A DNA stretch of 46,947 nt. It comes from a virus. Lineage: Duplodnaviria > Caudoviricetes. The position numbers and the translations under genes were made by a program. The stretch's first letter is position 1; every line of letters starts with the position of its first letter. Shown one piece after another: positions 1 to 46,947 of the stretch. The notes beneath the pieces were generated by a model. That model worked only from the letters and a program-made list of their open reading frames with translations, did not search any database and had not been told where the DNA came from. The DNA lies in IMG/VR virus record IMGVR_UViG_3300034147_000130, positions 1-46,947 of that record. One strand, written 5' to 3'.

Positions 1-192
1 AGTAACCCCGCCCACCTGGTGGGGGGCACCTACGCCGACAACAATCGAGACATGGGAGCGAAGGGGCGCCACCCCGTCCACGTCAACGAGGCCCACCGCG
101 AGCGGAACAACGCTCGCCTGCGGGCCATGGCCCAGGGCGCCGCTCGGAAGCGCTGGGGTCACGCTGACACCGCCTCTTCGACCACGGCCTGA
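1..192 (+). CDS. HNH homing endonuclease, 3' part (truncated at window edge)
   Basis: Not in the ORF track. Frame 1 reads SNPAHLVGGTYADNNRDMGAKGRH...TGA(190-192), the typical HNH_3 C-terminal 'NPxHL..GT..DN..D' motif also present in the other two HNH genes. Overlaps the tail fibre 3' end convergently. Confidence 0.8.
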   Translation, partial: SNPAHLVGGTYADNNRDMGAKGRHPVHVNEAHRERNNARLRAMAQGAARKRWGHADTASSTTA

Positions 193-1283
193 GTGACCGG
201 GATGATGGGCTTGCCGACCGACTGCCAGGTCGCCATGGGATGCGTGTGCCCCGTGGCCCCGCTGCCCATCTGCCCCTCCAGCGCCGCCACCTTGGCCTCC
301 AGCGCGGTGATGCGGGCCAGGGCGGCGTCGTAGGTGGCCTTCGTGGGGGCGCTGCTGTAGAAGCCGTTGGCCCGCCACTCCAGGGTCTGGTTGGCGTCAG
401 GAGAGAGAGCCACCGCCTTGCTGGCGACCACCAGGCCGGTCAGCACGTCGGCGTCCGTCGTCCATAGCTTGCGCCAGCGGGCCGTCGAGGCCCCCACGTC
501 GTTGGTGGCGGGGTCGTTGGGGATGGGCGACCCCCCGACGAAGAGCGCCGACCCCCCGACGTTGGACTGCAACTTCACGCCCCGGGAGGCCCCGCTGCCG
601 ATCCACACCGCCCCGGCGTCGTCCACAGCGAAGCGGGGGTAGGTGCCCCCGTAGGTGATCCGCAGGGGGTCACCCGCCCCGGCCGTCTTGCTGATCGTGA
701 GGTCGCCCGTCATGGTGTCCCCGGCAACGTCAACGAACCGTCCGTCCGCCTGGGCCTTCGTCCAGTAGTTGGAGAGGTCGGTCGGGGGCGGGGTGTAGCC
801 GATGGGCAGGTACAACAGGTCACCCTCGGCCTGGGTCAGGAAGGCCGTATCTGCCTGGGCCTTCGTGTAGTAGTTGGCAAGCGCCGCATCGATCATCGCC
901 TGCACCGCCGGGGTCTGGAGGTACTGGCTGTGGGGGTTGGCGGCGGCCAGGTGGTCGGTGCCCCACTGGGTGCGGAGGTAGTCGATCAGGCCCCCGCTGT
1001 CCGTCGCCTCGTGGGTGTGGGGGGCCAGCCCGCTGGACGCGCCCCAGCGCAGATCGCCCTCCTCGGTGGTGACGTAGACGGTGTGCGGGTCCTCCTTGGC
1101 CTCGTGGGCGGCGATCCCGTCGTCCACCAGGGCCTGGGCGCCCTCGGGGGTGATGCCCGCCACGTTGCCCAGGGCGAGTTCGTAGATGGCGTCCCACATC
1201 GCCGCCGGGCGCACCGAAGCGGCTCCTGGTCGGCTGTAGACGCCCGGGTCGCGGCTGCGGGTGCCCGGCGGTGGCCCGCTCAT
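159..1283 (-). CDS. Tail fibre / receptor-binding protein
   Basis: Fibre motifs HxxxxxPH (HEAKEDPH, HLAAANPHSQY), repeated Y[YW]TKAQAD, GDTMTGDL, and a C-terminal heptad LARITALEAKVAALEG. Last gene of the tail module. Confidence 0.75.
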   Translation of the reverse strand: MSGPPPGTRSRDPGVYSRPGAASVRPAAMWDAIYELALGNVAGITPEGAQALVDDGIAAHEAKEDPHTVYVTTEEGDLRWGASSGLAPHTHEATDSGGLIDYLRTQWGTDHLAAANPHSQYLQTPAVQAMIDAALANYYTKAQADTAFLTQAEGDLLYLPIGYTPPPTDLSNYWTKAQADGRFVDVAGDTMTGDLTISKTAGAGDPLRITYGGTYPRFAVDDAGAVWIGSGASRGVKLQSNVGGSALFVGGSPIPNDPATNDVGASTARWRKLWTTDADVLTGLVVASKAVALSPDANQTLEWRANGFYSSAPTKATYDAALARITALEAKVAALEGQMGSGATGHTHPMATWQSVGKPIIPVTQAVVEEAVSA

Positions 1284-3280
1284 GCCGCCCCCGCTAGCTG
1301 GACCTCAAGAGCCTCGATGCGCTGCAGAGCGTTCTGGAGGGCACAGGCGACCACGGCCAGGTCGGCCCCGTCGCTGCGGTTCTTGCGATCCTCCAGACCA
1401 AAGAGGTCGTGGACCCTGTAGGTCTCGTGGCCCAGGGCGTAACCCTTCTGCTTGCGGTGGACGGCCGTCTCCTCGACGGCTTTGGCGTGGTTGGAGCGCG
1501 CCTCGACCTCCCGCTGCGCCTTCAGGGCGGCCGCCTCCTTGGCTGTCTGCGCCCCCACTCCCGCCTCGACCGCAGCCTTCGCGTCCTTGTCGCTCAGGGC
1601 CTTGGGCGCGGGCGGGTCGGGCATCCCCCGCTCCTGCGCGTACTGCGGGGCCTTGTAGCTGTAGGAGAGCCAGTCGGTGCCCAGCACAGCCTCGGCGCAG
1701 GACGCCCCGTCGAGCGGGGCGAAGTCCTCCTTCAGGGACGCCTCCGACCCCACTACCGGGGCCGAAGAAAAGTACGCCGTAACCCAGCGGTAGCTGGGGT
1801 GCCCGAAGTACATGGTGGCGTCCGCGCCGGGGTGGACGTAGCCCACACAAGTGATGATCGTGCTGGTGTTCATCGACCCGACGCTGAGCGCCCCGCCGGG
1901 GGCGGCCAGGTTCAGGGTGGAGGCCCCGGTGAGGTTGTTGGAGTAGACGTTCAGCCAGGCGTTGGACGGCGCCCCGCAGGTAATCGATAACTGCCCGGCG
2001 GGCAGGAGCGTCTCGTCCAGGTACAGCCCGACCAGGGAGTAGATGGTGCGCCAGACGGTGGTGCCCGTGGGCAGCCGACGCCAGCGCAGGTGCCCGCTGG
2101 GGTCCATGATGATGTCGGCCACGTCGTTGAAGTTGAAGAGTTGGGTGTTGGACGCGGCGGCGGCCCGGAAGCCGTTGGCGTGGACGGCCAGCCACTTGAG
2201 GGTGGTCGCCCCGAGATTGGTGACACCGTCCCGGGCGGGAGTGACGTAGTTGCCCCCGCTGTCCAACTCCAGCGACCCGGAGGCGTAGAGGCGGGCGTTG
2301 GACGCGGTGGACGTGCCCTCCGTGATCCAGAAGCGTTGCGCCTGTCCGGCCATCTGGCAGACCAGGGCGGCCGTCCCGCTTGGGTTGGCGATGTTGAGGG
2401 CGGCCGTCGCCCCCGCGTCCTGGGCGAGGTTGATCTGGCCGGTGTTGGTGATCCCCATCCGCAGGGCGATGTCGGCCGTCGAGGTCTGCGCCCGGGTGAA
2501 GAAGTTGATGTCCGCCCCGACGACCGCGCCCGTCCCCACCCGCTGGACCTGCATCACGGCCAGCATCTTCTCGCCCACCGTCAACTGGTCGTCAATGAAG
2601 GAGATACGTCCGGCCAGGGTGGCCCCGGTGTACCCCGCCCCCCGATTAGAGAACTCGATCACGGCTGCGCCTGAGGGCGGGGCGCCGGCCAGGGAGAGGA
2701 AGGAGTTGGTGGCGGTGAGTCCGGCGGGCATGGCCGCGAGGGTGCCCACCGCGATCCCGCTGGGCACCCGCAGCGCGTTGGCCGCGAGGCGGGCGATGAA
2801 GGCGTCCGACGCCCCGCTCGGCTTGGCCCCGAACCCGAGGGTGTCTCGGACGACGGGGTCGGTCAGGATCACCCCCGACGCCCCGCTCTCCCGGAGCAGC
2901 AGCCCGGTGCCCTTCGTCCCGGTGGTGATCGCCGCCCCGTCCAGGACGCCGGCGCTGGCCGCGTCGAGGTGGGTGTGCTGGGCGTTCGTCCAGCCGTTGA
3001 TGGTGGGGTTGTTGATGATCGGGGCGGTCAGGGTCTTGTTGGTCAGGGTGGCCGCCACATCCGCCGTGATGGCGTTGTCCAGGGTCACCATGTTGTCGTT
3101 GAGGACGAGGATGTCGGCGGCGTCGACGTACTGGGGCATCTTCAGCCCCAGCTTGGGTGTGGCCTGCACCGTCAGGGGCGTGATCGTGGGCGGGGGCGCC
3201 AGGGGCTGCGCCGACGCCATCCCGGCGGCGATGGCCTCCTGGATCGCGGCGATGACCTCGGGGGAGAGTTCTCCGGCCAC
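1280..3280 (-). CDS. Tail fibre/spike with C-terminal intramolecular chaperone (peptidase S74-like)
   Basis: N-terminal TPKLGLKMP...D...NDN...LD anchor, TLTNKTLTAP repeat, C-terminal SEASLKEDF...WLSYSYK followed by coiled coil LQNALQRIEALE. Confidence 0.8.
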   Translation of the reverse strand: MAGELSPEVIAAIQEAIAAGMASAQPLAPPPTITPLTVQATPKLGLKMPQYVDAADILVLNDNMVTLDNAITADVAATLTNKTLTAPIINNPTINGWTNAQHTHLDAASAGVLDGAAITTGTKGTGLLLRESGASGVILTDPVVRDTLGFGAKPSGASDAFIARLAANALRVPSGIAVGTLAAMPAGLTATNSFLSLAGAPPSGAAVIEFSNRGAGYTGATLAGRISFIDDQLTVGEKMLAVMQVQRVGTGAVVGADINFFTRAQTSTADIALRMGITNTGQINLAQDAGATAALNIANPSGTAALVCQMAGQAQRFWITEGTSTASNARLYASGSLELDSGGNYVTPARDGVTNLGATTLKWLAVHANGFRAAAASNTQLFNFNDVADIIMDPSGHLRWRRLPTGTTVWRTIYSLVGLYLDETLLPAGQLSITCGAPSNAWLNVYSNNLTGASTLNLAAPGGALSVGSMNTSTIITCVGYVHPGADATMYFGHPSYRWVTAYFSSAPVVGSEASLKEDFAPLDGASCAEAVLGTDWLSYSYKAPQYAQERGMPDPPAPKALSDKDAKAAVEAGVGAQTAKEAAALKAQREVEARSNHAKAVEETAVHRKQKGYALGHETYRVHDLFGLEDRKNRSDGADLAVVACALQNALQRIEALEVQLAGAA

Positions 3281-3301
3281 GGCTGTCTCCTCGCGCTCGC
3301 T

Positions 3302-5482
3302 CTAGCTCAGGTTCAGGACCTGGCTCCACGTCATGTTGCGCACGTCGCCCCAGCGGTAGAGGAAGACCGACCCCCAGGTGCCCTGGTCGCGGGCCAACTG
3401 CTCCATGCAGACCACGTCGACCAGCAGGGGCACCTCGCCGGAGTAGCCGGCCTCGCCCCCGCCCGAGGCCCGCAGGGCCACCCCGTCGATGGGCACGCTG
3501 ACATCGTAGGACAGGCCCCACAGGTCGATCAGGCCCACCCCGCCGGAGGCCCCGGTGAGTTGGCGCAGGGCCAGCAGGGCGGCGTCGGGGGTGAGGGGGG
3601 AGGCCCAGCCGGACTGCCCGCTGGCGCTGTAGGCGCCCGAGGACAGGTCGAGGGTGAGTTCGTGGCGCCAGATGGGGGTGGGGCGCAGGTCGTACTCGGC
3701 GGTCACGGCGTAGACCTGGGGCGTCGTAGTCGCGTCGGTCGTCTCCAGGCGCAGGGCCACGTCGAAGCCCCGGCCGTAGCGGGGCGGCTCCAGCCGGTTG
3801 CGCGCCCCCACCCCGGAGCGCTGGATCAGGCCCTCCTCGTAGCCGAACGGCGGGGGCGCCGTGGGGTCGTAGAGGTTGGTGTCCAGCTTCCAGCGCAAGC
3901 GCAGGCTCTGGGCGACGGTGTTGGTGTAGCCGTCCAGGGTGCGCTCCAGGGGGGCGCACAGGGGCGTCAGGGCGTACCACGCCTTGTTGATGGCCGGGAA
4001 GCGGGCCAGCAGGCGGGAGTAGTAGATCGTGCCCGCCGGCGCGTAGGGGTAGCCGGGGTCGATCCGGGGGTCGCGCCCCAGGCCCGGCAGGCGGTAGGCC
4101 GCCGGAACGAACTGCACCGAGGCGCTGGGCGGGGTGGTGGTGTTGGGCTGCAATTGGCGGTCGTAGACCAGGTAGGGCGGGCGCCCACCGGGGGCGTCGT
4201 CGTCGGTCGTGCCCAGGGGCCGGGGGCGCACCACGCCCATGGCCCGGCAGCGGGCGTGGTCGGCCTGCTGGCTCCAGGGGAACCAGGAGATGTTGGCGAC
4301 CCCGCCCCCGGAGATTTCGACGTTGGCCTTGTAGACCCAGGACGGACCTGACGGGGCCTCGCGGAAGGCGTACAGGTTGTGGGCGTCGCCGGCGACGGCC
4401 ACCATCGGCCCGCGCGGCGCCCGGGGGGCCAGGCTTGAGGTCTCGCTCTCGGACGGCCCCACCTTCTGCAGCCCGAAGCCCGGCCCGATGGCGTACAGCC
4501 CGTCCGAGGTGGGGAGCCACAGCACCCCCCGCCAGACGGTCACCCCCAGGGAGTAGATGCGGGCGCCGGCCAACTCCGGGAAGAGCAACTCCTCCATGCT
4601 CCGGCGGTCGCTGGTCAGCAGGTAGAGGCCCTCGCCGTTCTTGATGGCCAGGACGCGCCCGCTGAAGCTCACCAGGCGGGAGATGGGGACGCCCACGTCC
4701 CCGATGGGGTCGATCACCCCGAACAGGGTCGGCGCCGGCCCGCCGTCGTCAAAGACCGCCACCATGGCGTCCCCGTTGCGGGGGGAGCGCATGGCGACCA
4801 CCGCCTCGCCGTCCACCTCGACCATGCTCTGGCAGTTGCCCAGCCCGCCCAGCCCCCCGGCGAGCGCCCAGGTGGCCCCGTCGTCGTCCGAGTAGGCCGG
4901 CAGGGCGTCGTAGCCCAGGGGCTGATAGAGGTACTGGTCGTCCTGGGAGCCGGTGAAGGGCATCACCGGGCCGGTGGCGGTGTGCCCCACCCCGAAGTCG
5001 CCCCGCAAGGCCATGGTCGTGCCGTCGAAGGTGTAGAAGTTCCGCCCGGCGGACAGGTAGGCCAGGTCGCTGGCCTCCTGGAAGACGCCCACCAGGGCGC
5101 CGGCGGGGGCCGCGCCGGAGACCGGCAGGGGGCGCAGCCGGCCGGAGAGGATGGTCGGCCCGCCGGGCGTCAGGCTGGGGTCGACCCCCTCGCCCTCGAA
5201 GTCGCCCGCCCGGTCGTAGCGGGTCAGTTCGCCGGTCAGGGGCTGCTGGGCCATCCCCGCCCCGCCGGACAGGTCGCGCAGGGAGAACGGCAGCCGGCCG
5301 TCCGGGGAGACCTGGGCCTCGCCCATGTCCCCCTGACTCACCTGGGCGGGGTAGAAGGGGGCCGGGCGCTGGCGGTAGAGGTAGGCCCCCTTGTTGTCCA
5401 CGGCCAACTGGAAAGCCAGGCCGTTGAGCACGACCGCCCCCGGCTGGACGAGCATCCCCCCGCTCTGCCCGTTGCTAGACAT
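3302..5482 (-). CDS. Putative tail nozzle / stabilisation protein (beta-propeller-like)
   Basis: 726 aa, beta-rich, placed between adaptor and fibres as in podovirus tails. Assignment is positional. Confidence 0.55.
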   Translation of the reverse strand: MSSNGQSGGMLVQPGAVVLNGLAFQLAVDNKGAYLYRQRPAPFYPAQVSQGDMGEAQVSPDGRLPFSLRDLSGGAGMAQQPLTGELTRYDRAGDFEGEGVDPSLTPGGPTILSGRLRPLPVSGAAPAGALVGVFQEASDLAYLSAGRNFYTFDGTTMALRGDFGVGHTATGPVMPFTGSQDDQYLYQPLGYDALPAYSDDDGATWALAGGLGGLGNCQSMVEVDGEAVVAMRSPRNGDAMVAVFDDGGPAPTLFGVIDPIGDVGVPISRLVSFSGRVLAIKNGEGLYLLTSDRRSMEELLFPELAGARIYSLGVTVWRGVLWLPTSDGLYAIGPGFGLQKVGPSESETSSLAPRAPRGPMVAVAGDAHNLYAFREAPSGPSWVYKANVEISGGGVANISWFPWSQQADHARCRAMGVVRPRPLGTTDDDAPGGRPPYLVYDRQLQPNTTTPPSASVQFVPAAYRLPGLGRDPRIDPGYPYAPAGTIYYSRLLARFPAINKAWYALTPLCAPLERTLDGYTNTVAQSLRLRWKLDTNLYDPTAPPPFGYEEGLIQRSGVGARNRLEPPRYGRGFDVALRLETTDATTTPQVYAVTAEYDLRPTPIWRHELTLDLSSGAYSASGQSGWASPLTPDAALLALRQLTGASGGVGLIDLWGLSYDVSVPIDGVALRASGGGEAGYSGEVPLLVDVVCMEQLARDQGTWGSVFLYRWGDVRNMTWSQVLNLS

Positions 5483-5493
5483 CGCGCCCTCGG

Positions 5494-5811
5494 TCAGTCA
5501 AGCTCGAACCCCACCGTCAGGACGCCGGCGCCGGTGAGCTTGGCGTACAGGCCGACCAGGAAGGGCAGGGAGACGGGCACCTTGGGCCAGTCGTCGGCCC
5601 CGGCGGCGGCGGTGGCCAGGCCCAGGGCCGGGGGGTCGGTCTCGGCGTCCCCGTCGTAGAGCACGGCCGAGAGCGCGCCGGCGCCGGCCAGGCGGGCGTA
5701 GTACAGCCGGCCCGGCCGGGCGAAGACGACCCCCGAGGCGGTCAGCGTCTTCCAGCGCAGCGCCCGGCTGGCCTGGCGCGCCGCGGTGACCGGGTCGCGC
5801 CCCTGGCTCAC
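5494..5811 (-). CDS. Small virion structural protein (105 aa)
   Basis: GTG at 5811 overlaps the upstream TGA (GTGA) and has GGAG upstream. Corresponds to the beta-rich C-terminal part of track ORF 5494..6417. Confidence 0.6.
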   Translation of the reverse strand: MSQGRDPVTAARQASRALRWKTLTASGVVFARPGRLYYARLAGAGALSAVLYDGDAETDPPALGLATAAAGADDWPKVPVSLPFLVGLYAKLTGAGVLTVGFELD

Positions 5812-6827
5812 GCGCTGCTCCAGTCCACCGTGCCGTAGGGCCACCAGTCGTCTTCGTAACCGAGTGTTCTCCCGACTTCTCTGACGCCCCACTCGCTGCA
5901 CGCCTGGGCGTACTGGCGGGCGCAGCGCTCCAGGTTCTGGAGCCACAACTGGCGGGGCTGGCCGGTGAGGTTGGTCAGCTTCTGCTGGAGCGAGCGCCAG
6001 GTCACCCCCAGCACGAACAGGCGCACCGGGGGCGTCAGGGCCGGGTCGCCGGTCAGCGGGTCCTGCCCGGAGGCCCAGAGCACGCTGTGCATCTGGGTGT
6101 AGGGCGTGCCGGTCTCGTAGGCGAACGGGGGCCTGGCCCGGAAGAGAATCTGCTGGCTCTGGGACAGGGGCTTGCTCAGCACCAGGTACAGGTCGCCCTG
6201 CACGTTGCTGGGGTTGACGTGATACCAGCGCACCGAGCGGGCCTCGGGCGAGGTGTAGGCTACCGTCGCCGGGCCGATCAGCACCTCGGAGAGCCAGCCG
6301 GCCCGCTTGATCGGGTCGGGCACCGGGTAGCGCAGGGTGTCGCCGTCCGAGTAGGCCACGTACACGTCGAGGGGGTAGTGGATGTTGCGGGCCGTCTCGT
6401 TCAGCCACTTCAGCCACTGCGCCCAGCGGTAGTCCCGGAACAGGATGTAGCGGTCGCCGGCGTTGGGCACGTAGGCCAGTGGGGGCGCCCAGCGGATCGT
6501 GCCGCTCTCGCCGTCCGTCGCCTGGATGAAGCGCTCCTGCCCGGCGTTCCCTGGCGTACCCGGCGCCGGCGCCGGGTACGTCCCGCCCCCGGGCATGGGG
6601 CCACCGCCCCCGGGGTCAAGGAACAGGCACCACGAGCGGCGCCAGGACTGGTCGCCCCGGGCCGTGAACAGGGCCAGGTCTTGCACGCTGGTGGGCGCGC
6701 CGGAGGCGACGACGCCCTCGTGCAGGGCCATGTCCCCCAGCAGGGGGTTGCCGGCGGCCTGCAGCACCAGAGCCAGGGCGTCGTACGCCTGGGCCTCGGC
6801 GGGGATCACCGGCGTGACGGGAGTCAC
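5808..6827 (-). CDS. Putative head-tail adaptor
   Basis: 339 aa with helical N- and C-terminal segments (WLKWLNETARNI; LFVLGVTWRSL); lies after the capsid genes and before the nozzle. Confidence 0.55.
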   Translation of the reverse strand: MTPVTPVIPAEAQAYDALALVLQAAGNPLLGDMALHEGVVASGAPTSVQDLALFTARGDQSWRRSWCLFLDPGGGGPMPGGGTYPAPAPGTPGNAGQERFIQATDGESGTIRWAPPLAYVPNAGDRYILFRDYRWAQWLKWLNETARNIHYPLDVYVAYSDGDTLRYPVPDPIKRAGWLSEVLIGPATVAYTSPEARSVRWYHVNPSNVQGDLYLVLSKPLSQSQQILFRARPPFAYETGTPYTQMHSVLWASGQDPLTGDPALTPPVRLFVLGVTWRSLQQKLTNLTGQPRQLWLQNLERCARQYAQACSEWGVREVGRTLGYEDDWWPYGTVDWSSA

Positions 6828-7747
6828 CGCAGGGCCTCCTGCACCGCCGCCTCCTCGGCCTCAAGCTCGGCGGCCAGGGCCTGCGCGCCCTCGGCGTCCG
6901 CGTCGGTCGTCTGGAAGCGCCCGCTGCGCAGGTAGTGCTCCAGGTCGACCGGGCCACGGGCGTAGTAGGTCAGGTGCCCCACCAAGCAGCCCCGGTCCAT
7001 GAAGATGCCCGGCTCCCGGCGCTCGCCGGCGGTGTAGTGGCCGTCCAAGAAGGCCGGGTCGAAGCCGGTGTACCCCGCCTTCAGGATGCGCCGGCTGAAG
7101 CTCAGGTCCTCCCCGCCGTGCTCCCAGTCGAAGTAGCGGTCGCCCGGGCCGGGGTCGAGGCGCTGGGCGCACTCCTGGGAGAGGCAGACCATGCCCGTGC
7201 CCACCCCGTCGCAGGCTAGCAGGGCGGTGTCCAGCCCCCGGCGCACCTCGTCGGGGATGTCGCCCATCCGAGGCTCGTGGGGCGGGTTGCGGGACAGCAC
7301 GCCGGTCGCGCCGGGCAGGCGCCAGTCCGCCGGGTCGTACTGGGACAGGTAGGCCCACACCTCCTCGGAGAGCGGGGCGTAGTAGTGCTTGCCCCCGTCC
7401 GGCCCGTCCTCGAAGCGCTCGTAGGCGTAGGCCACCGGCACCGGCTTGCCCACCCGGGTGACGATCATGGCCGAGACGTAGGGCACCGCCCAGGAGACCA
7501 GCCGGGGCACGCAGTCCGGGTGGAAGACCTGGTCGCTGTCGATCATCACCAGGTAGTCGTGGCCGCCCCGCAGGAAGTGGCGCACGAGCATATCCCGGGC
7601 GAGGTGGACGGCCGCGTTGGGCACGGCCACCACGTCCAGGTCGAGCGTCTTGCGGTGGTGCTCCTGGAGCAGCCCCACCACGCTCTGGTAGAAGGCGCCG
7701 GCGACCTGGCCGACGTACGGGACGCCGACCAGCACTCGTGGCAACAA
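6824..7747 (-). CDS. Glycosyltransferase (GT-A / GT2-like)
   Basis: RVLVGVP first strand, ARDMLV..FL, DYLVMIDSD (DxD), GVGTGMVCL, GEDLSFS, and terminal GH motif. Confidence 0.8.
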   Translation of the reverse strand: MLPRVLVGVPYVGQVAGAFYQSVVGLLQEHHRKTLDLDVVAVPNAAVHLARDMLVRHFLRGGHDYLVMIDSDQVFHPDCVPRLVSWAVPYVSAMIVTRVGKPVPVAYAYERFEDGPDGGKHYYAPLSEEVWAYLSQYDPADWRLPGATGVLSRNPPHEPRMGDIPDEVRRGLDTALLACDGVGTGMVCLSQECAQRLDPGPGDRYFDWEHGGEDLSFSRRILKAGYTGFDPAFLDGHYTAGERREPGIFMDRGCLVGHLTYYARGPVDLEHYLRSGRFQTTDADAEGAQALAAELEAEEAAVQEALR

Positions 7748-7764
7748 CCGCTAATCCTCGAGGG

Positions 7765-8142
7765 TTAGCCGGCGGCCATCTCGGGCGCGGAGCGGGACGC
7801 CGGCATCAGGGCGACGGTCACTCCGGTGGCGACGGCACCGGCGAGGACGCCCCGCACGTAGCGCCGGCGGGTGATGAAGCGCAGGCCGGCCTCCTGGCTC
7901 TCGGCGGCGGCCCCCACCTGGATGTCCCCGCTGGCGATCTGGCGCCAGTTGGTGTTGTCGAACGACCCCTCCAGGGTGAGGGACAGGGTGGCCGTGGCCG
8001 CGGCGGCGGCCCAGAAGAGGCGGGCCACCAGGGGGTGGGTGATGGGGGTGCCCCCCATGCCGATGTCCACGCTCGGGCTGGTGATGGCGATGACCGTGGC
8101 GGCCTGGTTCGTGAACAGGATCAGGTTCTTGTCGGCTGGCAT
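7765..8142 (-). CDS. Capsid cement/decoration protein (Bbp16-like)
   Basis: MPADKNLILFTNQA...SVDIG start, LEGSFDNTNW, RRYVRG. Small beta-rich protein directly after the major capsid gene, as in BPP-1. Confidence 0.7.
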   Translation of the reverse strand: MPADKNLILFTNQAATVIAITSPSVDIGMGGTPITHPLVARLFWAAAAATATLSLTLEGSFDNTNWRQIASGDIQVGAAAESQEAGLRFITRRRYVRGVLAGAVATGVTVALMPASRSAPEMAAG

Positions 8143-8201
8143 GACGTTTTCCCTCTTTCGGGTGGTTCGCCTAGCGCGTGTAGACGATTGGCGGATTTTC
8201 T

Positions 8202-8239
8202 CGGGATATGGAATGGGGGAATCTGCGCTCCCCCACCCG
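8202..8239 (-). terminator. Hairpin after major capsid gene (terminator/attenuator-like)
   Basis: Minus strand TGGGGGAG-CGCAGA-TTCCCCCA followed by TTCCATAT, about 11 nt after the MCP stop. The U-tract is weak. Confidence 0.45.
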
Positions 8240-8246
8240 GTTCAGA

Positions 8247-9239
8247 CTACAGGACGGCCTGCACCCCCTGGACGCGGGCCAGGCTGCGGACGTGCCACGA
8301 GGCGAGGCCCGGCGACCAGTCGACGCGGGTGCGCATCACCGGCTCGGTCTGCAGTTCGCCCAAGTCACGAACGTCAAGGGCCTCTTTTTCCCACCCGTGA
8401 AAATGCGTCCTCACCCCCGTCTTGGCCCAGTAGACGGAGGTGCAGTTGGTCTGCCCGCCGAACGCCTCGGCGTCGTTGATGATCGGGGTGACCTGGTCGG
8501 CCTTCACGCCCACGTCGTAGATCGGACAGTCGCGGAACGTGTAGACGATCCGCTCGTACTGGTCGCGCGTGATGCTGAACAACTGCTCGCGCCGGAAGGC
8601 GCTCTCCAGGGCCAGCAGCAGGGTCTTGTTGCAGTAGCCGGCGTCGGGGCGCTTCCCGTCCAGGAAGTACATGGAGCGGTTGAAGGCGTCCAGCACGGCG
8701 TGACGGTTCAGGGAGGTGGCGGTCGGGCCGAACGGGGTGGCGACGCCACCCGGGGCGAGCAGGGCGTCGCCCAGTCCGGTGGCCGGGTCGGCCACGTCGT
8801 TGATGCGGGTGCGGATGCCCGCCGGCGCGTTGGCCAGGGCGACGCCGCCGGCGCCGATCCACGGGCCATTGATGGCCGCCTCGTTGAACTCGTAGGTGAG
8901 CGTCTTCAACTCGGTCTCGGTCATCAGGACGCGGGGGTCCTCGAACTGGCCGTCCAGGTTCTCCAGGCCCTTGGGGATATCGATATCCCTGCCGAGCTTG
9001 AAGACCGTCTCCTCGACCTGCTCAAGCTGCGCGGTCGACTTGCCGTAGGCTTCCCCGATGGCGACCCAGCCCGGTTTGGTCAGGCTGGTGCGGACCTGCC
9101 GGGTCATGGAGATGCCCAGCCGGTTGACGGTGAAGAAGGGGATGCTGGCCATGATGTTCGACTCCAGCCAGAACATCATCAGCACCCCCATCCGCAGGGG
9201 GTCTTTCTCGTTGAGCGCTGCCTGGGCGATGGTCCACAC
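8247..9239 (-). CDS. Major capsid protein (BPP-1/epsilon15-like HK97 fold)
   Basis: 330 aa. Motifs GV...F..ES.I...IPF, LGRDIDI, TSVYW, and LDVRDLGEL...RTRVDW..GLA...SLARVQGV; GGGAG RBS. Confidence 0.85.
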   Translation of the reverse strand: MWTIAQAALNEKDPLRMGVLMMFWLESNIMASIPFFTVNRLGISMTRQVRTSLTKPGWVAIGEAYGKSTAQLEQVEETVFKLGRDIDIPKGLENLDGQFEDPRVLMTETELKTLTYEFNEAAINGPWIGAGGVALANAPAGIRTRINDVADPATGLGDALLAPGGVATPFGPTATSLNRHAVLDAFNRSMYFLDGKRPDAGYCNKTLLLALESAFRREQLFSITRDQYERIVYTFRDCPIYDVGVKADQVTPIINDAEAFGGQTNCTSVYWAKTGVRTHFHGWEKEALDVRDLGELQTEPVMRTRVDWSPGLASWHVRSLARVQGVQAVL

Positions 9240-9281
9240 GGCCGGTTACTCCCTCACAAGGGGGGCACCGGCCGTCCGGGA

Positions 9282-10538
9282 CTAGGCGGGACGCTCGCGG
9301 GCCTCGTAGCCCCGCTGGATCAGCCCCCTGACCGTCGACACGTCGGGCGCCCGGGACGGCATGGTGGTGCCGGTCTGCTCCCCGATGGGCACGACGCCGT
9401 TGCCGTTCGAGCGCGGCGCCGGGTTCCCCGTCCGGCCCCACGGCGATCTGCCCGACGCCCGCCCGCGCTCTTCCGCCGCCTGGAGGTCAGCCTTGTGCTG
9501 GTCCTTCAGTTTGGCGATGTCCTGCGCGTGCTTCGTGGCCTGCGCCTGGAGCGCCTCGCCCACCTTCCCCGTCAGCTTGGGGGACTTGGTCGACATGAAC
9601 TCCACGAACTTGGCCAACCCGGTCGCCTCGTCGTCGCCCTCCTCCGGGCCGGCCGCGAGGTACTCCGGGTCGTCGGCGTCCACCTCGAACGCCTGCGCGA
9701 TCATGGTGCTGATGCGTACCGACAGGTCTCGTGCGGCCGCCGCCTCCTGTTCCTCAAGCTCCATCTGCTGGGCGTAGGCCGGAGGGTTCTCGCGCCGTAG
9801 CTGGCGTAGCTGCTCGATCCGCCAGTCCTCCGCGTCGGCCGCCTGGATGCCGTCCGACAGCTTCTCCGAGAGGCGCTCGGCAAGCTGGGCCGGGTTCAGG
9901 TTGGGGTCGGCGCGCAGGCGTGCCACGTCGCGCTTCAACCCGGGCTGCGCCCGGAACGCGCGCTGCCAGCGCTCCGACTTGAACTCCTCGGCCTCGGCCT
10001 GGGGAGCCGGGGGCTGAGTAGCCGGATCGGGGGACGCTGACGACGGGGACGCCTCAGGAGCCGTCGCGCCGGGCCTGGCCGGGGACTCCTCTTTGGGAGG
10101 AGCGGGGGGCCGGGGAGAAGCGCCGGGCCGGGGAGGGGTCGGTGTCGGGGTCTCTTGTACCGCAGGCGTGGGGGGCGCGTCAACCGCCGCGGCCTGTTGG
10201 GCCTCCTGGCGGGGCAGGAAGCGCCCGTCCGGGCCACGCTCCCGAGCCGGCTGCAACTGCACCACCGGGCCTTCCGGCCCCATGGGCGCCGTCCCGTTGG
10301 CCCCGGCCTCCACCGCCGGCGCCTCGCCCTGCTGGGCCTCGCCGTCCTGCATCTCCCGCTGGCGCCCGTACGCCTGGCGGAAGAGGGCCTGGGCGCCCTG
10401 CACGTCGATGGCGCGGGGTTCGACGTTCAGGGGGGCGTCGCCCCCGGTAGAGCGCTGACCCCGGGGGGCAGTCTCCACCGCCGGGGGCGCTGCGGTGGTC
10501 GTCTCGACCGGGGCAGCGTCGGTAGCGGTATCGGACAT
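9282..10538 (-). CDS. Capsid scaffolding protein
   Basis: Acidic/Pro-rich with helical regions, contains RGPDGRF motif, immediately upstream of MCP; AAGGA RBS. Confidence 0.7.
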   Translation of the reverse strand: MSDTATDAAPVETTTAAPPAVETAPRGQRSTGGDAPLNVEPRAIDVQGAQALFRQAYGRQREMQDGEAQQGEAPAVEAGANGTAPMGPEGPVVQLQPARERGPDGRFLPRQEAQQAAAVDAPPTPAVQETPTPTPPRPGASPRPPAPPKEESPARPGATAPEASPSSASPDPATQPPAPQAEAEEFKSERWQRAFRAQPGLKRDVARLRADPNLNPAQLAERLSEKLSDGIQAADAEDWRIEQLRQLRRENPPAYAQQMELEEQEAAAARDLSVRISTMIAQAFEVDADDPEYLAAGPEEGDDEATGLAKFVEFMSTKSPKLTGKVGEALQAQATKHAQDIAKLKDQHKADLQAAEERGRASGRSPWGRTGNPAPRSNGNGVVPIGEQTGTTMPSRAPDVSTVRGLIQRGYEARERPA

Positions 10539-10559
10539 ATGCGGTTCCTTGCTCGCGGC

Positions 10560-13403
10560 TTACTTGAGCGAATAGGCGCCGGTGGTGGACTTCGTCCCGG
10601 GGGCGCCTCGGTTGGCGTACAGCTTCTGGGTCTCCTCGTCTACCCCGCCGGCCTTGGCGAATGACCCGACGACGGCCCGGGCGACGGGAGAGAGCTTGCG
10701 GGTCTGCTTCAGGTTCTGCAGGCGCACCTGGCTGCTGGAGACGGGGGCCACGCTGCTGTCTTCGATCTGGCCGGTGGACGACCCGTAGTTACCCGAGGAG
10801 GAGATGCCGGTGCCCTGCTTGAACGCCTGCACGGCGGCGGGGGTGCGGATGTTGACCCCGGTGGTGGGGGCCTGGGGCGCGGTGTCGTCCGTGACCGTGA
10901 GGCCGGCCTCCACCCCCGCCTGCCCACCGGCGGTGGGCTGGACGCTGGGCTGGTTCTCGCTCTGCCCGGCGAAGATGTTGCTGGAGGCCCCGGTCTGCTG
11001 CTGGGCGGCGGGCGCTGCGGCCTGCGCGGCCGCGGCCTGGGTGGCCGGGTACGCCTGCACCGCCGGCGTCGGCTGGACGGGCTGGGTGGTGGGGGTGCCC
11101 CCCGGCGCCCAGGCCCCGGACTGGCCGAACTGGTCGATGGTCTGCCCCGGCGCGGTCAGGCCCGGCACCCCCACCGCCCCGGCGGTGTTGCCGGTGTTCC
11201 ACCCGGTGGCCCCCCGGGCGTACTCGTTCTCGAAGGCCATGGCCGGGTTGGCCGCTCGGGCGTAGGCCGCTTGCTGCTGCTCGGCCAGCAGGCGCTGCAT
11301 ATCGACGGTGGCCTTGCCGTCCAGGTAGCCGGTGGCGATCCCCGCGTCCTGGGCCAGCTTGTCCTGGTTGTACTTGGTCAGGGCCTGCTTGTACGCCTCG
11401 TCGGTGAGCGCCGCCTTCATGTTGGCGTCGGCGTTGATCTTGGCGATGGCGTTCTTCTCGGCCTGATCCTTGATGTCGGCGGCCAGCTTCTGGGCGTCCA
11501 GGGTGGGCATCCCGTTGAAGACGCCCGAGAGCTTAGCCTCCTCGATGGCCTGCAGGCCAGCCTTGTACTTCACGTCCGCCAGGAGCTTGTTGAATTCGAG
11601 GTCGAAGCCGTTGACCATCCCGCCCTTGATCGGGCCGAGGGGGGTCTGCTCGCCCTCCGCGTAGGTGCCGGAGACGCCTCCGGTGTTGGCGGGGCCGGTG
11701 GTGCCGGGGGTGGTGGTGCCCGGCGGGGCGGTCACGTTCCCGTTGGTGACGCCCCCGCCGTTGATCTGGGTGCCGTAGCCGATGGTGTTGGCGTCGACCT
11801 GCCCGCCGTAGTCGGCCGTCCCCGCCCCGGAGCCGTCCGCCTGCACCCCCACCAGGGCGGCCAGGTTGGGGGCCACCCCGCCGATGCTGGCCGGGGTCAT
11901 CCCGAAGACCTTCTTCAGGAAGTCCCACCCCCGGTTGGTGACCCGCACCACACCCAACTGGATGGCCCGGGCGATCAGGGGGCCGTACTCCCGGGGGATG
12001 CCCGAGGTGTTCAGGCTGCTCTCGGTATCCGAGCGCAGCAGCAGGTTGCCCAGGACGGCCCAGTCGCCCTCCAGGTTGACCCCCGGGCCGACGAACAACT
12101 GGGCGGTGGGGGTGGGGCCACCGCCCACACCCGCCGGCGCGCCCGGGGTGTTCGACCCGCCCCCGGTGGCGTACCCCGTCTGGTAGTAGGGCAGGGCCAG
12201 GGGCTGCGGCTCCTGCATCGGCTCGGCCGGCGGGGGCTGCTGGGGTGGGCCGGCCGGGGCCATGGCCGAGGGCGGTTGCGCCACCACGCCGGCCAGGGGG
12301 TTCATCCCGCCCCCGCCCCCGGAAGCGCCGGCGCCGGAGGCGTTGCTGTTGAAGACGTAGCGGGACGGCCCCATCGCGCTCTGAGCGCTCGGGGCGCTCG
12401 GGGCGCTCGGGGCGCTCGGGGCGCTCGGGGCGCCCCCACCCATCGACTGCCGGGCCAGCGCCCCGGCCACCGGGTTCACCCCACCACCCCGGCCGGTGCG
12501 CACCCACCTGTTCCAGTTCTCCTGCCCCCCGGCGCCGGCGTAGCCCCCGCTCTCGTCGTAGCGCCCGGCGCCATCGGTGGGGTCACCCTGACCCCCGGAA
12601 CCGAACGACTTGTTCAGGCCGACCCACGACCCCTCACCCGCCGCGGGCAGGCCGTTGAGACCGCCCCTCCCGGAGATGAAGGAGAAGGGCTGGGCGCCGT
12701 AGTAGGCCCCGGTGGTGTTGCGGGGGCCACCCCTGCCGTTGTTGGCCTGCGGGTCCCACCCGCTGTCCTGGCGCCCCAGGCGGATGCTCGCCTCCTCCAT
12801 CTTCCCGGTGGCGGCGTTGCGCTGGGTGGCCATCTGCTGCTCGCCGTAGCCCAGCGGCCCGCCCTCGTCGTCCCGGCCGATGAAGTGGCGGTTGCCCCCG
12901 GCGTCGAAGAAGCCCGACCCGAAGCCCCCGCTGGCCTGCTCGGGCATCTCCCCCAGGCGATTGGTGTAGGTGCCCGGCTGCCCGCCCCGGAAGGGGTTCT
13001 GGGTCGTGCCGTAGAGAGTCTCCCCTGAAGGGCCTCGGCCGCTCCCGGGCACCACGTTGGAGGTGGGATACGCCTGGGACTGGCCCGGCTTGTAGGGCAC
13101 GCCGGCGCCCGGGTTGGTCTGGGTGCCGGCCTGGCCGTAGCCTCCTGCCGCCGGCGCCGCAGGCGAGCCCCCCGGCCGACCGGCCTTCTCCTGCAGCCAG
13201 GCCACGGCGGCGTTCTCGCCGTGCACGCCGTACCAGGTGGCCTGGTCTTTGGGGTCAAGATTGTAGAACTCCTGGGCCTCGGGGGGCACCTGGAGCCGGC
13301 CGCTCTGGGCGGCCCAGAAGTACGGGGCGCTGGCCCCGTACATCCCCTCGAAGTTGCGCCTGACCGACTCGCCCTGGGCGGCGAAGTCTTCCCTGATCCC
13401 CAC
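10560..13403 (-). CDS. Putative internal virion/ejection protein (G/A/Q-rich, ~947 aa)
   Basis: Long ORF with strong GC3 bias; likely GTG start at 13403 just after the upstream stop; contains a coiled-coil segment; third of three large genes. Confidence 0.6.
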   Translation of the reverse strand: MGIREDFAAQGESVRRNFEGMYGASAPYFWAAQSGRLQVPPEAQEFYNLDPKDQATWYGVHGENAAVAWLQEKAGRPGGSPAAPAAGGYGQAGTQTNPGAGVPYKPGQSQAYPTSNVVPGSGRGPSGETLYGTTQNPFRGGQPGTYTNRLGEMPEQASGGFGSGFFDAGGNRHFIGRDDEGGPLGYGEQQMATQRNAATGKMEEASIRLGRQDSGWDPQANNGRGGPRNTTGAYYGAQPFSFISGRGGLNGLPAAGEGSWVGLNKSFGSGGQGDPTDGAGRYDESGGYAGAGGQENWNRWVRTGRGGGVNPVAGALARQSMGGGAPSAPSAPSAPSAPSAQSAMGPSRYVFNSNASGAGASGGGGGMNPLAGVVAQPPSAMAPAGPPQQPPPAEPMQEPQPLALPYYQTGYATGGGSNTPGAPAGVGGGPTPTAQLFVGPGVNLEGDWAVLGNLLLRSDTESSLNTSGIPREYGPLIARAIQLGVVRVTNRGWDFLKKVFGMTPASIGGVAPNLAALVGVQADGSGAGTADYGGQVDANTIGYGTQINGGGVTNGNVTAPPGTTTPGTTGPANTGGVSGTYAEGEQTPLGPIKGGMVNGFDLEFNKLLADVKYKAGLQAIEEAKLSGVFNGMPTLDAQKLAADIKDQAEKNAIAKINADANMKAALTDEAYKQALTKYNQDKLAQDAGIATGYLDGKATVDMQRLLAEQQQAAYARAANPAMAFENEYARGATGWNTGNTAGAVGVPGLTAPGQTIDQFGQSGAWAPGGTPTTQPVQPTPAVQAYPATQAAAAQAAAPAAQQQTGASSNIFAGQSENQPSVQPTAGGQAGVEAGLTVTDDTAPQAPTTGVNIRTPAAVQAFKQGTGISSSGNYGSSTGQIEDSSVAPVSSSQVRLQNLKQTRKLSPVARAVVGSFAKAGGVDEETQKLYANRGAPGTKSTTGAYSLK
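12376..12433. repeat. 9-bp tandem repeat (GCGCTCGGG x5 plus one degenerate unit) encoding (APS)n
   Basis: Directly visible in the sequence. Confidence 0.95.
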
Positions 13404-13404
13404 G

Positions 13405-16400
13405 CTACACCGTCCCCGGCGCGCCCACGGCGCGCCCCGCACTCATCGGCACCACCCCGGTTTGCTGCAGCAGGCGCTGCAGCGGCGACATCGCCTGGGG
13501 CGCCCCCGGTCCCCCGTAGTAGCCCCCACTGGCCGGCTGGGCGCGCCCCGGGAAGCCCGTCTGGGCGCCTCCCCCGCCGGCGGTGGCCGGGCGGGCGGTG
13601 ATCCCGTACCCACCAGCGCTGCCCGAGGCCCCGCGCTGGAAGAGCGTGCTCGACCCGGCGGCGCCGCTGGGGCCGCCGGTGCCCGAGGTGGCGAAGGCCG
13701 CCGGCGTCGCGCTGTCCCACATGGGGGCGCGGTTCTGGCCGTTGCTCGGCGGGCTGGGGATTGTCGCCGGAGCCACCGTGCCGAACGTGGGGCCGGTGCC
13801 AGCGCCGTACTCGCCCCCGCCCGCGCCGTAGGCCCCGCCTCCGGCGCCCCCCGTGGCCGGCGACGGCCCGGCGAAGCCCCCGGCCATCCCGCCCTGGCTG
13901 CGCTGCTTGGTGGGGTCGGGCTGGGCCAGGGCCTGCGCGGCGCCCCAGCCCACGTCGACCGAGGCCGGCGGGGGGAGCGTCCAGATGGAGCCGCCGCCCC
14001 CGCCGGTGCCCACCTCGTAGCCCGAGCGCAGCATCGGCGGGTCCTCGCCGTGGAAGCCGGCCCCGCCCCCGCCCAGGCCCTCGAAGGCCGAGCCGTCGCT
14101 GCGGTGCCAGGTCTCGATGGCCCCGTCGTCGTAGTGGGTCTGATACCAGTCGTCCTCCAGCGGGATGATGTGCTTGCCGGGGACAGGCAGGCGCCGGCGC
14201 TTGGACGAGCGCCTGGGCGCGCCCCCGCCGTAGCTGGGGGTGTACCCACCCCCGCCCGTCCCGGGGTGCAGGGCCGGGGGCTGCCGGCGCGGGACGTAGA
14301 GCGGCGGAAAGCCGTTGCCCCCGCCCACGAAGTAGCCCCCCTCGTCCTCGTCCTCCTCGGGCGGCGGCTGGGGCTGCTCGGGCAGGGGGATTTGCCACTC
14401 CTCGCTCGTGCCGTCCGAGTAGGTCGTGCGGGCGTACCCGGGCCTGCCCTCGCCCTCCAGGTCGATGGTCTCGACCTCGGTGCGGGGGGCGGCTTGGGCT
14501 TGCGGTTGGGCCTGGGCCGCCGGTGCGGCCGCCGGGGTGGCCGGGGCGCTGGGCGTCGGACTGCTGTAGTCGCCCGCCGGCTGACTCGCGGTCGGCGCGG
14601 CCTGCTGCTGGGGTTTCTTGTAGGGCGCGGTGAACGGCTCCTGCTGCTGCTTGGCCACGCCCTCGCGCTGGGTGTCGATGGTGCGCTGGCGGGCCTGCTG
14701 GGCGTCGTAGTTGGCCGCCACCGGCTCGAAGACGCTCGGCGCGATGTTCATCGAGGCGGCGGCCTTGCGGGGGTCGGTCACCTGGGACAGGCCGGCCAGC
14801 ATGGCGATCTGGTAGGGGGCGGTGGCCACCTGATAGGCGCCCACCCCCGCGCGGGCCTCGCCCACCTCGGCGGTGCGCCGGGTGCGCTCGCTGAAGCCCT
14901 CCTCGGCCAGGTTGTGGCGCCCGGCCTCAAGCTGGGTCTGGCGCTGGGTCTCGCTGTTCTGCAGGGCGGTGAAGTCGGCCACGCTCTTGGCCGCCTGCAT
15001 CACCAGGCCGCGCACCTCGGCCGGCGTCGCGCCGGCGTTGATGGCGTCTTCGATCCGCTGCCACTCCTCGGCCTCTTTCTGCTCCTGCTCCAGCTTGAAC
15101 TTCTCGCTCTGGCTCTTGGTGACCGCGCTCTCGCTCTCGGCCGCCGCGCGCCGGTCGTAGACCTCGCGCTCCTCGGCGGTGAGCGTGTCGGTGGCGGATA
15201 CCATCCGGCCGTCCGCGTCCAGGCGGATGGAGCGCCCCGTCGAGGACACGAGCACCGTGTCGCTCGACCGGGGGTCGAAGTTGGGGTTCTCGTCAACGAT
15301 GGTCTTGCCGGTCTTGTCCTGGCGGATGATGTAGCGGTCGCGGCGATCCGAGGCGACCCCGGTGGGGGTGTTCAGGAAGCCCCGGTTCTGCTGCCAGTAG
15401 ATCGAGCCGTCCGCCGGGTCGTAGAAGAGCAACTCCGGGCCGTCGCTCCCCGAGAGCAGGACGGGCTTGCCGTCAGTCGGCTCGGGGATGTGGTTGACGA
15501 CCTGGCCGGTCTCGTCGTCGGTGAAGTAGACCCCGTCGCCCTGGACGGGGTGGGCGGTGACCTTGGGGCGCGCCTCGGGCTTGGGGCCTCCGACGCCCTC
15601 CCACTTCCCGGTCTCCGGGTTGAGCCACATGGTTTGCCCGGTGGCCTGGTCGGTCGCCGTCTGGCCCTGGCGGGTGCTGGCCGTGGCCGGGTTGGGCTGC
15701 CCGGCCGCCGAGGCGGCGTCCGCCGGGTTGGTCGTCTCGGCCGCGGCCACCGCCGTCTGGGCCTGGGCGACCTCCTTCTCCAGGGCCTCCAGGGCCTTGC
15801 GCTTGCCCGCCGTATCGGCCGGGTCGGCGTAAGCCGCCTTGGTGGCGTTGGCCTGGCTGTAGACGGCGTAGTTGGGGTCGCCCTCAGGGGGCGGGGTCGC
15901 CCCGTAGGCGGCCACCACCCGCTCGGAGTTGTAGCGCTCCATCTGGGCGGCGTAGAGCTTCTGGGCCGCCGTGTTGGCCGCGATCTTGGCGGCCTTGAGC
16001 TTGGGGCTATCGCCCGTCGACTCCTGCAGGAGCTTGGGCGCCGGCGGGGCCTGGGCCGCCGTCGTCTCCGGCCCGGGTGGCCCAATGGGCGTGTCCGAGG
16101 TGGCCTCCGGGGCGGGGACGCTGCTGCTCTCGCCCGGCCGGGGCGAGGTGGCCGGGGGCGGGGTGCTCCCCGCCCCCATGGGCCGGGTGCTGCCCCCTTG
16201 GGTGGGCGTCGGGGTCGGGGTCGGGGTGGCTCCCGGCTGGAGTAAGATCGGGTGGTCTCCGGGGCCGGGCCGGAACAGGATGCCCCGCTGCTGGGCCTCC
16301 CGGGCACGGCGCTGCTCGGGCGTCTCGGTGGCCATGTCGTCCGACCTCCATGCACCCACCAGCGGCTCGGCTGGTGGGCCTTGCTCGTCCAGGTTCAGCA

Positions 16401-18015
16401 TAAGCGCCGAGCGCTCGACGCCCCCGGCGTCGTCCGTCAGGGTGTTGGGGGTGCCGGCGCTCCCGAGGAGTTCGGTGCCCGAGACGGGGCCGGGGGCGAT
16501 GTTCGGCGCCGGGGGCGTCCCGATCTGGGGCATGGGCGCCGGCTCCGGCCCCTGGCTCGTGGCGGGCGAAGGCATGGGCGCTGGGGGCACGTCGGGGACG
16601 CGCTGCTCCCGCTTCCACTTGTCGAAGGCGGCCTGGCTCTCGGCCGTGGGCGGGGGGAGCCGGGACGACCCGGCCACGCCCCCGGCGGGCGCCACCGCCG
16701 AGGGCGTCGGTGCCGAGGCCGGCGCCGGCGACTCCCCCGTGACGCCGGACGGGGCCGCCGAGGCCGGCGCGGGCAGTGTGCCAGACGGGGCACCGGACGG
16801 GCCGGCGGCCTTGCCCCCCTTGCCCGGGGGCAGGGGGTTGACCCCCGGCTGCTGGCCGGCGGTGACCCGGCCCGGGACGAAGTTGCCGGCGGCGCCGTTG
16901 TCCAGCGCCCCCTTGGGGTTGCGGTGCTCGTAATCGAGGTGCGGGCCGGTGGCGTTCCCGGAATCGCCCACCTGACCCAGGAGTTGCCCGCCGCCCACCC
17001 GCTGGCCGGGGACGACCACGATGGAGCCGGCCCGCTGGTGGCTGTAGCGGGCGCTGGTGCCGTCCGCGTAGCGCACGACGACGCTCCCGCCCCAGCCCCC
17101 GTTCTCCTTGGCGTCGCGCCCGGTGCCGGTGCGGCTGTCGCCCCGGGCCTGGTAGACCTCCGCGACCCAGCCGGGCATCTCGGCCACGATGGGCGCGCCG
17201 TAGGGCGCCGTCAGGTCGGAGCCGTTGTTCGTCGGGGCCAGGGGCAGGTCGGACGCCCCGGCCGAGCGGAACTGGGTCGCCCCGAAGGCGTTGGTCACGC
17301 TGCCCGGGCGCACGCCGGCGACGGGCCAGAAGCGCTCGCCCGACGCCTGGGGCTTCCCCGAGGCGACCAGCGGGCTGCCCCCCATGACCTGGGGGGAGAC
17401 GGCCGGACGCTTGGGCTGCGGCCCGCGCACGTAGGTGCGCCCGGCCTTGACCTCGTCGGACACGGGCGCGTCCCGGTTGGCCCGCACCACCACCGTCGTC
17501 CCGGCGGGGCGCTCCCGCACCCGAGCGGGGAGGGTGGGGTTGACCAGGACGCCCGCGCCGGGCCGGCGCGGGGCCACCACCGCCGGGGGCGCCGTGCCCC
17601 CCTTCCCCACCCCGCCGGCGGCGGCGTCCAGGGCGGACATCCCCTCCTTCATCCGCCCCAGGTTGGCGTCGATGTTGCGGGCATAGGTGCCCGGGTTCAG
17701 GGGGCGCTGGGCCTTGGCCGCGATCTGGCCCGGGGTGTCCCGGGGGTTCTTGGCGATGGTCTGGCGCACCTCGGTGGCGGCGCGGTTTGCGGACGCCTCC
17801 ACGTCCATGCGGTCGGCATCCGACCGGCCGTAGCCCCGCCCGGCCTCGTGCTCCTGGAAGGGGCCGACGCTCTTCCCGTTATCCCCCCGAGCGTCGGGGC
17901 GCAGGGCGCTCTCCTGGACGGCGATGGCCACCAGCAGGTCGGGGTCGATGCCCCGCGCCCGGGCCACCCGGCGGATGATCTGCTCGACGCTCTCGCCGGT
18001 GGCCGTGGCCATCAC
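13405..18015 (-). CDS. Virion-associated peptidoglycan hydrolase / ejection protein: lytic transglycosylase + M23-like domain
   Basis: GIDPDLLVAIAVQES...GPFQ (SLT catalytic E); GWGGSVVV...YSH...GQRV..GQLLGQVGDSGNATGPHLDYE (M23). Confidence 0.85.
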   Translation of the reverse strand: MMATATGESVEQIIRRVARARGIDPDLLVAIAVQESALRPDARGDNGKSVGPFQEHEAGRGYGRSDADRMDVEASANRAATEVRQTIAKNPRDTPGQIAAKAQRPLNPGTYARNIDANLGRMKEGMSALDAAAGGVGKGGTAPPAVVAPRRPGAGVLVNPTLPARVRERPAGTTVVVRANRDAPVSDEVKAGRTYVRGPQPKRPAVSPQVMGGSPLVASGKPQASGERFWPVAGVRPGSVTNAFGATQFRSAGASDLPLAPTNNGSDLTAPYGAPIVAEMPGWVAEVYQARGDSRTGTGRDAKENGGWGGSVVVRYADGTSARYSHQRAGSIVVVPGQRVGGGQLLGQVGDSGNATGPHLDYEHRNPKGALDNGAAGNFVPGRVTAGQQPGVNPLPPGKGGKAAGPSGAPSGTLPAPASAAPSGVTGESPAPASAPTPSAVAPAGGVAGSSRLPPPTAESQAAFDKWKREQRVPDVPPAPMPSPATSQGPEPAPMPQIGTPPAPNIAPGPVSGTELLGSAGTPNTLTDDAGGVERSALMLNLDEQGPPAEPLVGAWRSDDMATETPEQRRAREAQQRGILFRPGPGDHPILLQPGATPTPTPTPTQGGSTRPMGAGSTPPPATSPRPGESSSVPAPEATSDTPIGPPGPETTAAQAPPAPKLLQESTGDSPKLKAAKIAANTAAQKLYAAQMERYNSERVVAAYGATPPPEGDPNYAVYSQANATKAAYADPADTAGKRKALEALEKEVAQAQTAVAAAETTNPADAASAAGQPNPATASTRQGQTATDQATGQTMWLNPETGKWEGVGGPKPEARPKVTAHPVQGDGVYFTDDETGQVVNHIPEPTDGKPVLLSGSDGPELLFYDPADGSIYWQQNRGFLNTPTGVASDRRDRYIIRQDKTGKTIVDENPNFDPRSSDTVLVSSTGRSIRLDADGRMVSATDTLTAEEREVYDRRAAAESESAVTKSQSEKFKLEQEQKEAEEWQRIEDAINAGATPAEVRGLVMQAAKSVADFTALQNSETQRQTQLEAGRHNLAEEGFSERTRRTAEVGEARAGVGAYQVATAPYQIAMLAGLSQVTDPRKAAASMNIAPSVFEPVAANYDAQQARQRTIDTQREGVAKQQQEPFTAPYKKPQQQAAPTASQPAGDYSSPTPSAPATPAAAPAAQAQPQAQAAPRTEVETIDLEGEGRPGYARTTYSDGTSEEWQIPLPEQPQPPPEEDEDEGGYFVGGGNGFPPLYVPRRQPPALHPGTGGGGYTPSYGGGAPRRSSKRRRLPVPGKHIIPLEDDWYQTHYDDGAIETWHRSDGSAFEGLGGGGAGFHGEDPPMLRSGYEVGTGGGGGSIWTLPPPASVDVGWGAAQALAQPDPTKQRSQGGMAGGFAGPSPATGGAGGGAYGAGGGEYGAGTGPTFGTVAPATIPSPPSNGQNRAPMWDSATPAAFATSGTGGPSGAAGSSTLFQRGASGSAGGYGITARPATAGGGGAQTGFPGRAQPASGGYYGGPGAPQAMSPLQRLLQQTGVVPMSAGRAVGAPGTV

Positions 18016-21000
18016 CGCACCCCCGCCAGCATCTTAGCGATGGCCGAGGGCTGGGCGCTCTGCTTCTCCCGGCGCTCCTTCTCCGTCTTCGTCGCCTGGG
18101 CGTACTCGAAGCGCTTGGTGCGCTGGGCCAGGGCGCGCTGGCGGGCGGTGGGACGCTGGTTGGGAGGCACCGGCAGGCCCTTGATCGCGGCCTCGTTGGC
18201 CTTGTCCACGGTGCGCGCCGCCTGGGCGATGGTGGTGTCCTCGATGGCGCTCTTGCTGTCCAGGTAGCGCCTCGGGCTGGTCTGCTCCTGGGCGCCCAGC
18301 AGGGGGGAGAGGAAGCGCTCGGCGCCCGACCCGGTGCGCTGGCGCACCTTACCGTAGGCGTCCCGAGCGACGGGCACGTTCTCGGACAGGCCGGGGATGT
18401 TAGCCAGGATGCGCTCGCCCTCGTCCCGGGGGCTGCGGTTAACGCCCGAGGTGGCCCGCTCGACCTCGCGCACGATCCGGGGCACCGCCCGCCCGGTGGC
18501 CTGCTCCTTCCCCACCTCCAGCAGCCCGCCCTCGTCCGACCCGCTGAACTGGCGCCTCCCGCCGGCGAGCACCTCGGACAGGCCCTCGAAGAAGGGCCGG
18601 TTCAGGCTGTACTGGGCCACCGTCGTCACCAGGCGGTTGGCCGCCCGGTAGTAGGCGTCACCGTCCCAGGCTTTGCCGGCGGCCTCGTGGCGGGTGACGA
18701 TGTCGTTGAGGGCGGACGCCTGGGTCAGGGCCGCGTTCAGGCCGGGCACCAGGGTGACCGGCACCCAGCGCCCGCCCACGTTGACCGAGAACGGGGACTT
18801 GTTCTCGGCCCGCCACTGCTTCAACTCCTCCGGGTCGTCCGGCTCCTCGCCGGTGACCCGGATCGTCCCGGTGGCCATGGCCAGCATGAGGCCCATGGAC
18901 AGGGCGCTGCCCATCGTGCCCCGGGCCAGGCGCTCGTACATCTCGGTGCGGTCGAGCGTGGTGCGGGCGCCGCCCCGGTTGGCGGCGATGTCGAAGGCGG
19001 CCTTGCCCAGCCCCAGAGGGCTGCGCTCCAGGTCGTACTTCATCCCGTTGTAGGGGATTTTCCAGAAGGGCACCACCAGGGAGCCGACCACCGGGATTTT
19101 GCTGAACTCGTCCACCGACTTGGACAGGTGGTCGTCTAGCTCCTGGGTCAGGGTGCGGTAGTCCTTGGCCTTCTGCACCCGCTCCGCAATCTCGGCCTTG
19201 GTCAGGGTGGCCTTGCCCTGGGCGCCTCGGTGCTGGGTGCGGGCGTCCAGGGCGGCCTGCTCGGCCGCGCCGGCGGCGTAGCGGGTGGCGGCGTCGAAGA
19301 CGGAGAGCCAGCGGAAGCCGGCGTCCACCCCGTTGGCCAGCTTGCGGTGGAAGACGTTCTTGGGGTCGGGGCGCCCGGGCGCCGAGGTGGCCCCCTGGGC
19401 GCTGGCCGAGGCCGTGGTGTTGGCCTTGTTCAAGCTCTCCTTCATGTGGCGCATCGCCGGCTTGAAGTTCTTGACGTAGCTCTTGAACATCGCCCCGCTC
19501 TCGCGGAAGCTGGGCACATCGGCCCGGCCGGAGCGGTCGACCCCGGTGGCCGTCAGCCCGGCCGCGGCCCGCTCGAAGGGCTGCCAGGCGGCGGTGCCGA
19601 TGTTGCCGGTGAGTTGGCGCAGCAGGCCGTTGGGCGACAGGAGCATGGAGAGCTTGGACGCCGCGCCGGCGGTCTCCCAGCCCGAGGGGGCCGTCTGCGG
19701 GGTTACGCCGCCGGCGGGCGCGGCGGCCGGTTGGCCGGGCGCCCCCGGTTGCCCTCCTGCGCCGCCCGGCGCAGCGCCGCTCGGGGGTCCGGCGGTCCCG
19801 CCGGGAGGGGTGGTTCCTCCGGCTCCGGGGGCAGCGGCGCCTCCGGGGGCGGTGGCGGTAGCCCCTGTGGTTCCTCTGCGAGCGGCGGCGCGCCGCTGTC
19901 GGGAGGCGCTAGCGGCTCGGATGGGGGAGGTGCTGATCCCTCCGAGTCCGGGTCCACCTCCTCGAACGTCGGCAGGGCGTCCGCCAGGCCCGGGTACGTC
20001 CCCAGGGCCACCTCGTACTCCAGTTCCGGTTCCAGCCCCGAGTCCCGCACCCGAATCAGGGCCGAACGAATCTCCTCCGGCGACGCCTGGTCGTGCACGG
20101 CCCGCATCAACCCCGCTCGCATCAACTCCTGGTCGATTGCCTCGTCCGAGTCCGGTTCCGCCAGCCCCCCGCCCGGCCCCGTTCCCAGTTGCTCCGGGTT
20201 GGGTGGCGGTGGCGCCGGAGAGGCCCCCTCGCTCGTGGGCGCCGCCGGGGCCTCTGACCTGGCCACGGGGGGCGCCGGTGGTGCGGTCGTGTCCTCGCTG
20301 GAGGAAGGTGTCCCAGGAGAGGACGGGATCGGGGGCGGGCTGCCCGTTGGGTCCGGCCGGCCCCTTGATCCCGTTGTCGAAGAGGTGCCCCGTCTCGGAG
20401 GCAAGTTGGTCGAGTAGCTCAAAGTCGTTCTCCTGGAGCAGGGTCATGAAGCGCTTGTGCGCGGCGCGCACCTCCAGCGGGACGGCGTTCTGGTTCTCCC
20501 GCAAGCGCTGCGTCCACAGCGGGTCGGCGTCGTGGTCGTTGTGGGTAATCTCGTTGTGGGTCAGTTCGTGGACGATGTCCTCAGCGAACTGGGCGGCGAT
20601 CTTGTAGGCGACGGCCTTCTTCCAGGCGGTGCCGGTGGGGTAGACCGTGCGGTCGATGCGCTCGCCCCGGCGGGTCAGGTCGTTGACGGCCTGGGTGAGG
20701 GCGGCGTGGGGATTGAAGGCCACCCGGGACGGCTTGCCCTGGTTGCGCCCCTCGGTCGGGGCCACGTTGACGGCCAGCAGCGTCCCGGCGGTCAGGATGC
20801 CGTAGGGTTCGGCCCGCTCGAAGCGCTGGGCATCGGCCGTCCCCCGGGCCTGGGCGTGGGCGATGAGGGCCTGCCGCACGGCGAGGAAGGCGTCCCGCCA
20901 CTCCCCCACCAGGAACGAGTGGTTGGCCCGGGCCTGGCCGGCCGGCACCCCGCCGGCCTGACCGTTGGTCACCCGCTGGACGGCGCCGTCGTGGGCCGAG

Positions 21001-24000
21001 CCGTCCCCCTTCTTGTAGAGGTTGACCCAGCGCTGCCCGCTGCCGGACGGGCCGACCGGCGGGGCGGCGTCGAGCAGCCGGTTGGTGCGCCGGCGGGCCT
21101 CCCGTTCGGGGTTGAGGCCCAGCGCCGCGCCGGTGATGACGTTCCCGCTGACGCCCCCTAGCTCGTCTTGCTCGTCGGGGAGGGGGGTGAGGCCGAGTTC
21201 GGCGTTGGCCTGGCCGACGACGCCGTTGGGGTCGGGGCCGACGCTGCCGGGGCCGGTAGCCGGTCGCGGAGTCGCTGGCCCAGGGCTGGTAGGGGGGCCG
21301 ACCCGGCCGGCCTCCCCTGCTCCGCTTCCCGCGCCGCGTACGCCCTCGCCTCCTGCTCCGTCGTCGGGTCGCCCGGCGTCCCCGGGTAGCCCATTCGGCG
21401 CGAGGCCGCGTTCAGCTTGTACCGCGTCAGCCACCCCGCCAGGCCCACCGGCTTCGCCAGGTGCGCCTTCCACCACGCCTCGAACTGCTCCGGCGACGTT
21501 ATCTCCGGCGCCGGCGTCGTCTCGGAGGGCGTATTGCTCGACGGCCTCGATCTGGTCGTCCTCGGTCCAGTCCTTGGGTCCCCAGGTGCCCTCATCGACA
21601 TTGACCATCTCCTCGACGTTCTTGTTGAACAGGCTGGTGTAGTTGAAGATGGCCTGCTGGCGGAACTTCCCCGCCAGCATCAGCGCCGTCGCCTTGTCCG
21701 CCACCGGGATAGACACGTCGAGGTTGATCGCCCGCTTACCCCGGTCGACCGTGCCGTCCGGTCGGCGCGGCTCCCCGGCCCACGTCCCGATGGCCAGGGT
21801 GGGGAAGGCGTTGAACAGGCGCCGCGCCTCGGCATGGAACTGGGCCAGGCGGAAGCCCCCGCTGGTCTCATTGAAGTCGTGGGTCTGGCCCACGTCGTCG
21901 CTGTAGTCCGGGAAGACGCCCACCATCCACACGTCCTCGCCCCGGTCGACGCGGTCCTGCACCGCCTTGGGCACGCCCCCGGCCGCGCCCGGCCACACCG
22001 TCGACCCCCGGGCCTCGCCCGTGGTCTGGTTGTGGGCCAGCATCTGGGCGCGGTAGTTGGCCTCGTTCTTGGGCCACAGCCCCGCCATGGGGTCGTCAAG
22101 CTGCTCGGCCCGCCGGTACGGCGCCGAGTCGTTGAACTCCGCGACGCCCCGCCCGCCGGGATCGCCCAGGTGGAGCGCCTCCCGCTGGCGCATCGTGGTG
22201 TCGACGGTCTGCTGGATGGACGACTCGACCTTGCCCGTCTTCTTGTCGAACCGGATCAGGCCCTTGCCCACCGTGCCGACGACGTTGCCGTCCTTGTCGG
22301 TCAGGTCGAGCGAGAAGCCGGCGTCCTGGTCGGCCGACCAGATGTCCCCGGTGTTGGGGCCTTTGCCGGCCAGTTGCTTGGCCAGGTTCCAGCCCCAGCG
22401 TCGCCCGATCTGGTCCTCGGTGAAGAGCCGGAAGGGCACCTCCCGCTGGCCGTAGCGCACCCGGGCGGTGCCCACCTTCTCGGGCACCTTCCAGGGGTCA
22501 AGCTCCCAGGCGGCGGCGTGCTTGACCTCGATCACCTCCTGGGAGCCATCCTTGTAGGTGACCAGGAAGTCGGGAGCGAAGATGCCCTCCTGCCCGGCGT
22601 CCATGATCCCGCCCGGCCGGGTGATGGGGTGGAAGCGCCGCTCCGGCTTGATCTGGAAGCGCACCCGCCCCCGCTGGGACAGACTCTTCGTCCAGGTCTC
22701 CACGTTGGGGTCGCTGTCCAAGCGCACGGCCAGCAGCAACTCGTACAGGCTGTCGAAGTGCTGCTCGACCCCCGTCTTCTTGGAGGTGTAGGCGATGCCG
22801 GCGTTGGGGTCGTCGGTCTCCGACTTGATCGCGCCCCGCTCCTGGCCGGTGCGCTTGAGTTGCTCGCCACGGGGCAGGTTGGCCTCGGACAGCACGTTGA
22901 GCGCCGCCTCCAGCACGTCCTCGGGGATACCGGCCTGGTCGGCGGCGTAGGTGGTCGACTTGCCGGACAGGTCGTAGACCCGCAGGCCCTCGATCACCGC
23001 GTCCAGGCTGGCGCCCTTGGGGTCGAAGCCCTTGGCGGCCGTGGCGTTCTGCAGGGCGCGCTTCTCGATGGCCTTGCGCTCCCGCTCGGCCACGGTCTCG
23101 TCCGCCTTGATCCGTTGGTTGACGGCGCTCCTGGCGGCGCGCTCGGCGGCCCGGGCGTCCCGCTCCCGGAAGGCGTCCTCCAGCTTGGCCCGCGCCGCCG
23201 GCGTCTTGGCCGCGGCCAGGCGGGACTCGTCGTTGGCCTTCTGGGCGGCGGCGCGCCCGCGCTCCCTGGCCGCGGCCTCGTCCGCCTTGACCTGCTCCCG
23301 CGCGGCCCGGCCCGGCGCCTCCCGGGCCTCCCGCTCGGCGGCCTTCTGGGCCGACTCGGCGCGCCGCTGTTCGAGCACCCGCCGGTTGGCCCCCGGGGCC
23401 GTGGCCTCCAGCCTCTCCCGGTAGGGGTACGCCGGCAGGGGCGAGGTGTCCAACCGGCCCATCGGCTCAGCCGGCTCGGCCGTGGTGGGCGCGTTCTCCC
23501 AGCGGTAGTGCACCCCGGTGACGGGGTCGTCCGGCTTGAACAAGTCGCCCAGCCGGCCCCGACTGGCGGCCTGCCAGTAGAGGAAGTCGGTGCCGGTCAG
23601 CAGCGTCCCCGGCTCGGGGGGCAGGATGACGACCTCATCCCCCTCCTTGATCCCAAGCTCCTCGGCCATCTTGGCGTCGGCCACCATGGTGGGCCAGCCG
23701 CCCTCGGGGGTGGGGAAGGCCGGCGCCCGGCCCGGCTCGCCCCGGCCGGCGAAGCGCCCCACCCCGGGGACGGTGCCGTCGTCCGTCCACCCCGGCCCCA
23801 GGGGGGCGTTGCCGTACTCACCGGGCACGGCCTTCAGCGGGCCGGTGCTGGGGGGCGTCCAGCCCGCCTTCATGGGGTACAGGGGATGGTCGCTGCCGGC
23901 GCGGGCGGTGTTGCCCTCCACGCCCCGCAGCTTCTGCCTGATCTGCATCCGGCCCTGGGCGTCCGGGCCGACCGCGCGGAAGCCCGCCGAGCCGGCAAGC

Positions 24001-27000
24001 TCGGCGTCCCGGTCCATCCCGCCGGCGACGGCCTCGTCCTCAGCCTCGTCGGTGACCTCTTCCTCCGGCGCGGCCTCGGCCTCGGCCTCGTCCCCCACCT
24101 CGCCTGGCTCAGTCGGGGTCATTTCCGAGGTGGCGATGCCGGCGTCGCCCTGCTCACCCGGCTCGCCCCGGCCCACCTGGTCGGGCAGGCGCCCCTCGTC
24201 CCAGGCGTCGAGGTCGTCCGGTGTGCCGGGCGGGGCCTCCTCGCCGGCCTGCTCGTAGTCCTGGCGGGTGCGCTCGCGCGCGCCCTGGTCGGCCGGCGCC
24301 ATCTCGTGGTAGAGGGCGAAGCCCTCCTGCACCCGCTTGCGCAGGGCGTCGTTGATGGGCAGCGCCCAGGCTTCCAGGTCGGGGTCTTCTGAGGGGTCGT
24401 GGCCCTCCGGCTCCTGGAGCCTGGTCTTCTCGACCTGCACCCCGAACTGCTTGGCGATGCGGTTGGCGATGGAGACCATCGTCTTGTCGTACTGCTGGAT
24501 GAAGACCCGCCCGGTGGAGTCCATCACCATGATGTCGTCGCCGGCGAGCACGGCCATCCCGTCCGGGCCGACGTTGGCCGGGTCGGTCAGGTGGCGGGCG
24601 GCCTCAGCCCCCACGTAGTCGGCCACCTTCTGGGGGGGCGCTTCGTACGTGCGGTAGCGTCCGGCGGTGCCTGGTTCCCCCCGGGGGAGGACGTGCAGTT
24701 GCTTCCGGGCCGCGTCGTAGCGCACCTCCTCCGCGATCCGGCCCGCGCTCCAGCGCCGGGCGATCACCTGGCCGGTCGACCAGGACATGGCCTCCGCACC
24801 CCGGTCGACGGCGTCCCGGAGGTGGCGCTCCACCAGCTTCTCGATGACGGTGTTGTCCGGGAAGGGGGCGCGCGGGTAGCCCGGCGGGATGTTCGTGGCC
24901 GCCGTATCGAGGTGCTGCTGCGCCCCGTCCATGGCGGTGTAGAGCGCCCGGGAGGCGCCGTCCAGGATGGTGCCCTCGGTCACGCCCTCGGCGTCCGAGC
25001 CGAGTTCGGCCTCCTCCTGGCGGTAGGCGGCCTGGGCGCGCTGCTCCAGGTCCAGGCGCCGGCGCTCGAACTCCTTGACCTGGGCGCGGTTGTAGGCGAT
25101 CCAGTCGGCCTGGGCGTCCTCACCGCCGTACTTGGCGTGCAGGTCGCCCCGCAGGATGTGCAGGTCGCGGTAGGCCAGGGCGTACTCCACCGCGTCGGGG
25201 TTCAGGCTGGCCGGCGGGGCCTGATCCCGCTGGGCGATCTTCTGGGCGTAGGCGCTGTTGGGATCGTCCCGCTCCACGGCCGGGTCCTGGCCGGAGGCCC
25301 GCATCCGCTTTTCGATGCGCTGGATGCTCTCCATGGCGTAGATGACCCGGTGCGCCCACTGCTCGGCGTCCTCCTTGGCCCGGCGCAGCGTGGTGCGCGA
25401 GGTGCCGGTGATGGGGTCGGGCTGCTGGCGCAGCGTCCGCGCCATCTCGCCCTCGGCCCGGGCGACGTGCTCGTACTGGTCGCCCAGGTGGCGCACGTCG
25501 GCGGCGATCCCGGCGGGCACCTCCTGGTTCCAGGCGGCGGCCATGGCCACCCGGTCCCACGTCCCGCTCTTGCGCCCCCGCTGCTGGATGTCCGACTGGT
25601 CCTCGTTGCTGTGGACGGTGGTGCGCCCGTCCGCCAGGGTGTCGTCGTGGGTGCGCCCGGAGCCGAAGATGCCCTCGCGCCCGCCGAAGTGGGCGCCCAC
25701 GCTGAACTCGGCCACGTCCCGGCGCTGGCCCGCAAGCTCCCCGGACATGACGCGGGCCGCGTCGTCGGACTGCTTGCGCATCTGGAGCAGCGACTCGCGG
25801 GGGTTGTTGGCCCGCTTGGCGCCGGCGCGCAGGGTGTAGTTGCCCTGGCCCGGGCCGCCGTAGTAGGCGTGCTCGGGCTGGCCCTCGCGCCGGGGGGCGT
25901 ACTCCTCCTTCAGCTTCTGGCTGGCGTCGACCGCGGCGTAGATGCGCCGGCGCAGGGGGCGCACCGCCTCATTCAGGTCGCGCCGGGCCGCCTCGCTCGC
26001 GGCGATGCCCCGCCCGCCCGAGGCCAGCAGCAGGCTGACGTTGTGGGTGAAGTCGTCCAGGTTGTGCAGCCACGCCTGGGCGACCTCCTCGGGCGTGGCG
26101 TCCGGGCCGACCGCGTCCCCGGTCATGTAGTCCTCGGTGGGCGGGGCGAGCAGCCGGTCGTAGATGCCCTCTCGGAAGGCGTGCTCCTCGTTGGTGCGCA
26201 CCGGCCCGGTGGCGGCGTCGAGGTGGGGGCCGGCCAGGTCCTTCATGTTCTGGCGGATGTCCGGGTCCTGCCCGTACATCGTGGCCCGCTCGACGTGGCC
26301 CTGCACCTCGGCCCGGATGCGGGCCACGTCCTCGGGCGTCGAGGCCCCCACCCGGCGGAAGCCCAGCACGCTCTCGGCCAGGGGCAGGCGGTTGGTCTGG
26401 GCGCGGTCGATGAGGTCGTCGCGCGCGATGGGGGTGCCCGCCTGCTCGGCCGCGTCCAGCATCTCCCCGATGCCGGTCCAGAAGAGTTCCTCCTTCTTCA
26501 CCCCGTTGCCCAGCAGCAACTGGCGCACCTGGGCGGCCTGCATCTTGGGCTGGCGGAACTTCTGCTGCAGCACCCGCTCCATCTGCGAGTACCACACCCC
26601 GGGGCGCTCGCCGGCGGGGGCCTTGCCGCCTAGCTCGGGGCGCATGAGGGGCGGCTCGGGCACATCAGTGCGTGGCCTCGCCGGAACGGTCTCGCCGGGC
26701 TGATGGGGCTGGGGGGTGATCGAGACCGGGGCGGCAGGGCCTCCGGTGAGGAAGGCCAGGCGCCGGGTCAGGGCCTGCTCCTGCTCGGTGGTGAGCAGCC
26801 CCGTCCTCGTCATCCCCGGGAGCGAGTGCCCCATCTCGTCCAGCGTGCTCCGGCCCTCTTGGTTCTGGGCGGCGGCGGCCATCTCCATCTGGTCGAGCGT
26901 GGAGGCGTAGGCGTGGTTCTGGAGTTGTGTGCCCGCCGTCCGCAGGGCCTCGTCCGGCTCCGTCAGCATCGGGGCCTCGGTGATGTCGGCCTGGTCAGCG

Positions 27001-29435
27001 ATCTGCTGGTCGACGCCCATGTGGGCGCGCCGGCGGGTCAGGTAGCCCCGCAGGTCGAGGGCGTGCTGGGGCGTGATCTGGCCCCGGTTGGCGAACTCGT
27101 CCACCCGCTCCTGGAAACTCTGGAACTGCTCGGGCCGGGCGGCCTCGCTGATCTGGCGGTGCAGGCTGGTGTAGAGGCCCAACTGCGACGCCGTCTGGGC
27201 CGGCTCGCCGGGGCGGCCGTGGAAGCGCCGGCGCTCGGTGCCCCGGATCGGATCGAGCACCTGGACGCCACCCGGCACGGGCGCGCCCTGGGCGGGCTGC
27301 ATCTCGTGCGCCGCGATCCCGGTTTGCGCTTCAACCCTCGAGGGTTCTGCTTGGGCACCGGGCTGCGACCAGGCGCGCACGGCCTCGCGCAGGGGCGCCG
27401 CCTGCGCCGGGGTGAGGTCGCCCTGCTCCAGCGCGTTGGTGATGTCGTGGATGACGGCCACCACGTCCATCTCGTCCTGGGCGCGGTCGAGGTCGGCCTG
27501 GATGGCAGCCACCAGGCGGGGGTTGCCGTTCTCGCCCTGGGGCAGCCCGCCGATGCGCCCGGGCAGGGCCGCGCCGGGCACGTCGACCCGGCCCACGTCC
27601 TGCAGGCCCTCCAGGCGCTCGGTCGCCGGACCAGCTCGATTCTGGGTGACGGCACCCAACTCCTCGGGGGAGCCGGCGGTGCCCCCGGCGCGCACATCGG
27701 CGCGGCCGGTGGCGATGCGGGTGCGGGGGCCGACCTGGCCCCGGTCCTCGTCCTCCATCGGGCCGCCCGCGGCCTGGCCGCGCAGTCGCCGTAGCTCCCG
27801 CTCGTACTCGATGCGGGCCTGGGCGCTGGTGATGGCGGCCTCGCCCCCGACCCGCGCCAGCCCGGCGGCGGTGCGCGCGGCCGGGTTGTCCACGATCCCG
27901 CCGGCGGTGCGGAAGCTGTCCCAGGCGTCGAGCGCGTTGCCGGCGACGGTGAGCGGGGACTCGCCCCGAGCGACGCCCTGCTGCACCGCCCCGGCGGCGC
28001 CGGCCGCGCCGGCGACCTGGCCCACCACCTCGGCGCCCCGAGAGGCCCGCCTGATCCGGTCGGCCTGTTGGCCCAGGCGGGCCACGTCCAGGGCCTCGCC
28101 GGGGTCGGCCACGTCCACGATGTTGCCGGCCAGGTTGGCGTACTCCGGCTCGACGCCCTGCCCGATGAGGTAGTTGGTGACCGCCCCGGGGCCGGCCAGG
28201 CGGGCCGACTGGAGCGCACCCTTGAACGGGGCCATCATGGTCAGCAAGGCGGTGAGCAACTCCGGCCCGGCCAGGATGCGGTCGAAGGCGGACTGCTCCC
28301 GGCCGTACAGGTCCTTCCCCACCAGGGCCTTCATCCCGGCGTTGAGGGCCTGCGCCGGGGAGCCGACCCACTGGGCGACGGCGCCCTCGGCCGCCAGGTA
28401 GCCCCCCTGCTGGCCCTGGCCCAACTCGGGGGGCACGTCCGCGCCCCGGGCCTGGGGGTGGTTGGTGGCCCGCCCGCTGGCCTGCTCGACGTAGCTGCCC
28501 ACGTCGGCCAGGCCCTTGCCGTAGGCGGCGTCCTCGTCGGCCATGGGGTCGATGCGCCCGCCCTGCCGGTCGGCCTCTTCCTCTAGCCCCTTGGTGGTGA
28601 GCGGGGCCTCGGGCAGGTCGCGGGTCAACTCCTGGGGGTCGGGCCGGTAGTCGGCGTCCCCGCCCAGTTCCCGGGTGGTGGCGGTGGCGCCCTCCTGGAA
28701 GCCGGTCTCCACGTCCCGCTGGCGGTCTCTGGCCGCCTGGGCCTCGGCCTCCTGCTGGCCCACCGTGCGCCCGCGCGGCTCCGGGCTGATGCGCGCCCCG
28801 GTGTCGTCAAACTGGGGCGGGCCTTCGTCCGCCGGCGCGGCGCGGCGCGCGACCTCGGCCGCCTGCTCCTGCTGGCGCTGGGCCTGCCACGCCGGCGTGC
28901 CCCGCTGCTCGGGTAGCTCGGGCTGAGCCGGCGGGATGGGGCGCTGGGGTGCCGGTTCTGGCTCGGACTGGGGCAGGGCCTGCACCGGGGCGTTGATGGG
29001 CTGCTGGGGCTGGGGCGCGTCGTAGGCGCTCTGGCCCAGGTCGGGCTGCGGCCCGGTCTGGTAGGGGTTCTGGGGCGCCTGGTCGTCCTGGCCGGGGTAG
29101 GGGCGCCAGTCCGCGCCCGTGGCGGGGGCTGCCTCGGGCTGCTGGGTGAGTTGCTGGAGGTCCTGGCCCATGCGGGCCACCGGGTTGGCCTGGGTCAGGG
29201 CCTGGCCCGCGGCGGTCTTGGCCTGGTCGAACCACTCGCGCGCCTGGGCGATGCGGTCCTGGTTGCGCTGCTGGGCGACCTTCTGCTCCTCGAAGAGTTG
29301 GCGCGCCTCTTCGAGCCGGCGCTCCCGCTCCTGCTGCTCCTTAAGGGCCTGCTCCTCGCCCTCGTCCACCACCGCCTGCTGGGAGCCGCGCAGGTTCAGG
29401 GCGCCGGAGACCGTCCGCCAGAAGCCGTCAGCCAC
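18012..29435 (-). CDS. Giant polyvalent virion protein (3807 aa): TnsA-like nuclease, SAM-lyase-like, HExxH peptidase, LPD38-like C-terminus
   Basis: Uninterrupted ORF with GGAGG RBS. Motifs FDSLYE..LDSDPNV..W / PDFLV.YKDG / IEVK; IGTW...LDVS...QQAIF; IVHELTH; PFWKIPYN...ERSPLG, SVNVGGRWV, IPGLSENVPVARDAYG. Confidence 0.85.
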   Translation of the reverse strand: MADGFWRTVSGALNLRGSQQAVVDEGEEQALKEQQERERRLEEARQLFEEQKVAQQRNQDRIAQAREWFDQAKTAAGQALTQANPVARMGQDLQQLTQQPEAAPATGADWRPYPGQDDQAPQNPYQTGPQPDLGQSAYDAPQPQQPINAPVQALPQSEPEPAPQRPIPPAQPELPEQRGTPAWQAQRQQEQAAEVARRAAPADEGPPQFDDTGARISPEPRGRTVGQQEAEAQAARDRQRDVETGFQEGATATTRELGGDADYRPDPQELTRDLPEAPLTTKGLEEEADRQGGRIDPMADEDAAYGKGLADVGSYVEQASGRATNHPQARGADVPPELGQGQQGGYLAAEGAVAQWVGSPAQALNAGMKALVGKDLYGREQSAFDRILAGPELLTALLTMMAPFKGALQSARLAGPGAVTNYLIGQGVEPEYANLAGNIVDVADPGEALDVARLGQQADRIRRASRGAEVVGQVAGAAGAAGAVQQGVARGESPLTVAGNALDAWDSFRTAGGIVDNPAARTAAGLARVGGEAAITSAQARIEYERELRRLRGQAAGGPMEDEDRGQVGPRTRIATGRADVRAGGTAGSPEELGAVTQNRAGPATERLEGLQDVGRVDVPGAALPGRIGGLPQGENGNPRLVAAIQADLDRAQDEMDVVAVIHDITNALEQGDLTPAQAAPLREAVRAWSQPGAQAEPSRVEAQTGIAAHEMQPAQGAPVPGGVQVLDPIRGTERRRFHGRPGEPAQTASQLGLYTSLHRQISEAARPEQFQSFQERVDEFANRGQITPQHALDLRGYLTRRRAHMGVDQQIADQADITEAPMLTEPDEALRTAGTQLQNHAYASTLDQMEMAAAAQNQEGRSTLDEMGHSLPGMTRTGLLTTEQEQALTRRLAFLTGGPAAPVSITPQPHQPGETVPARPRTDVPEPPLMRPELGGKAPAGERPGVWYSQMERVLQQKFRQPKMQAAQVRQLLLGNGVKKEELFWTGIGEMLDAAEQAGTPIARDDLIDRAQTNRLPLAESVLGFRRVGASTPEDVARIRAEVQGHVERATMYGQDPDIRQNMKDLAGPHLDAATGPVRTNEEHAFREGIYDRLLAPPTEDYMTGDAVGPDATPEEVAQAWLHNLDDFTHNVSLLLASGGRGIAASEAARRDLNEAVRPLRRRIYAAVDASQKLKEEYAPRREGQPEHAYYGGPGQGNYTLRAGAKRANNPRESLLQMRKQSDDAARVMSGELAGQRRDVAEFSVGAHFGGREGIFGSGRTHDDTLADGRTTVHSNEDQSDIQQRGRKSGTWDRVAMAAAWNQEVPAGIAADVRHLGDQYEHVARAEGEMARTLRQQPDPITGTSRTTLRRAKEDAEQWAHRVIYAMESIQRIEKRMRASGQDPAVERDDPNSAYAQKIAQRDQAPPASLNPDAVEYALAYRDLHILRGDLHAKYGGEDAQADWIAYNRAQVKEFERRRLDLEQRAQAAYRQEEAELGSDAEGVTEGTILDGASRALYTAMDGAQQHLDTAATNIPPGYPRAPFPDNTVIEKLVERHLRDAVDRGAEAMSWSTGQVIARRWSAGRIAEEVRYDAARKQLHVLPRGEPGTAGRYRTYEAPPQKVADYVGAEAARHLTDPANVGPDGMAVLAGDDIMVMDSTGRVFIQQYDKTMVSIANRIAKQFGVQVEKTRLQEPEGHDPSEDPDLEAWALPINDALRKRVQEGFALYHEMAPADQGARERTRQDYEQAGEEAPPGTPDDLDAWDEGRLPDQVGRGEPGEQGDAGIATSEMTPTEPGEVGDEAEAEAAPEEEVTDEAEDEAVAGGMDRDAELAGSAGFRAVGPDAQGRMQIRQKLRGVEGNTARAGSDHPLYPMKAGWTPPSTGPLKAVPGEYGNAPLGPGWTDDGTVPGVGRFAGRGEPGRAPAFPTPEGGWPTMVADAKMAEELGIKEGDEVVILPPEPGTLLTGTDFLYWQAASRGRLGDLFKPDDPVTGVHYRWENAPTTAEPAEPMGRLDTSPLPAYPYRERLEATAPGANRRVLEQRRAESAQKAAEREAREAPGRAAREQVKADEAAARERGRAAAQKANDESRLAAAKTPAARAKLEDAFRERDARAAERAARSAVNQRIKADETVAERERKAIEKRALQNATAAKGFDPKGASLDAVIEGLRVYDLSGKSTTYAADQAGIPEDVLEAALNVLSEANLPRGEQLKRTGQERGAIKSETDDPNAGIAYTSKKTGVEQHFDSLYELLLAVRLDSDPNVETWTKSLSQRGRVRFQIKPERRFHPITRPGGIMDAGQEGIFAPDFLVTYKDGSQEVIEVKHAAAWELDPWKVPEKVGTARVRYGQREVPFRLFTEDQIGRRWGWNLAKQLAGKGPNTGDIWSADQDAGFSLDLTDKDGNVVGTVGKGLIRFDKKTGKVESSIQQTVDTTMRQREALHLGDPGGRGVAEFNDSAPYRRAEQLDDPMAGLWPKNEANYRAQMLAHNQTTGEARGSTVWPGAAGGVPKAVQDRVDRGEDVWMVGVFPDYSDDVGQTHDFNETSGGFRLAQFHAEARRLFNAFPTLAIGTWAGEPRRPDGTVDRGKRAINLDVSIPVADKATALMLAGKFRQQAIFNYTSLFNKNVEEMVNVDEGTWGPKDWTEDDQIEAVEQYALRDDAGAGDNVAGAVRGVVEGAPGEAGGPGGVADAVQAERGLAPNGLPGDAGRPDDGAGGEGVRGAGSGAGEAGRVGPPTSPGPATPRPATGPGSVGPDPNGVVGQANAELGLTPLPDEQDELGGVSGNVITGAALGLNPEREARRRTNRLLDAAPPVGPSGSGQRWVNLYKKGDGSAHDGAVQRVTNGQAGGVPAGQARANHSFLVGEWRDAFLAVRQALIAHAQARGTADAQRFERAEPYGILTAGTLLAVNVAPTEGRNQGKPSRVAFNPHAALTQAVNDLTRRGERIDRTVYPTGTAWKKAVAYKIAAQFAEDIVHELTHNEITHNDHDADPLWTQRLRENQNAVPLEVRAAHKRFMTLLQENDFELLDQLASETGHLFDNGIKGPAGPNGQPAPDPVLSWDTFLQRGHDRTTGAPRGQVRGPGGAHERGGLSGATATQPGATGNGAGRGAGGTGLGRGNRPGVDASGVDAGRARPGVAGGDSFGPDSGAGLGAGTGTGVRGGPGDVPGPGGRPADVRGGGPGLGGISTSPIRAASASRQRRAAARRGTTGATATAPGGAAAPGAGGTTPPGGTAGPPSGAAPGGAGGQPGAPGQPAAAPAGGVTPQTAPSGWETAGAASKLSMLLSPNGLLRQLTGNIGTAAWQPFERAAAGLTATGVDRSGRADVPSFRESGAMFKSYVKNFKPAMRHMKESLNKANTTASASAQGATSAPGRPDPKNVFHRKLANGVDAGFRWLSVFDAATRYAAGAAEQAALDARTQHRGAQGKATLTKAEIAERVQKAKDYRTLTQELDDHLSKSVDEFSKIPVVGSLVVPFWKIPYNGMKYDLERSPLGLGKAAFDIAANRGGARTTLDRTEMYERLARGTMGSALSMGLMLAMATGTIRVTGEEPDDPEELKQWRAENKSPFSVNVGGRWVPVTLVPGLNAALTQASALNDIVTRHEAAGKAWDGDAYYRAANRLVTTVAQYSLNRPFFEGLSEVLAGGRRQFSGSDEGGLLEVGKEQATGRAVPRIVREVERATSGVNRSPRDEGERILANIPGLSENVPVARDAYGKVRQRTGSGAERFLSPLLGAQEQTSPRRYLDSKSAIEDTTIAQAARTVDKANEAAIKGLPVPPNQRPTARQRALAQRTKRFEYAQATKTEKERREKQSAQPSAIAKMLAGVR
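19703..20422 (-). CDS. Nested +1-frame gene B inside the giant protein (239 aa, acidic helical core)
   Basis: AGGAG (20434-20430), 7 nt, TTG start, TAA stop. Core DEAIDQELMRAGLMRAVHDQASPEEIRSALIRVRDSGLEPELEYEVALGTYPGLADAL is protein-like while the main frame here is a Gly/Arg linker. Confidence 0.7.
   Translation of the reverse strand: MSYSTNLPPRRGTSSTTGSRGRPDPTGSPPPIPSSPGTPSSSEDTTAPPAPPVARSEAPAAPTSEGASPAPPPPNPEQLGTGPGGGLAEPDSDEAIDQELMRAGLMRAVHDQASPEEIRSALIRVRDSGLEPELEYEVALGTYPGLADALPTFEEVDPDSEGSAPPPSEPLAPPDSGAPPLAEEPQGLPPPPPEAPLPPEPEEPPLPAGPPDPRAALRRAAQEGNRGRPANRPPRPPAA
21158..21601 (-). CDS. Nested +1-frame gene A inside the giant protein (147 aa)
   Basis: GAGGAG (21614-21609), 7 nt, ATG start, TAG stop. 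Core EITSPEQFEAWWKAHLAKPVGLAGWLTRYKLNAASRRMGY...EQEARAYAAREAE uses GC-ending codons. Confidence 0.72.
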   Translation of the reverse strand: MSMRAPGDPRTGPRTTRSRPSSNTPSETTPAPEITSPEQFEAWWKAHLAKPVGLAGWLTRYKLNAASRRMGYPGTPGDPTTEQEARAYAAREAEQGRPAGSAPLPALGQRLRDRLPAPAASAPTPTASSARPTPNSASPPSPTSKTS

Positions 29436-29444
29436 AGGGGCCTC

Positions 29445-30239
29445 CTATACGCCGGGCAGGGCCGAGGTCATGGGCCTCGGGCGGATCAGGCGGGCGATGT
29501 TGGAGATGGCCTGCATCCCCCCGCCCGTGGGCGTCACCGGGGGCGGGGGCAGCGTCGGCGGCCCCAGGCCGGGTGCGGGCAGGGCCAGGTTGGCCGGGTC
29601 GCCGGGGCCAGGCAGCCCGGGCGCGCCCGGAGTGCCCATCGGCACGCCCCGTGGCCCGATCTGCGGGATTGGCACAGAAGGTGCACCGGGCGGACCGCCC
29701 ACGGGCGCCGGCGACGACGCCGGAAGGCCGGGGCCGGCCGGTCCGGGCGGGCCGGCCGCGTTCATGTCGAGTGGCGGGGGCGGCCCCATGGGGGGCACAG
29801 GCGCCGCCCCCGCCATCGGCGCCGGACCCAGGCCCGCGCCCAGAGCCTGTCCGCCTTGCGGCGGCCCGCCCAGGCCGGTGCCCGTTTGGTCGTCCGGGAT
29901 GCCCGTGTCGTCCAGCCCGGGGACGCCCAGCGCCGCGCGCCCCTGCCCGGGGAACGCCTCGCGTAGGTGCACCAGCAGGCTGTCCCGCTCGGTGGGGGTG
30001 GCGAACAGCCAGCGGTTGGCCAACTGCTGCCGGAAGTCCGGGGACTGCTGCAGCATGGCCGTGTACTGGCCCCGGGTCAGCCGGCCGCCCCCGCCGATCT
30101 GCTTCTGGGGGTTGTCCTCCACCGAGGTGAAGTCGTCCAAATATGCCATCGTTGACCTGAGCCGCGCGTCGCTAATCTCCCCGGCTTCCTTCAGGATGCG
30201 CCCGATGGAGCCGCGCGGATTGCCAAACCTAGATGGCAT
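29445..30239 (-). CDS. Hypothetical virion-module protein with Pro/Gly-rich C-terminus
   Basis: 264 aa ORF in the operon direction; helical N-terminal half. Confidence 0.65.
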   Translation of the reverse strand: MPSRFGNPRGSIGRILKEAGEISDARLRSTMAYLDDFTSVEDNPQKQIGGGGRLTRGQYTAMLQQSPDFRQQLANRWLFATPTERDSLLVHLREAFPGQGRAALGVPGLDDTGIPDDQTGTGLGGPPQGGQALGAGLGPAPMAGAAPVPPMGPPPPLDMNAAGPPGPAGPGLPASSPAPVGGPPGAPSVPIPQIGPRGVPMGTPGAPGLPGPGDPANLALPAPGLGPPTLPPPPVTPTGGGMQAISNIARLIRPRPMTSALPGV

Positions 30240-30252
30240 ACAATTCGTCTAG

Positions 30253-30645
30253 ATGACGAGCGTCAAGCCAGGTACCAAGCCCATGCCCCTGTACATCCGC
30301 TTCTGGTTGCGGGTAGAGAAACGGGGAGCGGACGACTGCTGGCGCTGGGGCGGAAAGCCCAGGCCGGACGGCTACGGGGAGTTGACGGTCGACGGTCGGC
30401 GCCAGCTTGCGCACCGGGTCGCGTTCCTCCTCACCCACGGGCGCTACCCCTTCATCGGCCGCCACTCGTGCGACAACCGCATCTGCGTCAACCCGTCCCA
30501 CGTTCTGGATGGGACCAAGCGGGACAACAGCAGGGACATGGTACTCCGTAATCCCACGATGAGCGGCGCCGATGCGAGTGATCGAGCGCTCAGGGGGTGG
30601 GCGACCAGGCGCCAAAAGGCCCGGGTACTGGCCCGGGCCTTTTGA
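30253..30645 (+). CDS. HNH homing endonuclease (antisense to late operon)
   Basis: RFW..V....CW.W.G....GYG...AHRVAF...RHSCDNRICVNPSHV..GT..DN. TACAAT at 30239-30244 lies just upstream, so the transcript is probably leaderless. Confidence 0.92.
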   Translation: MTSVKPGTKPMPLYIRFWLRVEKRGADDCWRWGGKPRPDGYGELTVDGRRQLAHRVAFLLTHGRYPFIGRHSCDNRICVNPSHVLDGTKRDNSRDMVLRNPTMSGADASDRALRGWATRRQKARVLARAF

Positions 30646-30767
30646 CCCCCGGCTTTTACCGTTCCGCTACGCGGATTGGCTACTGGACCGGGCGCCCGCG
30701 GTGCAGGACCCCGACACCACCGAGCCTGACCGGGCCGGCGTGTCATCGGAGACCTGCGAGATTGAGG

Positions 30768-30947
30768 TTAACTGCTCGGGGCGGCCGCGTCAAGCCGCCC
30801 CAGCCGGGCGGCCAGGTCGGCCACCGTCAGCCCATAGACGGGCAGCACGATGGCCAGCACCCAGCGGGCCTCGGCGTCGCTCAGGTCGCCCCGCCGGCGC
30901 TTGGCGAACAGGTCGCGGATCAGGTCGACCACGGCGGCGGGGAGCAT
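30768..30947 (-). CDS. Small hypothetical protein (59 aa)
   Basis: Below the track cut-off: MLPAAVVDLIRDLFAKRRRGDLSDAEARWVLAIVLPVYGLTVADLAARLGRLDAAAPSS*. Typical codon usage; fills the operon gap. Confidence 0.6.
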   Translation of the reverse strand: MLPAAVVDLIRDLFAKRRRGDLSDAEARWVLAIVLPVYGLTVADLAARLGRLDAAAPSS

Positions 30948-30965
30948 CCCGGAGTGCGCCTACGC

Positions 30966-31559
30966 CTACGCCGGTTGCTTGTCGGGAGGTGGGGCGCCGG
31001 CGGTGTCCACCCGGCCCTCGTCCAGCCGGCTCTTGGCGACCTGACGCCCGGTGCTGGGGTCGTAGACCCGCCACTCCCCGGTCGTGCCGTAGTCCCGAAT
31101 CTCCAGCCCGCGGTCCTTGGCCTTAGCCTCGGCCTGCTTCCGCTCGTCCTCGCCGCCGGTCTCGGCCGCCGCGCCCTGGGCGTCGCCCTCCTCCACCTCG
31201 TCGGTCTCGGAGTCGGGGAGGGTGCCGCCCAGCGGCCCGGTGGGGTACGAACCCCGGTCGACCTCGGGGTCGCCCGTGCGCGGGGGCGCGGGCGGGGCGG
31301 GCTGGCCCATCTCCTGGAGCCGGACCTGCTCCTTCATCACCCCCTGCGGCTCGTCGCCGTCCTGGCCCTGCTCCTCGCGCTGGTACGCCTCCCAGGCCAT
31401 GCGGGCGTTCTCGCCCACCACCCCCGCCTGCTGGAGCAGCATCTCGCGCTCCTCGGCGTCGATCTCGTTGATCGGGTAGTCGGGCCAGTGCTTGCCGTCC
31501 TCGGGGTCGTCGTCGCGCCGGAGGATGTCCTGGTTGGGCTGCTGGTAGACCTGGGACAC
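30966..31559 (-). CDS. Acidic hypothetical protein
   Basis: 197 aa with AGGAAG RBS, in operon. Confidence 0.7.
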   Translation of the reverse strand: MSQVYQQPNQDILRRDDDPEDGKHWPDYPINEIDAEEREMLLQQAGVVGENARMAWEAYQREEQGQDGDEPQGVMKEQVRLQEMGQPAPPAPPRTGDPEVDRGSYPTGPLGGTLPDSETDEVEEGDAQGAAAETGGEDERKQAEAKAKDRGLEIRDYGTTGEWRVYDPSTGRQVAKSRLDEGRVDTAGAPPPDKQPA

Positions 31560-31571
31560 GTCGCTCTTCCT

Positions 31572-32000
31572 TTAGGTGGCGCGCCGCACGTACCGGCCCG
31601 AAGGGTCGCGCTTCCCCTGGGGCTGTGCCGGGCTGCCCGGGCGACCCGTCTGCACGGGCCTGACCTGCGGCTTGGCCGCGTTGGTCGTGCGGCGATAGTA
31701 GCCCTCGCCCGGACTGGGGTCGACCACCATCCCGGCCACCGCGTGACTCGCATCAGGCACGGGCTGTGCCGGCATCGAGCCGGAGACCAGGGGCAGGTCG
31801 TAGCCACTGCCCTGGCCCATCTCGCGCCGGCCGCGCTCCACCAGGGCGAGGAAGTCGCTATCGGAGTAGTGGTCGCCCATGCGCAGCAGGCTGAGCACGG
31901 CGTAGCCGAAGGGGCCGGCCCAGCGCAGGGCCTCCCGCTCGGCCTCTTCCGCCTGCAGGCGCTGCGTCGTGCCGTACCGGGACTGCAGTCCGTTGCTCAT
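31572..32000 (-). CDS. Hypothetical protein
   Basis: 142 aa directly after portal; GAGG RBS; ends in an RDPSGRY motif. Confidence 0.7.
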   Translation of the reverse strand: MSNGLQSRYGTTQRLQAEEAEREALRWAGPFGYAVLSLLRMGDHYSDSDFLALVERGRREMGQGSGYDLPLVSGSMPAQPVPDASHAVAGMVVDPSPGEGYYRRTTNAAKPQVRPVQTGRPGSPAQPQGKRDPSGRYVRRAT

Positions 32001-32007
32001 GCTCTGC

Positions 32008-34896
32008 TCACCTCGTCATCTCCCGCGCGGCCTTCTGCCAGGGCATATCTTCCTGGTTCGGTAGCCCCGCGCGCGAGGGCGTGACCCCTCTCATTGGAGG
32101 AATCGCGGCGCCTCCCCCGATGGGCATGGCCCCGTAGGCGCCGGCGTCCATGGGCGGGGGCGTGGCCGCCTGCTGGAAGACCTGGCCGGGCTGCATGGGC
32201 ACCCCGCCTCCGGTGGGCGGTGGCCCCATGGGCGGGGCCAGGTCGGGCATCGAGGCCACGGGGGGCATCCCGGGCAGGGCGGGTACGCCGGGTGGAGGCG
32301 CCGGCGTGCCCGGCAGTGGGCCACCCGCCTGCATGGGAAGCGCCGCGCCGGGCGCACCCGGAGGTGGCGCCCCGCCAGGCGGACCGGATGGTACGGCGCC
32401 CAGGCCCTCCACGCCACCCGGGACGCCCATGGGCATCGGCGTGCCCGTGGGCGGCGCCGGCGCGGCGCCGGGCATCGTCATCGGCCCCGGCATCCCGGGC
32501 AGGCCCTGCTGCTGGCCCTGCAGTTTGGCCTGCTCCAACTGGATCAGCAGGCGGGCCGCCTCGGTGTCATCGAAGGCGCCGATGGCCAGCAACTGGTCGA
32601 ACGCCATCTGGGTGGTCACGCCGAACTTGGATTCGAGCCAGGACAACGCCATCTCGGGCGTCAAGGCCCCCTGCCGGACGGCGCCGCGGAGGGCCATGCT
32701 CTCCTGCACCAGGGGGTGGGTGTTGATCTTGTCGGCCAGGACGCGGGCCTCGGTGCGCTCCGGGGCGGGGTCGTTGAAGTACCTCTCCCGCATGGTCAGC
32801 ATATCGACGGCCCCGGCCTGCTGGGCCTGCACGCCCCGCATCTCTAGCTGGGCCTCGTCCACCGGCAGCAGGGGGTCGGCCTCGACGCTGCAGGCCAGGA
32901 AGGGCGTGCCCGTGCCGTTGCCCTTGGCGTCCGGCGCGATGTCCTTGGGCGTCAGGGTGCGCCAGCCCTTCTTCCGGCCCGTGGCGGCGTCGCCCTGGTA
33001 GTAGACCGGCACGCCCTCGGGGAAGCGCCGCCAGACCTGCCACCACAGGTACTGGATGGCCGTGGCCACCTGGGCGCAGTAGTTCTCGACAACTGGTCCA
33101 TACAGTGAGCGAGCCGCAATCATCAACTGTGCTATTGCGTAACCCGCTTGACCGCCGCCGCCCTGCCCTCTGAGCACCGAGGGGATGCCGATCAGGTCGA
33201 TCAGAGCGGTGGCCTTGGTGTACAGGCGCTCCAGGTGGGCGGTGCTCTCGGCCGGCATGGTCAGGTAGCGCCAGGTGCGCCCCGGCGGGACGGAGTAGAA
33301 GCCCCCGGGTTGGATCACCTTGCCGTCCGTGCTGCGGTTCTGGTCGGGGCGCTGCACCCGCTCGGGGTCGACCACCGTGTCCCCGGAGAGGCCGGCGGCG
33401 CCCGGCGCCCCGCCCTGCTTGTCCTCCTCGATCAGCGGGGGGAAGCTCGACCAGAAGCTGACGTGCAACTCCATGGTGATGATCTGGTCGAGCAGGTCGA
33501 TCAACTCGATCAGGTGCATCGGGGCGGCGATGCCCGTGTAGGTCGGGTCGCCCATGGCGGTGGTCAGCCCGTAGGCGCGGAAGATCGGCAGGGGGTGCCA
33601 GCCCGGCCCCCACAGCGGGCCGCTGGCCACGCACAGGCCGTCCACGTAGTGCGCCCACAGGCCGCAGTCCGGGTCGTACTCGGCGTCGTCCGGGTCGGAG
33701 AGGCCGAGCCACAGCGCCCTGCGGGCCGAGCAGTAGTAGGTGACGGTCTCGACGTGCTCCGGCTCGTACGGCCGCTCCGGCTCGGCGTCGATGAGCGGGT
33801 ACGCCCGCCCGAAGCCCATCGGCCCGGCGACGTAGCGCCCCTGCTTGCCCTGGATCGTGCCCGGCCGGCCGTCGTCCTGCTCGGTGGGGCGCAGGCCCCA
33901 GCCGGCCAGGGTCTCCCGGTAGGGCCGGTTGACCACCACGATGCCCTCGTCCTCGATCCCGTCCGCGTCCTGCACGAGGTGCATCGACAGGGGGTCGACG
34001 GCTTCCAGCACGAAGGGGGGCGTCGCCCGCTTGAAGTGCTCGACCGCCTTGAGGTACTTCTCGCTGGCCGAGCGCTTGCGCTTGCCCGCCGTGCCCCGCG
34101 CGCGGCGCTCCTTGGAGAGGTAGTTCTCCACCGCCGAGCCGAGGTCCTCCTCCTCACCCTCCCGGTCGTCCTCGAAGTCGTCGTAGCGGGGGTAGCGCGG
34201 GCTGGCCTCGCTCCAGCGGTCGAGGCGCTCCACCATCGACCAGCAGGCCCGCCCGGTGTTGACCAGGTTGTCCATGCAGTCGCGCCAGACGCTGGTCTGG
34301 CCGTTGTCCAGGATGGCCCGCCGGCCCTCCATGCCCAGCAGCACGCTGGTCGTCCACTCCTCCTTGAGCGACGCCGCCTCCTGGGCGTCCTCGTCGTCGT
34401 CCACCGGATCGGCCTGGACCGTCATCGGTTTTGCGGTGAGTACGGCGGGAAGGCGCAAACAGAGGTCACTGAAGAGGGCCTGGCCGGCGCGCACGACCTG
34501 AGTCGTTTTGCGGTAGCCAGGAGGGATGGGCGGGGTGACCAGGAGCTTGCGCCGGCGCCGAATCTCCCGCACCACGTCGGTGAAGCTGCGGCTGCCGGCG
34601 TTGGCCTGCCGGGTGCCGCTGTCCCGGGTGGAGCGGCTGCCCGAGGCGCTGGCCCCCATCACCCGCTCGCGGTCTCTGAGGATGCGCTGCACGTAGCCGA
34701 ACGGCGGCGCCTCAATCGCCTCGCCCGGGGCGATGTCCTCCTTCAGGCCGCTGTCGACGCTGCTATCCGGGCGGCGCGGGCCTTTGCGCTTGCCCGCCGG
34801 CTGCCGGGCGCCCCGCCCGCTGCCCGTGATGCTGTCCACGATGGGCGCCGCCGGGACAGCGCCGGCGCCGGGACCGGGGGCCTGACCGTTCGTCAT
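32008..34896 (-). CDS. Portal protein with long Pro/Gly-rich C-terminal tail
   Basis: 962 aa directly downstream of TerL. P.V.RG...GYAIAQL motif, ELIDLLDQIIT helix, E.E..R C-terminal motif. Confidence 0.8.
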   Translation of the reverse strand: MTNGQAPGPGAGAVPAAPIVDSITGSGRGARQPAGKRKGPRRPDSSVDSGLKEDIAPGEAIEAPPFGYVQRILRDRERVMGASASGSRSTRDSGTRQANAGSRSFTDVVREIRRRRKLLVTPPIPPGYRKTTQVVRAGQALFSDLCLRLPAVLTAKPMTVQADPVDDDEDAQEAASLKEEWTTSVLLGMEGRRAILDNGQTSVWRDCMDNLVNTGRACWSMVERLDRWSEASPRYPRYDDFEDDREGEEEDLGSAVENYLSKERRARGTAGKRKRSASEKYLKAVEHFKRATPPFVLEAVDPLSMHLVQDADGIEDEGIVVVNRPYRETLAGWGLRPTEQDDGRPGTIQGKQGRYVAGPMGFGRAYPLIDAEPERPYEPEHVETVTYYCSARRALWLGLSDPDDAEYDPDCGLWAHYVDGLCVASGPLWGPGWHPLPIFRAYGLTTAMGDPTYTGIAAPMHLIELIDLLDQIITMELHVSFWSSFPPLIEEDKQGGAPGAAGLSGDTVVDPERVQRPDQNRSTDGKVIQPGGFYSVPPGRTWRYLTMPAESTAHLERLYTKATALIDLIGIPSVLRGQGGGGQAGYAIAQLMIAARSLYGPVVENYCAQVATAIQYLWWQVWRRFPEGVPVYYQGDAATGRKKGWRTLTPKDIAPDAKGNGTGTPFLACSVEADPLLPVDEAQLEMRGVQAQQAGAVDMLTMRERYFNDPAPERTEARVLADKINTHPLVQESMALRGAVRQGALTPEMALSWLESKFGVTTQMAFDQLLAIGAFDDTEAARLLIQLEQAKLQGQQQGLPGMPGPMTMPGAAPAPPTGTPMPMGVPGGVEGLGAVPSGPPGGAPPPGAPGAALPMQAGGPLPGTPAPPPGVPALPGMPPVASMPDLAPPMGPPPTGGGVPMQPGQVFQQAATPPPMDAGAYGAMPIGGGAAIPPMRGVTPSRAGLPNQEDMPWQKAAREMTR

Positions 34897-34926
34897 CAGC
34901 TACCCTCTCACCGCCCCTACGAAGAG

Positions 34927-34969
34927 GCCCCCGCGCTGCGTCAACAGCCGGGGGCGTGACACCAGGAGG
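34927..34969 (+). promoter_or_regulatory. Hairpin plus RBS upstream of HNH gene
   Basis: GCCCCCG-CG-CTG-CGTCAA-CAG-C-CGGGGGC stem-loop followed by GGAGG. Confidence 0.55.
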
Positions 34970-34977
34970 TGACCCTG

Positions 34978-35370
34978 ATGCGCCCCCATCTTGCCATAGC
35001 GCGCCTGATGCGCCAGACCGTCTTCGACCACAGCCCCGGTGGCTGCTGGCGGGGTCTGGGGTGCTTTCGGGACAAGTACGGCTACGCCCGCTACTGCGGT
35101 CGCTTCCTGCACCGCTGGTCGTGGCTCATGTGGAAGGGCGTCATCCCCAAGGGGCAGAACGTCCTGCACCACTGCGACGTGCCCGACTGCTGGCGCCCCA
35201 GCCACCTGTACCTGGGCACACAGCGTGAGAACAACCTCGACGCCTACGCTCGCAACCGCCGGCGCCGCGACTGGGGCACCTACTGGGGTGACCCGGGCAA
35301 ACCCCCGCCCAACCGTCACCAGCGCGTCCACCCTTCTCGACCGGGGGACCCGAAAGCACCCCCACTGTAA
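34978..35370 (+). CDS. HNH homing endonuclease (antisense, between terL and portal)
   Basis: GCW..G...YGY...HR.SW....G.IPKG..VLHHCDVPDC.RPSHLYLGTQREN. GGAGG then ATG at 34978; overlaps the terL 3' end by 55 nt. Confidence 0.9.
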   Translation: MRPHLAIARLMRQTVFDHSPGGCWRGLGCFRDKYGYARYCGRFLHRWSWLMWKGVIPKGQNVLHHCDVPDCWRPSHLYLGTQRENNLDAYARNRRRRDWGTYWGDPGKPPPNRHQRVHPSRPGDPKAPPL

Positions 35371-36962
35371 TCCTCGACGGCGTTGTCCTCGTCACCCATG
35401 GTGGCTTCGAGGGGAACACCCTGGCGCGACGCGCTCGCCCCAGATGCTGGGTTAACCCCGTATCTGAGTGCGTCCGCAGCGTGGTCTTCTTGTCCATCTT
35501 CAACGTCTTCCGGGTTGTCCGGGTCAGCAGTCAGGCGGGGGAGCGTTCGCAGGAGATTCGGCGCCGCACCTTGCACGATGATGAGGCCAGGCCACCCATC
35601 GTCGGTCTCCTCCAACCATTCGAGCACGCGGCGCCAGCCACCGACGCGGTTGTTGTCTGCCTTCTGAACAGGCAGCCCTTGCTGTTGATAGACGTGCGCG
35701 TCCGAGATGCCGATATTGGCACGCGGCGCGAACATCGAGGGGTCGATGCGGATGCTGTCGAGGTGGAGCCGCGCGCTCGCCGGCGGGGACACCCTCTTCC
35801 TGACCGGGGCGAGCGGGTCATCGAACCATTCGAGCCACCGGCCCCCGACGCTGGCGACGCGCTGCTTCATCGTCTGCGCTTGCCGGAGGGGCGTCACCCC
35901 CGTCCGATAGTCCTCTGCCCAGACGAAGATGTGCTTCCTGGACGGATCGCGCGCGAACCACAGGCAGCAGAACGGGTCGCGCACCCCACCGTCGACCCCG
36001 TTCCACAGCGTCCACCCGGGTGAGCCGGCCTCCCCCGGGAGCGGGGGGAAGGCGCCCTGCTCCAAGTCGTAGCGGGCCAGCAGGGCCTCCACCGGCCAGA
36101 CGTGCCAGGGCTTCCCCGCGCGCGTGGGCATAAAGGCCCGGAAGAAGCGCCCGCCCAGGGTCTCCGGGGGGCGCTGCTGGTACAGGGCCTGCCACCAGGG
36201 TTCGGTCACCGTGGTGCGGATCACCGCCAGGCGCGCCGCGTCGAAGCGGGCCGGCCACAGGGTCTGGCCGGGAGCACGCCCCAGGGCATCATCCCGGCCC
36301 GCCTCGGCCACCGCCGGCAGGTCGATCACCTCCCAGTGCTCGCCCCCCTCGTCCGCCTGCTGCAGGAGGCGCCCGCTCAGGTCGTCCTCGTGCCAGCGGG
36401 TCTGGATCACCACGATGGCGTTGCTGGCCTGGTCCAGGCGGGTGTAGGCCGTCGAGGCGTACCACTCGAAGGTGTCGTCCCGGATGGTGAGGGACAGGGC
36501 CTCCTTGGAGTCCTTCACCGGGTCGTCCACGATCAGCAGGTCGCAGCCCTCGCCCGTGATGCCCCCGCCCACGCCGGCGGCGTTGAAGGCCCCCGCCTCC
36601 TGGCCGTCCCGGTTCCAGGCCCAGAAGCCCACCGCCGCGGCGTCCCCCGTCATCTCGATCCCCGGGTACAGGCGCCCGTACAGGGGCGAGCGCACCAGGT
36701 TCCTGACCCGCCGGCTGAACTTGTAGGCCAGCACCGCCCCGTAGCTGGCCAGGATCACCTTGCGCTGGGGGTGGCGCCCGATGTACCAGGCGGGGAACCG
36801 GACCGAGGCCAGTTCGCTCTTGCCGTGCCGCGGGGGCACGAAGAGCATCAGCCTCCTGAGGTCGCCCCGCTCCACCGCCTCCAGCTTCTCGATGATGAGC
36901 TTGTGGTGCGGGGCGGCCACGTAGTCCGGGTAGGTGCGCTGTACGAAGGCCAGGAGGCCCAT
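35316..36962 (-). CDS. terL: Terminase large subunit
   Basis: Walker A PPRHGKS, Walker B LLIVDDP, QTRWHEDD, nuclease GVDGG and EDHAADALRY. Start uncertain: ATG 36962 has GAGGGG upstream, and the ORF is open to 37208. Confidence 0.95.
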   Translation of the reverse strand: MGLLAFVQRTYPDYVAAPHHKLIIEKLEAVERGDLRRLMLFVPPRHGKSELASVRFPAWYIGRHPQRKVILASYGAVLAYKFSRRVRNLVRSPLYGRLYPGIEMTGDAAAVGFWAWNRDGQEAGAFNAAGVGGGITGEGCDLLIVDDPVKDSKEALSLTIRDDTFEWYASTAYTRLDQASNAIVVIQTRWHEDDLSGRLLQQADEGGEHWEVIDLPAVAEAGRDDALGRAPGQTLWPARFDAARLAVIRTTVTEPWWQALYQQRPPETLGGRFFRAFMPTRAGKPWHVWPVEALLARYDLEQGAFPPLPGEAGSPGWTLWNGVDGGVRDPFCCLWFARDPSRKHIFVWAEDYRTGVTPLRQAQTMKQRVASVGGRWLEWFDDPLAPVRKRVSPPASARLHLDSIRIDPSMFAPRANIGISDAHVYQQQGLPVQKADNNRVGGWRRVLEWLEETDDGWPGLIIVQGAAPNLLRTLPRLTADPDNPEDVEDGQEDHAADALRYGVNPASGASASRQGVPLEATMGDEDNAVEDYSGGAFGSPGREGWTRW

Positions 36963-37011
36963 GCCGTGCCCCTCGCCCACCGGGGCCGTCGAGGCGTGCG
37001 GGATGACCTCC

Positions 37012-37416
37012 TCACCCGGGGGCGGGGAGTCCGGGCGAACGGGTGTCCACCTGGTCGGACCCAGCAGCGCCGCCGTCCCCAAGAGCCGCGAGAATGCGAG
37101 CCGCTTTGTCGAAGACGATCCCGAGGAAGACCCCAAGCTCACCGGCTGATTGTTTTCCCATCCATTCCGCGTCCGCGGTCTGTCTGAGGATGCGCTCACC
37201 AGCGGCAAGGCTCTCTCCCAGATACGAGAGCGTCATCGCCCGGTAGTCCGGGTCGTTTGTTTTGGGGTCGCCGCCTTGCTGCGCCCGCCAGAGGCGAATC
37301 GTGGAGGGCGAGACCCCCACGTCCTTGGCCACCTTCAAGACCGCGTCGCCCGAGAGCACCCGGGCGACCGCCGCCGCCTTCTGCTCGTCCGTGAAGACGC
37401 GGGTTTGCGGTGCCAT
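37012..37416 (-). CDS. terS: Terminase small subunit (N-terminal HTH)
   Basis: FTDEQKAAAVARVLSG..V..VAKDVGVSPSTIRLW HTH; immediately upstream of terL. Confidence 0.75.
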   Translation of the reverse strand: MAPQTRVFTDEQKAAAVARVLSGDAVLKVAKDVGVSPSTIRLWRAQQGGDPKTNDPDYRAMTLSYLGESLAAGERILRQTADAEWMGKQSAGELGVFLGIVFDKAARILAALGDGGAAGSDQVDTRSPGLPAPG

Positions 37417-37434
37417 CCACGTCTTCTGCCTTCG

Positions 37435-37704
37435 CTAGGACTTGCTGACCTTGCCGCCCTTGGTCGTGGGGCGGAAGCGCTGCACCACGTTCGTGCCCAG
37501 GCCGCCCTCCGAGTAGCTGCCCCGCCAGCGGGAGGGGCCGCTGCCCGAGCCGTTGTCGTTGGCCAGGGTGCCGCCCCGGGCGCTGGCGCCCCGCGAGGTG
37601 GAGGCGTCGCCGGCGGGCAGTTGCCCGGCCTGGCGCACGCTCCCGCTCTTGGAGACGGTGTACTTGCCGCTGTTGACCTTGCCGACGCTGGCCTTGTCAG
37701 CCAC
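37435..37704 (-). CDS. Small basic G/S/K-rich protein
   Basis: AAGGAG then GTG at 37704; C-terminal part of track ORF 37435..38355. Confidence 0.6.
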   Translation of the reverse strand: MADKASVGKVNSGKYTVSKSGSVRQAGQLPAGDASTSRGASARGGTLANDNGSGSGPSRWRGSYSEGGLGTNVVQRFRPTTKGGKVSKS

Positions 37705-37900
37705 TGAGCTTCTCCTTGCGTAGGACTGGCGAGGGCACGTAGCCCCCGTACCGGCCACCACCGCCCTGGCCCCTGGGCTGCCTGGACTGGCCCACCTTCG
37801 CGGGTAGCTTACCCGCTGGGGTGTGGGCCTCCCACTGCTTGGCCATCTGGGGGTGGTTGGCGTGCATCCACCCGCGCTGCGCCTGACTCTTGAACGGCAT
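37697..37900 (-). CDS. Small conserved phage protein (MPFKS.AQR type)
   Basis: MPFKSQAQRGWMHANHPQMAKQW, an N-terminus I recall from phage packaging regions. Confidence 0.7.
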   Translation of the reverse strand: MPFKSQAQRGWMHANHPQMAKQWEAHTPAGKLPAKVGQSRQPRGQGGGGRYGGYVPSPVLRKEKLSG

Positions 37901-37919
37901 GGCGTTTCCCCGTGAAACG

Positions 37920-38279
37920 TCAGAGCTTCCGGCGCTTGGGCAGGCTCTGGCTCAGCATCGGCCCGGCGGCCGCCTCGTAGCGCTGGGCCTCGGCCGCCTC
38001 GATCCGCTTGTGCAGCCAGTCCGGGCCGCTGCGCTTGCCCTCCCAGTAGTGGCTGAACTGGCGCACCGCGTGCAGGTCGTTGTTGAAGGTCGAGGGGTCG
38101 ATCACCCCGCCGGCGCCCTCGCCACCCCCCTTGGCCTCGGGCGGCACCCCGCCCATCGGCGTGCCGGCGCCGGTCAGGCCGATCCGCTTCGCCGGCTTGG
38201 CCGGCTCCACCTCCTTGCGCTGGTGGGCGCGCGGGCTGCAGTCCCGGCCCTTGGTGCCCTTCATCAAGAGGTCCGTCAT
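37920..38279 (-). CDS. Hypothetical protein
   Basis: 119 aa, AAGGAG RBS. Confidence 0.65.
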   Translation of the reverse strand: MTDLLMKGTKGRDCSPRAHQRKEVEPAKPAKRIGLTGAGTPMGGVPPEAKGGGEGAGGVIDPSTFNNDLHAVRQFSHYWEGKRSGPDWLHKRIEAAEAQRYEAAAGPMLSQSLPKRRKL

Positions 38280-38521
38280 GCTGGCTCTCCTTGTTCGACG
38301 CAGCCCAACCAGGCGGGCGCGGCGCCCGTCTCCTGGAAGCGCTGGATGGCCGCAAGCTGGCGCCGGTCGAAGCCCCCCAGGGGGGTCAACAGGATCAGGA
38401 TCAGGCCCGCCGGCCCCAGGATGCGCAGGCCCGGGGCCACCACCTGGCCGGCGAACGGCGCGCCGGCGAAGGGGCTGCCCGCGAAGGGCTGGCCGGCGAA
38501 CGGCTCACCCGCGAACGGCAC
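38276..38521 (-). CDS. Small protein with (PFAGx)5 repeat and hydrophobic segment
   Basis: GGAGG then GTG at 38521; 15-bp tandem repeat; LGPAGLILILLTPLG hydrophobic stretch. Confidence 0.6.
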   Translation of the reverse strand: MPFAGEPFAGQPFAGSPFAGAPFAGQVVAPGLRILGPAGLILILLTPLGGFDRRQLAAIQRFQETGAAPAWLGCVEQGEPA

Positions 38522-38828
38522 GGCTGTCCTCCGGCGGCGTGTCGCTGCGCAGGAACGTGTCCCGCACCGCAGGGAGTTCATCCGTCCGGCCGACCGAGAC
38601 CTGGTCCTCCCACGCCCACGCGCCCGTGGCGCTGCCGTCCTCGTGCCGGGCCAGCACCACCGGCATCCACGCCCCCAGGCGCCCCGCCGGCAGCGGGGGC
38701 GGGGGCCAGGGCAGGCTCACTGTGGCGTGGGTGTCCAGGCGCTCCACCGTCAGCACCCCGTCCTTGATCCCCGTGCGGGTGTGCGCCCCCGTGAAGCGCA
38801 CGCGCTCTCTCTGCGTCCTCGGGGCCAT
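38505..38828 (-). CDS. Hypothetical protein
   Basis: ATG at 38828 coupled to the upstream TGA; GAGG RBS. Confidence 0.6.
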   Translation of the reverse strand: MAPRTQRERVRFTGAHTRTGIKDGVLTVERLDTHATVSLPWPPPPLPAGRLGAWMPVVLARHEDGSATGAWAWEDQVSVGRTDELPAVRDTFLRSDTPPEDSRAVRG

Positions 38829-39223
38829 CACTCGATCCTCACCGACCACACCACCGCGTCGACCGGCTGGCTGATCGTGACGCGGAAGCCGGCCTCCGCA
38901 ATCGCCCGCAGGCTGCGCTGCTGCTCGGCCCAGCCCTGGCCCACCACCGCATGGCCCGCCACCTCGTAGCGCCCCGGCTTGATGTAGCCCTCGGGCGTCA
39001 GCCAGGGGAAGTGCCCCGCCCCCGGGACCTGGACGGCCCAGGAGGGGGGCTTCAGGGCGAGCGAGCCGTCCGGGTTGCGCGGCGGCGTCCAGCCCGTCGC
39101 GGTCTCGAAGGTGAGCGTCGACCAGGACGAGAAGCGCGGCTCAAGCTGGGCCACGTCCGGCTGGGGCGGCTCGGGCAGCACGTCGTCCAGGTTGGCCCAG
39201 GGGGCGTGCTTCCGCTTCCTCAT
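38828..39223 (-). CDS. Hypothetical protein
   Basis: ATG at 39223 (MRKRKHAPW...) overlaps the upstream stop (ATGA). Confidence 0.6.
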   Translation of the reverse strand: MRKRKHAPWANLDDVLPEPPQPDVAQLEPRFSSWSTLTFETATGWTPPRNPDGSLALKPPSWAVQVPGAGHFPWLTPEGYIKPGRYEVAGHAVVGQGWAEQQRSLRAIAEAGFRVTISQPVDAVVWSVRIE

Positions 39224-39633
39224 CGCCTCGGCTCTTCCATGGCCTGGCGCAGGGCCGTGCTCTCCCGCCCGGGCAGCATCCCCGAGGCCAGGGTGCGGGC
39301 GTTCTTGCGGGCCAGCAGGGTGCGCGCCAGGCCGGCTGCTGGACCCTCGGGCACCACACCCCTGGCCCGCTCGTACTCGCTCGTCCTGGCCTCGTGCAGG
39401 CTGCCGTAGACGCTCTCGCTGCCGTCCCGGTTCTGCACCACCCGCTCGCGCACGAACGGCCTCTCGCCGGCGACGTAGGCGCTGCCCCGCACGATGGTCA
39501 GGGGGGCGTAGATGACGCGGGCGTAGGCCGTGGCCCGGCACTTTGGGCAGCACAACGGGCCACGGTCGTCCCAGCGCTCGATGCGCTCCTCGGTCGCGCC
39601 ACACACCTTGCACCGATACACCCGGTGGGGCAT
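39220..39633 (-). CDS. Zinc-ribbon protein (FmdB-like)
   Basis: MP...YRCKVCG...E......CPKC.....RV..AP. Confidence 0.75.
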   Translation of the reverse strand: MPHRVYRCKVCGATEERIERWDDRGPLCCPKCRATAYARVIYAPLTIVRGSAYVAGERPFVRERVVQNRDGSESVYGSLHEARTSEYERARGVVPEGPAAGLARTLLARKNARTLASGMLPGRESTALRQAMEEPRR

Positions 39634-39917
39634 CAGCCCGGGTCCTTCCCGTGCTCTTCCACCAGCGCCGCCAGGGCCTCGCCCAGCACCTCGATGGCGT
39701 CCGAGGCCGACTGCTCGCCCCGCTGCAGCAGGAGCAGCACCCGGCTGTGCGTGCCCTGCCCCGGCGGGCTGTCCTGCTCCTCGGTGATGAGGCCGATCAG
39801 GGCCAACTGGGCCAGGCGTAGCTCGGTGCGGATGCGGCTGATGTCGCGCCCGTCCAGCGGCGGGTAGCTGTAGTCGGGCACGTCGCCCGTACCGATGGGG
39901 CCGGTGGGGGTAACCAC
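39633..39917 (-). CDS. Hypothetical protein
   Basis: 94 aa, helical, translationally coupled to the next gene. Confidence 0.6.
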   Translation of the reverse strand: MVTPTGPIGTGDVPDYSYPPLDGRDISRIRTELRLAQLALIGLITEEQDSPPGQGTHSRVLLLLQRGEQSASDAIEVLGEALAALVEEHGKDPG

Positions 39918-39924
39918 TAGCGCG

Positions 39925-40119
39925 TCACTTCTTCCCGCCGAAGCCCTTCATCCCGGGGCTGGGCGCGCCGGGCTTGACCGCCGAGGGCCGACTCTTCGTC
40001 GCCGGCTTCTTGGTGGGGATGGGCGGCTGCGGGCCGCTCTTCTTGGCCTGGCCGCTGAGCTTGCCGAACTTGGCCTGCTTGGGGGCGCCAGGCGGACCGG
40101 AGAATCTTGGGGTCGCCAT
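39925..40119 (-). CDS. Small K/P/G-rich basic protein
   Basis: AGGAG RBS; 64 aa with no acidic residues. Confidence 0.65.
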   Translation of the reverse strand: MATPRFSGPPGAPKQAKFGKLSGQAKKSGPQPPIPTKKPATKSRPSAVKPGAPSPGMKGFGGKK

Positions 40120-40197
40120 GGTGGTGCTCCTGGTGGCTCAGCGTGTGCCGCTTTTCGTGCCGCCGTGACAAGTTGCCGCCGCCACACAGTCAAGGTG

Positions 40198-40464
40198 CTA
40201 CTTCTGCTTGCCCCGCAGTCCCTGCATCGGCCCGGTGATGGGCGCCTTGTGCGCCTTGGGGCCGGCCGGGGCGGGGGTGGGCACCGTGCCCTTGCCCTTG
40301 GGGCCACCGTACGGGGGCTTGCCCACCGCCAGGGCCGCCTTGCCCCGGTTGGTCGCCTTCGAGCGCGCCGGCCCGCTGTTGCTGAAGCCGGCGGTGCCCT
40401 TGGTCTCGCCCGAGGGGTACGTCTTCGTCGCGGCGTTGACGGTCGGCTTGTAGCGCCCAGGCAT
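40198..40464 (-). CDS. Small K/G/P-rich basic protein (first gene of leftward operon)
   Basis: GGAGGAG then ATG at 40464 (MPGRYKPTV...). Confidence 0.7.
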   Translation of the reverse strand: MPGRYKPTVNAATKTYPSGETKGTAGFSNSGPARSKATNRGKAALAVGKPPYGGPKGKGTVPTPAPAGPKAHKAPITGPMQGLRGKQK

Positions 40465-40485
40465 GGCGGTGCTCCTCCGGGCGTC

Positions 40486-40513
40486 AGAGTACCACACCCG
40501 CATCCCCGGCCAA
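40486..40513 (-). promoter_or_regulatory. Leftward promoter candidate
   Basis: TTGGCC-16 nt-TACTCT with extended -10 TG, back-to-back with the first rightward promoter. Confidence 0.5.
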
Positions 40514-40524
40514 GGCTCGAGGAT

Positions 40525-40581
40525 TTGCGGTTTGATGCCCGTGTCTGTTATACTCTGGAGGTCGGGGGACGTGCCCCCGGC
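40525..40581 (+). promoter_or_regulatory. Early promoter P1 + leader hairpin
   Basis: TTGCGG-18-TATACT (TGn), then GTCGG-GGG-ACGTG-CCC-CCGGC. Confidence 0.85.
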
Positions 40582-40599
40582 GAAACGGAGGCAGCGCCC

Positions 40600-40908
40600 A
40601 TGGCCAACCGCACCCCGCGTCCCACGCTCAGCAAGGTCGAGGCCGGCAACTACATCGGTCGCTACCGGGGCTACGAGGTCCAGGTGATCGAGGAGACCAC
40701 GGTCTACGGCGACCGGGGCTGGAACGCCTACCTCTACCGCCAGACCGGCGAGGGCCTGGCCCTGCAGGTCGAGGAGGGGCAGGTCACCGACTACCCCATG
40801 TACACCCGGCGCGAGGCCCTGGCCGTGGGCTGCGCCGCCGTCGACCACCGCGAGAGCGAGGCCCGCCGGCGCCTCTACGCCGCCGCCCTCCAAGAGGTGA
40901 GCTACTGA
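40600..40908 (+). CDS. Early hypothetical protein
   Basis: GGAGG then ATG at 40600. Confidence 0.75.
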   Translation: MANRTPRPTLSKVEAGNYIGRYRGYEVQVIEETTVYGDRGWNAYLYRQTGEGLALQVEEGQVTDYPMYTRREALAVGCAAVDHRESEARRRLYAAALQEVSY

Positions 40909-41105
40909 TGGTCAAGCAGATCACGCTCCTCGACCGCGCCCACGGCGTGCGCCTCTTCCGCCAACGCTTCGAGACCCTGCCCGCCGACTACTTCGTCCTC
41001 GACCTGGACGACCTGTGCACCAGCTTCGACACCGAGGCCGAGGCCCGGCGCTACTTCGACGCCCGGGCCGCCCTGGCCCGCGTCCGCGCCCTCGCCGGCC
41101 TGTAA
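40908..41105 (+). CDS. Early hypothetical protein
   Basis: TGATG coupling, GAGGT RBS. Confidence 0.7.
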   Translation: MVKQITLLDRAHGVRLFRQRFETLPADYFVLDLDDLCTSFDTEAEARRYFDARAALARVRALAGL

Positions 41106-41134
41106 TCCCACACCGCCCAGAGGGGGAACCGCCC

Positions 41135-41443
41135 ATGGAAGAGCCTGAGGATCGCGTCTACTTCGCCCAGATCGCCTACCGCTCCGGCGGGGGCTACGGC
41201 ATCAGCACCGAGGGGGCCAAGCAGGCCCTGGCCAAGGCCCGCCGGGAGTTGGGCCTGACCGCCGCCGACCTGCGCCGGGCGCCCCAGTACGTGCTCGCCT
41301 TCCCCGCCGGCACGACCATCACCGTGAGCGACATCTCCGGCGGATGGAGCAGCAGCGCCAAGCCCGTCGAGGTCGTGTCCGCCCACCACCTGGGCACCGC
41401 CCACCGCCTGGCCCTGCAGGACCTCATCGAGAGGGCGCCGTAG
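41135..41443 (+). CDS. Early hypothetical protein
   Basis: GAGGGGG then ATG at 41135 (MEEPEDRVYF...). Confidence 0.7.
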   Translation: MEEPEDRVYFAQIAYRSGGGYGISTEGAKQALAKARRELGLTAADLRRAPQYVLAFPAGTTITVSDISGGWSSSAKPVEVVSAHHLGTAHRLALQDLIERAP

Positions 41444-41662
41444 ATGGGGCGCCGGCGCCCGGCCACCCACCACACCTTCGTCCAGAACAAGCGCATCCGC
41501 GTCGTCCTGCTCGACGGCACCATCGTGCGGGGGCGGTTCGTCCGCTCCCTGCGCGACGCCATCATCGTCCTGCGCGACGACGCCGGCGTGATCCACCGCC
41601 TGCCCCACCTCGTCGTCCGCGTCGCCCAGTACGAGCGCCCGGGGATGCCCCGTGCCTCGTAG
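41444..41662 (+). CDS. Small beta-barrel (Sm/SH3-like) protein
   Basis: KRIRVVLLDGTIVRGRF...IIVLRDD resembles the Sm1 pattern. Confidence 0.5.
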   Translation: MGRRRPATHHTFVQNKRIRVVLLDGTIVRGRFVRSLRDAIIVLRDDAGVIHRLPHLVVRVAQYERPGMPRAS

Positions 41663-42002
41663 GCCCCTGCGCACCGGGCTGGGCGCGCCCTGGCCGGACA
41701 GCCCGGCCCGGCGCGCCTGGGCCAGGCGCGTCTACGCCGCCGTCGAGGAGTACGCCGCCGAGGTGCGCACCCTGGGGATCATGGCCACCATCAGCGTCAA
41801 CTGGGTCAGCGACCACAGCGCCCTGGTCATCCGCTGCTCGATCCTCAAGTCCGGCCTGCCCGACCCGGAAGAGCGCGAACGGGCGAGCTTTGTGGGCGGG
41901 TATTTGGCGGGGCGCCTCATGAAGTTCAAGCCCAGCCTCTGGTATGCAGGCCGGGGGCAATCGCTCATCCTGCACCCCTTGGAGGAGGACGACTTTGCCT
42001 GA
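41652..42002 (+). CDS. Early hypothetical protein
   Basis: 116 aa, overlaps neighbours, typical codon usage. Confidence 0.6.
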   Translation: MPRRPLRTGLGAPWPDSPARRAWARRVYAAVEEYAAEVRTLGIMATISVNWVSDHSALVIRCSILKSGLPDPEERERASFVGGYLAGRLMKFKPSLWYAGRGQSLILHPLEEDDFA

Positions 42003-42339
42003 CGACGCCGAGCAGCGAGCCGCCAAACAGGCGGCCCTCCACGGGGGCTACAAGTCCAAGGCTGTGGAACTGGCGCTCGCCCTGACCACCTGTCGTAAGG
42101 CTCACGCCGAGACGATGCGCCTGCTGGACGAGATGACCGCCGAACGCGACCGGATCAACCGGGATGCTGAGCGCCACGCCCGCCGAGCCGAGCACCTGGA
42201 GGAAGAGCGCAACCTGGTCATGGGGATGTACGACAGGGCCGCCGCCGAGCGCGACCGCGCCCGCCAAGACATCGACACCCTGACCGAGCAATTCGCCTCG
42301 ATGCTGGAGCGCGCCCGCGAACTGCAGTCCAGGCCCTAG
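41995..42339 (+). CDS. Coiled-coil protein
   Basis: GGAGGAGG then TTG at 41995; AERDR heptads. Confidence 0.65.
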   Translation: MPDDAEQRAAKQAALHGGYKSKAVELALALTTCRKAHAETMRLLDEMTAERDRINRDAERHARRAEHLEEERNLVMGMYDRAAAERDRARQDIDTLTEQFASMLERARELQSRP

Positions 42340-42340
42340 T

Positions 42341-42397
42341 TTGCGGTTCGCCCCACGACCTGGTATACTCTCTTTGCGGGCGGGACGTGCCCCCCGC
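42341..42397 (+). promoter_or_regulatory. Early promoter P2 + leader hairpin
   Basis: TTGCGG-17-TATACT (TGn), then GCGGG-C-GGG-ACGTG-CCC-CCCGC. Confidence 0.85.
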
Positions 42398-42410
42398 GCT
42401 GGAGGCGCCC

Positions 42411-43148
42411 ATGACGACAGACCGCAAGCCCATCACCGCCCGCTTCGACGGCCACTGCGCCAACCGTAGCTGCGTCACCGCCTTCGCCGCTGGCACCACG
42501 GTCTACTGGGCGCGGGGCGCCGGCGCCATCTGCGGGCTGTGCTATGAGGGCGCCGCCCCGGCGCCGGCGAGCGACCTGGAGCCGCTGACCGAGCTTGGGG
42601 ACGACGCCCTGATCGAGGAGTTCAAGGCCCTGGCCCGCCTGGCCCGGCCCGAGCTTCAGCCCGGCCTCGACCGCGCCCTGGACGCCGTCCACGAGGCGTT
42701 CATGGCCCGCCACCCGGAGCTTCAGGCCAAGACGGCCACCGACCTGCTCACCGGGATGGCCATCACCGCCGTCGCCCAGGGCCAGCAGGGCGAGACCGAG
42801 GCCCAGGCCGCGCAGCGCGGGTTCCTCTGGCTGGGCGTGGTCGACCGCGGCTACCAGCGCGGGTACGTCACGAGCTACGGGCGCACCACCCGGGACGGGG
42901 TGAAGGTGCCGGCCCTGGTGCTCGCCGGCCTGGGGCGCTTCGCCCAGGACAGCCACGTCTACGCCCTGACCGACCTGGTCGAGCGCGACCGCCCCTACGC
43001 CCAGGAGGCGTACGCCGCCTACGTCCAGGCCATCAAGGACGGCGCCGAGAAGAGCGCCGCCATCAAGGCGGCCAGTCTGGCCGTGCTGGAGATGCAGGAG
43101 GCCGAGGCCATCGACCGCGAGGTCGAGCGCCAGGCCGAGGGCCGCTAG
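42411..43148 (+). CDS. Protein with N-terminal zinc finger
   Basis: GGAGG then ATG at 42411; ARFDGHC....C...G..VYWARG....C..C. Confidence 0.75.
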   Translation: MTTDRKPITARFDGHCANRSCVTAFAAGTTVYWARGAGAICGLCYEGAAPAPASDLEPLTELGDDALIEEFKALARLARPELQPGLDRALDAVHEAFMARHPELQAKTATDLLTGMAITAVAQGQQGETEAQAAQRGFLWLGVVDRGYQRGYVTSYGRTTRDGVKVPALVLAGLGRFAQDSHVYALTDLVERDRPYAQEAYAAYVQAIKDGAEKSAAIKAASLAVLEMQEAEAIDREVERQAEGR

Positions 43149-43168
43149 AGCGAGAGAGGAGGAGGGAG

Positions 43169-43432
43169 ATGCCCAACGACTACACCAACCCGTACCCCCA
43201 GCGCGCCGACCGCAAACTGCGAGTCGCCCGGCGCCCCGGCTTCTGCGAGGAGTGCGGGCAGCCCTACGCCGCCGGCGACGACATCTGGTGGGCCAGGGGG
43301 ATCGGGGCCGCCCACCCAGCCTGCCAGGCCCAGGCCGTGCGCCCGGCCGTGGGCAAGGCGTCGATTCACGCCGATGGTTGGGCCATGGAGCGCAAGCTCG
43401 ACGCCATCAGGGAGAAGGAGGGGCGCGCATGA
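43169..43432 (+). CDS. Small zinc-finger protein
   Basis: ARRPGFCEECG....GDDIWWARG....H..C; strong purine RBS. Confidence 0.75.
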   Translation: MPNDYTNPYPQRADRKLRVARRPGFCEECGQPYAAGDDIWWARGIGAAHPACQAQAVRPAVGKASIHADGWAMERKLDAIREKEGRA

Positions 43433-43749
43433 ACGACGACTTCAAGCCCACCGTCACCGTCCGCTGGCCGGTCACCGTGACCACCCACTACAACGACGGC
43501 AGCCCGCGCGACGTGGTGCGCACCGTCGAGCTTCAGCCCGGCGAGCGCCTGGAGAAGCGACGCACCACGCTGACCATCGACGGCCCACCCTGGCGGGACA
43601 CCGCCCTCGACCGCCAGAACGGGGAGACCATCCTGTTCGGCGGCCCGTACCACCGCCCGTACCAGACCTTCCTCGACGCCCGCTACTTCGAGGAAGACAC
43701 CCCGGTCGCCCTGAACGACCACCTGATCCGCAAGGAGGGCCGCCCATGA
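43429..43749 (+). CDS. Early hypothetical protein
   Basis: AAGGAGG then ATG at 43429; ATGA overlap. Confidence 0.7.
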   Translation: MNDDFKPTVTVRWPVTVTTHYNDGSPRDVVRTVELQPGERLEKRRTTLTIDGPPWRDTALDRQNGETILFGGPYHRPYQTFLDARYFEEDTPVALNDHLIRKEGRP

Positions 43750-44306
43750 GCAGGATCACCCCGAGCGTCGACCCGAACACCGTGCCCCCCTGCACCGCCG
43801 AGCAGTTCCAGCGCAAGCTGGACGACCTGAAGCAGACCATCGACGGGATCGAGTGGGCGCTGGCCACCGACTCCGAGGGCAAGCTCAGCGCCGGCGCCTA
43901 CGTCGAGGCCCGCAACCTGGTCAAGGCCCTGGTCGACCAGGCGCAGCGCCTGAGCCAGCCCCTGGTCGAGTTGGAGACGCCGGTGATCGACCGGGAGGCG
44001 ATCCTGCTGGCCGCCGTCGACCGCCTCAGCCCGAACACCCGCTACGGCTACGTCCGCTACATCGACCTGGCCAACGCCAGCTACGACGCCCGCTACAACC
44101 CGCACTACCTGGTCGAGGACGCCCAGGGCAACCGGCGCTGGGAGTACCCCCTGCACGACCTGCTGGAGGACCTGGTCAAGCGGGACGTGCTAGAGAAGAG
44201 CGCCACCGGCGACTACCGCCGGTACGGCGCCCGGGGCCGGGGCGCGCGCGTCGGGGAGAGCACCACCGCCCTCCTGCGCCGGCGCGCCGCCGCCAGCGCG
44301 AGGTAG
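43746..44306 (+). CDS. Early hypothetical protein
   Basis: AAGGAGG then ATG at 43746; ATGA overlap. Confidence 0.7.
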   Translation: MSRITPSVDPNTVPPCTAEQFQRKLDDLKQTIDGIEWALATDSEGKLSAGAYVEARNLVKALVDQAQRLSQPLVELETPVIDREAILLAAVDRLSPNTRYGYVRYIDLANASYDARYNPHYLVEDAQGNRRWEYPLHDLLEDLVKRDVLEKSATGDYRRYGARGRGARVGESTTALLRRRAAASAR

Positions 44307-44313
44307 CTCACCC

Positions 44314-44341
44314 GCCGGAGGGGACACACGTCCCCTCCGGC
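44314..44341 (+). terminator. Perfect 12-bp hairpin after gene, before P3
   Basis: GCCGGAGGGGAC-ACAC-GTCCCCTCCGGC followed by a pyrimidine-rich run. Confidence 0.6.
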
Positions 44342-44353
44342 ACCCTCCCTTGT

Positions 44354-44411
44354 TTGCGGTTCAACCCACGACTGTGCTATACTCTACTTGCCGGCGGGAC
44401 GTGCCCCCGGC
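44354..44411 (+). promoter_or_regulatory. Early promoter P3 + leader hairpin
   Basis: TTGCGG-18-TATACT (TGn), then GCCGG-C-GGG-ACGTG-CCC-CCGGC. Confidence 0.85.
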
Positions 44412-44426
44412 GCCACGAGGTTGCCC

Positions 44427-44579
44427 ATGGAGTGCATCTGCTTGAAGTGCCTGGCCCGGGAGGTGTCCTTCATCCACTTCACGGTGCGCATGAAGTCCGA
44501 GCGCCGGGCGCTGCGGCGCGCCGGCGAGGAGCGCGCCGCCGCCCTGGCCGCCCTGGTGCGCCACGAGGTGTACCGCTAA
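44427..44579 (+). CDS. Small Cys-containing protein (50 aa)
   Basis: GAGGT then ATG at 44427 (MECICLKC...). Confidence 0.6.
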   Translation: MECICLKCLAREVSFIHFTVRMKSERRALRRAGEERAAALAALVRHEVYR

Positions 44580-44959
44580 TGGCCCGGCGCAAGAAGGTGG
44601 TCGTCCCCAGCGTCTACGTCTACTACAACGAGGCGGCCGAGACCTACTGGCTGATCGAGGAGACGCCCGAGCGCGCCGGCGGGCAGGGGCGCAGCTACCG
44701 GGAAGACGGCTTCCGCGTCCCCTTCGAGGAGCGCGGTGAGGAGGCGGCCTTCGCCCGCGCCGCCGCCTGGCTGGGCTGCGACCGCTTCGACCTGGACATC
44801 ACCCACCTGGCCAACGACCCCGACCGCGAGGAGCTTGACGCCTACGGCTCCCCCATCCCGCAGGAGAACTACCGCTGCACCGTCGATGTCCGCAGCCAGG
44901 AGTTGACCGCCCACCTGGCCGAGATTGCCGCCCGCAAGCGTGAGGAGAGCAGCCGATGA
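44579..44959 (+). CDS. Early hypothetical protein
   Basis: TAATG coupling, GAGGT RBS (MARRKKVVV...). Confidence 0.7.
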   Translation: MARRKKVVVPSVYVYYNEAAETYWLIEETPERAGGQGRSYREDGFRVPFEERGEEAAFARAAAWLGCDRFDLDITHLANDPDREELDAYGSPIPQENYRCTVDVRSQELTAHLAEIAARKREESSR

Positions 44960-45345
44960 GCAACCGCCCCCGCACCCCCGCCCAGCAGATCGAGGCCGAT
45001 GGCATCGCCCGCAACGCCGAGCGCGCCCGCCGCGCCGGCGGCTTCGACGCCCCCATCACCCCGCAGACCGAGCTTCGCGCCGAGGTGGCCGACCTGCGCA
45101 GCCGGCTGGAGAGCGTGCGCGAGCAGCGCGACGCGGCCCAGCGCGAGCGCAACCGCCTCTACGACGAGGTGCAGGCCCTGCGCATCCAGGTCGCCTACGA
45201 GCGCAACCGGGCCGACGCCAACGATGGGCTGGTCAAGCAGATCGCCGGCGAGCGCGACGCCCTCGGCAAGCAGTTGCTGGCCCTGACCAGCGACATCCGG
45301 GCCTCCATCGAGGCCCACGGACTGGAAGAGGAGGCCGGCGAGTGA
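44956..45345 (+). CDS. Coiled-coil protein
   Basis: 129 aa with heptad repeats; GAGGAG RBS. Confidence 0.7.
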   Translation: MSNRPRTPAQQIEADGIARNAERARRAGGFDAPITPQTELRAEVADLRSRLESVREQRDAAQRERNRLYDEVQALRIQVAYERNRADANDGLVKQIAGERDALGKQLLALTSDIRASIEAHGLEEEAGE

Positions 45346-45587
45346 GCTACACCATGCAGCCCATCAGCGCCCAGGGGTACACCCCCTACGATCAACTGGA
45401 GCACCTCAAGGCCGAGGTGCAGCGCAAGATCGACAGCATCCAGGCCGAGGTCAAGGCGTCGATGAACGGCCCCCTGGGCAACGGCCGGCGCCAGAAGCCC
45501 TACCACCACGAGGTGGTCGCCCTCGCCCGCCGGGAAGCCCTGCTCGACGTGCTGGCCGTCCTCGACGGCAAACCCGGGGTCTACTGA
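45342..45587 (+). CDS. Early hypothetical protein
   Basis: GAGGAGG then GTG at 45342 (GTGA overlap). Confidence 0.65.
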   Translation: MSYTMQPISAQGYTPYDQLEHLKAEVQRKIDSIQAEVKASMNGPLGNGRRQKPYHHEVVALARREALLDVLAVLDGKPGVY

Positions 45588-45599
45588 CCCCCACCGCCT

Positions 45600-45660
45600 T
45601 TGCGGTTCGAGCCACGCATCTGGTATACTCAAGAGGTCGGCGGGACGTGCCCCCGGCCTC
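45600..45660 (+). promoter_or_regulatory. Early promoter P4 + leader hairpin
   Basis: TTGCGG-18-TATACT (TGn), then GAGGTCGG-C-GGG-ACGTG-CCC-CCGGCCTC. Confidence 0.85.
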
Positions 45661-45675
45661 ACCCCGGAGATGTCT

Positions 45676-45909
45676 ATGAGCCAGAGCACCAGCAGCCCCA
45701 ACCACATGATCGTCGCCCAGTCCCGGCTGGCGGCCCTGCAGCAGCGGGCGCGGGGCGTCGAGGCCGACCAGGAGCAGGCCATCCGCAGCGGGCGCCACGA
45801 CCGGGCCACCGACTACGGGCTGGTGCTGGAGGGCCTGTACGAGCAGATCGAGGCCCTCGACCAGCAGATCAGCGCCTACTGGCACGACCGCGCCTGGGGG
45901 CACCGCTAG
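45676..45909 (+). CDS. Small helical protein
   Basis: GGAG then ATG (45676, or 45670). Confidence 0.65.
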   Translation: MSQSTSSPNHMIVAQSRLAALQQRARGVEADQEQAIRSGRHDRATDYGLVLEGLYEQIEALDQQISAYWHDRAWGHR

Positions 45910-46410
45910 ATGGCGTCGCGCTTCAACATCCCCACCCCGGTGGGCACGCCGGTGCGGGTGTACCGCAACCTCCACCCCACCAAGCCCACCTGGTCGATCC
46001 AGGCCCGGGTGCGCCAGCCGGGGACGAACCGCCACCACTGGAAGGTGGTGGGCTGGTCGAACGACCTGCTGCTGGCCCGCTGCACCACCCGCGTCTACGA
46101 GGCCGGCCGCCGGCGCGTGCTGGCCACGAAGACGAAGAACGTCCACAGCTACATCCTCGGCACGCTCATCAGCACCGAGACGTGGGCACTCCCCCTGGCC
46201 GTGCCCGAGGGGGGCTACCGGGTCAAGTACAGCCCCTACAAGTACGGCTACTTCTACAGCCCCGACTTCGATGACCGGCGCGTCGATGGGGGCGAGGTGT
46301 TCTTCCTGACCGAGGAGGGCGAGGTCTGGGGCGCTCCCGCTGGAATCGTCCTGGACGGCCTCGACGCCGAGGTCGAATTGAAGCGCTTGTGGGAGGTCGC
46401 CCGTGGCTAA
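45910..46410 (+). CDS. Conserved phage hypothetical protein
   Basis: VRVYRNLH...WS...GR.RVL....KNVH...G...Y.PYK, a motif set I recall from uncharacterised phage proteins. Confidence 0.75.
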   Translation: MASRFNIPTPVGTPVRVYRNLHPTKPTWSIQARVRQPGTNRHHWKVVGWSNDLLLARCTTRVYEAGRRRVLATKTKNVHSYILGTLISTETWALPLAVPEGGYRVKYSPYKYGYFYSPDFDDRRVDGGEVFFLTEEGEVWGAPAGIVLDGLDAEVELKRLWEVARG

Positions 46411-46654
46411 GTACGACGCCAGCGTCGAGGTGAGCATCAAGCTGACCTACCACGTCCTGATCGAGGTCGAGGCCCAGGACCTCCGGGACGCCGAGCAGAA
46501 GATCACCTGGCAGGCGATGGGTCTCACCCGCCAGGAGTTGGACCGCCTGATCGAGGAGAACCCCTTCGTCCACTCCTACGACGGCCAGGAGACCACCGTC
46601 GAGCAGGTTGGGGAAATCGAGATGGTGCCCGAGGAGGAGACCGCCCATGAGTAG
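46403..46654 (+). CDS. Small acidic protein
   Basis: GGAGGT then GTG; 83 aa. Confidence 0.7.
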   Translation: MAKYDASVEVSIKLTYHVLIEVEAQDLRDAEQKITWQAMGLTRQELDRLIEENPFVHSYDGQETTVEQVGEIEMVPEEETAHE

Positions 46655-46892
46655 CGCCCAAGTGTGGCAAGCCCTGGCCTACGCCGGGAACGAGGCGTCC
46701 GCCGCCCTGGACGACCTGAAGCGCGCCGAGGAGGAGGTGGCCCGCCTGGAACGCCTCCTGGTGGTGGCCAGGGAGGCCGTCGCCTCCCGCACGGCGAGCG
46801 TGACCGCCACGCGCGCCGCCGCCCGTGAGGCCCTCAACGCCGCCCAGGCCGACCTGGCCAAGAACGGGGTGGCCGGCCCGACGAAGCACTAG
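46647..46892 (+). CDS. Coiled-coil protein
   Basis: GAGGAGGAG then ATG at 46647. Confidence 0.65.
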   Translation: MSSAQVWQALAYAGNEASAALDDLKRAEEEVARLERLLVVAREAVASRTASVTATRAAAREALNAAQADLAKNGVAGPTKH

Positions 46893-46947
46893 CCGTGGCC
46901 GGTGACCGGCCCGGCCCCATGGTGTGTCCCGCCTGCCGGGGCACCGA

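Follow-up and report, generated by a model that had tools for sequence, protein, structure and literature searches.

Polymorphic toxin genes are paired with cognate immunity genes. In phages, a gene may also be nested in another one, such as lambda Rz1, a complete +1-frame gene with a proline-rich product inside the larger same-strand late gene Rz, and the products of Rz and Rz1 are partners (sections of PMC6139136). Phage polyvalent proteins with an HEXXH MPTase are very large and multidomain and are encoded amid virion genes, and their HExxH domains have been proposed to self-process (passages in Iyer et al. 2017, PMC5512222). SAM lyases are toxic on expression, and E69 of one of them, Svi3-3, is critical in vitro (parts of PMC7877911). 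Our literature search found no description of such nested genes in giant phage genes. Here, we analyzed a 46,947-nt stretch (the window) of a Caudoviricetes virus record in IMG/VR (IMGVR_UViG_3300034147_000130), in which one giant gene very likely hosts two real genes missed by annotation (ORFs A and B).

All features described here lie on the minus strand. The host gene (18012..29435) encodes a giant multidomain virion-type protein of 3807 aa, has terminase, major head, and SLT/M23 genes as neighbors, resembles a T7-like internal virion protein (tblastn, E 7e-11), and matches the internal virion protein family PHROG 6651 at aa 3419-3567 (E 4.7e-7). Like polyvalent proteins, it is large, multidomain, and encoded amid virion genes; going by PHROG 6651 and the gene context only, it would be packaged and injected with the DNA. 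Its conserved C-terminal domain (18012..19658), recognized by identity to relatives and used as a family marker, is 48% identical to that of a distant phage (L005) and 37-41% identical to those of four database proteins (P0001-P0004); two of these (P0001 and P0002) carry an extra GHKL ATPase, and domain sets vary among the homologues.

Three further domains are relevant here. A TnsA-like endonuclease domain was identified at 22416..22607 (PF08722, E 1.5e-6, above cut-off). The HExxH (zincin-type) metallopeptidase-like domain (20376..21110) indeed contains the predicted motif, HELTH at 20556-20570 (aa 2956), which is kept in all six proteins compared (window, L005, and P0001-P0004), and the domain is similar to that of P0001 (blastp, E 4e-13). 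It had neither a Pfam or PDB sequence match nor a profile match to PF18818, the alignment consisting of window and L005 only and the profile therefore being shallow; a profile search for PF18857 in the giant protein was also negative. The domain upstream of ORF A (21552..22100) had been called SAM-lyase-like, a label that survives as a lead only: ESM Atlas connects it at 0.85 with a cluster that has PF23780 in 41% of its members, and neither Pfam or PDB sequence searches nor the PF23780 HMM gave a match. Its counterpart in L005 is 58% identical, and when Gly56, Glu69, and Gln104 of Svi3-3 were mapped by eye on the window/L005 alignment, G, D, and Q were found with other spacing. The structure model of this domain (pLDDT 38) was too poor for use, and a search of 1.84 billion representatives gave 0 matches. 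Relatives of the SAM-lyase-like and HExxH domains were not found by IMG/VR single-sequence patterns, in INPHARED, or among near-length proteins.

Both ORFs are placed in Gly/Arg-rich linkers of the giant gene and start at a domain end, with coordinates, starts, stops, and Shine-Dalgarno (SD) sites as originally described. ORF A (21158..21601) is a basic +1-frame protein of 147 aa (pI 10.8) with a conserved core at about 21263-21512; its ATG at 21601 is created by a main-frame AAT, a second ATG by GAT, and its TAG stop by CTA, and an AGGAG motif (21609..21613) lies 7 nt ahead of the start. ORF B (19703..20422), also in the +1 frame, is an acidic protein of 239 aa with proline-rich arms around a folded core at about 19937-20170; its TTG start at 20422 is created by TTT and its TAA stop by GTA. 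The AGGAG motif of ORF B (20430..20434), 7 nt ahead of the start, falls in the last helix of the HExxH domain, and these start signals are located 75 codons ahead of the B core. A C-terminal motif of ORF B, PP-PR-A-RRA---GNRGR (19736..19795), is kept in three of three aligned homologues, and the main-frame peptide opposite it differs between window and L005. Both ORFs are cysteine-free and hence have no lipobox, the mark of the embedded spanin lipoprotein Rz1. No Pfam, PHROG, or NCBIfam family was found for either of them, and promoter, terminator, and Rfam searches gave no match.

The codons from which starts and stops are made are rare in the main frame, as had been claimed: AAT, GAT, CTA, TTT, and GTA encode 4.8%, 9%, 4.3%, 1.5%, and 2.6% of the respective amino acids in nine other genes on this contig. 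Outside the overlaps, the main frame has a GC3 of 0.96-0.97; this falls to 45/73 in the ORF A core (+1 frame, 69/72) and to 31/73 in the ORF B core (+1 frame, 64/72), and none of 20,000 random synonymous recodings approached the observed values (77/114 versus a minimum of 98, and 102/161 versus a minimum of 142). The GC3 scan and the recodings thus bear out the predicted switch of codon bias to +1 only at these two places in the giant gene, where +1 codon use in the cores is genome-typical; directly behind the TnsA-like domain, the codon scan showed neither a +1 switch nor a nested ORF. In the other genes scanned, including Gly/Pro-rich ones of 1536 aa and 264 aa, no positive +1 coding score exceeded that of the gene's own frame. 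The lone exception in that scan was one ORF in the wrong frame throughout.

ORF length alone is not evidence, as the +1 frame is open for 398 codons elsewhere in the giant gene. This frame contains 42 ATG/GTG/TTG codons, and alternative-frame starts with an SD motif of at least 5 nt at 4-11 nt number six in the whole gene, among which only those of A and B have a spacing of 7 nt. TGA makes up 45 of the 50 +1-frame stops; A ends in TAG and B in the sole TAA.

A pair of compensating indels, i.e., an assembly frameshift, had been named as a possible source of error; contigs from six other runs span both ORFs without gaps. Strain variants in the A and B cores are all silent in +1 and main-frame-changing (four of four, three of which come from one 151-nt contig at depth 2.1), whereas outside the ORFs 12 of 15 leave the main-frame protein unchanged. 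L001 differs from the window at none of 1164 nt in the ORFs and at 13 of 2419 nt in flanking sequence (Fisher p 0.013); its main frame is open, with nine indels, each a multiple of three, over the aligned stretch and one further 62-nt end gap. Separately, six rows with indels, from single contigs in X6 and X11, were taken as foreign DNA, and longer X2/X6 contigs are gap-free there. At least one of the X6/X11 indel contigs is a 103-nt partial match with five gaps.

Both ORFs, both start positions, and the SD motifs are kept in L005, whose main frame is open. The homologue of ORF A (L005:5972-6547) has AGGA 8 nt ahead of the aligned ATG and is 64% identical in the core in +1 versus 50% in the main frame; that of ORF B (L005:7346-8137) has GGAGG 9 nt ahead of an ATG at the place of the window's TTG, and B hardly varies in +1 over its first 14 codons. 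Between window and L005, +1 identity exceeds main-frame identity in the overlaps and is lower than it in the flanking domains. For four overlap segments, pN/pS was 1.2-2.3 in the main frame and 0.14-0.74 in +1, a weak measure here given that true-frame controls reached 0.78-0.99 and the C-terminal control favored the wrong frame (0.99 versus 0.81). Other homologues of ORF B are P0007 (54%) and a stretch of P0002, which keeps a B-like peptide behind its HExxH domain despite a different architecture (pairwise E 0.002); in this protein record, the peptide runs in frame with the giant protein. The expectation that homologues keep the +1 ORFs thus holds for L005, which has both of them, whereas the B core went undetected in P0001, P0003, and P0004, whose +1-compatible readings gave background scores with low power at 30% identity (the +1 frames of P0001-P0004 and P0007 being judged by codon compatibility of the protein sequence only). 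In the latter three proteins, the linkers behind the HExxH domain share a skewed composition, and in P0001-P0004 the residues at the B-start site, E-x-x-[Y/S]-[E/G] or one residue longer, are compatible with the same signals. A dipeptide "shadow" score was dropped as support, having missed the window's own two linkers and so failed one positive control. This score did flag the linkers of L005 and P0001-P0004.

ORF B records numbered three among 8000 scored candidates, IMG/VR patterns for both ORFs matched the L005 contig only, and GTDB genome scans found nothing. This lack of homologues beyond the present phage group in IMG/VR patterns, scored candidates, and GTDB scans, together with the long +1 open stretches common in this GC-rich gene, would suit the view that A and B are not genes at all, being low-complexity linkers, RNA/DNA-level constraint, dead-gene relics, or assembly errors. 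However, the gap-free independent assemblies, the genome-typical +1 codon use, the want of such a signal in the other scanned genes (Gly/Pro-rich ones included), the protein-level conservation, and the fold of the B core make this view highly improbable. Programmed ribosomal frameshifting into the +1 frames, which would yield a shortened giant protein ending in the A or B peptide, also seems quite unlikely. Both +1 frames are open at a domain end, a sensible truncation point, and the B-like peptide of P0002 is in frame, although that record has several shadow-frame-like stretches; on the other hand, the SD motifs stand at initiation distance, the start changes from TTG to ATG at the same position, no shared slippery run was seen by eye at the aligned start regions, and ORF B is nearly invariant in +1 over its opening 14 codons. 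Considering that there is no assembly frameshift pair and that a diverged homologue retains both ORFs together with their starts and SD motifs, A and B are very likely translated genes. With the same high confidence, drawn from sequence analysis, we suppose that ribosomes would initiate internally on the late message to make A and B and that the Gly/Arg linker would be a by-product of their coding sequence.

The function of A and B is a more tentative matter. As inhibitors or chaperones, A and B may bind and restrain the enzyme domains adjacent to them upstream during synthesis of the giant protein, which we consider quite possible, if somewhat short of probable, on what the sequences suggest. 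Acidic B would then keep the HExxH peptidase from acting and so prevent the polyprotein from cutting itself or host proteins before packaging, basic A would shield the acidic SAM-lyase-like domain, and neither would travel with the injected protein. The layout resembles that of toxin and immunity genes, the small gene being directly behind the domain in window and L005, and the guard reading is supported by both ORFs beginning at a domain end in both genomes, by the B-like peptide behind the HExxH domain in P0002, weakly by each ORF being opposite in net charge to its upstream domain (pI 4.1 for the B core versus 8.6 for the HExxH domain, and 9.7 for the A core versus 4.9), and by the proposed HExxH self-processing and the toxicity of SAM lyases (in the portions of PMC5512222 and PMC7877911 concerned). 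The B core is confidently predicted to be a small acidic helical bundle (pLDDT 87.5, pTM 0.76) of no recognized family. Foldseek found no match to it at E 0.001 or better, its fold matched no known inhibitor, and an ESM Atlas search gave no usable match; complex prediction with the HExxH domain, run without folded controls, yielded 0.83, 0.00, and 0.00, with the median below the mark, and argues neither for nor against binding. CMD/AhpD-like helical proteins, the best VIA match, were rejected for the B core (VIA Z 7.0, rmsd 5.7 over 81), being below the helical-bundle chance level.

The guard reading is weakened by the lack of a nested ORF directly behind the TnsA-like nuclease, which is the most clearly harmful of the domains, by the failure to detect the B core, at low power, in P0001, P0003, and P0004, which keep HExxH, and by the unproven SAM-lyase identity and the lack of a fold match between the B core and any known inhibitor. 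Moreover, whatever their function, nested genes would be expected to lie behind a domain, since disordered linkers are the only cheap overprinting sites. A and B could instead be real but independent cargo in a permissive slot, i.e., late proteins or virion-associated ones, each acting on its own target (host factors, DNA, or other virion parts), that use the sole low-cost second-frame places and borrow the transcription of the giant late gene. We regard this as quite possible, only slightly less so than the guard reading: the evidence that the genes are real fits it equally, the skewed linkers without a detectable B core would be slots whose tenants change, no partner accompanies the nuclease domain, and embedding of Rz/Rz1 gave no functional gain beyond coding economy (in the relevant part of PMC6139136), but the B start and SD lie in the last helix of the peptidase, far ahead of the B core and in matching positions in window and L005, P0001-P0004 would permit the same signals there, and P0002 retains the B-like peptide behind its HExxH domain. 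Coming back to the guard reading, the location of the B start signals implies that domain and nested gene would move together in domain shuffling. It is possible, though less likely than not, that such loci represent a two-frame effector-and-guard cassette, in which each enzyme domain of the injected polyprotein has its own out-of-frame inhibitor gene in the linker behind it, with start signals in the last helix of the domain, and is shuffled with it as a unit, the Gly/Arg linkers of many giant phage proteins being the shadows cast by inhibitor genes of a large class that annotation misses.

Gene callers report either the giant or the nested protein, not both, so such proteins are mostly absent from catalogues; should genes often be hidden in the Gly/Arg linkers of giant virion proteins, this would offer a simple rule for finding them. 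If A and B are cognate guards, they would explain how a polyprotein of harmful enzymes can be produced and packaged by a phage with the factory cell unharmed and no early cutting, and would be a source of new enzyme-inhibitor pairs.

Compared with known systems, the domain before ORF A is nearest to the PF23780 clusters (again at 0.85) and, by eye, has G-x-aromatic, an acidic residue, and Gln in the same order as Svi3-3 and T3 SAMase (PMC7877911, in part), whereas W, D, and Q replace Y58, E69, and E105 of Svi3-3 with other spacing, and the candidate is embedded in a polyprotein while Svi3-3 is a small trimer. As in polymorphic toxin/immunity pairs, the small gene starts right behind an enzymatic domain; however, here an internal domain is followed by a small gene that lies within the same gene in another frame, and toxicity and neutralization are putative. 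Polyvalent proteins likewise combine an HExxH domain with a nuclease in sets that vary among homologues, but PF18818 and PF18857 are unmatched in the giant protein; the main text of PMC5512222 lacks the word "overlapping", and its seven passages on "immunity" name no cognate inhibitors of polyvalent domains. Like lambda Rz1 in Rz, A and B are complete +1 genes in a larger same-strand phage late gene, B with proline-rich arms, but they are without cysteine or lipobox, their partnership with the host protein is a candidate one, and the host gene, instead of an inner-membrane spanin, is an 11.4-kb multidomain virion gene with two nested genes (PMC6139136, the part on Rz/Rz1).

The phage record, 46,947 nt in full, is linear, approximately 47% complete (CheckV) and 72.5% GC, and encodes a terminase, a major head protein, tail genes and an SLT/M23 protein. 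Its giant ORF (18012-29435, minus strand; 3807 codons) contains a TnsA-like nuclease domain and an HExxH motif, with matches near the C-terminus of the protein to internal virion protein family PHROG 6651 and also to a T7-like internal virion protein. The giant protein matches what has been described for polyvalent proteins of phages (PMC5512222), and we infer that it is packaged and injected. Relative to L001 (a contig of a close strain), substitutions at approximately 24000-27900 are clustered (the 26500-27000 bin has 105 of them) and are accompanied by in-frame insertions (the longest 165 nt), while 18000-22500 is near-identical; N-terminal segments of the giant gene have likely been recombined among close strains. 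Elsewhere in the window, the coding score dips briefly in all frames at 10118-10193 (within a 418-aa gene, 9282-10538), with no alternative frame positive, and an ORF of 133 aa lies on the other strand (34969-35370, plus strand) between the terminase gene and a 962-aa gene. This ORF carries the motif HHCD...HL...TQRENN, which we take to be HNH-like, and the adjoining 3' end of the terminase gene (approximately 35600-35320) has atypical codon use.

When all 3807 codons were scanned, the coding signal moved from the main frame to the +1 frame at two places only (aa ~2640-2720 and ~3060-3220), namely the two Gly/Arg linkers for which the original prediction had proposed such a switch. Main-frame GC3 is 0.96-0.97 outside the overlaps, compared with 45/73 in the core of ORF A (69/72 in +1) and 31/73 in the core of ORF B (64/72 in +1), and random synonymous recoding never reproduced this drop. 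The length of the ORFs is no evidence, because longer +1 stretches are open by chance. Non-coding explanations of the +1 pattern are unlikely. ORF A (147 aa, +1 frame, minus strand) starts at ATG 21601 and ORF B (239 aa, +1 frame, minus strand) at TTG 20422. Six starts in alternative frames are preceded by a 5-nt SD motif, and in these two alone the spacing is 7 nt. ORF A ends in TAG and ORF B in TAA, TGA being used in 45 of the 50 +1-frame stops. A and B are very likely real, conserved nested genes, and we are equally confident that internal initiation would give two free proteins, of which the Gly/Arg linker is the shadow; production of the peptides by a frameshift fusion is unlikely.

An assembly frameshift pair was ruled out by gap-free contigs from six runs and by the open main frame in both L001 (97% identical) and L005, a contig of a distant phage. 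Contigs were compared from 8 of 24 sequencing runs; those of X2, X3, X5, X6, X7 and X11 span the cores with zero gaps. Six rows with indels trace to individual contigs of X6 and X11, and longer contigs contradict them.

The two-frame anatomy is conserved. L005, with 44-67% identity by domain, shares the domain order and both frame switches with the window and retains homologues of both ORFs at the same start positions: A has an ATG at the aligned position, and B has an ATG instead of TTG, the main-frame Phe (TTT) being replaced by Tyr (TAT). These two homologues end in TAA and TAG, while 28 of the 32 +1-frame stops in L005 are TGA. Between the window and L005, +1 identity exceeds main-frame identity for the A core (64% vs 50%), B core (65% vs 58%) and B tail (60% vs 42%), and falls below it in the flanking domains (55% vs 61% and 42% vs 51%). 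L005 also has a second +1-biased stretch (7860-7990) in the longer arm of its ORF B, where the main frame is protein-like too. A third B protein, P0007, retains the core and the C-terminal motif. Each of the four strain variants within the cores leaves the +1 protein unaltered and alters the main-frame one, three of the four being on a single shallow 151-nt contig; one in the tail of A alters both, and outside the ORFs 12 of the 15 variants are main-frame silent. The 1164 nt of the ORFs are unchanged in L001, compared with 13 changes over 2419 nt of flanking sequence (p 0.013), although divergence is low throughout this region; pN/pS points in the same direction, i.e., selection on +1, but with poor controls.

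A is basic, with a conserved core of 85 residues. B is acidic. Its N-terminal arm is rich in Pro, Ser and Thr and also serves as main-frame sequence, and its core is predicted to form three helices and a short one (pLDDT 87.5, model built from 3 sequences); B further has a Pro/Glu-rich arm and a basic motif, conserved, at the C-terminus. Family, structure and fold searches matched neither protein.

Four of 1872 scored candidates (P0001-P0004) are giant-protein homologues with the C-terminal and HExxH domains in common. In the more distant P0002, a B-like peptide lies directly behind the HExxH domain (E 0.002), in frame as deposited, which may reflect either a sequence slip or a natural fusion; this record, known from protein only, has several shadow-like stretches. 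In P0001, P0003 and P0004, the linker behind the HExxH domain nearly lacks residues with A- or T-initial codons, a composition expected where a +1 gene is GC3-rich. When scored for codon compatibility, A and B were recovered in two self controls (110-119) and not in these proteins (at most 32). The C-terminal motif of B scores best in the expected linker of P0002 (30.9; background at most 29.8) and of P0001 (25.4, within background), and the first helix of A in that of P0003 and P0004 (19; background at most 15.3); such short matches are only hints of A or B there. A short stretch compatible with this helix in +1 (P0003 aa 2150-2200, P0004 aa 2294-2345) is followed by a protein-like helical main-frame peptide instead of a Gly/Arg linker, consistent with either a shorter nested ORF or another layout. 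A GHKL (HATPase_c) domain is inserted ahead of the HExxH domain in P0001 (aa 2436-3031) and P0002 (aa 1424-2035) but not in the window, L005, P0003 or P0004, which points to domain shuffling between the two linkers.

As to function, the reading that we tentatively favor is that of a guard: B might keep the HExxH peptidase from acting before packaging or injection, and A might protectively cover the domain preceding A. This tentative reading is favored by the position of the nested ORFs behind domains, by the B start signals inside the last helix of the peptidase domain, by the persistence of B after the HExxH domain of three giant proteins, by the opposite charges, by the self-processing proposed for HExxH peptidases of polyvalent proteins (PMC5512222) and by the fact that SAM lyases are toxic (PMC7877911). 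On the other hand, the TnsA-like nuclease has no nested partner behind it, three homologues showed no B, an overprinted gene of whatever function could only be placed in a linker, and the SAM-lyase-like label originally given to the domain before A stands as a lead and nothing more. That A and B are independent cargo is nearly as likely as the proposed restraint of the adjacent enzymes.

In a literature search that covered mainly freely available papers, we found no description of this arrangement, whether sought among nested or overprinted genes of giant and internal virion proteins or among intragenic antitoxins. Gene overlap of this kind is familiar, and it is the setting that had no published precedent in that search. 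The nested-gene architecture here works like that of Rz1 inside Rz (PMC6139136), except that A and B are no spanin.
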